Assembly (NCBI RefSeq): GCF_000014265.1
Contig: NC_008312.1
Span: forward strand, 6,570,001 to 6,602,000
Length of the DNA stretch: 32,000 nt
From: Trichodesmium erythraeum IMS101
GTDB taxonomy: Bacteria > Cyanobacteriota > Cyanobacteriia > Cyanobacteriales > Microcoleaceae
Direction of reading: 5' to 3'
A program made the translations under genes and the position numbers. Positions 1 to 32,000 of the stretch are shown piece after piece. The notes under the pieces were generated by a model that saw nothing but the letters and a program-made list of their open reading frames with translations, did not search any database and was not told the DNA's origin. How positions within the stretch are numbered: the stretch's first letter is position 1; every line of letters starts with the position of its first letter.

Positions 1-324
1 ATAGTAAGGTATCCATCAGGAAACGTAATATTTTCTTCTGATACTTGCTTAAACAATGACGGAAGTTATACCATAACAGGATTTGACTACACTAACACAA
101 GCGCTGAAAAATATTACGCTGTTGGTGAGTACGATAAAATGCTGAGATACCTTTTTAAAGATAAATTCCTTCGTGAATACAAGGTGTTAGGTTATCTTTC
201 GAGAGAACTTTTGGATCCTAACAGGACTAAGCCCTTAAAGGAAGTCGAAGTCTACATAAATAGCAAAATAATTACATTCGGTGGTTTCCCCGCAGCTATA
301 GAGGAATATTCTATTGCAGCATAA
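1..324 (+). CDS. hypothetical protein, 3' end (ORF enters from the left window edge)
   Basis: Frame 1 is open from nt 1 to TAA at 322-324, so the Met at 139 in the track is internal. A hairpin plus T-run follows at 356-387. No recognisable motif. Confidence 0.5.
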   Translation: MVRYPSGNVIFSSDTCLNNDGSYTITGFDYTNTSAEKYYAVGEYDKMLRYLFKDKFLREYKVLGYLSRELLDPNRTKPLKEVEVYINSKIITFGGFPAAIEEYSIAA

Positions 325-355
325 ATCCTAATTCAACTAAATAATTGAACAACAG

Positions 356-387
356 AAAGCTTGTACCGATTTTGGCACAAGCTTTTT
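356..387 (+). terminator. intrinsic terminator candidate
   Basis: aaagcttgtacc (356-367) pairs with ggcacaagcttt (374-385) at 11 of 12 positions around a 6-nt loop, and runs into ttttt (383-387). It lies 32 nt after the stop at 324. Confidence 0.6.
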
Positions 388-408
388 GTCGTAAAGCAAC
401 TACTAACA

Positions 409-885
409 ATGTATCAATTAGCAGAGAAAAAAGCAACTATGATTACCGATGAAGAAGTATTTGAAAGCATAAACAAAGATTTCAAGCAGAACACAGGTTT
501 CTTTGTGTCTGTTATAAAGTGTGGTACTGAATACCTGAGAAGTGTAGATTACGAGAACTCAAAGCTAAAAAACCGCTTAGAGTTTCCTACAAATCTTGTA
601 AAAATAAGGGTAATAGATTCTCCCATAAATATAATAGAAAGTAACCAATTAGCGAACGCGCTAAACATTTTTTACTTTGAAATAGACTACCAGACAAACA
701 GGTATTCGTGGGAGGAAAACAGGGAACGTTCTACAGAAAATTTTGTAAAGCTTTTTGAGAAAATAGATAAACACCTATTTGATACGATAGTAAAGAAAAG
801 AGCGAACGTAGCCTTTCTAATGTCTCACAAAGTAGCTAAGATATCCTTTAAAACAAGGTTTTTCGGGCTTATAACTCGTTTATGA
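409..885 (+). CDS. hypothetical protein (about 158 aa)
   Basis: The track ORF 361-885 starts at a TTG inside the terminator stem. The first in-frame ATG is at 409 (MYQLAEKK), with an alternative at 439. The stop overlaps the next start as ATGA (882-885). Confidence 0.55.
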   Translation: MYQLAEKKATMITDEEVFESINKDFKQNTGFFVSVIKCGTEYLRSVDYENSKLKNRLEFPTNLVKIRVIDSPINIIESNQLANALNIFYFEIDYQTNRYSWEENRERSTENFVKLFEKIDKHLFDTIVKKRANVAFLMSHKVAKISFKTRFFGLITRL

Positions 886-1466
886 CCTACGAGTTTAAGA
901 TGTCAGAGTTTGACCCTGAGATTGACTTAAAATACATAGGTTATTTAGCTTTAGCCTACGACAAAAAGGAAGGAAAACCTGTCTCCTCCCCAAACGACAT
1001 TCTAGTAATAGAGCAGGAAATTAGGGATGTCTCAAGACGCATAAACTATAGAAACACAGAAATCCCCATAGAAAACCTTGTATCAAACATAATCCCGGGC
1101 TTCACATCAGAGTGGGGTATCGAGAAAAAGTCAAGGGTAATTGAAGATGTGTTACTTGGAGTACCTATTAACCCAATATGGGTTGTATCTCTTGACACAT
1201 ACGATGAGGATCGGTTTATAAAGATTATTACTGGAGAAGAAGTCGTAATGGCATTGAGCGATTTTATTTGTAATAAGTTTTCTTTGTTTGGAATGAAACT
1301 AATACAAAGCTCAAAAGGTGTAAAATATCAAGATTTCTCAGTGCAAATGCAGAGGAAAATTACCAGGTCAACTGTCAGGCTTTTAGAACTAAACCCACGA
1401 GTCGAAGGCAAAATCCTGGCATACTTACGCAAGTCAAACGCCTATGGAGTAAATAATGCCTGTTGA
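882..1466 (+). CDS. minimal ParB/DUF262-like protein, degenerate (DGxxR position reads TGEEV)
   Basis: KSRVIEDVLLGVPINPIWVV...IITGEEVVMALSDFICNKFSL aligns with the neighbouring paralog and with the DUF262 N-terminal pattern (LIdSil.g.PiP.i...DGQQR...F). ATGA overlap upstream and an 11-nt overlap downstream. Confidence 0.6.
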   Translation: MTYEFKMSEFDPEIDLKYIGYLALAYDKKEGKPVSSPNDILVIEQEIRDVSRRINYRNTEIPIENLVSNIIPGFTSEWGIEKKSRVIEDVLLGVPINPIWVVSLDTYDEDRFIKIITGEEVVMALSDFICNKFSLFGMKLIQSSKGVKYQDFSVQMQRKITRSTVRLLELNPRVEGKILAYLRKSNAYGVNNAC

Positions 1467-1917
1467 ACTAACAAAGCCTTGGAACATAGACGAAATACAC
1501 TACTGTTGGATAGAATGGCTAATTGAAACGCCTTACACAGAACCAGCAGTAGACTTTGACAACGATGAGAAGTCTAGAGTTATTGAAAAAATTTTCCTTG
1601 GAATTCCCATCGGTCCAATAACCGTAGCACCATTCTCAACAAAGGATTGTAACAAAATAATAGTTGACGGCGCAAAAAGAGTAAAAGCTATAAAAGACTT
1701 TTGTGCTAACAATCTAAAAATGTCTGGACTTCAGGCCTTGTTTAGCCTAAACGGCGCTACTTACCTTGACTTATCAGAGGAACAAAGGTTTGAGTTTAAA
1801 TGTTCTATTATTCACATAGTAAAGCTTGAAGAACATGATGAAGACGCCATAAACTACGTTTGTTCTAGTAACCCAGGCAATAGCCACTGGCTAAAACATG
1901 GTGCTCCGCATGAATAG
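1456..1917 (+). CDS. minimal ParB/DUF262-like protein (retains D-G-x-x-R: IVDGAKRVKAIKDF)
   Basis: KSRVIEKIFLGIPIGPITVA...IIVDGAKRVKAIKDFCANNLKMSGL matches the ParB/sulfiredoxin-fold DUF262 core. Clear paralog of 882-1466. Confidence 0.6.
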   Translation: MPVELTKPWNIDEIHYCWIEWLIETPYTEPAVDFDNDEKSRVIEKIFLGIPIGPITVAPFSTKDCNKIIVDGAKRVKAIKDFCANNLKMSGLQALFSLNGATYLDLSEEQRFEFKCSIIHIVKLEEHDEDAINYVCSSNPGNSHWLKHGAPHE

Positions 1918-1937
1918 GTAGTGCTTTAGGTAAAACA

Positions 1938-2378
1938 ATGACTGAAGAATTAATCAACCTAACATGGAAAAGTGTAAGTGATATTAACAACCCAGACAAT
2001 CCAAAAAGGAGAGGTTGGTTAATACCATTGGATGACTTGGATGAAATAAAGCGAGGAACTTACTGTAACAAAACAGTAGTACTAAAGCTGGATAACTTAA
2101 ACCCTCAACAGATAGTTTTAAGCGACTACATGGAGAGTAAGGACAGGGTAAAACTAAGAGAGACCCAGGAGCTAACTCATTGGGGAAAAGAGTACAAACT
2201 ACGCCCTATAATTTACAGAAAGCCGAAAAACTATTTCCCTAAAACAGAGCATGAGTTACCAGCAGATTTTTTATCAGCAAGAGGAGTAATAAAACGTGGA
2301 GAAGTTTATGTAGCTTTTATTTACCAAACGTCAATTAAAAGAATATCAACAATGAATTTGTTTACTGTTTTAGAATGA
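1938..2378 (+). CDS. hypothetical protein (146 aa)
   Basis: ORF in the same orientation, 20 nt after the previous stop. No recognisable motif. Confidence 0.5.
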   Translation: MTEELINLTWKSVSDINNPDNPKRRGWLIPLDDLDEIKRGTYCNKTVVLKLDNLNPQQIVLSDYMESKDRVKLRETQELTHWGKEYKLRPIIYRKPKNYFPKTEHELPADFLSARGVIKRGEVYVAFIYQTSIKRISTMNLFTVLE

Positions 2379-2425
2379 TAGTATGCGATGCTTCCCATGA
2401 ATAGGCGATATCTATTTATTTAAAA

Positions 2426-2462
2426 ATGGCAATGTAATGTAACAAATGTATAGCATTGCCAT
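2426..2462 (+). terminator. hairpin between sub-operons (possible terminator or attenuator)
   Basis: Perfect 9-bp stem atggcaatg (2426-2434) with cattgccat (2454-2462) and a 19-nt loop. There is no strong T-run, so this is a weak call. Confidence 0.3.
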
Positions 2463-2550
2463 TAAAATCATTGATTCTAATCATCCTGTATATTTTATCA
2501 GGAAAGCTTTTTGAGAATTTTGCATTACTATTCTGAGCACCCATGTTTTT

Positions 2551-2946
2551 ATGAAAACTGAACCAATTAAATGCAATGTTATTGGCCTTTACAATAAGGG
2601 AATAGCATTGCTTTTTTCAAAACAAGATTATGACAATTTGTTTGAGGGCGATCGCCTAGACGAAGCCTTAAATAAAGGTCTTAGCCTGGAAATAGACAAC
2701 GACGTAACAGGCGCGAGAATAAATGGATATGAAGCCACTGAGAAAATAGCAATCAACGAGCACTTAAGGTGGCTTGACGTAGCAAATTCAGAGTATAAGA
2801 TTCTTTGCAACGTTTCGCAACAAGTGGGTAACATTAAATTGCTAGGCAAATGTAAACTTGACTGCAACGTTGAAATGAGACTTCCAAAGGAAATGCTTAT
2901 TTGCGTTTACTACAGCATACTTGAGTGTGAAATGTTTGAGGGGTAA
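2551..2946 (+). CDS. hypothetical protein, tandem paralog A (131 aa)
   Basis: N-terminus MKTEPIKCNV and C-terminus GKCKLDCNVEMRLPKEMLICVYY. The first 30 nt are nearly identical to the start of the next gene. Confidence 0.6.
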   Translation: MKTEPIKCNVIGLYNKGIALLFSKQDYDNLFEGDRLDEALNKGLSLEIDNDVTGARINGYEATEKIAINEHLRWLDVANSEYKILCNVSQQVGNIKLLGKCKLDCNVEMRLPKEMLICVYYSILECEMFEG

Positions 2947-2951
2947 TTTTT

Positions 2952-3350
2952 ATGAACACTGAACCAATTAAATGTAATGTATTAACTGAAGATGACCTTG
3001 ACCCACAAGCTGGGTTTGTATTTTCAGTTGAAGAATACAACAAAGTTTTTAACGTAACCTTTGACTGTAAGAAGGTTACTTTAGAAGTAGACGGAGCGAT
3101 CAGAAATGCAACATTAGAATCTTACAAGCTTGTGAATGAAACGGAAGTTTTCACCCATAGGCGTGAGCTATTTATTTCTAATTCAAAAGAGCCAGCGACA
3201 CACGTAGTTGAATTGTACGAAGGCGCAATATATCGTGTGGGTAGTTGCATGTTCAGTTGCGAGGAAATTTTAATTGAGCCAGAGCCAATAAACATCTATA
3301 TATACTACACAGATGAAGAGCTTTACAATAAAAGAAAAAGCAATGAATAA
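2952..3350 (+). CDS. hypothetical protein, tandem paralog B (132 aa)
   Basis: N-terminus MNTEPIKCNV and C-terminus GSCMFSCEEILIEPEPINIYIYY. Lies 5 nt after paralog A. Confidence 0.6.
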   Translation: MNTEPIKCNVLTEDDLDPQAGFVFSVEEYNKVFNVTFDCKKVTLEVDGAIRNATLESYKLVNETEVFTHRRELFISNSKEPATHVVELYEGAIYRVGSCMFSCEEILIEPEPINIYIYYTDEELYNKRKSNE

Positions 3351-3771
3351 TAAGGTATATCAGTGCAACATAATTATTGAGCATGAAAGGTCTTGGGAAT
3401 GGTTTCAGCGAAACGAGAATCCTAATGGGAAGATATCTTATGAAGCTGGGTGGGCTTTCTTAATAGACGATTACAGGGAAGTGTTTGATGACAATTTTTC
3501 AAAAACTATTCTTGTATCTTTAAGTGGAGAAAGCCCTAACAAAACAAAAATCAGCAACTACGTGGAAGGAAGGAAAAGAATAGTCACTTATCACACACAG
3601 CACTTACGAGTTTGCGGATATGAAGACAAGGTTAACTCTATAGTCTGTTTTCAAGAAGGAAATCTTGAAATGGTAGGCACATTTGAGTTTAAGTTTTGCA
3701 ATGAAAGTAGCGATTGGAAAAAAATAAACCTTTACGTATACATACCAGAATACTACGATAAAAATGTCTAA
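3343..3771 (+). CDS. hypothetical protein, tandem paralog C (about 142 aa)
   Basis: Preferred start is the ATG at 3343 (MNNKVYQCNI), which mirrors the xxxPIKCNV N-terminus of A and B and overlaps the upstream stop as ATGAATAA. The track start at 3313 would overlap by 38 nt. C-terminus is GTFEFKFCNESSDWKKINLYVYI. Confidence 0.55.
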   Translation: MNNKVYQCNIIIEHERSWEWFQRNENPNGKISYEAGWAFLIDDYREVFDDNFSKTILVSLSGESPNKTKISNYVEGRKRIVTYHTQHLRVCGYEDKVNSIVCFQEGNLEMVGTFEFKFCNESSDWKKINLYVYIPEYYDKNV

Positions 3772-4108
3772 TGAAATGAAAACCTACGAACTAAGTGTAG
3801 ATAGTAGCATGGGCTGGTACATAAAAAACCAGGTAAAGTGGATGAAAGTCTCTGACTTAACTCCCGATGACTACGAAGAGCTAAATTCAAACTCAAGGTT
3901 ATTCTTAATAGCTTACAAAGAAAGAATATTCAAGTTAACTTATACTTTAGTTCAAGAATTTTTCAAAATAGAAAAGTTTGACGACGGAACTCTTTATCTG
4001 TGGAGTTTAAGTGGTTATAAGTTTAATAAGGAACACAGAACTGCATATATAACCGCTTTAGAGATAGAGGATTGGAGAGTTGAGGACATCATAAGCTCCT
4101 ATAGCTAA
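3764..4108 (+). CDS. hypothetical protein (114 aa)
   Basis: 8-nt overlap with the previous stop (ATGTCTAA), indicating translational coupling. No motif recognised. Confidence 0.5.
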   Translation: MSNEMKTYELSVDSSMGWYIKNQVKWMKVSDLTPDDYEELNSNSRLFLIAYKERIFKLTYTLVQEFFKIEKFDDGTLYLWSLSGYKFNKEHRTAYITALEIEDWRVEDIISSYS

Positions 4109-4111
4109 TTA

Positions 4112-4297
4112 TCACCCCCATCGTAGCCAACTACTTTGGGGATTAAACAGTAACAATGCCATGAAACAAATAATTGTTAAGCTTTTTCCAAGTAAAGTCC
4201 ATTTTCTAGATAGTGCAGACTGTCTATAAGTACCACAAGATGATGAAAAAAGACTAAACGAAACTGCAACCCATATAGGGAGAAATGTTTTGGTCAT
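4112..4297 (-). CDS. possible small membrane protein (61 aa, two hydrophobic segments)
   Basis: Minus-strand ORF that fills the 228-nt gap between plus-strand genes. Hydrophobic segments are FLPIWVAVSFSLFSSSC and LTIICFMALLLF. It could be spurious. Confidence 0.25.
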   Translation of the reverse strand: MTKTFLPIWVAVSFSLFSSSCGTYRQSALSRKWTLLGKSLTIICFMALLLFNPQSSWLRWG

Positions 4298-4336
4298 TAA
4301 TGCTGTAAAAATATAACAAAGCTATAAATAAAAACA

Positions 4337-5470
4337 ATGCAAGACTGGAAAACAAACTTGTTAAACAAAATAGTAGAGAAATACGTAAATAACTCTAATG
4401 AGTGGGTGGAGTTAGAGTTTGATTTAAACAAAGTTTTAGAGTTAATAATAGTTTCTAACAATTTTTACGGCAAAAGTAGCCAGGAAAGGGGAATTTCTGT
4501 ATCTAAATATTTAAAGACTATAGGTGCAGATGAAATTAGCAAGTATTCAACGTATTATACTGTCGAAGAGTCTTACTCAATAAACCTACGCAAGCCAAGC
4601 AGGTTAAAATATTTTAACCCAAGTACTTGGCTTGAGCTGGCTTACTGTGCTGCAAACCCTCAGAACTATACAAAGGTAGAGCGAGTTAAGCGATCGCCGT
4701 CACCTAAAGTAATAGTGTTTTATTCTTACAGGGATTCAGGAGATAAAACCACAAGTGTAGCAATTACAGGCTTAAAACTGGTTGAAAAAGGCTATAACGT
4801 TGCACTGATGGATTTAAACCTAGAATCTCCAGGTCTAAGTGCCTTGATTAACCAAAAAGAATTGCCGAAAAAGGGTTTTGTAGATTATTTCTACGACAAA
4901 TCTTTTGGGAAAGTTGATGTCGAAGTTTCAATAGACCAAACATTTTTTGAAGTAAAAACTAAATTTGAATGGGCAGGCGGCAACCTGTTTGGCTTTTACC
5001 CAGGAGAATTATCGCCAGACTACACGTGTAAGTTAGAATACATTAACCCGCAAGTGGTTCTAGACGACAATGAAACACTCTGGTCTGTTCTAAAAAAGGA
5101 GGTATATGAACATTTAGACTTAGACTTTATACTAATAGATTCTGCTAGCGGTTTGAGTAAGTGGGCAGCGTTGTTACTAACACAGGCAGCAGACGAGGCA
5201 TTAATTTTTACTGATACCAGTGATAATAGCATTAATGGAACTAATTTAATATTAGAGGCCATTGATGTACTAGGCTTAAAGAAAAAAATAGTCCTTTCCC
5301 TTTTAGAGTTTGTCAACAAAGACAAGGCGATAGAAAATGCCTGGGAAAAAATTAATTTCAGTGTAAAAAGAGAGGATGAATTTTTTGTAGTTCCGCATTT
5401 TTCCTTAAACAATTATACAAATATAAACCAAATATATTCTAATATAGCAAGATTCATATATTCAAACTAA
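4337..5470 (+). CDS. ParA/MinD-like ATPase of the FYSYKGGVGR type, with variant P-loop and a ~120-aa N-terminal extension
   Basis: KVIVFYSYRDSGDKTTSVAITGLKLVEKGYNVALMDLNLESPGLS matches the FYSYKGGVGRT...DWDLEAPGL pattern of KGGVGR-motif variant ParA-like ATPases. Here KGGVGR is replaced by RDSGDK. ILIDSASGLS is Walker B-like. Confidence 0.65.
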   Translation: MQDWKTNLLNKIVEKYVNNSNEWVELEFDLNKVLELIIVSNNFYGKSSQERGISVSKYLKTIGADEISKYSTYYTVEESYSINLRKPSRLKYFNPSTWLELAYCAANPQNYTKVERVKRSPSPKVIVFYSYRDSGDKTTSVAITGLKLVEKGYNVALMDLNLESPGLSALINQKELPKKGFVDYFYDKSFGKVDVEVSIDQTFFEVKTKFEWAGGNLFGFYPGELSPDYTCKLEYINPQVVLDDNETLWSVLKKEVYEHLDLDFILIDSASGLSKWAALLLTQAADEALIFTDTSDNSINGTNLILEAIDVLGLKKKIVLSLLEFVNKDKAIENAWEKINFSVKREDEFFVVPHFSLNNYTNINQIYSNIARFIYSN

Positions 5471-5540
5471 AAATGATTTTATTTTACAAAAAATTGGGTA
5501 TTTATTATTATGAAAAAACTTGAATTATTTTAATTTAAAA

Positions 5541-5958
5541 TCTATGACAGTCCTAACCTCCATGACAGACTACCCACTAAAATATGACAAACCCTCTAAA
5601 AAGTCTGTCATCCTATAGCAGTATAAGCTTGAGGGTGTTTTATGACGCGATGACAGACCTATAACCAAGTTAGTTCAGTTTTATATTTTCTCTAAAATAT
5701 TCAAATATTTTTAACTCAGCGTTTTTTTTTGAGAGAAATCCTAATTTTTTTTCTAAATGCCTTAAACACCTGTAAATATAAGAAATATAGGTTAAAAAAT
5801 AGTGTTTCAATTTTTTTTCCATCGGGAGTTAGGATATAGCGCGTCATCGCGTCATAAAACCACCTCAAATCTATATTAATCTAGGATGACAGACTTGTTA
5901 GTAGGCTTGTCATATTTTAGGCAAAGTATGTCATATTTAGTTAGGCTTGTCATAGATC
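5541..5958. repeat. large imperfect palindrome: two ~120-bp inverted arms with mirrored ATGACAG/CTGTCAT boxes around a 177-bp AT-rich core
   Basis: Left-arm boxes are at 5544, 5562, 5584, 5605 (inverted), 5642 and 5650. Right-arm mirror boxes end at 5953, 5934, 5913, 5892 (inverted), 5855 and 5847. The 13-mer aagtctgtcatcc (5601-5613) is the exact reverse complement of ggatgacagactt (5884-5896). Confidence 0.85.
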
Positions 5959-6046
5959 ATTTACTTGTGATAGTTCTCAGAGAGAAAAAGCCTATCTTTT
6001 CATAAATAGATAGCTTAAAATAAAAAAAATGATAGCAAAAAATATG

Positions 6047-6074
6047 TTGACTTTTTGCTTATTTGTAATATAAT
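6047..6074 (+). promoter_or_regulatory. near-consensus sigma70-type promoter
   Basis: TTGACT (6047-6052), a 16-nt spacer, then TATAAT (6069-6074). Confidence 0.4.
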
Positions 6075-6489
6075 ATAGTTATTAAGGTTAAATTCTACGG
6101 ACGTATTTATGCTTTATTTTTAACTGGTTCTAACTCTTACTTTTTTACTAGCTATTGATTTCTTATTAACTTTTATCATCCATTAAATAATCGACAAGTG
6201 GCTTTGATTTTTTCTGAGCTACTTTTCTATATTTATACTACAATTATAAATAGTAGTAATAATAGAAATATAAGTCTAATGCCAATATCTTGGGAGTCTA
6301 ATCTTACATACTTAAAGCTCGGTAAAAACCTTATACCCTTAACTAAAGACGACAACGAGCCAGCCAAAGTGTATATAAGTTTTAGAGGCACTACGGTCAC
6401 GTCAAAACCAAAATATCCTGACAGAGCAATAAGAGCTAAAGAAAAAGATGGAGGTGATTTTTACAACTCATCTACTACTTCCTAAAAAT

Positions 6490-7222
6490 TTGTAATCATA
6501 GGAAGAACTTAGTTGCCAAGTTTCATCACCAACTACTTCTAAAACTTGTTGATGATATTCCAACAAAGTTAGGTGGAGTCTTACACTAATATAAGTTATA
6601 AGTAGTTGATACACATTACAAATGTTTGTAGATATTTTGTTCATTTTTCACATCCGGAGCGCTAATGGTGCTTTATCTAAAATTGCATGAGGAGGTTGAG
6701 TCAGCAACAAACGTGCAAGAGCAACCTGCTGTTGTTATCCCATGAAAAAACATGCTCCCGATCTTCGATCGCGCCTAAACCACTAAATCTTTTAGTTAAG
6801 TCTAGTAGGTCAACTTTTGTAAATCTTTAAAACAAAAGACCCCAGCTATTATATTTGGGAATTTGAGCAAGTATCAGATGTAGTATTAGAAATAGTCTCC
6901 TTAGTTGGGTAGTAAATTTGAAAATTATGTGGAAATGGGAGTAGAGTACTATGCAGTGTTGGAAGCGTTGCAAATGTTAGGTGAATATTTTCACTTGAGT
7001 CTATAAGTTGGAAGCGAGTGGTGATCAGCAAATGGCCGAAACTTGGTTAGAAAAACTCTGGTTGGGGTTGACTTTATGATCAGGAAAATTTGAGGGTAAG
7101 CAAGATATTTGGTTGTGTTGGTGCGATATTGAGGTGAATGTCATGCTGGTGCCGAAGGTGCGAACCAAGAGAAATTTAAAAAAGAGCTGGCTTGACAATG
7201 TGCTGAATGGGAAAAGCTGCAA
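6490..7222 (-). pseudogene. decayed ABC exporter ATP-binding domain (fragmented, boundaries fuzzy)
   Basis: Minus-strand translation around 6740-6660 gives FFMG*QQQVALARLLLTQPPHAILDKAPLAL, which is the LSGGQ signature plus Walker B region with an in-frame stop. Flanking frames show weaker NBD-like strings with frameshifts. Confidence 0.45.
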
Positions 7223-7387
7223 AAGGAGTCTACTTTAACTGAAGTTAGCAGAACTTGAGGCGAGGTTGCGTGATTTTGGTATGGTAGGTAAATATTTATT
7301 TTACAGATACTTGTGGTATATTTAATAGTATTTGACTACAATCAATTTTTGTAAATATTTTGTCGTTAAGTAATTTTATTGCTGAAT

Positions 7388-7486
7388 ATGATATCTAAAA
7401 TGAAAATAGATAAAACAATAAAAACACCTGCTCTTGATATTACTCATTTAATTATAGAGGATGAAATTCCAGTAGATAATTTTTAA
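7388..7486 (+). pseudogene. Uma2-family (DUF820) endonuclease N-terminal remnant (32 codons)
   Basis: MISKMKIDKTIKTPALDITHLIIEDEIPVDNF* resembles the conserved N-terminal E-D-G-x-P-V-D-N stretch of Uma2 proteins. It is truncated after 32 codons. Confidence 0.3.
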
Positions 7487-7621
7487 TCTGATCAACTGCA
7501 GGAATTTAGCTTTGGCTGATCAATATAAGTTTCATAATTTTTGTGAAACTTGATTTATAAGTGGGTAAAAATTACCGTCAAAATATTAAAGAACTAAGAA
7601 TAGCAAAATTATTGATAAACA

Positions 7622-9505
7622 ATGGAAAAAAAATCAAAACGCGATCGCGGAAGAATTATCACAACTTCTGGACTGAAAAAATTAAATGAAGCTATTGAAG
7701 AGTGGAAACAGAAATACAACCTTAGAGGTACTCTGGCAGAAATTGAGGCAGAGTCAGGAGTTGGTTCAGATACTATTAGTAAAATTCGACAAGGACGAGT
7801 AGGTGCAGACCTCAGCAAAATTCAACAACTTTTTGCTGCTTTTGATCTAACTTTGGATGAAACTGACTACCGCTCCGGAAAACAAAGCTCATCTGAAATG
7901 GACTCAGAACCACTATCACAACTACTACCACTTTTAAACGACGAACAAATAGTCACTAAAAATAGTTTCCAAATTTTCATCAGTTATAACAGGCAAGACC
8001 CGGATCAAGAATTGGCGCGACAGTTTGAAACAGCCCTCGCTGCTGCTGGTCATCAAGTATTTATGGCAGGAGACCATATTCGTCTGGGAGAAAATTGGTT
8101 TCGTCGAATTAATATTGAATTGAAACGCTGTGACTATTTGTTGTTATTTTTGCCTCCTCAGTCAGCACAAAGTGAGTTGCTCACCTATCAAGTGCAACTT
8201 GCCAGAGAATTACAATTTTCCCGACCAGAGCGTAAACCTGTAATTTTGCCAATTCGGGTAGGTTTTTCTCTGACTCAACCTCTCAACCATGACTTACGTG
8301 GTTATCTGTATCGCATTCAACAACGGGAGTGGCGATCGCCGGAAGATACAATTATTATTCTTAAAGAAGTTTTGACTCTTCTAGCTGCTCCACCAGGTAA
8401 TATTGCCCTGGAAATAGAGGAGAAAAAAGAAATTTCTCTGAGTGAAGAAATTAGCAGTATCGCCTCTGCCAACTTCCCCCCTTTACCCTCTGCAGAACCA
8501 GAAATACCAGGGGGACAAATTGATGTAGCATCTAATTTTTATATTGAGCGTCCTCCCATAGAAGAACGTTGTTATCAAACTATCTTACAACCGAGTAGTT
8601 TGATTAGAATTAAAGCACCTCGACAGATGGGAAAAACTTCTTTAATGGCAAGAATTTTACATCATGCTGCATTCCAAGGATATCGAACAATACCTTTGAG
8701 TTTTCAGTTAGTAGATAAAGAAGTTTTTAGTAATCTTGAAAAGTTCTTAAAATGGTTTTGTGCTTATGTGGGAAGGGAGTTACGTTTGCCAAATCAATTA
8801 GATGATTATTGGGATGATATTTTTGGTAGTAAAGTTAATTGTAAGGATTATTTTGAGAAATATTTATTAGCACAAATAGATCATCCTTTAGTCTTAGGTT
8901 TAGATGAAATTGACCGAGTTTTTCAATACCCTGATATTGCCGAAGATTTTTTAGGATTATTACGAGCCTGGCATGAAGAGTCAAAACGACGTGCTATTTG
9001 GAAAAAGTTGCGCTTATTAGTAGTTCATTCTACTGAGGTTTATATTCCTATGAATATTAATCAATCTCCTTTTAATGTGGGGTTGCCTATAGATTTACCA
9101 GAATTTAATCTCCCGCAAGTTAAGGACTTGGCATTCCGACATAATTTGAATTGGTCAGAGCAAGAAGTAGAGAAACTAATGGCAATTATTGGTGGGCATC
9201 CTTATTTAGTTAGGGTGGCATTATATCACATTTCTAAACAAGATTTGACTCTAGAAGATTTACCGGAAAATGTAATGAGTGAAACTGGAATTTATAGCGA
9301 CCATTTGCGACGACATTTGTGGAATTTAGAAGAATATCCAGAGTTAGTTGCAGCAATGAAAAATATAATTTCTGAAAATTTGAACGAACGTTTAACAGGG
9401 ATATTAGGTTTTAAGTTAGACAGTTTGGGTTTAGTAAAATGGCAGGGCAATAAATACCATCCCAGATGTGAGTTATATCGTCAATATTTTCAGGTTCATT
9501 TATGA
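7622..9505 (+). CDS. HTH - TIR - AAA_35 (STAND-like NTPase) fusion protein
   Basis: N-terminal HTH-like segment is TLAEIEAESGVGSDTISKIRQGR. TIR-like block is FQIFISYNRQDPDQELARQFETALAAAGHQVFMAG...CDYLLLFLPPQSAQSELLTYQV. AAA_35 block is FYIERPPIEERCYQTI...IKAPRQMGKTSLMARI with LVLGLDEIDRV as Walker B. Confidence 0.8.
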   Translation: MEKKSKRDRGRIITTSGLKKLNEAIEEWKQKYNLRGTLAEIEAESGVGSDTISKIRQGRVGADLSKIQQLFAAFDLTLDETDYRSGKQSSSEMDSEPLSQLLPLLNDEQIVTKNSFQIFISYNRQDPDQELARQFETALAAAGHQVFMAGDHIRLGENWFRRINIELKRCDYLLLFLPPQSAQSELLTYQVQLARELQFSRPERKPVILPIRVGFSLTQPLNHDLRGYLYRIQQREWRSPEDTIIILKEVLTLLAAPPGNIALEIEEKKEISLSEEISSIASANFPPLPSAEPEIPGGQIDVASNFYIERPPIEERCYQTILQPSSLIRIKAPRQMGKTSLMARILHHAAFQGYRTIPLSFQLVDKEVFSNLEKFLKWFCAYVGRELRLPNQLDDYWDDIFGSKVNCKDYFEKYLLAQIDHPLVLGLDEIDRVFQYPDIAEDFLGLLRAWHEESKRRAIWKKLRLLVVHSTEVYIPMNINQSPFNVGLPIDLPEFNLPQVKDLAFRHNLNWSEQEVEKLMAIIGGHPYLVRVALYHISKQDLTLEDLPENVMSETGIYSDHLRRHLWNLEEYPELVAAMKNIISENLNERLTGILGFKLDSLGLVKWQGNKYHPRCELYRQYFQVHL

Positions 9506-9711
9506 GGTTAGTCTAGTAATTTTAGCAATTTTTGCAGTTTGGTGTAAAATAATAAAAGTTTTTGTTTGTAGTAGGGCTTTAGCTCTATATATCTGAGGGG
9601 AAATTTCGTAACTTATAAAGTATGAATAATAAATCAGAAAAAAGCTTTTTTTACGATATTTAATTATAACTATTCAACCGGAAATAATACTATATATTTT
9701 TTCAAAAAATT

Positions 9712-11169
9712 ATGTATACAGAAACAAAAAACTCAAATAAAAATGCAGTCATTGTCGGTGGAGGCCCGGCAGGTTTTGCCACAGCATTAATATTAGCTAA
9801 ACGTGGTTGGCATCAAATTACAGTATTAGAAAAACGACCAGCTGCAGATTTTTATGAACCTGATAAATCATTTAATTATTTAATTGATGGGCGGGGTCAA
9901 AAATTTACCGACCTATTTAGTTTAACTGAAAAGTTAGCAAAAATCAGCGTACCAAATACAGAATTTTATCTTACAGAAATTAAGGCTAATGGTAATCGTA
10001 AAACATCAAAATTACCAATCATAGATCCTAATCGCAAAACTGCTTATTGGCTACAACGTCCAATATTTTTGCAGCTACTTTTTCAAGAAATTGAGGAAAA
10101 TTGGCACAATAAGATTACAACTTTATTTAATACAAAATGTTTGGATATTAACAAGAAAGATGGAAAATTAACAATCATTGCTCAAGAAATAAATGACCAA
10201 AATAACTATGAATTTGAAGCAGATTTATTAGTTGGTTGTGATGGGATTAATTCTCTAGTTAGACAAACTTTAGATAAGTGGGATAATTCTGGAACAGATA
10301 AATTTAAAATGCAGTTTTTTCCCTCTGCAAGTTCTGGTTTGAAGTACAAAGTTTTGACGTTACCCCCTAACTTCCCTCTAGACCATAATAATTCTGAACA
10401 AGCAGTTTGTACAATGGCTTATGCTATTCGTGGAGCATTTTCAGATTCTCAACATTCTTTATCTCTAGGTATTTTGCCTTTTGCTGACCCTAATAAACCG
10501 AGAACAGCAAATATTATTAGACGACCAGAACATGAAATTTGGAAATTACAAGATGGTGAAAAATTGTCTGAGTTTTTCCATAAAGCTTTTCCACAATTGC
10601 CAATAAACGAAATAGTTTTATCAGAAGAAAAAGAGCGTTTTGCTAAAAGTGAGGGTGGATATTTCCCCATCCCTCAATATTGTTCTGGGTTGCATTTTTT
10701 ATTATCAAATACAGATAATTCTAGTGGGGTAGTTTTATTAGGAGATGCGGTTCATTGTTTTCCTCCTGATATTGGGCAAGGTGTTAATTCGGCATTGGAA
10801 GATGTTTTTATACTTAATCAAGCACTTACTAAAACTAATGATATTATCTCTGATACTTTGCCATTATTTGAGTCTTTACGTTCTCCAGATATAAAGCCTT
10901 TAATACGTCTAGCTCAAACTGCTTATCCGTGGCAATATAATCAAGGTATTCTCGGTAAACGACTATGGAGTATTAACTTTTTTATGCGGTTCTTATTGAG
11001 TAAAATATTGCCTTTTATTTTTGCTCCTCCCGCTTTTATATTAATTCAAAATCATCAACTTAGTTATCGTGAAATATGGAGAATGGCTCAAAGAACAACT
11101 CTCTTTATATTTGTCTTGGGAATAGTTATTGTTTTAGGAACTATAGCTTTATTTTTAGAGAATTTATAG
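9712..11169 (+). CDS. FAD-dependent monooxygenase (UbiH/kynurenine-monooxygenase-like) with a C-terminal membrane anchor
   Basis: Motifs seen are VIVGGGPAGFATALILAKRG (GxGxxG), CDGINSLVR and LLGDAVHCFPPDIGQGVNSALEDV. The hydrophobic C-terminus is LFIFVLGIVIVLGTIALF. Confidence 0.8.
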   Translation: MYTETKNSNKNAVIVGGGPAGFATALILAKRGWHQITVLEKRPAADFYEPDKSFNYLIDGRGQKFTDLFSLTEKLAKISVPNTEFYLTEIKANGNRKTSKLPIIDPNRKTAYWLQRPIFLQLLFQEIEENWHNKITTLFNTKCLDINKKDGKLTIIAQEINDQNNYEFEADLLVGCDGINSLVRQTLDKWDNSGTDKFKMQFFPSASSGLKYKVLTLPPNFPLDHNNSEQAVCTMAYAIRGAFSDSQHSLSLGILPFADPNKPRTANIIRRPEHEIWKLQDGEKLSEFFHKAFPQLPINEIVLSEEKERFAKSEGGYFPIPQYCSGLHFLLSNTDNSSGVVLLGDAVHCFPPDIGQGVNSALEDVFILNQALTKTNDIISDTLPLFESLRSPDIKPLIRLAQTAYPWQYNQGILGKRLWSINFFMRFLLSKILPFIFAPPAFILIQNHQLSYREIWRMAQRTTLFIFVLGIVIVLGTIALFLENL

Positions 11170-11335
11170 TATTTTTATAATCAGATGCAAAGCACTTTTT
11201 GAATTAGGGTTAATTATTACCTCTATAACACTAATTTTTTTTGCTAGGACAATAAAAATTTGGTTATAAGATAACAGAAAAAAGGAGTAGCTAGACAATA
11301 ATAAAAATTAGTAAAACAGACAAGGTCATAGTTTA

Positions 11336-11566
11336 AGTATTCAGCACTTTAGCAGTCAGCTTTCAGGTTTTGAATTTATGCAAATAACTCTAAGGTTACC
11401 TGATGAGCAATTATATAATAAATATTCCTAATATAAAGAATAGGGAGCAACAGTCATATTATGCAAACATAACTTTTTAATTATACTTGGAGACTAATTC
11501 CTCTTTCCAATATAATGAGTTAATAACTCATAGCTGATAGTTGAATGCTGAGGGCTGAATGCTTAC
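11336..11566. repeat. imperfect inverted heptamer-rich repeat pair flanking ~165 bp
   Basis: agtattcagcactttagcagtcagctttcagg (11336-11367) matches the reverse complement of tagctgatagttgaatgctgagggctgaatgc (11531-11562). Confidence 0.4.
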
Positions 11567-11855
11567 GTTACAGTTATAGTTACAAGTCATTTCTACGATG
11601 GATTCAAAAGTATTTATTATTACAATATAATCAATTTATCACTAATTTATTAGAAAAATATGGGTTCTTAAATGTTTAAATTTTTACTCCATTTTTATCT
11701 GGAATAAATCGATAATGTGATTTTTAAAATTTTGGATTTACCGAAAAAGTATCTACTTTATTAATACCTAACCTAAATTATATTTTTAGCTGAAATTCTA
11801 GCAATTGGTTAAATAATCAAAACATCAAAATTATCATATAAAACTTATCTATATT

Positions 11856-12941
11856 ATGTTTAAAAGTCTAATAATTAAAAATTTCCGATGTTTTCAAGAA
11901 ATTACTATTGATAATATAGAACGAATTAATTTAATTGGAGGTGTTAATAATGTTGGTAAAACAGCTCTCCTGGAAGCAATTTTATTATTAAATAGTTTAA
12001 ATTCTATAGAAATTCCGTTTGAATTAAACTTTAATAGGGGAGTAATTCAACAACCAACTTTTGACATTGAAGAAATTTGTGAATGGTTATTTTATCAAAA
12101 ACAAATTGGTAAATCTATTAAAATTCAAACCATAGATGAAAATGGTGAAGAGAGAGAGTTGAAATTGAGTTTAGATAAAGCATTAAGTCCAAGATTATTT
12201 CCTTTAAGTTCAAAAACAAATAGCAGAAAAACTATCAAAGACTTAAAACTGGAGCTGAAAAAAGCAGGTCAAAAATTATTGGGTTTTACAGCATTTATAA
12301 CCATAGATAAAGAAGGAGAAATTAGGATAGAATTTCAGCAAGATGAAAAACAAAAAATTGAAGAAATACAACTTTTTTATCCTATTGTTTTTCATAGTAG
12401 TCGTTTAAAAGTTTCTTCAACAGAAAATGCAAAAGTGTTTAGTGATTTTGCACTAAAAAATGAACAAAATGAAATTGTAGAGATATTACAAATAGTAGAG
12501 CCAAGATTAAAACGTTTAGAAATTTTAGTCACTGGAGGAATACCTATTATTCATGGAGATGTTGGAGGAGATAATTTAATTCCTGTTGTATTAATGGGAG
12601 AAGGAATGGGAAGGCTATTATCTATGATTTTATCTATCATGAATACTCGAGGAGGAATAGTATTAATTGATGAAATTGAAAATGGCATACATTATTCAGC
12701 TATGGAAAAAGTTTGGCAGTCTATTAATATAGCAACTAGAAAGTTTAATACTCAACTTTTTGCGACTACTCATAGTTATGAATGTATTCATGCTGCTCAT
12801 CGAGCATTTTCCGACTCTGAATCATATAATTTTCGTTATTTTAGACTAGAGAGAGAAAAAGAAACTAATTCTATTAAGAGTTTAGTTTATGACAAGGATA
12901 ATATTGAAACTTCTTTAGGACTTAGCTGGGAGATGCGCTAA
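11856..12941 (+). CDS. ABC-type AAA ATPase (AAA_15/AAA_21-like)
   Basis: N-terminus is LIIKNFRCFQEITIDNIERINLIGGVNNVGKTALLEAI (Walker A). GIVLIDEIENGIHY is Walker B and D-loop, and FATTHS is the H-loop. Confidence 0.8.
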   Translation: MFKSLIIKNFRCFQEITIDNIERINLIGGVNNVGKTALLEAILLLNSLNSIEIPFELNFNRGVIQQPTFDIEEICEWLFYQKQIGKSIKIQTIDENGEERELKLSLDKALSPRLFPLSSKTNSRKTIKDLKLELKKAGQKLLGFTAFITIDKEGEIRIEFQQDEKQKIEEIQLFYPIVFHSSRLKVSSTENAKVFSDFALKNEQNEIVEILQIVEPRLKRLEILVTGGIPIIHGDVGGDNLIPVVLMGEGMGRLLSMILSIMNTRGGIVLIDEIENGIHYSAMEKVWQSINIATRKFNTQLFATTHSYECIHAAHRAFSDSESYNFRYFRLEREKETNSIKSLVYDKDNIETSLGLSWEMR

Positions 12942-13523
12942 ATGACTCATAATAAAAAAATTGAAAAGCCAAAGCTTATTATTGGTGAAGGAAAGGAAGA
13001 TTTCCTTTTTTTTTATTCACTAATTAAACATTTAAAAATTAATGATATTCAAGTGGATTTTTATAATGGAAAGAATAACCTTAATAATTATTTTAAAACT
13101 TTGCATTTAAAACCAGGTTTTTCTAATTTGTGCTCTTTAGGGATTACTAGAGATGCTGATCAATCGTTCGATACTGCTTCTCAAAGTATTGATAATTCTA
13201 TTATACAAAACCAATTAAATGAGAAAAAAAATTTAACCATCAAAAAATTTATATTTCCAGACAATAGTTCTTCAGGAATGTTAGAAGATCTTTGTTTAAG
13301 AGCGATTGATGATTCTGATATTGGTTGTATTACAGATTTTTTTCAGTGCATTAATAAAAACAAAAATATAAAACCAACTGAATTTTCTAAGGCTAAAATC
13401 CACGCCTGGTTGTCTAGTCAAGTAAAACCTGATAAACGTCTAGGTGAAGCTGCTCAAGCAGGATATATTGACTGGAATCACCCCAACTTTAACCCCTTGA
13501 TAAATTTTATAAAAAGTCTTTAA
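12942..13523 (+). CDS. DUF3226/Toprim-like small protein, partner of the ATPase
   Basis: The start abuts the upstream stop (TAAATG). LIIGEGKEDFLFF provides a Toprim-type Glu and LGITRDADQS provides DxD. The C-terminal SKAKIHAWLSSQVKPDKRLGEAAQ is as I remember the DUF3226 family. Confidence 0.6.
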   Translation: MTHNKKIEKPKLIIGEGKEDFLFFYSLIKHLKINDIQVDFYNGKNNLNNYFKTLHLKPGFSNLCSLGITRDADQSFDTASQSIDNSIIQNQLNEKKNLTIKKFIFPDNSSSGMLEDLCLRAIDDSDIGCITDFFQCINKNKNIKPTEFSKAKIHAWLSSQVKPDKRLGEAAQAGYIDWNHPNFNPLINFIKSL

Positions 13524-13704
13524 ATTTACTGTCCTAATGTTCATCTAATTACTCAATAAAGATAAAATAAAATAGTATAATTAATTATTCTTAATTTGAT
13601 ATTTATTTAGGGCTAATAAATTTAATAAATTATTTAATCTTAATTTTCAAAATAGGTATAAAATTCTATCATGTTTATTTGATAATTTATTCTGAGAAGA
13701 TTTT

Positions 13705-14580
13705 ATGAGTGCAGGCAAAAAGTTACGTCAAATATTAGAACAACCAGGTGCTCTCGTGTTACCAGGGGTTTATGATTGCATTGGGGCAAAAATTGTGGAA
13801 CAAATAGGATTTCCTGTTGTTTTTACTAGCGGTTTTGGTATTTCTGGCTCTACACTGGGTCGGCCTGACTATGGTTTTATTACTGCTACAGAAATGCTCT
13901 ATGCTATTAGGCGTATTACTGAGTCAGTTAATATTCCTTTGGTAGCTGATATTGATACTGGATATGGCAACCCACTCAATGTGATTAGAACTGTGACTGA
14001 TATTGTCAATATGGGGGTTGCCGGAATTATTTTGGAAGACCAAGAATGGCCGAAAAAGTGCGGTCACTTTCAGGGTAAGCGGGTTATTCCTATGGCAGAA
14101 CATGTGGAGAAAATTAAAGCGGCGGTTCATGCTAGGGGCGATAGTGGTTTAGTCATTATTGCTCGCACGGATGCTCGTGCTCCATTGGGTTTGGATGAAG
14201 CTATTAAGCGGGGACGTGCTTGTGCTGAAGCTGGTGCGGATGTGGTTTTTATTGAGGCGCCTCAGTCTCTGGAAGATTTGCAGGCGATCGCTACTGCTTT
14301 TGAGGATGTCTATTTATTTGCAAATATGATTGAGGGTGGAAAAACTCCGGTTTTGTCTGGTCAGGAATTGGCAGAAATGGGTTTTAAAATAGTGGTTTAT
14401 CCTTTGTCAGGATTATTTTCTGCTACTCAAGCGATGATCAATTGTTATCGTCAATTATTTGAAAATGGAACTACGGCAGGGTTGCAAGATATTGTTTCGT
14501 TCCAGGATTTTGAAAATATTATTGAAGTGCCTAAATATCAAGAGTTGGAGCAGAAGTTTTCAGTTGATGTTAGGCATTAG
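13705..14580 (+). CDS. isocitrate lyase/PEP mutase family protein (methylisocitrate lyase or carboxyvinyl-carboxyphosphonate phosphorylmutase-like)
   Basis: Motifs seen are LVLPGVYDCIGAKIVEQIGF, VADIDTGYGN, ILEDQEWPKKCGHFQGK and IIARTDA. Confidence 0.85.
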   Translation: MSAGKKLRQILEQPGALVLPGVYDCIGAKIVEQIGFPVVFTSGFGISGSTLGRPDYGFITATEMLYAIRRITESVNIPLVADIDTGYGNPLNVIRTVTDIVNMGVAGIILEDQEWPKKCGHFQGKRVIPMAEHVEKIKAAVHARGDSGLVIIARTDARAPLGLDEAIKRGRACAEAGADVVFIEAPQSLEDLQAIATAFEDVYLFANMIEGGKTPVLSGQELAEMGFKIVVYPLSGLFSATQAMINCYRQLFENGTTAGLQDIVSFQDFENIIEVPKYQELEQKFSVDVRH

Positions 14581-14636
14581 GTTTTAGGTTTTAGGTTTTA
14601 GGTTTCAGGCGTTAGGTTTGAGGCGTCAGGTTTAAA
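14581..14636. repeat. heptanucleotide tandem repeat (STRR-like), about 8 units of GTTTTAG-type
   Basis: The units read gttttag gttttag gttttag gtttcag gcgttag gtttgag gcgtcag gtttaaa. The periodicity starts within the last codons of the upstream CDS. Confidence 0.85.
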
Positions 14637-14740
14637 AATTAACAAATTGATAACATCTAACTACCAAATTCATTGATTTTGGTCGCACTGTTAAATCTCC
14701 ATAACCTTTTACTTCAATTCATTTTCAATTCTTTTTGTTA

Positions 14741-14775
14741 ACCTGAAACCTGAAACCACCAAACCTACTCAAACT
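14741..14775. repeat. inverted-orientation heptamer repeat (AAACCTG-type), partner of 14581-14636
   Basis: taacctg aaacctg aaaccac caaacct actcaaa is the complement of the upstream array. Together they bracket about 105 bp. Confidence 0.75.
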
Positions 14776-14844
14776 TAATATACAGCAGATTTCGGACACA
14801 TGAGGTACAGGGTAAATGGTGAAAATTATGTAGTGCGAGTATCT

Positions 14845-14937
14845 TGCCTGCAAAGATCATCCTTGGTGTGAGTTATATCGTCAATATTTTCAAGTCAATT
14901 TACAAAAAAAATTATGGGTTCAGGTTTTCTGGAAATG
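14845..14937 (+). pseudogene. 3'-terminal remnant of a second AAA_35-type gene
   Basis: catccttggtgtgagttatatcgtcaatattttcaagtcaattta (14858-14901) matches catcccagatgtgagttatatcgtcaatattttcaggttcattta (9458-9501). The remnant encodes HPWCELYRQYFQVNL versus HPRCELYRQYFQVHL, with a stop codon just upstream. Confidence 0.6.
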
Positions 14938-15270
14938 TTTGATCAATAAATTTATTGGGAATTAAGCAAAAAAAAATCAAACAAAACCTCACTGACCGAC
15001 TAAATTTTATTTTTTGGTAGTCTTGTATAGTAATAGTAAGATATGAGATATTTAGAGCAATAAAATTCAGTTTGTACCAGATAAATTGTCTTAAATTCCA
15101 GTCTACTAAAATTATAAGGTATGGACGTACTCACTATGCTAAGCCTCCCTTCCGTTTTCAGCATTCTGATCGACAATTTATGGAATATTCCAGCAGACAG
15201 CCTATTGATATCGTAGGAGTATATATTGGCGATCGCTCTAGATGATCAGCTCAAGGTCTTTGGTAATAAT

Positions 15271-15555
15271 TACCTAAAGAAAATATTTCTTGGCATGACT
15301 CCAACTTAATAATTTATGGAACTCAACCAACTATTAGCACCAACCAAAAGTTTATTATTGTAGGTGATATTTCCTTAACTAATCTCCCAGAACTGCAAAA
15401 AAATCTAGATATTTCCCCTACTACTAATCCCAATTAAACAGTAGCTGAATTATGGCAAAATTGTGGTTTAGAAACCTTTTTATTATTAGAAGGAATTTTT
15501 GCTTTAGCAATTTGGGATAAGGAAAAAAGAGAACTATGGATAGGTCGCGATCGCG
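15271..15555 (+). pseudogene. asparagine synthase family gene, N-terminal fragment
   Basis: LIIYGTQP...FIIVGDISLTNLPELQKNL...N*TVAELWQNCGLETFLLLEGIFALAIWDKEKRELWIGRDR is the glutamine-amidotransferase domain pattern (GMFAFAIWD...RDR). It has an internal stop and ends abruptly at IS1-derived sequence. Confidence 0.65.
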
Positions 15556-15791
15556 CAGTTTACGAGCTTGTTTTTCCTGATTCAAGACATAAATCAGTGG
15601 GGAATATTCAGGTTGAACAACTTATATAGAAAGATTAAATAATACTTTGCGTCAAAGAATTTCTCGGTTGGTCAGAAAGACTTTATCCTTTTCTATAAAG
15701 CTTCGGTCCCATCTAGGAGATATTTGGTATTTCATTAATCATTATAATGAAGCGATCGCTTCACTGTAATTTTATCACTACATATACAGGA
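15556..15791 (+). mobile_element. IS1-family right-end fragment (copy A, about 236 bp)
   Basis: Nearly identical to 29163-29399, differing by a few substitutions and a 1-bp indel. It encodes the transposase C-terminus ...NNTLRQRISRLVRKTLSFS...IWYFINHYNEAIASL*. Confidence 0.8.
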
Positions 15792-15825
15792 CCACCCAAA
15801 ACTTTTAGCTCCAGTATTATTGACA

Positions 15826-16105
15826 GGGACGACCAATGCCGTGTGTTTTAATCATTGGCTTGAGCATCATCCCTATTCCAGAACTCAATCCCCATTCCCT
15901 GTTGATTATGGATAACGCTCCCTTTCATCAGAAGAAAGAAATCCGGGCGCTCGCAGCTCTTGATGGGCACAGTGTTTTGTTCTTAGGGCCCTACTCACCG
16001 GACTTCAACAAGATTGAAGAAGATTTGGCCATTCTCAAAAAGCAACGGATATATGCTCCACCAGAAACAACACTGGATGACATTGTTAGACTGTACGGAA
16101 CTTAA
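15826..16105 (+). mobile_element. IS630-family transposase C-terminal fragment (frameshifted)
   Basis: TNAVCFNHWLE..., then after a frame change LLIMDNAPFHQKKEIRALAALDGHSVLFLGPYSPDFNKIEE. This matches the DNAxxH and PPYSPDLNPIE motifs. The N-terminal two thirds are missing. Confidence 0.7.
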
Positions 16106-16110
16106 TTGTA

Positions 16111-16902
16111 ATGACTATAGATATTAAACCAGCTCCTACAGCTCCAGATGGTGAAATTATGATGATCAAAGAGAATCACTTTTTAGATATATTTGATAGT
16201 GCTGATATGAGTTTATCATTTTTTGGGATTTGTATAAAAAATGCACCCTTATTAATTTTTGCTATTAGACTTTTAACTGCTGGATATCCTGCCAGAATTA
16301 AAGATAGAAATTTAGGGGCAAAATTACTAAATAAAGTCAAGGAAGTTGTGAGAGGTAATTATGATGTTAATACTTTTTTGAGTCAGGTTGATAATTGGTT
16401 TAATTTTCAAGCTAATTCTATTAATAGATTGCCAGAAAAAGTTCAGAACCAAAGGTTAACTGAACTGAGAGATTATAGAGATTGTTTGGTGGCTTTTTTT
16501 GCTAAATTTCAACCTAAAAGTTTGAATGATTGGAAAACAGAAATAGATAAGATTTTTGATGAATCAACTACTACTAAAAAAATTATAGATTTATATACTA
16601 TTCATAGTGGTAAAGGTGGAGAAGGACATTATACATTTATTATTTATCCTGAGAATATGCCTATAGAATTTGAGAAGCAAAGCACAGAAGAAAGGCAGCA
16701 GGAACAACACATGATATACGTTGCTTTAACCCGCTGCCTGACTCGTGCTAAGGGTGGTATTTTGTGGTTGGTGTTGGAAGGGAAAAAAGATACTGTAAAT
16801 TATCCAAAATGGCTACCACATGACTACCGGAAACTATGGAAAGATGATAAAGGTGAGTATTTTGAACTTGATTTTGAGGAATTGGAAGATATTGAGTTTT
16901 AG
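16111..16902 (+). pseudogene. UvrD/RecD-like helicase C-terminal fragment (N-terminus removed)
   Basis: IDLYTIHSGKGGEGHYTFII...QEQHMIYVALTRC matches helicase motifs V and VI of the UvrD_C type (TIHxxKGxE...YVAxTRA). There are no Walker motifs, and it starts right after the IS630 fragment. Confidence 0.5.
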
Positions 16903-16957
16903 AATTTAGTTACAACTTTTTAAAATACTCTTGTGTTTTAAGTGCAACTTGACCGTA

Positions 16958-19900
16958 TTAGCTAGTTTCAATACCATCATCAAGTCCTAATTCCTGGAGA
17001 GAAACTTTGGTTTCATTAATATTTTGAGATGTAATGCTTCCGGTTACAGAAAAATTAATTTCTACTGTTAAATTAAAATCTTTTTTTGCAGCAAACCTAC
17101 TCAGAACTTTTGTATAAAATTGCATCCACTTTTGAGGTGTAATTTCTCCTCGCCAAGAAATTATATTAGGAATATTTGATGTTTCACCTTCAGTAATTTC
17201 ATTAGTTCTATCTGACTTGGTTAAACTACTATCGGTAATATTATAATTTTCCGATTTTTCTTGGAGATGAGGTAACTTAAGCTCTACAGTAAATTTGGCT
17301 TTAATGCTAATATATTCTACTTGAGCAGTAACTATAAAATTCCCCTCATCTTTCCCGGCTGTTAAAACACCATTGAAGTTAATTTCTCCTCCTGTAGCAC
17401 TCCAGTTAATTTCTTCTACATTAATTGACCGGTTATATTGGTCTTTTCCTGTCACTAAAAATGTTTGTTTTTGACCAGGTTTTAAGAGAACTTCTTCAGG
17501 AGAAATAATTAATTGAGTTAATCTGGGGGGGTCTTTAATTCTAGCTTCATAATCTTCTGCTACTTCTGCTTTAATTACAAATACATCATCAGATATTTCT
17601 ACATCTTGAACAGAAAAGTTGGGTTGATTAAATATAAAAGGTTCATAACCATTTTTACTTTTCCCCACATAAGCTAATAATCCTTCCCGTACTCCATGAA
17701 CAATAGCTTCTGGCACAGCTTTAGCTTCTAATAATCTAGGAAAAGTTGGGGAAGCAAAAAAGGCATCCTGAATATTTTTAATACTCCATTCTGTAAAAAC
17801 AGGCGGCCAATTTCTGAGTAAAAACCGAGGATGAATGACGCTTGTAATTTCTCCATTAGCCTGTAGACGATTGATAATTAAACTTACCATTGAGTTAGCT
17901 TGACTCGAATTAAGCATTCCTAAATCAATCCACTGAATCTCTTGAATCTCTGGAATCTCTGGATTTTTTCCCCACAAAGCAACAGATGTATAAGACTGCC
18001 AAACAGTTTCTTGTAATAACTTTTTCGACTTGTCAATATTTTCCTTAAGTTGCTGTTTTTGCTCGGCATTTAATTCTGTTTCTTGGTCGCTAATATCCTC
18101 CCAAGCTAATAAATTTCTGGCTCGTTCTCTCAGGAGATTATCAGGATTAGCCACCACAAAAATTATCGCACTCTTAAAAGTTCTAGCTGAACTACCACAA
18201 TTTAATATTATTGATTCTATAAATTTGCTTGTCTCCTCATCAGAACGAACATATTCGGGACTTAAAATAGCTAAATTCAGCACTGGTCGGTTGGCAATAC
18301 TATTAGTATATTCTGGAAAATAAACAACTTGAATTACCCCATTAGTAGTAAAAACTTTTTTAATTTCGGCTGCGACTCTTTCCTGTATTCTAGAACTTTG
18401 TATATTGGCTCGACGGTCTGCTAAAATTTTATTCAAGTTGGGAGAAATATTAAACCGATATCTATTCTTATTTACCAATAAATAATAACTTTCATTTTGC
18501 AATGCTTCCAAAACTGTTTCTACATTGACAATATCAAAATTTGGCTCTCCCACTGCTAACCTAATTTCAGGAATAGTTGCTTCGGTGTTTTGTTGACCGC
18601 CATTAGATTCAAAAAATATAGTAGTTGCGACTTTTCGATGGAGACGAGATTTTTTAATGGTTGCTACTGCTTCCTTATCTAACCGGATAGCATGAGCATT
18701 CTGCTTACCACAAATATCTGTGGTGACAGCACCCTCTAAACGCTCTTCGCCCAACTGATTAAATACTGCGGTGCGAAACAGAGGGTCGTCTAGGGGAGCA
18801 TTACCCAAACCAATGAGTGGGTCGTTGTGAACTTTTCTGTAACTTTCTTGATAGGCACGAGCAACCCAGAGTGCTAATAGTCTCAAAATACCCCTAGTTC
18901 GTTGAAACCTTGGTAAAACTTGCCACTTACGCTCAAATACTGACAAAACTGTGGGGTGAAATGGGTAGGTAGCGATGAATGCTTTTTGGGCGTTATCAAC
19001 GTTAAACCAACTAGGTATTTGCTGGTGGTGGGATATCACCCATTCAGCGTATTCATTACAGGTGGCGATCGCATCTCTGGGCAACATAATTTTACCTTCG
19101 GTAGTAACCGCTTCTTTATCCCACTCAAACAAACGACGACGGATAATTTCTGAAGTTTCTGACTCTGCTGACATAACTATAGCTTTTCCCAGACGGTCTA
19201 ACATTTTTTTAAGTCGTTGTTCGTCTGCTTCGTCTGCTTGGGTATATTCCATTTCTGAAGCTGGAATAGACACCACTAAAACAACATTTTCTAAACTTCT
19301 AGCTGTTTCAGAAAGTGCCTGCAAAAAATTATAAAAGCGGTTATGATATTCACGACTGCGATAAGTAGAAATATAGTTAATAATTTCATCCATTAAAATT
19401 AAACAGGGTCTATCTTTTGGAAATAATTTCCGAATCACATCACCCTTGGGTTCGATAAAATTTTTCTCATGTTCAGCAACATAATTAAAAGCTGTTTCTC
19501 CTCCTAATTGAAAAGCAATTTCTCCCCAGGGAGTTTTCCGTAGCGGAGTACCATCATTTCCACCTCTACCAGTAATAGAATCAAATTGTACTCCTACAAA
19601 AACTGCTACTGCTGCTTCGGGAATAGAATTAATTTTTGCTGTTTTGAGAATCTTATCTACTCCAGTCCAATTATTAGCTAAACTGCCATTTTTTGCTAAA
19701 TGATATAGTAAAGTTAAGGCGTGAGTTTTACCCCCTCCAAATTGAGTAGAGAGGTTAAAAATAGCTGAAGTACCGCTAGTTTCTCCAGACAAACGACGGA
19801 CAACTTGAGATGCTAAGTCGGTCAGAGATTTTGTTAAATAAGTCCGTTCAAAGAAACGCTCCGGTTGCTGATAATCTACCGGAGCATTATTGTTACGAAC

Positions 19901-20005
19901 TTGGTCGAGATGAATGGCAAATTCAGAAGTATCTAAAGGTTTACCTTCTCGTAAATCTTCTCTAGGAATTAAACCATCTATTTTGTACCATGCTTTAATT
20001 GCCAT
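16958..20005 (-). CDS. DUF499-type ATPase (anti-phage associated) with a C-terminal Ig-like (Big_2-like) segment
   Basis: FNLSTQFGGGKTHALTLLYHLA is Walker A and PCLILMDEIINYIS is Walker B. The large alpha-rich body is typical of DUF499. Near the C-terminus is LLKPGQKQTFLVTGKDQYNRSINVEEINWSATGGEINFNGVLTAGKDEGNFIVTAQV. Confidence 0.8.
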   Translation of the reverse strand: MAIKAWYKIDGLIPREDLREGKPLDTSEFAIHLDQVRNNNAPVDYQQPERFFERTYLTKSLTDLASQVVRRLSGETSGTSAIFNLSTQFGGGKTHALTLLYHLAKNGSLANNWTGVDKILKTAKINSIPEAAVAVFVGVQFDSITGRGGNDGTPLRKTPWGEIAFQLGGETAFNYVAEHEKNFIEPKGDVIRKLFPKDRPCLILMDEIINYISTYRSREYHNRFYNFLQALSETARSLENVVLVVSIPASEMEYTQADEADEQRLKKMLDRLGKAIVMSAESETSEIIRRRLFEWDKEAVTTEGKIMLPRDAIATCNEYAEWVISHHQQIPSWFNVDNAQKAFIATYPFHPTVLSVFERKWQVLPRFQRTRGILRLLALWVARAYQESYRKVHNDPLIGLGNAPLDDPLFRTAVFNQLGEERLEGAVTTDICGKQNAHAIRLDKEAVATIKKSRLHRKVATTIFFESNGGQQNTEATIPEIRLAVGEPNFDIVNVETVLEALQNESYYLLVNKNRYRFNISPNLNKILADRRANIQSSRIQERVAAEIKKVFTTNGVIQVVYFPEYTNSIANRPVLNLAILSPEYVRSDEETSKFIESIILNCGSSARTFKSAIIFVVANPDNLLRERARNLLAWEDISDQETELNAEQKQQLKENIDKSKKLLQETVWQSYTSVALWGKNPEIPEIQEIQWIDLGMLNSSQANSMVSLIINRLQANGEITSVIHPRFLLRNWPPVFTEWSIKNIQDAFFASPTFPRLLEAKAVPEAIVHGVREGLLAYVGKSKNGYEPFIFNQPNFSVQDVEISDDVFVIKAEVAEDYEARIKDPPRLTQLIISPEEVLLKPGQKQTFLVTGKDQYNRSINVEEINWSATGGEINFNGVLTAGKDEGNFIVTAQVEYISIKAKFTVELKLPHLQEKSENYNITDSSLTKSDRTNEITEGETSNIPNIISWRGEITPQKWMQFYTKVLSRFAAKKDFNLTVEINFSVTGSITSQNINETKVSLQELGLDDGIETS

Positions 20006-20116
20006 AATGATAATATTTTTCTCCTTTTTTTGTTCCTAATTGAAGCTATAGCCTCATTCTGCTAATTCTTAGACAGAACACTGTAGGTGAGGTTTAATCC
20101 GGCAAACAAACAAAGT

Positions 20117-20695
20117 TCAAAAAAGTGTAAATTTGCCAATATTCACCTCCATTAACCACCACTTAAAGAAATCGTAGGGAAATGTCAAAGCTGCTTCTCT
20201 ACTTCCTACTACAACTAAAGTTTCTCCCTGTAAATCTAATCTTTCTCTTGGTAAAATAGGTTGTAAAATTTCCCGTTCTAAATAATTAATTAATTCTCTT
20301 CTTTCTCCAGCAGTTTGGCAATAACAAAATACCACCCGTAAAGCCACTCGCACACAGAGAACTTTCCACAAAGAATAAGCACTGCGTTCCCAATTATTTT
20401 CTAATTCTATAACTGCAATAGGAAACTGCCAGCGTTGAGCAGCACCAACAAACGCCATCACATCCATTGTTAAAAACTCATTAGTAGCGACTGGCAACAA
20501 CTCTAGAGAATAACCTTTAGCTGATGCTTGCCATCCCAATGTTTGACAAGTAGAAACTACTACAGCAGTTAAAGCTGAAGTCCACTCCTTAAGTTGTTTT
20601 TGCTCTCCGGCAGTTTGGAGAGTTTGAGCATGGGTAGGTTGTTGTACGACTTGCCAAAAAGCCGATCGCCATTTTTCAGCTAAGTTAGTTTGCAC
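20117..20695 (-). CDS. hypothetical protein (192 aa) inside the helicase-methylase-ATPase operon
   Basis: GTG start 9 nt after the PIN gene stop. No motif securely recognised. TMDVMAF...FPIAVIELENNWERSAYSLWK could be a PD-(D/E)xK-like core. Its size and position fit the small accessory gene (DUF3780-type) that I recall in such operons, but this is unverified. Confidence 0.55.
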   Translation of the reverse strand: MQTNLAEKWRSAFWQVVQQPTHAQTLQTAGEQKQLKEWTSALTAVVVSTCQTLGWQASAKGYSLELLPVATNEFLTMDVMAFVGAAQRWQFPIAVIELENNWERSAYSLWKVLCVRVALRVVFCYCQTAGERRELINYLEREILQPILPRERLDLQGETLVVVGSREAALTFPYDFFKWWLMEVNIGKFTLF

Positions 20696-20704
20696 TTTTG
20701 AAAA

Positions 20705-21190
20705 TTACTCTCCCACTGACATCAAGACTTGATTCATTAATCTCTCTGATAGATACATTCCAGACAACCTTAACTGTTCTAAAACAGGACGTGCTTCTGA
20801 AATTACTCCACGTTGTTTGGCAGTTAAAACTAAACCCAAAGTACCTCTCACCGGAATTCCTAACGCTTGGGCACAACGACGAGCAGCTAAATCATCAATA
20901 ATCACTTCTGTATTTGGGTGATGATACCCCCAACTCAAAACCTCTGATTCTCCTGCTCCTAAATCCCAACTTTGAATCACAGCAGGAATAGCAGGAGTTT
21001 GAGTCACAACTAACCAATCTGTTTGAGCTAACATTTGGGCAGTTACATCTGTGTTTCCGTAGGCTTGAATTTCTGTAGCTACTGCTTGAGGAACAATAAT
21101 TTTTGGACTCAGCATTTGCAGGAAGTTGAGCAAATTTGCTTGAGTCAAAAAAATCAAAGGTGAAGTATTTACTGCCGGAAATTCAGCCAC
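20705..21190 (-). CDS. DUF3368-family PIN-domain toxin
   Basis: NTSPLIFLTQANLLNFLQ...IIVPQAVATEI...LGAGESEVLSWG...VIIDDLAARRCAQALGIPVRGTLGLVLTAKQRG is the typical DUF3368 pattern. The GTG start overlaps the antitoxin stop (GTGGCTGA). Confidence 0.8.
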   Translation of the reverse strand: MAEFPAVNTSPLIFLTQANLLNFLQMLSPKIIVPQAVATEIQAYGNTDVTAQMLAQTDWLVVTQTPAIPAVIQSWDLGAGESEVLSWGYHHPNTEVIIDDLAARRCAQALGIPVRGTLGLVLTAKQRGVISEARPVLEQLRLSGMYLSERLMNQVLMSVGE

Positions 21191-21434
21191 GCTCTAACTC
21201 CCGTTGCAAATCATTAAAATCAACATTAAACACATCTATTTTTTCCCTTGCTAAACTAGCGAGAAAATCTCGACGGTTTAACCCGGCAACTTGAGCTGCT
21301 TTTTCTTGAGAAATTTCCCCTTTTTGATACCAATATATAGCTGCTGCTAAACGCATATCCCGAACAAATTCTTCAGGAGCTAAACGGCGGGCAGAAAAAA
21401 TTTCTTCTGGTAAATTAATAGTAATTTCTGACAT
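21183..21434 (-). CDS. UPF0175-family antitoxin
   Basis: ITINLPEEIFS...DMRLAAAIYWYQKGEISQEKAAQVAGLNRRDFLASLAREKI fits the UPF0175 pattern. It has an 8-nt overlap with the PIN gene. Confidence 0.8.
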   Translation of the reverse strand: MSEITINLPEEIFSARRLAPEEFVRDMRLAAAIYWYQKGEISQEKAAQVAGLNRRDFLASLAREKIDVFNVDFNDLQRELERG

Positions 21435-21533
21435 GATTATTTATGTAAAATTACTGGGATTTAATCAGATAAAGTAGAAAATTTAATGGACATTTTAGAC
21501 AATATCCTCATAACAATTTTACCATTACTTCTG

Positions 21534-24500
21534 CTAAAAACCCAATCCTTTTTTCCTTGCCAATATTCCCTCTAACCAACGTTTCTCTTCCACATTCTGA
21601 GGATATACCCGCAATAGGGCATCTGCTAAATTCCAAAATCTGGGGTCTTTGCCTACTCCCTCCTCTACTAATAGTCGTTTCACTGCTTCGCTACGTCCTG
21701 TTTTGTGTAACAACATGGTTTGATGTATCCGGTCTAATACGGTTTTGCCTATCTCAGCGATCGCTATATCTGCTTCTACTTCTATTTCAGTTTCTTTTTC
21801 TGGCAAAATACCTTCTAAACTTAGTTGTTTTGGAGTCTTACTTTTGCGTTTTTTAGTATTAGTAGTAGGGGCAACTTTTCCGATTAAATAATGACTCCTT
21901 TCTTGTACTGGTAAAAGTCTGGCTTTATTACCTTTTATTTCTACTAAATGGGTGAGGTTTTCTAGGTGCGCTCCTAAACCTTGGGCGATTTTGCGGGCGG
22001 TGTCAAACTCTAAGGCAAAACCTGTAGATTTTTGATTTTTGCTGGCGGGGGTGTCTTCCTCATCTTGGTCTGACTCTGTTTCTGTTGCTGATTCGGTGCT
22101 GCCAGTAGAAAGCGTCCATAACCAAATGACTGTGAGACGAGCGTCTGCTTCCAGGTTATTAGTGTCAGCTTCCGAGAATATCTGTTTTAAGGCTTCGTTT
22201 GCTACTGTTCCCCAGAGATATTCTAGGTATTCGCCCAAAGTGACTGGTTGCCCATTGACTTTTTCCACGCTGGAGTAACGAGAGAATATTTCTAGGGCGG
22301 GTCCGATACAAGCAAAGATAGCATCAGCACCGACTATACCTTCTGATGTCAGACGTGGCATCCAGTCTTGGATGCGTTGGGGTAGCTCTTGGATGATGTC
22401 GCGCCAGTCGCCGATATTGTTATTGTTGCGGGGTCGGCAAACAAGATGGATGGATGAGGCGAGGGCAGCAGAGTTTTGGGCGCGGGGTCTGTTGCCCCTT
22501 TCTGTGTCTATTGCCCAGGATGCGGTTATTTTCCAACCAGCATCTATCATTGCTTGTAGTTGAGCTTCCCATCCAGCAGTTGATTTGTGGGCAAAGACAA
22601 TAATACCTATTCCGTCTGAGGATATGATGCGACATCCTTCTGCCATTGCTTTTGCCATCTGGGTTTCAAACCATTTGCCGTTTTTGTGTGGGTATCTTTT
22701 GGAATCCCATCCTGCCATTTCACAAATTTCATCATCTTTCGGAGTAGTTTCACTAGAAAATAAGTTGGGGTAGGTTTTGTTTAGAGTTCTTTTTAGCCAG
22801 ACATAGAAAAAGTCGGATAAGTCAGCGTAGGGTACAGCGTTGTAATAAGGAGGATCGGAAAAGAAGCATTGAGTAAAGTCGTCTGGTAGGGGGTGACTCG
22901 CTGCATTTGCTTGTTGGGTTTGACCGGGGTCGGGTAATAATGATGCTTTGATGACGGATAAAACCCAACTGACAGCACCTTGCCAGTATCCGTCAGAACC
23001 TCCCACTAGATTTGTTTCTCCAAAATCCCAAAGCATGGGTAAAGCTTGCCTAGCGAAAACACCGTCTATTAACTCTCGACTGTTATTCCACTTTGATAGA
23101 GAGCAAAACTGATTAGTGCAGCGATCAACTGCCAAAGCCAAACAAGTCTGAATAGCGATCGCCAACCTTTCATCCTCATTACTAGCCAATTTTTTTCCCA
23201 CTTCCTTAACTAACCTCACCAAAGTAGTTAAAGCTAAAGCTTGACGAGAAGAAAATAAACTTCCCCAGGTGTTATGTCCGTAAATGGGCGCATTAAAAAC
23301 ACCGCTCATAACTGGCACCGGTTCATCCGGCACCAAACTCAACTCCCCACCATACTCCAACTTCCGCCTTGCCAACTCCTCACCTGCCATTCTCACCGCT
23401 TCCAAATCTCTCTCATTGGGCAACCGATAAAACCTACCCTTCACCTTCTCCCTAGTCGTCACCACACAAAACAACCGGGCATCATCCGCACCCCCACCCC
23501 TTGCTTGCAACTGCTTTCGCACCGAAGCCACCGGAGTCGTAAACCCACAACAAGGACAAGTCGCTGAACCTCGTTTCACCGTTCCATCCCCAACATCTTT
23601 CCCTTTCACCTGCTCCACAATCTCAAAATCAACTCGCTTTTCCTCCTGCCGAGGAATCAACCGTAACGCCACCGACCGATTCTTTTTCTTTGCCAACCAC
23701 AAACTCCGCATCAAAGGAACCTCCGCCCCACATCCAGGCCCCTCACAAACAATCGTCCGCGCCCAAAGATAAGCAATAGGTGTTTCCACATCCCCATTCT
23801 TAAGTGTTGCAGCAGATTTAGGATAAAACTCCCCCAATTCCTTTTCTGCCTCCTGCTTTATCCATTCTCCCCACTTACGCACCTCATCCGCCAAAGTTTG
23901 CCCATACTTAGGAATATATTCCAACACAACCTTATTTAACAAAACCGCCACCGGATTCAAATCAGAGGCAAAAGCATCTGCTCCTACCCGCAAAGCCTCC
24001 AAAGGAATCGCACCTCCACCCGCAAAAGAGTCAAAAACTACGGGTTTTGTATCAGTAATTCCTCCTAAAGAATAATGACTAATTTCTGTTAGTTTACGAC
24101 TGGTTTGTAAATAATCTGGATGTGTAGAATTATCCCAATTAGCAAAGTCAGCAATAAAGTCTAATAAGCGATAACGGAGTATGTTTAAATGTTCTATTTT
24201 TTCTGGATTTAACTGATTTTTAGGTTTAGCTAAAACTTGCCATTTTTTTAGGTTTGCTGTGGAGCCATGATTATCTAAATTTTTATCAACTATTTTGGCA
24301 AAACCATTAATAACTTTTGCAGCCTCAACCCGAAACAATTCCGGGCAATTATCATCAACTGGGTCTAACCAAAGAGCAGCACAAATTACAGCCCGACAAG
24401 CAGCCAAAGGTCGTCTTGCCCACCAAATATGTAAGGTCGAAATATGACCGTGACGAATTGATTTTTCTCGTCTAGCATGGGCAGAGATTTGTTTAATTGG

Positions 24501-24539
24501 GAGGTCTACTTCAATTAAGCGTTTGGGATAATTTGTCAT
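21534..24539 (-). CDS. DUF1156-domain DNA methyltransferase (DPPY type)
   Basis: The DUF1156 N-terminus is LIEVDLPIKQISAHARREKSIRHGHISTLHIWWARRPLAACRA. VFDSFAGGGAIPLEA is the SAM-binding motif I and FFSDPPYYNAVPY is motif IV. A Cys4 ribbon is CEGPGC...CPCCG. Confidence 0.85.
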   Translation of the reverse strand: MTNYPKRLIEVDLPIKQISAHARREKSIRHGHISTLHIWWARRPLAACRAVICAALWLDPVDDNCPELFRVEAAKVINGFAKIVDKNLDNHGSTANLKKWQVLAKPKNQLNPEKIEHLNILRYRLLDFIADFANWDNSTHPDYLQTSRKLTEISHYSLGGITDTKPVVFDSFAGGGAIPLEALRVGADAFASDLNPVAVLLNKVVLEYIPKYGQTLADEVRKWGEWIKQEAEKELGEFYPKSAATLKNGDVETPIAYLWARTIVCEGPGCGAEVPLMRSLWLAKKKNRSVALRLIPRQEEKRVDFEIVEQVKGKDVGDGTVKRGSATCPCCGFTTPVASVRKQLQARGGGADDARLFCVVTTREKVKGRFYRLPNERDLEAVRMAGEELARRKLEYGGELSLVPDEPVPVMSGVFNAPIYGHNTWGSLFSSRQALALTTLVRLVKEVGKKLASNEDERLAIAIQTCLALAVDRCTNQFCSLSKWNNSRELIDGVFARQALPMLWDFGETNLVGGSDGYWQGAVSWVLSVIKASLLPDPGQTQQANAASHPLPDDFTQCFFSDPPYYNAVPYADLSDFFYVWLKRTLNKTYPNLFSSETTPKDDEICEMAGWDSKRYPHKNGKWFETQMAKAMAEGCRIISSDGIGIIVFAHKSTAGWEAQLQAMIDAGWKITASWAIDTERGNRPRAQNSAALASSIHLVCRPRNNNNIGDWRDIIQELPQRIQDWMPRLTSEGIVGADAIFACIGPALEIFSRYSSVEKVNGQPVTLGEYLEYLWGTVANEALKQIFSEADTNNLEADARLTVIWLWTLSTGSTESATETESDQDEEDTPASKNQKSTGFALEFDTARKIAQGLGAHLENLTHLVEIKGNKARLLPVQERSHYLIGKVAPTTNTKKRKSKTPKQLSLEGILPEKETEIEVEADIAIAEIGKTVLDRIHQTMLLHKTGRSEAVKRLLVEEGVGKDPRFWNLADALLRVYPQNVEEKRWLEGILARKKGLGF

Positions 24540-24760
24540 TTTAGTTATCAGTTATAATTTATCAGTTATATCATGTTTGGAGCATCAACTAAAATACACT
24601 TGCTCTCCCGAAATACCTATTGAATGACAAATACATAACTTCTCTGTTTTGTCAAGTTTTATCTTAAGAAAAATATTTATAAAGCATAGCTCTTTCAAGA
24701 GAATAAGAAAAAGAACATTCCATACTTCAAACCTCTCTATTACAAGAGTTACTAATAAAT

Positions 24761-24789
24761 GACATAACAGACATCCTACCTGTTATGTC
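24761..24789. promoter_or_regulatory. perfect 10-bp stem hairpin between the helicase and methyltransferase genes
   Basis: gacataacag (24761-24770), a 9-nt loop, then ctgttatgtc (24780-24789). It lies 33 nt past the helicase stop on the transcribed minus strand. Confidence 0.5.
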
Positions 24790-24821
24790 AGTTATAAACT
24801 ATCCATTACTTTATTGATACT

Positions 24822-27800
24822 TTATTGACTAGCACTAATAATTTTACTTGCTTCAACCTGATAATGTTCAATCTTATTCAAAGGTTCCCACCCTAACTTT
24901 ACCGGGTTATTAATCGTATAAACTTCTGAATTTGTCGCACAATTAAAAACTACATAAAGCCAATAATCTCCTTGCAACCTAGCAGCAGTTTGATACTCAT
25001 TATTTGTTAAAACCACAGTACCTACAGTTGCCCTACCTTTTACCTCAATAAATCTTACACTAATAGCCGTTTGAATATCTTCGGGATGAGGTTTCCGAGA
25101 AATCAAATCAAAACCCCGATTTTGGTTTTCTACACTCTCCACTTGCCAACCCCTCCCCCTTTCATACTCCATTACCTTATCAATAGCAATACACTCAATA
25201 TCCCGATCGCTCACCATAGGAGCTAACTCTGGAGAAGAGCGTTCTGGATGGGGCAAAACCAGAGCGCAACCATAATGATGCACCCCCGAAATAGCACAAC
25301 TCGCCTCTTTTTCCAACTCCTCCCGGCGAGACTCCAACCTACCATTCAACTCAAACAAACGGTCATCCATCTGTTTTATTCGCCCATCTAACCCTGCCTC
25401 CTTAGAACCCGCTTCCTTTTCTGCGTGTAACTCAGCAAACTGGCATTGTACCCGGTCAATAATTGTATTCAAACTAATCTCTGTATGATTAAGAATACTC
25501 TTGACTTCCTGCTGACGTTGTGCTAAATTTTCTGCCAAGAATGGCTGCAACGCTTTTTCATATAGAGCCAATTCTACCCATTCTAACCTCGGTCTTTCCA
25601 TATCCACCTCTGACAACTCCGACAATTCCGCCACAGCTAAATCTAAAAACACAGTAGGTTGACGTACTATCATTTCACCATCAGACCTTGTTTCTACTAC
25701 AAACAACCGCTCATGCAGTTTCCGTCCCCGACCATCCACAATAGCAGCAGCAAACACATCTAAATAACTAGGTTTCCGGCGATGCAAATCATAAAATATT
25801 GCCCCCCGTTGTAAATCTTCCGTGACTATTTCCCCTACTTTTTCTCGCACACATTCAAATAAAGGATGCCCCGGTGTCACCCATTCCAAGGTAGGGTCAC
25901 TTTTGAGTAAGTCCTTATCAAAGATAATTTTTTTATATTCTCGCCCTAGTTTGCCATATTGAGGTTCCAAGCGATCGCCCACAGACCACAAAGTACGAGG
26001 CAGTTTTCCCACTCGATAAATGTGGGAATTTTTCTTGACTTCCTTAGGATGAATACCTGCTATGGGAGCAGCTTTGAGAAAGAAATTTTCAATACTTCTT
26101 GGCATCAGTCGGTTTTCCTTAGCTTCAGTAGACTTACCTATTAATTTAGATAGGTTAAGCTCCCGTTTTGCTAATCCTTCTAAAGCTGAATTAGTAATTT
26201 TTTGAAAATGTTTGCTGTCTACCTGTTGGACAATTCTATCTTTGATACCATCCTCACTAATATTACGAGCATACATATCTCGTAACATCTTTTCTAGTTG
26301 GTTAGCAGGAAAAATATCTCCCAAAACATTAAAGACTTTACCCGTATTTTCGGGGTCTAAGTCAGCTTCGATGGCGTAAATACGTTCAAACAGTTTCCAC
26401 AAAACCCTACCTTCTCTGGTATTAGTAGCAACAAAGTTAAAAATTAGACAGTCTTTTTCCTGCCCATAACGGTGAGTTCTACCCATACGTTGTTCTAAAC
26501 GGACTGGGTTCCAGGGAATATCATAATTAATAGTTAGCCAACAAAACTGTAAATTAATACCCTCTCCTGCTGCTTCGGTAGCAACTAATATCTGTGCATC
26601 TTCACGAAACTCTCGTTCAGCGTAAATACGAGTTTGGGGAGTATCCCGGTCTCCTATTTTCATCCCCCCATGAATTTGAGTTACTGATAATTTCCAGCCT
26701 CGAAGTTTGCCAACCAAATAATCTAATGTGTCTTTATGTTCGGTAAAAATTAATAGTTTCATCTTCCGGTCTTGGAAAATACCTTTGCTAGTTATTATTT
26801 CTTTTAGCTTGACTAATTTTGATTCTATTTCCCGTTTTTCTAACTCTAAAGCTAAATAAATTAACCTGGTTAATTGAGCAATTTCATCTTGTAAATTTCC
26901 AGGATTTACTGAAGCTACTACTGACTCTAAACTTTCCCTGATTTTATTCTGTTCCTGCTCAGTTAAATCCTCAAAATCATTAGGCAAATGACGACTAATT
27001 TTTTGTTCTCGATAACCTTGAGGATCATCGATAATTTTTTGTCGTTTTTCTTTCATCCGTTCCAAACTGCGACGGATAGCAAACATACTAGAAGCAAACC
27101 GACGTTGTAGCATTGCCATAGTAAAACCTAATGCTCTTCCCCTAGCAGAATTATCTTTAGAAGCTTTAATTGATTGGTCTTCAACATAGCGAGTTAGAGC
27201 ATCGTAAAAGTCTAATTCAGCATCATCTATTTGAAATTCAATAGTTTCTACTTTACGGTTAGGAAAAAGTTTTTTTACTTCCTTAGTTTCGGGGTCAGGA
27301 AATGTGACAAGTGCTTCTTTTGTTCGGCGTAAATAAAAAGGAGCTACATTGTTTACCATTGCCTCCTCTAAACTTCTCACATCCCCATAAACATCTTTAT
27401 CTAATAGTTCTAAAAATAGACAAAAATTTTTAGGGTCACCTTTGTGGGGAGTAGCCGTCATTAATAAATAATGATCAGTCATTTCTGATAGTTTTTCTCC
27501 TAACTGATAAGCTAAAGTTTTTTTATCAGATTTATAAGCACTCATTTTATGGGCTTCATCAACAATAATTAAATCCCAATTAGAACGCAATAAACTTTCT
27601 TTAGCATCTTGAATCCGAGAAACCCAAGAAACAGAAGTAACAATTTGAGATTTTTCTTGCCAAGGATTATTACCATAATTAGCTCTGAGAATGTCACCTT
27701 TTACTACTTCAAAATCTTCTCTAAACTTATCCTTAAGTTCCCGTTGCCATTGAAAAGTTAGATTAGCAGGAGCTACAATTAATGTGCGTTGAACTAATCC

Positions 27801-28238
27801 CCTAATTTTTAACTCTTTCAACAATAAACCAGCCATAATAGTTTTACCAGCTCCTGGGTCATCTGCTAGTAGAAACCTAATTCGAGGTAACTTAAGAAAG
27901 TAATCATAAACGGCTTCTAACTGATGAGGTAGGGGGTCTACACGAGCGATCGCTAAGGAAAAATAGGGGTCATATTCGTAGGCTAATTTCCAACGTAAGG
28001 CCTCTACTCCTAAGCGAAAACTGGCAGAATTGCCATCAAAAAGTTTGGTCTTGGTAATAGCACTAAGAGAAGCAATTTGTTGAGGAGTAAGAATAGGGTC
28101 ATAAACTTGATTTGTTTGAGTTCCTTTACCAATTAATTTGATAGATTCCCCCATATGATTTGTAGTAATTATCTGAACTGGTTCAGAGAACAAAGAACCT
28201 GTAATTATTATGTTTGGTTGCAGTTCTGTTATTTGCAT
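24822..28238 (-). CDS. SNF2-family helicase with a C-terminal DUF3883 (restriction-endonuclease-like) domain
   Basis: Helicase motifs are LLADDPGAGKT (I), DLIIVDEAHKM (II), LLMTATPHKG (III), LVATEAAGEGINLQ and WNPVRLEQRMGRTHRYGQ (VI). The C-terminus GFDLISRKP...RFIEVKGR...VVLTNNEYQTAARLQGDYWLYVV is the DUF3883 pattern. Confidence 0.9.
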   Translation of the reverse strand: MQITELQPNIIITGSLFSEPVQIITTNHMGESIKLIGKGTQTNQVYDPILTPQQIASLSAITKTKLFDGNSASFRLGVEALRWKLAYEYDPYFSLAIARVDPLPHQLEAVYDYFLKLPRIRFLLADDPGAGKTIMAGLLLKELKIRGLVQRTLIVAPANLTFQWQRELKDKFREDFEVVKGDILRANYGNNPWQEKSQIVTSVSWVSRIQDAKESLLRSNWDLIIVDEAHKMSAYKSDKKTLAYQLGEKLSEMTDHYLLMTATPHKGDPKNFCLFLELLDKDVYGDVRSLEEAMVNNVAPFYLRRTKEALVTFPDPETKEVKKLFPNRKVETIEFQIDDAELDFYDALTRYVEDQSIKASKDNSARGRALGFTMAMLQRRFASSMFAIRRSLERMKEKRQKIIDDPQGYREQKISRHLPNDFEDLTEQEQNKIRESLESVVASVNPGNLQDEIAQLTRLIYLALELEKREIESKLVKLKEIITSKGIFQDRKMKLLIFTEHKDTLDYLVGKLRGWKLSVTQIHGGMKIGDRDTPQTRIYAEREFREDAQILVATEAAGEGINLQFCWLTINYDIPWNPVRLEQRMGRTHRYGQEKDCLIFNFVATNTREGRVLWKLFERIYAIEADLDPENTGKVFNVLGDIFPANQLEKMLRDMYARNISEDGIKDRIVQQVDSKHFQKITNSALEGLAKRELNLSKLIGKSTEAKENRLMPRSIENFFLKAAPIAGIHPKEVKKNSHIYRVGKLPRTLWSVGDRLEPQYGKLGREYKKIIFDKDLLKSDPTLEWVTPGHPLFECVREKVGEIVTEDLQRGAIFYDLHRRKPSYLDVFAAAIVDGRGRKLHERLFVVETRSDGEMIVRQPTVFLDLAVAELSELSEVDMERPRLEWVELALYEKALQPFLAENLAQRQQEVKSILNHTEISLNTIIDRVQCQFAELHAEKEAGSKEAGLDGRIKQMDDRLFELNGRLESRREELEKEASCAISGVHHYGCALVLPHPERSSPELAPMVSDRDIECIAIDKVMEYERGRGWQVESVENQNRGFDLISRKPHPEDIQTAISVRFIEVKGRATVGTVVLTNNEYQTAARLQGDYWLYVVFNCATNSEVYTINNPVKLGWEPLNKIEHYQVEASKIISASQ

Positions 28239-28599
28239 TTGTTGCAGATTATTTTAGACTGGGGTTGACAATAGATAAATTCTACCCCGATGAGGTTTTA
28301 TTATCAAAACTTAACTTAAAAAGAAAGCAGAGGATGGGTAGGAGTAATTTATGAATTGCTTCTTATTGTGCGTACCATATTGGAGAGTTTTTAAATCGGT
28401 GCTGAGTACCCAATTCGCAATCGCAAGCATCTTCTCTTGAAGTTCTCGCAAATTATCTAAAATTATAATTTTTTTTGAAAAAAAATACTATAGTTCGCGT
28501 CATAAAGTGCAAGTTTATAAAGTTTTGTAAAGTTGCCTCTCACTGCCTGCTACCGTTTACTTTATCCTATTAGTAATACCATATAGAAAACTATACAGG

Positions 28600-29399
28600 T
28601 TTTGAAATAGACTAAGTTCTTCAAAGAAATTAGGCCCTTTTGGTGTGACAAAGCTCTTGGTTAGATAGAGGATTAGTTTTGTGTAAAGAGGCAAAGCTAA
28701 ACCAGGATAAACAGGTTTTTGAGCCTATCCTACCTAGGAATGTCAAAATTGTCTCTGACAACTTGTCGAAAATAGTCAAAGAGATTATATTAGTAATGAA
28801 ACCCAAGAACTGATTGATAAATTAAAATAGAGAAAAAATTAGTTTGGCTGGTATAATCCGTGTAATAGGTATGTCAAAAAAATAGCCCCAGAATTACGTC
28901 AATAATAAGTATGCTCAGGTTTCACGCTCTATTAAATGTACTAAAAAAAACCGGTAAACTCACCATTCAATGTGATGAAATGTGGTCATTTATAGGCAAT
29001 AAAAATAATAAACAATGGCTGTGGTTAGCGATTGATATAGAAACTCAATAAATTGTGGGTTTCTACTTAGGGGAAAGAGGAGAAAAAGGGGCAGCATAGA
29101 TTATGGAATTCTAACCCACGGTGTCTTAAGGCCGTGTGCAGTTTGTTATACAGATTTTGGGTCAGCTTACGAGCTTGTTTTTCCTGATTACAAGACATAA
29201 ATCAGTGGGGAATATTCAGGTTGAACAACTTATATAGAAAGATTAAATAATACTTTGCGTCAAAGAATTTCTCGGTTGGTCAGAAAGACTTTATCCTTTT
29301 CTAAAAAGCTTCGGTCCCATCTAGGAGATATTTGGTATTTCATTAATCATTATAATGAAGCGATCGCTTCACTGTAATTTTATCACTACATATACAGGA
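28600..29399 (+). mobile_element. decayed IS1-family element (copy B carries the right end; left boundary uncertain)
   Basis: Frames read EKISLAGIIRVIGMSKK*, then KKTGKLTIQCDEMWSFIGNKNNKQWLWLAIDIETQ*IVGFYLGERG and TDFW...NNTLRQRISRLVR...IWYFINHYNEAIASL*. Stops and frameshifts show it is inactive. Confidence 0.7.
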
Positions 29400-29810
29400 A
29401 CACCTAAATTTAAAAGTGCAGACCATATTTTAACCAAAGTAAATAACATGACTAGGGCGAATAAATTAATCGGACTTTCCCCATTATTTGACCAAAGAAT
29501 TGTAGAACTAAGTTTAGAAATTCTACCAAAATATAAATTATCCGGCGCAGATGAAAAAGCAGTATTAAAACAAGCAGTAGCAGACCTATTACCAGAGAAA
29601 ATATTAACCCGTCCCAAAAGTGGAATGATGGTACCTGTTAACTTTTGGTTTCGTAAAATATGGCAGCGTCGAACCAAGAATTTATTGTTAAGTAAAAAAG
29701 CAGCGATCGCTCCCTATATCAATCAAGATTTAATCAAAGATTGGTTAAATTATCAGGGAGATACTTGGAGGCGTTATGGAATTAAACTTTGGTTATTAGT
29801 TAGCCTATAA
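29400..29810 (+). pseudogene. asparagine synthase family gene, C-terminal fragment
   Basis: SPLFDQRIVELSLEILPKYKLSGADEKAVLKQAVADLLPEKILTRPKSGMMVPVNFWF is the C-terminal synthetase-domain pattern. The track ORF 29355-29810 borrows its start from IS1-end sequence. Confidence 0.65.
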
Positions 29811-29899
29811 ATTTGGCTACAAGTTAATCGTAAATAAACTAATATAAGCTAGACTCAATAACAAAAAAATCACAATTATTGGTAAGTTTTGTTGTAGCA

Positions 29900-29948
29900 G
29901 TAAACCCAACATATATATATAATAGAAATCGGTTTTTGTTGGGTTTAC
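29900..29948. terminator. 12-bp perfect hairpin between convergent genes (possible bidirectional terminator)
   Basis: gtaaacccaaca (29900-29911) pairs with tgttgggtttac (29937-29948). A T-run (ttttt) precedes the 3' arm. Confidence 0.35.
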
Positions 29949-30205
29949 CTAGAGCTTAACCCAGCCTAAAGTATTATGAGTATAGCTTCAAAAAACATAG
30001 AAAATTTAGACTTGACCAAAACTATCAGATGCAAAAAAACCTATATTTTGACTACTACTATGTAGGTACGTTCCATGGAACGTACTCACTGTAGTCTACT
30101 AAAATAAAAAGCGCTGTATTGGTTGATATATCCCTTGAATTATTATCAGGTAGATGAAAAAAATCATTACTTGTTTACCCCTACCATCATTCTTACCTTT
30201 GACTT

Positions 30206-31207
30206 TCATTTCCCATGTCGTTTTTGATGCCACTGCCAAGCATGACTAACTATTTCCTTAACCTCTGGATATTTCGGAGACCAACCCAACACTTTCCTGG
30301 CTTTCTCACTACTCCCTACCAAAATAGGTGGATCTCCAGGTCGGCGATCGCGCTCCTCCACTTTAAACTCTCTACCAGTTACTTGCTTCACAGTCTCTAT
30401 CACTTCCCTAACCGAAAACCCATTACCATTGCCCAAATTAAAAATATTGCTCTCACCACCATTCAACAAATATTCTAACCCCAAAACATGAGCATCCGCT
30501 AAATCACACACATGAATATAATCTCGAATACAAGTACCATCAGGAGTCTTATAATTTGTGCCAAAAATTGATATAGAATCTCGCTTGCCCAATGCTGCAA
30601 ACAATACCAGAGGAATTAAATGAGTTTCCGGGTTATGATCTTCCCCAGTCAAACCATTAGGATGTGCTCCTGCTGCATTAAAGTAGCGAAAACAAACCGA
30701 CTTAAAATCATAAGCGATCTCAAAATCTGCAAGTATTTGCTCTATCATCCGCTTACTTGCACCATAAGGGTTAATTGGATTTTTCGGATGATCCTCGGGA
30801 ATAGGAATGGTTTGTGGTTTCCCATAAATAGCAGCAGTTGAAGAGAAAACAAACTTTTTTATGGATGCTTTAAGCATCGCTTCTAATAATGTTAGTGTCC
30901 CAACTACATTATTGTGGTAATATTTCTGCGGATCCTTTACTGATTCACCGACAAAAATATATGCTGCAAAATGCATTACTGCAGCAATGTTGTGAGTAGC
31001 AAAAATTTTATCTAATAAAGAGCGATCGCTAGTATCCCCAACAATCATTTCTACCTTCAGGACATTTTCTACAATGTCCCGATGTCCATAGACGAGGTTA
31101 TCCAAAATCACTATATCATAACCTGCATTTTGTAAAGCCTGAACTGCATGGGAACCAATATATCCTGCTCCCCCACTCACTAAAATCGTTGGCTTGGTTT
31201 GTGACAC
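30206..31207 (-). CDS. galE: UDP-glucose 4-epimerase
   Basis: ILVSGGAGYIGSH is the Rossmann motif, YGASK is the catalytic YxxxK, and the protein shows GalE-like sequence over its full 333 aa. Confidence 0.9.
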   Translation of the reverse strand: MSQTKPTILVSGGAGYIGSHAVQALQNAGYDIVILDNLVYGHRDIVENVLKVEMIVGDTSDRSLLDKIFATHNIAAVMHFAAYIFVGESVKDPQKYYHNNVVGTLTLLEAMLKASIKKFVFSSTAAIYGKPQTIPIPEDHPKNPINPYGASKRMIEQILADFEIAYDFKSVCFRYFNAAGAHPNGLTGEDHNPETHLIPLVLFAALGKRDSISIFGTNYKTPDGTCIRDYIHVCDLADAHVLGLEYLLNGGESNIFNLGNGNGFSVREVIETVKQVTGREFKVEERDRRPGDPPILVGSSEKARKVLGWSPKYPEVKEIVSHAWQWHQKRHGK

Positions 31208-31515
31208 TTTTTCAGTTTCCTTTTAAGTATTAATTTAGCCTTGGTACTTGGCACTTATACCCCAATACAGTTCACTTAAGGATTTTTTTAGGCAGTTTTT
31301 ATCATCTGGGGAGCTACTCTAATAGTTCCATACATACCTGAGTTTTGGTCTCATCTGAACCCTATTGAATCATAACCGGAGCCACCAAAAAATTAATCTT
31401 AAAAGATCCCTACACTATATTTAATTCTTTCTTATCACTATACAGCAGAAAATTTCCAATCTCTTTGAGGAGATTGGAATTACAGAAAGCTACTATCAAT
31501 CTGGAAACTTTTGTG

Positions 31516-31983
31516 TTATGCTTTTAATACGAAATGTTTTTGAATAACTTGAGGAATTTCTGCTGAACGAATACGACTATATTTAGCTTTCTGGGGCATA
31601 ACTATTATATTGGGTCCAGCTTTACATTTTTTCAGACATCCTGTCTTCTTGATTTTTACCTGGTCTTGTAAATCATGCTCGCTCAATGCTTTAGACAATG
31701 CTTTACAAATTTTACTTGCACCTCGTTTTTCACAATCGGATTTTTGACATACCAAAATTTCAGCTTTTTTACCTACACATTTAGCATTACCTTCAGTCGT
31801 TTTTTGAGATTTACTAGATATCTCCTCAGTATCGGGCAACTTCATTTCTGTTAGTTGACTTGATGACTTTTCAAGTAATGCTACAGGCTGACTTGGCCAT
31901 ATTTCTGTAGCTTTTGCAGTAAAATCTGGTGTAATCTTAAAAGCCTTAAGCTCTTCTTCACCAGTTTTTTTACATAATGCCAT
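31516..31983 (-). CDS. thioredoxin-like [2Fe-2S] ferredoxin domain protein
   Basis: The C-terminal half has CQKSDC (Cx4C) and GCLKKC (Cx3C) with GPNIIV, the pattern of thioredoxin-like 2Fe-2S ferredoxins. The N-terminal ~70 aa are low complexity. Confidence 0.6.
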   Translation of the reverse strand: MALCKKTGEEELKAFKITPDFTAKATEIWPSQPVALLEKSSSQLTEMKLPDTEEISSKSQKTTEGNAKCVGKKAEILVCQKSDCEKRGASKICKALSKALSEHDLQDQVKIKKTGCLKKCKAGPNIIVMPQKAKYSRIRSAEIPQVIQKHFVLKA

Positions 31984-32000
31984 TTCACCTTTGATTTTCA

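What the first reader, a model, noticed from the sequence alone, without database searches (positions are those of the whole stretch)
5541..5958. 418-bp imperfect palindrome with six mirrored ATGACAG-type boxes per arm around an AT-rich, T-tract core
- **Structure:** the arms (5541-5660 and 5838-5958) are reverse complements at roughly three quarters identity. The order, spacing (18-22 bp) and even the single inverted box are preserved in mirror image.
- **Conservation pattern:** the box sequences are conserved more than the spacers, and a 13-mer (ggatgacagactt) is exact in both arms. This argues for selection on protein-binding sites rather than a random hairpin.
- **Core:** the 177-bp core contains long T-runs.
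- **Possible roles:**
  - a centromere-like site for the adjacent ParA-like or ParB-fold proteins;
  - an iteron-flanked replication origin with an AT-rich unwinding element;
  - a miniature non-autonomous transposon whose ends carry multiple transposase-binding sites, as Tn7-like and Mu-like ends do, with TGACA-containing repeats.
Basis: seen in the sequence. Interest (0 to 1): 0.65.

Follow-up and report, generated by a model that had tools for sequence, protein, structure and literature searches.

The report
Conserved protein-binding palindrome of a Trichodesmium phage
The 418-bp palindrome is real and is one copy of a strongly conserved array of twelve protein-binding boxes that occurs two or three times per genome in an undescribed phage-like element of the marine cyanobacterium Trichodesmium; it is most likely a replication origin, but that function is inferred and not shown.

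Summary
**Observation: confirmed.**
- Arms 5540-5657 and 5840-5957 are 78% complementary. The best inverted-repeat bit score is 90.6, against 25.9 ± 4.2 in shuffles.
- They carry 12 ATGAC boxes in the order >>><>> | <<><<<. The window average is 0.74 boxes per 420 bp.
- The 5-nt cores match 30/30 between arms; spacers match 69%.

**Context.**
- Window 1-6478 is a decayed remnant of a phage-like element in a Trichodesmium erythraeum chromosome.
- Related marine contigs encode a primase-D5 helicase-PolB fusion, a Dda-like helicase, RNR, ThyX and HU. They carry the same module with the same box order and spacing (17-18, 22, 22, 36, 8 bp).
- There are three positional copies: PAL-A, PAL-B (the window's copy) and PAL-C. 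The PAL-C arms flank about 950 bp that includes a nuclease gene.
- All TGAC cores are kept across lineages that share only about 70% nucleotide identity.
- Box flanks differ by genome: TGACAGAC versus TGACACGC.

**Interpretation.**
- It is a selected binding-site array for a sequence-specific protein.
- Best guess (about 0.4): an iteron-type origin with opposed site arrays around an AT-rich unwinding region, as in SaPI origins.
- A ParB/DUF262-linked partition or operator complex remains a serious rival.
- A MITE is mostly excluded: no target duplication, no TG/CA termini, and copies sit at orthologous positions.
- An invertible switch is mostly excluded: 24 of 24 contigs show one orientation.

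The parts
5540..5657 (+). Left arm of the palindrome. It holds six boxes, all pointing inward except box L4.
   Evidence: It aligns box for box with 15 other arms from 7 related palindromes.
5544..5549 (+). Box L1, ATGACA
5562..5567 (+). Box L2, ATGACA
5584..5589 (+). Box L3, ATGACA. It forms a local dyad with L4.
5606..5611 (-). Box L4, ATGACA on the minus strand. This is the inverted box.
5642..5655 (+). Inner double box L5-L6, ATGACGCGATGACA. The two boxes are 8 bp apart and abut the core.
   Evidence: The double box is kept in all 16 arms compared.
5658..5839 (.). Asymmetric AT-rich core (24% G+C over 5661-5837; the T9 and T8 runs lie in that stretch). It is homologous to, and has the same orientation as, the cores of PAL-A copies.
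   Evidence: It holds one of the least stable 60-mers within +/-3 kb (97th-99.9th percentile in 6 copies).
5840..5957 (-). Right arm, the mirror image of the left arm.
5842..5855 (-). Inner double box R6-R5, ATGACGCGATGACG on the minus strand.
5886..5891 (+). Box R4, the inverted box of the right arm.
5908..5913 (-). Box R3
5929..5934 (-). Box R2
5948..5953 (-). Box R1
5990..6074 (+). Conserved right flank of the module. It ends in a strong sigma-70-like promoter, TTGACT-16-TATAAT (6047-6074), that fires away from the palindrome.
   Evidence: 11/12 match. Searches show the same block and promoter to the right of every PAL-A copy.
6279..6485 (+). Truncated 5' end of the 524-aa LamG-domain gene that follows the module in intact relatives. 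Homology to the phage-like element ends at about 6478.
4337..5470 (+). Upstream neighbour: a 377-aa ParA/MinD-like ATPase of the KGGVGR-variant family with a degenerate Walker A. It is a neighbour only of this (PAL-B) copy.
882..1917 (+). Two ParB-fold (DUF262 / phrog_2598 / NsnA-like) genes of the same operon. They are paralogues of the genes that flank PAL-A in relatives.

Best explanation
**Shown.**
- The palindrome is one copy (PAL-B) of a conserved cis-acting module of an undescribed phage-like element of Trichodesmium.
- In the window it sits in a decayed, integrated remnant of that element.
- Each arm is an array of six binding sites for a sequence-specific DNA-binding protein. The site core is TGAC(A/G), followed by genome-specific flanking bases.
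- The two arrays face each other.

**Inferred mechanism.**
- The module is a replication origin of the element.
- An element-encoded initiator binds cooperatively to the outer boxes, which are spaced about two helical turns apart, and to the inner double boxes that abut the core. A possible initiator is the D5/SF3-type helicase part of the primase-helicase-PolB fusion, or an unidentified partner.
- Two opposed assemblies form, and the AT-rich, T-tract core between them melts.
- This is the arrangement described for SaPI origins. It resembles SV40, papillomavirus, HSV and archaeal origins, but that comparison is from memory and no paper was checked for it.

**Status of the window copy.** It is probably a relic, although all 12 box cores are intact.
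For: **It is a selected binding array (strong evidence).**
- The same box order >>><>>|<<><<< and the same spacings recur in 13 palindromes from at least 5 lineages and 3 genomic positions.
- TGAC is invariant at every box position in the 16 aligned arms, although the genomes share only about 70-85% nucleotide identity.
- PAL-A right arms are 90-97% identical, and left arms 82-92% identical, among lineages whose background identity is 76-85%.
- Box flanks switch together within a genome. They are TGACAGAC at almost every box of PAL-A and PAL-C in L144, and TGACACGC at most outer boxes in L132, L139 and L155.

**Origin reading (analogy and inference).**
- SaPI origins have 6-12 iterons. Half lie on each side of a central AT-rich region and they point in opposite directions. 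They are bound by a self-loading Pri-Rep helicase (PMC9371898).
- The element encodes its own replication machinery: a Toprim-D5_N-DUF5906-PolB fusion, a Dda/PIF1-like helicase, a ligase, HU, RNR and ThyX.
- PAL-A and PAL-B lie downstream of the helicase-led gene block.
- The core holds one of the least stable 60-mers within +/-3 kb in all six copies tested.
Against: - No initiator was identified. The gene next to the module is never a recognisable Rep. The helicase genes lie 3-9 kb away, and the primase-helicase-PolB gene is not on the same contig as any palindrome copy.
- In PAL-C the same arms are about 950-975 bp apart and enclose a 54-aa ORF and an SNase gene. Even so, all box cores are kept in two lineages. 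The arms therefore work without a fixed 170-190 bp separation, which fits a simple double-hexamer origin less well.
- GC and AT skew show no change at PAL-A.
- The outer flanks of the palindrome are as unstable as the core.
- Spacers and core are also conserved, and a GTATAC-type dyad recurs. This points to further factors of unknown kind.
- PAL-A is flanked by ParB/DUF262-fold genes and followed by a conserved promoter, which fits a partition or operator role equally well.
Confidence: 0.4

Rival explanations
1. The module is a partition-type or operator-type nucleoprotein site. The element's small ParB/DUF262-fold proteins (or the ParA-like protein at PAL-B) coat the two box arrays. This would form a wrapped or bridged complex that segregates or organises the genome, autoregulates the conserved promoter to the right, or both, as at R1 parC or P1 parS.
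For: - Both genes flanking PAL-A are phrog_2598 / DUF262 (ParB-fold) paralogues in every lineage seen.
- The window operon holds two more such genes and a ParA/MinD-like ATPase directly upstream.
- A strong conserved promoter and leader follow the right arm.
- Box spacing of about two helical turns suits cooperative one-face binding.
- Function at variable arm distance (PAL-C) is easy to accommodate.
- The element encodes an HU/IHF-family protein that could bend the T-tract core.
Against: - The ParA-like gene is next to PAL-B only. Its Walker A is RDSGDKTT, and its best matches are a KGGVGR-variant ATPase and the defence candidate PDC-M28B.
- The 150-aa DUF262-like proteins have no recognisable HTH or RHH domain.
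- The 'downstream' paralogue is 86% identical between L142 and L144, although their box flanks differ. It is therefore unlikely to set box specificity.
- No promoter overlaps the boxes, and PAL-C has no matching outward promoter.
Confidence: 0.25
2. The module is some other phage cis-site that uses opposed arrays of binding sites. Candidates are a packaging (pac-type) recognition site for a small terminase, a site that promotes recombination and module exchange, or an enhancer-like 'homologous region' that serves both transcription and replication.
For: - There are several dispersed copies per genome.
- Copies lie at boundaries of exchanged modules. L144/L151 has both the PAL-A and the PAL-B modules, while L150 shows only the PAL-B module and L158 only the PAL-A module over the stretches held.
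- The PAL plus promoter unit has moved between two gene contexts.
- From memory, the P1 pac site has hexamer sets on both sides of a central IHF site, and baculovirus hrs are dispersed palindromic repeats.
Against: - No terminase gene was seen on any contig held.
- Two or three pac sites per genome would be unusual.
- Nothing in the sequence points to a cleavage or crossover point.
Confidence: 0.12
3. The module is a non-autonomous transposon (MITE), or a domesticated pair of transposon ends. The long terminal inverted repeats would carry multiple transposase-binding sites, as in Tn7-like or Mu-like ends, and PAL-C would be a longer version with cargo.
For: - Two to three copies occur per element.
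- The arms always form a convergent pair around a variable interior, about 155-190 bp or about 950 bp with genes.
- The arrays of subterminal sites resemble Tn7 or Mu ends. TGACA-containing repeats in cyanobacterial Tn7-like ends are recalled from memory only.
Against: - There is no target-site duplication at any copy, and the termini are not TG...CA.
- No transposase is nearby.
- Copies sit at orthologous positions with homologous flanks in lineages about 30% diverged, and every box core is intact. This requires selection at the level of the element, not selfish turnover.
- No box cluster occurs in the 25 kb of host DNA in the window.
- An exact 18-mer scan of 185,579 species genomes and of JGI metagenomes gave only chance hits.
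- Blastn against the phage and plasmid collections found nothing beyond one 40-bp AT-rich match.
Confidence: 0.06
4. The two opposed polar arrays form a replication-fork or transcription barrier, a 'trap' like the opposed Ter sites.
For: - The asymmetric boxes are arranged in two opposed groups.
- Function would be independent of arm distance.
Against: - No Tus- or RTP-like gene was found.
- Several traps in one phage genome have no precedent that I know of.
- This reading gives no reason for a conserved AT-rich core.
Confidence: 0.04
5. The palindrome acts through its own secondary structure, as an RNA hairpin or terminator, or as a DNA cruciform, and not through protein-binding boxes. Alternatively it is an invertible switch.
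For: - The predicted single-strand fold is very stable (-83 kcal/mol, z = -13).
- A weak hairpin followed by a T-run lies in the core.
Against: - Left and right arms evolve as separate orthologous units. Left-left identity is 82-92% and right-right 90-97%, but left-right identity within a genome is only 73-76%. Complementarity as such is therefore not maintained.
- Conservation is concentrated on the TGAC cores.
- There is no Rfam match.
- The consensus core fold is only -1.4 kcal/mol, with one compensatory pair.
- The core has the same orientation in all 24 contigs.
Confidence: 0.03

Closest known systems
Replication origins of staphylococcal pathogenicity islands (SaPI ori)
   Same: - Both have 6-12 short initiator-binding repeats.
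- Half lie on each side of a central AT-rich region, and the two sides point in opposite directions.
- SaPI origins are used by an element-encoded primase/self-loading helicase (PMC9371898).
- Here there are 12 boxes, 6 per side, opposed around a 24-34% G+C core, and the element encodes a primase-D5-type helicase fusion.
   Different: - The SaPI ori lies immediately 3' of rep. Here the neighbours are ParA-like or DUF262-like genes.
- The arms here are about 115 bp long with fixed, uneven spacing (18, 22, 22, 36, 8), one inverted box per arm, and conserved spacers.
- There are 2-3 copies per genome, and one has about 950 bp with genes between the arms.
- There is no sequence similarity, and replication was not tested.
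Archaeal oriC with inverted ORB elements, and the Halobacterium inverted repeats around an AT-rich stretch; HSV oriS/oriL; SV40 and papillomavirus origins (all from memory)
   Same: Opposed initiator sites flank an AT-rich unwinding element, and the overall unit is an imperfect palindrome.
   Different: - The box sequences, initiators and hosts are different.
- Those origins have fewer and longer sites, or a much more compact layout.
Plasmid and phage centromeres with repeat arrays (R1 parC, P1 parS; from memory)
   Same: - Two sets of short repeats flank a central region that is bent or carries a promoter.
- Genes with ParA-like or ParB-fold products lie nearby.
   Different: - The R1 parC repeats are direct and contiguous.
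- P1 parS is about 80 bp long.
- Here the ParA-like protein has a degenerate Walker A and is linked to only one of the three copies.
- The ParB-fold proteins here are 150-aa DUF262-type units with no recognisable DNA-binding domain.
Baculovirus homologous regions (hrs; from memory)
   Same: Several dispersed copies of a repeat-rich palindromic non-coding module occur per viral genome, and each is bound by a viral protein.
   Different: - hrs are tandem arrays of about 30-bp palindromes in eukaryotic viruses.
- There is no opposed-array-plus-core design.
Ends of Tn7-like and Mu-like transposons
   Same: Several subterminal binding sites occur per end, in inverted orientation at the two ends.
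   Different: - There are no TG/CA termini, no target duplication and no transposase.
- The copies are orthologous and under purifying selection.

Membership tests
Iteron-type origin with opposed initiator-site arrays around an AT-rich element (SaPI-type) | Multiple short repeats lie on both sides of a central AT-rich region and point in opposite directions | tested here: met
   There are 6 + 6 boxes in the order >>><>>|<<><<<. The window core is 24% G+C. The same layout occurs in 13 copies.
Iteron-type origin with opposed initiator-site arrays around an AT-rich element (SaPI-type) | The central region is the local minimum of duplex stability (unwinding element) | tested here: inconclusive
   The core 60-mers fall in the 97th-99.9th percentile of instability within +/-3 kb. 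The stretches just outside both arms are equally unstable.
Iteron-type origin with opposed initiator-site arrays around an AT-rich element (SaPI-type) | The origin lies next to (immediately 3' of, or within) the initiator gene | tested here: not met
   The neighbours are ParA-like/LamG genes (PAL-B), DUF262-like genes (PAL-A), and RNR/SNase genes (PAL-C). The helicase genes are 3-9 kb away.
Iteron-type origin with opposed initiator-site arrays around an AT-rich element (SaPI-type) | A cognate initiator binds the repeats and the site supports replication | not testable with these tools
   This needs EMSA or footprinting and a replication assay, or read-depth profiles.
Iteron-type origin with opposed initiator-site arrays around an AT-rich element (SaPI-type) | Strand-composition skew switches at the site | tested here: not met
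   GC and AT skew stay positive across PAL-A in three long contigs. This is a weak test for phage genomes.
Partition centromere (parS/parC) of a ParABS-type system | The site is linked to a parA-parB operon in all copies and relatives | tested here: not met
   The ParA-like gene is adjacent only to PAL-B. PAL-A and PAL-C loci have none on the contigs held.
Partition centromere (parS/parC) of a ParABS-type system | The ParA has a deviant Walker A of the KGGxxK[ST] type | tested here: not met
   The sequence reads SYRDSGDKTTS. The best family is the KGGVGR-variant AAA ATPase NF047398 (8e-28), and there is a PADLOC PDC-M28B match (7e-19).
Partition centromere (parS/parC) of a ParABS-type system | A ParB-fold protein is encoded next to the site | tested here: met
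   phrog_2598 / GmrSD_N (DUF262) genes lie on both sides of PAL-A, and two more are in the window operon. Binding was not tested.
MITE / Tn7- or Mu-like transposon ends | A target-site duplication flanks the element | tested here: not met
   - The window flanks are ...TTTAATTTAAA | and | CATTTACTTG....
- No direct repeat abuts the arms in PAL-A, PAL-B or PAL-C.
MITE / Tn7- or Mu-like transposon ends | Terminal 5'-TG...CA-3' | tested here: not met
   The arms begin ATCTATGACA / end TGTCATAGAT.
MITE / Tn7- or Mu-like transposon ends | Many dispersed copies at non-orthologous sites | tested here: not met
   - There are 2-3 copies per element at conserved positions.
- None occurs in the host part of the window.
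- Exact 18-mer scans of genome and metagenome collections gave only chance hits.
- Limitation: the source genome itself could not be searched as a whole.
Invertible DNA switch | Both orientations of the segment between the inverted repeats occur in the population | tested here: not met
   The core is in the same orientation in all 24 contigs from independent samples.
Hairpin-telomere or protelomerase target | Dyad symmetry runs through the centre | tested here: not met
   The 155-190 bp core is asymmetric and conserved in one orientation.

The most novel reading that the evidence does not exclude
**Reading.** The module is not an origin. It would be a new kind of phage cis-element made of a portable pair of opposed six-site arrays.
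- The arrays would work at any distance, from 170 bp to about 1 kb.
- They would be bridged by the element's small DUF262/ParB-fold proteins.
- The bridged complex would enclose, silence or organise whatever lies between the arms: an AT-rich stretch or a nuclease gene.
- The site flanks and the binding protein would change specificity together between phage lineages.

**Consequence if true.** It would give the large family of small phage DUF262/ParB-like proteins (phrog_2598) their first defined DNA target.
Probability: 0.15. Interest if true: 0.75.

Novelty: new variant of a known kind. Interest (0 to 1): 0.55.

Why it matters
- The palindrome is a well-defined, strongly selected cis-element with 12 mapped binding sites. 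Its natural specificity variants make a binding-protein hunt by EMSA or DAP-seq directly feasible.
- It marks a family of phage-like elements that was absent from IMG/VR in four scans and from the phage and plasmid collections searched. The family encodes a primase-helicase-PolB fusion and a large protein with a faint match to an RNA-polymerase family.
- Here the family is physically linked to a Trichodesmium erythraeum chromosome. To my knowledge no phage has been isolated for this globally important nitrogen fixer.
- If the module is the origin, it gives a handle on how this element replicates. It could also seed replicon tools for a genetically intractable cyanobacterium.

Tried and rejected
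- **Similarity searches of the window unit.** Blastn against the phage collection found nothing. Against plasmids it found only a 40-bp AT-rich match to Spiroplasma. The same searches with the L132 copy found nothing.
- **Exact 18-mer GTTTTATGACGCGATGAC.**
  - The genome collection gave 12 hits and JGI metagenomes gave 17.
  - All 29 are single matches with no extra box enrichment, and almost all come from high-G+C or non-cyanobacterial DNA, so they are chance hits.
  - Neither collection holds the source locus, so these scans say little about copy number in the source genome.
- **Three-box pattern in IMG/VR.** It gave 91 hits, essentially chance. L072 is an unrelated array of 20-bp CATGACAAAT iterons.
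- **Two more IMG/VR pattern scans and three protein-seeded IMG/VR scans.** All were negative.
- **The ParA-like protein.** It has only one 98%-identical cluster in 5.8 billion proteins, so it could not be used for comparative context. The downstream LamG gene and the 253-aa gene supplied the relatives instead.
- **Rfam.** No match.
- **Consensus RNA fold of the core.** Weak.
- **GC/AT skew.** Uninformative.
- **Nostoc phage A1, the nearest PolB relative at about 37% identity.** It has no comparable palindrome and no homologues of the operon proteins.
- **Co-variation of box type with a flanking protein.**
  - The 'downstream' DUF262-like protein is 86% identical between two genomes with different box flanks.
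  - It is therefore not the obvious specificity determinant.
  - No other candidate emerged.
- **Structure prediction.** Not used. The informative candidates, the PAL-A flanking proteins and the PolB fusion, are not in the window and could not be submitted.
- **Outward promoter mirrored at PAL-C.** Not found.
Full report
**1.
- The sequence at 5540-5957 is an imperfect palindrome.
- The repeat finder, MAFFT and self-BLAST place the arms at 5540-5654 and 5843-5957, extendable to 5657 and 5840. They are 116 nt long and 78% complementary.
- The best inverted-repeat bit score in 5300-6200 is 90.6. One hundred shuffles gave 25.9 ± 4.2, with a maximum of 42.8.
- ATGAC occurs 12 times in these 420 bp. 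The window mean is 0.74 per 420 bp and the maximum elsewhere is 4.
- The strand pattern is >>><>> | <<><<<. Start-to-start spacings are 18, 22, 22, 36, 8 | 192 | 8, 36, 22, 21, 19.
- Between the two arms the 5-nt cores are identical at 30/30 positions, box flanks at 23/32 and spacers at 38/55.
Exact shared blocks of 18 and 14 nt also exist.
- The 177-bp core is 24% G+C, has T9, T8 and T8 runs, and is not symmetric.

**2. Where the window comes from.**
- The 377-aa protein upstream of the palindrome is found on contig JAGGDU010000154.1. PMC9366434 names that assembly Trichodesmium erythraeum.
- The window right of about 6480 looks like host DNA. It carries 15 of the window's 17 copies of the octamer GCGATCGC, which from memory is the cyanobacterial HIP1 repeat. 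It also holds a defence island with TIR-AAA_35, AAA_15+DUF3226, and DUF1156 plus an SNF2 helicase.
- Window 1-6478 is 99.2% identical to a marine metagenome contig, L114. Relative to L114 the window lacks 992 bp at 874/875.
- The window also ends inside a 524-aa LamG-domain gene that is intact in L114.
- The window therefore holds a decayed, integrated remnant of a mobile element.

**3. What the element is.**
- The ParA-like protein has no relatives beyond one 98%-identical cluster.
- The LamG gene and a 253-aa gene have relatives at 52-69% identity. Their contigs come largely from marine (including TARA) metagenome assemblies and are syntenic. They encode:
  - a Dda/PIF1-like helicase, a DNA ligase, class II RNR, ThyX, thymidylate kinase, an HU-family protein and Bro-N;
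  - a protein of about 1040 aa with a faint RdRP-family hit;
  - a 1258-aa fusion of Toprim, D5_N, DUF5906 (D5-type helicase) and family-B polymerase.
- The polymerase part is closest to Nostoc/Anabaena phages A-1(L), N-1 and YongM, at 35-37% identity.
- I therefore call it a phage-like element of Trichodesmium. No capsid or terminase gene was seen on the contigs held.
- Six IMG/VR scans found nothing from this family; two of them used the LamG protein and the 253-aa protein family as queries (and, with chance hits only, 20).

**4. The palindrome is a conserved, multi-copy module.** Self-BLAST and box-cluster scans of all related contigs found the same structure at three positions.

| Copy | Where it lies | Seen in |
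|---|---|---|
| PAL-A | A 660-740 bp gap between two small genes, five genes downstream of the helicase | L132/L133, L139, L142/L143, L144-L147 = L151, L155, L157-L160 |
| PAL-B | After the ParA-like gene | window, L114, L150, L152, L153 |
| PAL-C | Between the RNR gene (minus strand) and the large polymerase-like gene. Its arms are 950-975 bp apart and enclose a 54-aa ORF and an SNase (PF00565) gene | L144/L145, L155; right arm only in L142 |

- Box order and spacings are the same everywhere: 17-18, 22, 22, 36, 8 | 171-193 | 8, 35-36, 21-22, 21, 19-21.
- The right arm of PAL-A in L144 has one extra 21-bp unit.
- A 5-way alignment shows that the left flank, both arms, the core, the right flank and a TTGACT-16/17-TAT(A/T)AT promoter form one homologous module of about 600 bp.
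- One contig (L144/L151, 36.8 kb) carries PAL-C, PAL-A and the ParA-like gene. It breaks just before PAL-B.
- L150 has the PAL-B module but no PAL-A. L158 has PAL-A and shows no PAL-B module in the 6 kb held.

**5. Evidence for selection on binding sites.**
- In an alignment of 16 arms, TGAC is invariant at every box position. The genomes share only about 70% (L132 vs L144), 76% (L132 vs L142) or 85% (L132 vs L155) nucleotide identity in the surrounding genes.
- Among L132, L139, L142 and L155 the right arms are 90-97% identical and the left arms 82-92%. That is above the background.
- Left and right arms of one genome are only 73-76% alike. The arms therefore evolve as separate orthologous units, and complementarity as such is not maintained.
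- This argues against an RNA-hairpin or cruciform function. So do the absence of an Rfam match and a consensus core fold of only -1.4 kcal/mol.
- The bases after TGACA vary by genome.
  - They are GAC at almost every box of PAL-A and PAL-C in L144 (one box reads AAC).
  - They are CGC at most outer boxes in L132, L139 and L155.
  - They are C/T/G followed by GC in L142.
  - They are mixed in PAL-B.
- A coordinated change over about 24 sites is what co-evolution with one sequence-specific protein would give. Homogenisation among the repeats cannot be excluded.
- A second conserved feature is a GTATAC-type dyad in the 36-bp gap of each arm and in the core. It hints at a second factor.

**6. Readings that the data exclude or weaken.**
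- **MITE or transposon ends.**
  - There is no target duplication, no TG/CA termini and no transposase.
  - Copies sit at orthologous positions with conserved flanks.
  - There are no clusters in the host DNA of the window, and collection scans gave only chance hits.
- **Invertible switch.** The core has one orientation in 24 of 24 contigs.
- **Telomere-type site.** The core is asymmetric.
- **ParA-dependent centromere.**
  - The ParA-like gene is linked only to PAL-B.
  - Its Walker A reads RDSGDKTT.
  - Its best matches are the KGGVGR-variant ATPase family and the PADLOC candidate PDC-M28B.

**7. Most likely mechanism, and its main rival.**
- The design is 6 + 6 short sites in opposed orientation around an AT-rich stretch. 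That is the design described for SaPI origins.
- In SaPI origins, 6-12 iterons lie half on each side of a central AT-rich region and point in opposite directions. They load a self-loading primase-associated helicase (PMC9371898).
- From memory, the same logic applies at SV40, papillomavirus, HSV and archaeal origins.
- The element has its own primase-D5 helicase-PolB fusion and so needs an origin.
- The core holds one of the least stable 60-mers within ±3 kb in six copies.
- I therefore commit to 'origin of replication', at about 0.4.
- Several facts keep this low:
  - no initiator is identified or adjacent;
  - there is no skew change;
  - the outer flanks are as unstable as the core;
  - above all, the PAL-C arms are conserved about 1 kb apart around genes.
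- The main rival, at about 0.25, is a partition or operator-type complex.
  - Both genes flanking PAL-A are DUF262/ParB-fold paralogues (phrog_2598), and the window operon has two more.
  - A strong conserved promoter and leader follow the right arm.
  - Against it, these 150-aa proteins show no recognisable DNA-binding domain.
  - Also against it, the 'downstream' paralogue is 86% identical between two genomes with different box flanks.

**8. Status of the window copy.**
- PAL-B in the window differs at 7 positions within 5540-5957 from L114 (1.7%), against 0.8% over the whole shared stretch. None of the differences is in a TGAC core.
- Because the surrounding element is deleted and truncated, this copy is probably a relic and not an active site.

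**9. Verdict.**
- The feature is real and strongly selected.
- It is a new variant of a known kind of element: an opposed-array, AT-core binding module.
- It belongs to an undescribed Trichodesmium phage-like lineage, and its function is not yet proven.
- Interest is 0.55.

Noticed in passing
window 1-6478 (breaks at 874/875 and about 6478): This stretch is a decayed copy of the phage-like element. Relative to L114 5547-6538 it has a 992-bp deletion that fuses two genes. The 524-aa LamG gene, which starts at 6279, is cut after about 67 codons. Pseudogene-like debris follows at 6485-7600.
   Followed up: yes
window 7622-28238: This is a host defence island. It holds a TIR + AAA_35 protein (7622-9505), AAA_15/AAA_21 ATPase + DUF3226 (11856-13523), a UPF0175/DUF3368 pair (20705-21434), and a DUF1156 protein of 1001 aa (21534-24539) next to an SNF2/NOV_C helicase (24822-28238), which looks DISARM-like. 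It also holds gene fragments: DDE_3 at 15836-16105 and UvrD_C at 16111-16902. A further fragment, Asn synthase, lies just beyond the island at 29355-29810.
   Followed up: partly
L132 5037-5160; L144 13198-13316; L155 13200-13320: To the right of every PAL-A copy there is a conserved TTGACT-17-TATTAT promoter. It is followed by a conserved hairpin plus T-run immediately before the ribosome-binding site of the downstream DUF262-like gene. The stem sequence differs between lineages while the predicted stem is kept. This could be a leader or attenuator, or a short RNA.
   Followed up: partly
L144 201-1383; L155 175-1405; L142 1-455: PAL-C is the same six-box arm pair, but it encloses a 54-aa acidic ORF and an SNase-family nuclease gene with a lipoprotein-like N-terminus. 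The nuclease gene appears intact in L155 and L142 and is interrupted by a stop codon in L144.
   Followed up: partly
L138 8072-11848 (minus strand); L144 1928-5059: The element family encodes a single 1258-aa Toprim-D5_N-DUF5906-PolB fusion and a protein of about 1040 aa with only a faint match to the RdRP family. That match may point to a YonO-like single-subunit RNA polymerase. Neither the palindrome nor the two family proteins used as queries (LamG and the 253-aa protein) found a match in IMG/VR; the RNA-polymerase-like protein itself was compared only with the phage collection, without a match.
   Followed up: partly
L114 6201-7130 versus L132 4044-4511 and 5172-5612: The 309-aa protein of the PAL-B-type module is a tandem fusion of a 'downstream'-type and an 'upstream'-type DUF262 unit. 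These are the two gene types that flank PAL-A in other lineages. The phage genomes are mosaics: L144/L151 carries both replication-gene modules, while L150 shows only the PAL-B-type module and L158 only the PAL-A-type module over the stretches held.
   Followed up: partly
L144 13040-13090: The right arm of PAL-A in the L144 lineage has gained one extra 21-bp box unit (TTTTTAGCTATAGTCTGTCAT repeated), so box number can change by tandem duplication.
   Followed up: no
L072 1228-2563 (IMG/VR UViG 2808606664_000001): This is an unrelated viral contig with 20-bp GGCTCAACATGACAAATAGA iterons in two opposed arrays flanking a roughly 490-bp ORF. The opposed-array design is similar. It was found only because the search pattern selected for ATGACA repeats.
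   Followed up: no
window 2546-2579 and 2947-2980: A 34-bp sequence is repeated (94% identity) in front of the adjacent 131-aa and 132-aa genes. It probably reflects a tandem gene duplication that included the translation-initiation region.
   Followed up: no
P0008-P0016 (alignment A3); L114 2685-3446: This is the most conserved small protein of the family, encoded just after the helicase gene. It has an N-terminal coiled coil, a SAP/HeH-like motif, and a long acidic tail ending in D(Y/F)EGW. That tail is reminiscent of the acidic tails of phage single-strand-binding or adaptor proteins. The domain reading is by eye only.
   Followed up: no

Follow-up and report, generated by a model that had tools for sequence, protein, structure and literature searches.

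The six co-oriented open reading frames on the minus strand between positions 16,958 and 28,238 of the 32,000-nucleotide window of the Trichodesmium erythraeum IMS101 chromosome examined here probably make up a complete Hma system, that is, a Type-1 DUF499-centered BREX-related operon that forms part of a decaying defense island. We put the probability of this explanation as a whole at about 0.75. Hma is an anti-phage restriction-modification-like operon of a kind already known, and the coordinates found here are those that an earlier note on this DNA gave. Within the operon, a gene for a 192-aa protein is, on genomic evidence, a conserved partner exclusive to Hma operons that travels with hmaC, and not an insert.

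The identity of the three large genes, which the earlier note had recognized as a helicase, a methyltransferase, and an ATPase, is supported by PADLOC, Pfam, and NCBIfam matches that agree with the sequence motifs. Specifically, hmaA (24822..28238, minus strand; 1138 aa) encodes a Swi2/Snf2 helicase with a C-terminal NOV_C (DUF3883) PD-(D/E)XK nuclease domain; the PADLOC HmaA profile covers residues 1–1114 (2.2e-194), the Pfam families SNF2-rel_dom, Helicase_C, and NOV_C (formerly DUF3883) each score above gathering, and the motifs GAGKT (at 129), DEAH (at 227), and a C-terminal GFDL...IEVKG (D...EVK) are in place. Likewise, hmaB (21534..24539, minus strand; 1001 aa) encodes a DUF1156 N6-adenine-type DNA methyltransferase (PADLOC HmaB 2.3e-135; Pfam DUF1156 1.6e-21) with FAGGG at 172 and DPPY at 562, and hmaC (Tery_4271 by exact-sequence look-up; 16958..20005, minus strand; 1015 aa) encodes a DUF499-type ORC/Cdc6-like AAA+ ATPase. 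In HmaC, FGGGKTH (89–95) and D206-E207, within the LILMDE Walker B (202–207), are invariant, and the C-terminal ~170 aa are hypervariable. All catalytic motifs of the trio are present and undamaged. A PADLOC run, which the earlier note had called for, thus matched the HmaA, HmaB, and HmaC profiles, and of the proposed family assignments DUF3883 and DUF1156 are borne out in Pfam; DUF499 is borne out in PADLOC (HmaC profile 4.2e-120; DUF499 profile 1.5e-30) but not in Pfam, where HmaC matches no family at E<=0.01. Against NCBIfam DUF499_antiphage HmaC scores 5.3e-43, under the model's own cut-off. Plasmid homologs that are 56–64% identical to HmaC bear the RefSeq label "DUF499 domain-containing protein", and identity to the other DUF499 proteins in plasmids is at most 29%.

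The view that the mechanism of such systems is essentially uncharacterized is now outdated. The Hma system reportedly goes back to Payne et al. 2021 and PADLOC, Liu et al. 2024 are said to have tested HmaA in Halomonas meridiana, and Rakesh & Krishnan 2026 reportedly treat Hma as a Type-1 DUF499-centered BREX-related (BR) system. Hma was defined as a three-gene system (PMC8565338) and has since been reclassified as Type-1 BREX-related, with its architecture described (PMC12839542). In Halomonas, protection against T4 needs both the helicase and the nickase activities of HmaA, which is protective alone, and overexpression of HmaB left T4 sensitivity unchanged (PMC11232893). For the sister Type-2 system MANTIS, biochemical work describes ATPase-loaded hemimethylation and restriction by a helicase-nuclease (bioRxiv 10.64898/2026.09.23.753747). 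By analogy with Halomonas HmaA and MANTIS, HmaC would load HmaB onto short asymmetric sites, HmaB would mark self DNA through N6-adenine methylation, and unmodified sites of incoming DNA would permit translocation, followed by nicking or cutting, by the Snf2 motor-nuclease HmaA. Site specificity may be set by the strain-swapped central segment of HmaB. MANTIS is probably the best mechanistic template for this locus, although the low identity of HmaC to other DUF499 proteins and the Halomonas results on HmaB overexpression and on HmaA alone count against a confident transfer of its mechanism.

The central part of hmaB is also where the composition of the locus stands out. The GC content of this gene is 0.443, compared with 0.338 for the window outside the locus, and its GC3 is 0.38 overall and 0.48–0.54 across aa 201–400, with the other five genes at 0.21–0.28. 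The GC excess seen in the earlier note is therefore real, but its attribution to foreign origin does not hold up as well: a mosaic methyltransferase gene appears to fit better than a foreign operon, because aa 401–650 are swapped in a sister Trichodesmium strain (60–68% identity there; 88–100%, mostly 92–100%, elsewhere in the protein) and because the divergence of HmaB tracks that of HmaA and HmaC poorly.

The spacing of the genes is tight in part. The UPF0175 and PIN genes overlap by exactly 8 nt, and exactly 9 nt separate the PIN gene from the 192-aa frame; the remaining gaps are 282 nt (hmaA to hmaB), 99 nt (hmaB to UPF0175), and 111 nt (192-aa frame to hmaC). Tight spacing, on which the suggestion of co-transcription had been based, is thus confirmed, but transcription of the whole locus as one unit is less certain than the spacing suggests because a predicted terminator-like hairpin with a T-rich tail (24760..24790, minus strand) lies in the hmaA–hmaB spacer, 32 nt past the hmaA stop. 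In the terminator scan and the sequence, its stem has a 12-pair core and, in the minimum free energy fold, 16 pairs. The fold (-15.5 kcal/mol, z -3.2) was equaled in stability by none of 200 shuffles, and the hairpin occurs once in the window.

Between hmaB and the 192-aa gene lie an 83-aa UPF0175 antitoxin-like gene (21183..21434, minus strand; Pfam UPF0175 2.6e-25; PADLOC PDC-S70 6e-12) and a 161-aa DUF3368 PIN-like toxin gene (20705..21190, minus strand; Pfam DUF3368 6.7e-16; PADLOC PDC-S70 6.2e-63, full length). These Pfam matches agree with the identity first proposed for the pair, and the PIN protein retains, as its homologs do, the family-typical N-T-S-P-L, GES, and DD motifs. UPF0175/DUF3368 pairs are common stand-alone type II toxin–antitoxin (TA) modules in cyanobacteria and archaea. 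Judged by its distribution, this one is an ordinary embedded cassette (PADLOC candidate PDC-S70) that was independently acquired; it may provide addiction or an abortive-infection backup and would be dispensable for Hma function. Consistent with this, comparison of gene content across related loci retrieved via the 192-aa protein finds the pair in only 4 of 80, at two junctions: between hmaB and the 192-aa gene in L051, which matches the arrangement of the window, and between the 192-aa gene and hmaC in L007, L044, and L067. In a sister Trichodesmium contig (L088) the PIN gene has been precisely deleted (490 nt), and the rest of the operon is intact at 92–97% identity. The same junction is elsewhere occupied by EVE+ASCH, Mrr, PLD, or AbiEii genes. 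A module does separate the methyltransferase and ATPase genes, but to call it unusual goes too far, with embedded genes in 62.7% of 1,485 Hma systems (bioRxiv 10.1101/2024.01.29.577857) and in 66.5% of Hma loci (PMC11232893). One might instead regard the pair as a working part of Hma, a backup abortive-infection effector freed upon Hma inhibition in the manner of PrrC, and not as selfish addiction. Its family is a PADLOC defense candidate, it is packed tightly into the operon, independent captures, at least two and at differing Hma junctions, have occurred in cyanobacteria as well as among Planctomycetota (Gemmataceae and Rhodopirellula), and the rarer embedded backup effectors that the literature lists for BREX-related systems include PIN endoRNases. 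Nonetheless, its rarity among related loci, the loss of the toxin gene from an otherwise intact sister operon, and the stand-alone habit of its relatives make such a role doubtful.

Pseudogenes and non-coding DNA abound in Trichodesmium genomes, and gene fragments lie in the flanks of the locus: DDE_3 transposase and UvrD_C fragments (15836..16902), an Asn-synthase fragment (29355..29810), and NsnA fragments (882..1917). The operon could accordingly be imagined as a decaying remnant that no longer functions in defense. We consider this highly implausible, as all six frames are full length with undamaged motifs, several independent assemblies show the same sequence at 100% identity, and, the PIN deletion aside, the three large frames are open in the sister lineage.

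The 192-aa gene (Tery_4272, by exact-sequence look-up; 20117..20695, minus strand; GTG start) had been listed as one more embedded gene, a description that its distribution contradicts. It belongs to an unnamed family for which Pfam, NCBIfam, PADLOC, and PHROGs hold no profile, and we found no description of it in the literature. The family comprises 1042 homologous clusters at 90% identity, ranging over many bacterial phyla and methanogenic archaea; its members among 1.84 billion representatives are all stand-alone, the full-length ones being ~190–205 aa. In the 80 genome loci gathered through the 192-aa protein alone, the gene lies upstream of an HmaC homolog in 79, the contig of the 80th ending there, and HmaB and HmaA lie upstream of it wherever the contig extends far enough. 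The median gap to hmaC is 20 nt, with 69 of 79 loci at 60 nt or less; on the hmaB side, 46 of 77 have a gap no longer than 60 nt. Furthermore, the protein co-diverges with HmaC (Mantel r 0.78) and HmaA (0.76; p = 0.0005) nearly as closely as those two do with each other (0.87). Looking from the other side, the gene is present in 19 of 60 HmaC-anchored metagenome loci, or roughly one in three close relatives of HmaC, and in only one of seven close plasmid homologs. On the HmaC tree carriers interleave with non-carriers (20 state changes, versus 33 in shuffles). Because of this rarity and patchiness the gene is judged dispensable. In non-carrier loci the family HMM found no copy elsewhere, including inside the hmaB and hmaC frames, and HmaC is of the same length. 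The patchy, minority occurrence, together with the concentration of embedding in Hma loci, would also suit an independently mobile defense or cargo gene functionally unrelated to Hma, but this is very improbable given the constant position and orientation beside hmaC, the co-divergence, and the fact that TA, EVE+ASCH, Mrr, and PLD cassettes enter on either side, mostly leaving the gene joined to hmaC.

What this conserved partner does can be addressed more tentatively. From its genomic ties we infer that the protein is probably an HmaC-linked accessory subunit acting on or with HmaC. In 101 unique bacterial and archaeal sequences seven residues are 100% invariant (E73, D78, E97, E99, N100, Y107, and K111), all polar or aromatic and five of them charged. 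The AF2 model (pLDDT 88, pTM 0.88) predicts a helix (35–52), three strands (55–59, 79–83, 94–98), a helix (102–113), and a strand (119–126), an alpha-beta-beta-beta-alpha-beta succession as in the restriction-endonuclease fold; D78 would open the second strand, the third would bear E97-x-E99, and K111 would fall on the helix that follows. The most likely reading, although a tentative one, is that the protein is a metal-dependent restriction-endonuclease-like enzyme, a second effector. Several findings speak against it. The motif is E-x-E, differing from the canonical (D/E)-x-K. Foldseek returned nothing at E<=1e-3 against the PDB (best TM 0.44, an acetyl-CoA carboxylase domain) or against BFVD, where a few weak matches bear nuclease names; hhalign found no similarity between the family and NOV_C, HsdR_N, Uma2, or Mrr, and a PDB sequence search gave no match. 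Alternatively, the protein could be the Type-1 counterpart of MANTIS MtsB (DUF3780), a small dimer, not itself catalytic, that acts together with the AAA+ ATPase to activate methylation by the DUF1156 methyltransferase. The two are alike in size (192–195 aa), in lying between the DUF1156 and DUF499 genes, and in unusual conservation, and the 192-aa gene is frequently coupled translationally to hmaB (overlap -1 or -4 nt). However, homology is absent (BLASTP E = 20; hhalign probability 0.09%), the order of secondary structure is unlike that of DUF3780, whose own model is poor (pLDDT 51), and the invariant acidic cluster looks catalytic. Also, MANTIS depends on MtsB as an essential component, whereas roughly two in three close Hma relatives lack the 192-aa gene with no compensating copy or change in HmaC length, and the gene is bound more closely to hmaC than to hmaB. 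We therefore regard an MtsB-like role as less likely than an enzymatic one.

It is informative to set the locus beside known systems. With Hma and the other Type-1 systems it shares the Snf2 helicase with its C-terminal NOV_C/PD-(D/E)XK nuclease, the DUF1156 methyltransferase with FxGxG ahead of DPPY, the DUF499 AAA+ ATPase, the A-B-C gene order, and cassettes embedded between core genes. In contrast to Hma generally, its HmaC clade is distant from other plasmid DUF499 proteins and carries no N-terminal HEPN fusion, and about a third of the clade adds to the published three genes a conserved ~192-aa gene just 5′ of hmaC. MANTIS (Gao_RL, Type-2 BR, MtsA-D) likewise combines a DUF499 ATPase, a DUF1156 methyltransferase, and an SF2 helicase-nuclease with a stand-alone ~195-aa protein gene between the ATPase and methyltransferase genes, but its gene order is reversed, its nuclease is an N-terminal HKD/PLD domain, and its small protein, near-universal there, is of the DUF3780 family, which has no sequence similarity to the 192-aa family. 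Type-3 BREX (BrxC, BrxXI methyltransferase, BrxHII helicase) and DISARM DrmD are also reminiscent, in that the ATPase is BrxC-like and HmaA matches the PADLOC profiles BrxHII (9e-92) and DrmD (3e-128); however, HmaA scores 383 on NCBIfam DrmD, far under the cut-off of 610, and the locus contains no PglZ, BrxA, BrxB, DrmA, DrmB, or DrmC. As a type II TA module (PDC-S70), the UPF0175/DUF3368-PIN pair is itself ordinary, with both Pfam domains above gathering score and the antitoxin first, and what is particular to this lineage is just the place where the pair is embedded, between hmaB and the 192-aa gene. Finally, the 192-aa protein invites comparison with PrrC of the type I restriction-modification system EcoprrI and with the HEPN domains fused to DUF499, effectors almost confined to the inside or vicinity of one host defense system. 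It has no sequence or fold relation to these, lacks an Rx4-6H motif or any invariant histidine, and any dependence on Hma is indicated by genomics alone. Nonetheless, its gene lies just ahead of the DUF499 frame, in the position taken in other Type-1 systems by the HEPN RNase fused N-terminally to the ATPase, a parallel to the possible role of the 192-aa protein as a second effector.

The six genes of the locus all lie on the minus strand in the order hmaA, hmaB, three small genes and hmaC, an order that related loci keep, and a check of the open reading frames (ORFs) reproduced exactly the coordinates in the earlier note, including an 8-nt overlap and a 9-nt gap among the small genes. Its identification of the three large genes as the helicase, methyltransferase (MTase) and ATPase of an Hma system likewise held, on the evidence of PADLOC profiles and sequence motifs. 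The helicase gene hmaA (24822..28238, minus strand) matches PADLOC HmaA at 2.2e-194 and, in Pfam, SNF2-rel_dom (2.4e-19), Helicase_C (5.6e-21) and NOV_C, the old DUF3883 (2.4e-20), all above cut-off; its product carries GAGKT129, DEAH227 and a C-terminal D...EVK. The MTase gene hmaB (21534..24539, minus strand), separated from hmaA by 282 nt, matches PADLOC HmaB (2.3e-135) and Pfam DUF1156 (1.6e-21), with motif I (FAGGG172) preceding motif IV (DPPY562). The ATPase gene hmaC (16958..20005, minus strand) matches PADLOC HmaC (4.2e-120), PADLOC DUF499 (1.5e-30) and NCBIfam DUF499_antiphage (5.3e-43), the last with a score below cut-off because that equivalog models the Type-2 protein. Its Walker A (FGGGKTH, residues 89-95) and the D-E of its Walker B (LILMDE, residues 202-207) are invariant within the clade. 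A Pfam search of HmaC returned zero families at E<=0.01, and its DUF499 label is based on PADLOC, NCBIfam and the RefSeq names of 56-64% identical plasmid homologues. Of the family names proposed earlier, DUF3883 (as NOV_C) and DUF1156 are therefore supported by Pfam, and DUF499 by PADLOC but not by Pfam.

Related systems fit the locus less well. NCBIfam DISARM_DrmD scores HmaA at 382.8 against a cut-off of 610, and no genes for the DISARM partners DrmA, DrmB or DrmC were found in the window. MANTIS, the Type-2 system encoded by MtsA-D, is rejected because the helicase lacks an N-terminal HKD/PLD nuclease and there is no DUF3780 protein; neither Pfam nor PADLOC placed a PLD domain at the HmaA N-terminus, and the PADLOC PLD_Helicase profile matches the helicase core alone (residues 430-620). 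BREX and the Type-3 systems are rejected for want of PglZ and BrxB/iSTAND, families that gave no match in any window ORF scanned. With no PLD domain, DUF3780 protein, PglZ or DISARM partner, the locus is by its predicted gene content an Hma system, also called a Type-1 DUF499-centred BREX-related (BR) system, and not Type-2, Type-3, BREX or DISARM. As an operon it is a textbook case, mostly ordinary because embedded cassettes are the best-known property of Hma, and would not surprise a specialist. Hma was named in 2021 (PMC8565338), and the statement in the earlier note that its mechanism is essentially uncharacterised has been overtaken by published work. T4 protection of E. coli by Halomonas HmaA requires helicase and PD-(D/E)XK nickase activity (PMC11232893), and a September 2026 preprint on MANTIS reports that the DUF499 ATPase loads the DUF1156 MTase, that hemimethylation at asymmetric 6-bp sites requires the small DUF3780 protein MtsB, and that the helicase-nuclease restricts unmodified DNA (bioRxiv 10.64898/2026.09.23.753747). 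For the Trichodesmium erythraeum locus itself, we found no phage or methylome data in the literature.

The part of the locus worth keeping is the gene for a 192-aa protein (20117..20695, minus strand), which lies 111 nt upstream of hmaC and is by exact sequence match Tery_4272 (ABG53269.1), the ATPase being Tery_4271; two flanking genes likewise match IMS101 proteins exactly, which places the window on the IMS101 chromosome. Its family has no model in Pfam, NCBIfam, PADLOC or PHROGs, and Pfam searches with 22 members gave only noise at E<=10. Nonetheless the family is large: it comprises 1042 homologous clusters at 90% identity, 45-63% identical over their full length and all about 190-195 aa, and in a profile search of 1.84 billion representatives all members stand alone, with no fusions. 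Scanning one genome per species with patterns from the 192-aa protein alone yielded 80 loci from Cyanobacteriota, Chloroflexota, Acidobacteriota, Planctomycetota, Verrucomicrobiota and several other bacterial groups, as well as from Methanothrix, ANME-2 and Methanoperedens archaea. The earlier note had proposed comparing gene content across homologous operons, and in this set an HmaC homologue lies downstream of the 192-aa gene in 79 of the 80 loci; in the 80th the contig stops right after the gene. HmaB and HmaA lie upstream wherever the contig reaches, giving the order A-B-X-C, where X is the 192-aa gene. The gap to hmaC is at most 60 nt in 69/79 loci (median 20 nt) and that from hmaB is at most 60 nt in 46/77, often an overlap of 1 or 4 nt. 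Cassettes are inserted at the A|B junction in 40/57 loci and at B|X in 26/77, and rarely at X|C (8/79). In its pairwise distances the 192-aa protein follows HmaC (Mantel r 0.78) and HmaA (0.76) nearly as closely as these two follow each other (0.87).

When loci are gathered through HmaC instead, the 192-aa gene proves to be patchy. Across these loci, HmaC proteins of this clade share 44-69% identity, and among 143 plasmid records no other DUF499 protein is more than 29% identical to them; within the clade the 192-aa gene is found in one of seven plasmid loci and in 19 of the 60 metagenome loci that were anchored on HmaC and extend far enough upstream. Among the non-carrier metagenome loci, hmaB directly abuts hmaC in many, and other genes lie between them in others. 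A quick neighbour-joining tree built from HmaC intermixes carriers and non-carriers: presence changes state 20 times, compared with 33 times (minimum 27) when the labels are shuffled. HmaC is equally long in the two groups (974 and 971 aa), and the family HMM detected no copy elsewhere in the non-carrier loci, hmaB and hmaC ORFs included, so no fusion makes up for the missing gene. The idea of a fourth core gene of all Hma fails, since about two thirds of close HmaC relatives do without the gene, as do canonical three-gene loci. Fixed linkage to hmaC combined with patchy presence argues instead that it is a conserved, unannotated accessory, exclusive to Hma and repeatedly lost, as judged from this genomic distribution. 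A close Hma relative without the gene, on plasmid p4 of Planktothrix agardhii (L086:7128-8953), has three genes of ~200 aa in its hmaB-hmaC interval, encoding an HsdR N-terminal-domain protein, a Uma2-family endonuclease and a hypothetical protein.

It is worth considering what the 192-aa protein might do. Its AlphaFold2 (AF2) model is confident (pLDDT 88, pTM 0.88) and begins with three helices; three strands (55-59, 79-83 and 94-98) come next, then a helix (102-113) and another strand (119-126), and the remainder adds more alpha/beta elements. The family evolves slowly, with 30 near-invariant positions; across 101 unique sequences E73, D78, E97, E99, N100, Y107 and K111 are 100% invariant, and R120 and R152 are conserved in at least 98%. 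In the model, D78 marks the start of strand 2, E97-x-E99 lies in strand 3 and K111 in the next helix; this order of elements and residues would fit the PD-(D/E)XK restriction-endonuclease scheme with its alpha-beta-beta-beta-alpha-beta core, the E97-x-E99 arrangement being what we take to be a BamHI-like E-x-E variant. Foldseek searches with the model against PDB and BFVD gave no match at E<=1e-3, a profile search of PDB sequences gave none, and hhalign showed no similarity to NOV_C, HsdR_N, Uma2 or Mrr. Nor did hhalign show any kinship with the middle or N-terminal parts of HmaA, the small nucleases compared being those found at the same position in relatives. An analogy with BrxB/iSTAND is rejected: BrxB evolves fast, at odds with the near-invariant positions here, and there is no fold match.

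We hold it possible, tentatively, that the 192-aa protein is an HmaC-linked nuclease-like effector. Two observations of position were counted in favour of an enzyme: the gene sits where other Type-1 DUF499 ATPases fuse a HEPN RNase, a fused N-terminal domain that many of them carry (PMC12839542), and in the Planktothrix plasmid relative small HsdR_N and Uma2 nucleases occupy the B|C interval. Rather less likely, in our estimate, is a non-catalytic co-activator like MtsB, a reading that is invited by the MANTIS authors (bioRxiv 10.64898/2026.09.23.753747) and with which position and size agree, matching DUF3780, but which the dispensability of the gene speaks against. Homology to DUF3780 is rejected outright (BLASTP E = 20, hhalign probability 0.09%), and the AF2 model of DUF3780 (pLDDT 51) is good enough for a comparison of secondary-structure order alone. 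The remaining weight goes to something else. We put at about 0.4 the probability of a more far-reaching interpretation: that Tery_4272 and its more than 1000 relatives mark out an Hma subtype of four components, found in many bacterial phyla and in methanogenic or methanotrophic archaea, in which a small, slowly evolving, enzyme-like protein without recognisable homologue or solved fold works with the DUF499 ATPase. Such a protein could be a minimal nuclease effector of a new type that the ATPase gates, or it could carry out the MtsB-type co-activation step known from MANTIS in a second, unrelated way.

The two genes next to it are of a more familiar kind. The UPF0175 antitoxin gene (21183..21434, minus strand; Pfam 2.6e-25, above cut-off; PADLOC PDC-S70 6e-12) lies 99 nt past hmaB and overlaps by 8 nt the DUF3368-PIN toxin gene that follows it (20705..21190, minus strand; Pfam 6.7e-16, above cut-off; PDC-S70 6.2e-63, full length), an adjacent, antitoxin-first arrangement that fits the predicted PDC-S70 toxin-antitoxin (TA) pair. 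Inactivation of the toxin by an N for D at its first motif is ruled out; N occurs in all homologues and is the family norm. The comparison across homologous operons found the pair in only 4 of the 80 related loci, from cyanobacteria and the planctomycetes Gemmataceae and Rhodopirellula, at the hmaB|192-aa junction in one (L051), as here, and at the 192-aa|hmaC junction in three (L007, L044 and L067). This scatter over junctions and taxa indicates repeated independent capture, and we take the pair, on its domains and distribution, to be an embedded cassette of the ordinary kind. In other lineages the hmaB|192-aa junction is taken up by an EVE+ASCH pair, by an Mrr or a PLD nuclease, or by an AbiEii-type toxin. 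In Methanothrix and relatives an ORF pair of ~445 aa and ~145-160 aa occupies this junction (L026:1031-2840), carrying EVE and ASCH modified-base reader domains in a Pfam scan of that pair alone; same-sized pairs lie there in L032, L038 and L058, and they recur in methanogen Hma loci. Genes are embedded in 62.7% of 1,485 Hma systems (bioRxiv 10.1101/2024.01.29.577857), or 66.5% by a second figure (PMC11232893), and PIN RNases are among the rarer embedded backup effectors of BR systems (PMC12839542). The earlier description of an unusual insert of extra embedded genes is thus right in that genes do lie between hmaB and hmaC; it does not hold for the TA pair, embedding being the rule, nor for the 192-aa ORF as an Hma-specific accessory.

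It is informative to compare the locus with that of a sister Trichodesmium contig, L088. Over L088:5328-6156, at 92-97% DNA identity, a clean 490-nt deletion relative to the window takes out exactly the PIN gene (20705..21190). The UPF0175 gene that remains, an orphan called at 86 aa, shares 11 nt at its 3' end with the beginning of the 192-aa gene. HmaB of the two lineages (L088:2201-5227) is 88-100% identical, mostly 92-100%, outside residues 401-650; within this block of ~250 aa (window 22590..23339) identity drops to 60-68%, with indels. The block overlaps the most variable region of the family, roughly residues 351-650, contains DPPY562, and looks like a swapped target-recognition segment. 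HmaB distances also correlate poorly with those of HmaA, HmaC and the 192-aa protein (Mantel r 0.26-0.41). The GC excess of hmaB noticed earlier is real (0.443, against 0.338 in the window outside the locus), as is that of its third codon positions (GC3 0.38, up to 0.54 at residues 301-400, against 0.21-0.28 in neighbouring genes). The foreign origin then suggested does not follow, however: the swapped block and the weak co-divergence point to recombinational exchange of MTase segments, which would amount to specificity switching, and not to an operon that is foreign in its entirety. Since the GC-richest stretch (residues 201-400) lies outside the swapped one, there may have been more than one such exchange.

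Transcription of the locus may also be divided. A hairpin with a T-rich tail (24760..24790, minus strand) lies 32 nt past the hmaA stop, with a 12-pair core stem and 16 pairs in its minimum-free-energy fold; at -15.5 kcal/mol (z = -3.2) it is more stable than all 200 shuffles and is unique in the window. Promoter-like hexamers come after it, so on these consensus patterns hmaA may form a transcription unit separate from hmaB-UPF0175-PIN-X-hmaC. A search of the text of papers for transcript, transcription start site or methylome evidence under the locus tags Tery_4271-4276 did not find these tags.

The surroundings appear, from profile matches, to be a partly decayed defence island, and the features that follow are all on the plus strand. 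An ABC-type ATPase (AAA_15/AAA_21) and a DUF3226 protein at 11856..13523, in a very AT-rich stretch (GC 0.25-0.29), match PADLOC PDC-M38A/B and AbiLi/AbiLii and form a second candidate defence pair, AbiL-like in kind. A 627-aa protein at 7622..9505 that combines TIR_2 and AAA_35 (5e-151) domains, and bears the IMS101 annotation 'Toll-Interleukin receptor', may be the product of another immune gene, and a 377-aa ORF at 4337..5470 matches the PADLOC candidate PDC-M28B (7e-19). Eight short back-to-back ORFs of 114-194 aa (361..4108) look like what duplication or fragmentation has left of a larger defence gene, those at 882..1466 and 1456..1917 matching the same part of PADLOC NsnA and the latter also Pfam GmrSD_N. 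Flanking gene pieces are consistent with insertion and decay around the island: at 15836..16902 a DDE_3 transposase piece and, directly following hmaC, a UvrD_C/GajB-like piece, and at 29355..29810, upstream of hmaA, a piece that encodes the C-terminal part of an asparagine synthase.

The 192-aa family crosses the divide between bacteria and archaea and has catalytic-looking invariant residues, yet is absent from the three-gene descriptions of Hma. On our reading of the shortlisting method, embedding screens keep genes that also occur outside Hma (bioRxiv 10.1101/2024.01.29.577857), so a gene found only in Hma would be filtered out. In the parts covered of the long supplementary tables of the embedding and BR-classification papers the family was not found by accession and organism, which is weak evidence, and a record of it may exist in those tables. 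The gene offers a handle on what ties DUF499/BrxC-type ATPases to methylation or restriction, a question that bears on BREX too, and a specialist would probably want the small protein tested. The two lineages of Trichodesmium, an ecologically important diazotroph, are useful as well: one has lost the PIN toxin and their MTases differ in a swapped segment, which makes them a natural experiment on how specificity switches and how cassettes turn over. Type-1/Hma has been treated as a three-gene system in PADLOC in 2021 (PMC8565338), in the 'guilt-by-embedding' study of 2024 (bioRxiv 10.1101/2024.01.29.577857) and in the 2026 survey that renamed the family 'BR systems' and limits Type-1 to ATPase, MTase and helicase (PMC12839542). 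The operon is itself of this known kind; what is new here, as far as gene content and order can define it, is a four-gene subtype of the known system, with an accessory, not core to all Hma, encoded at the same place as MtsB in MANTIS.
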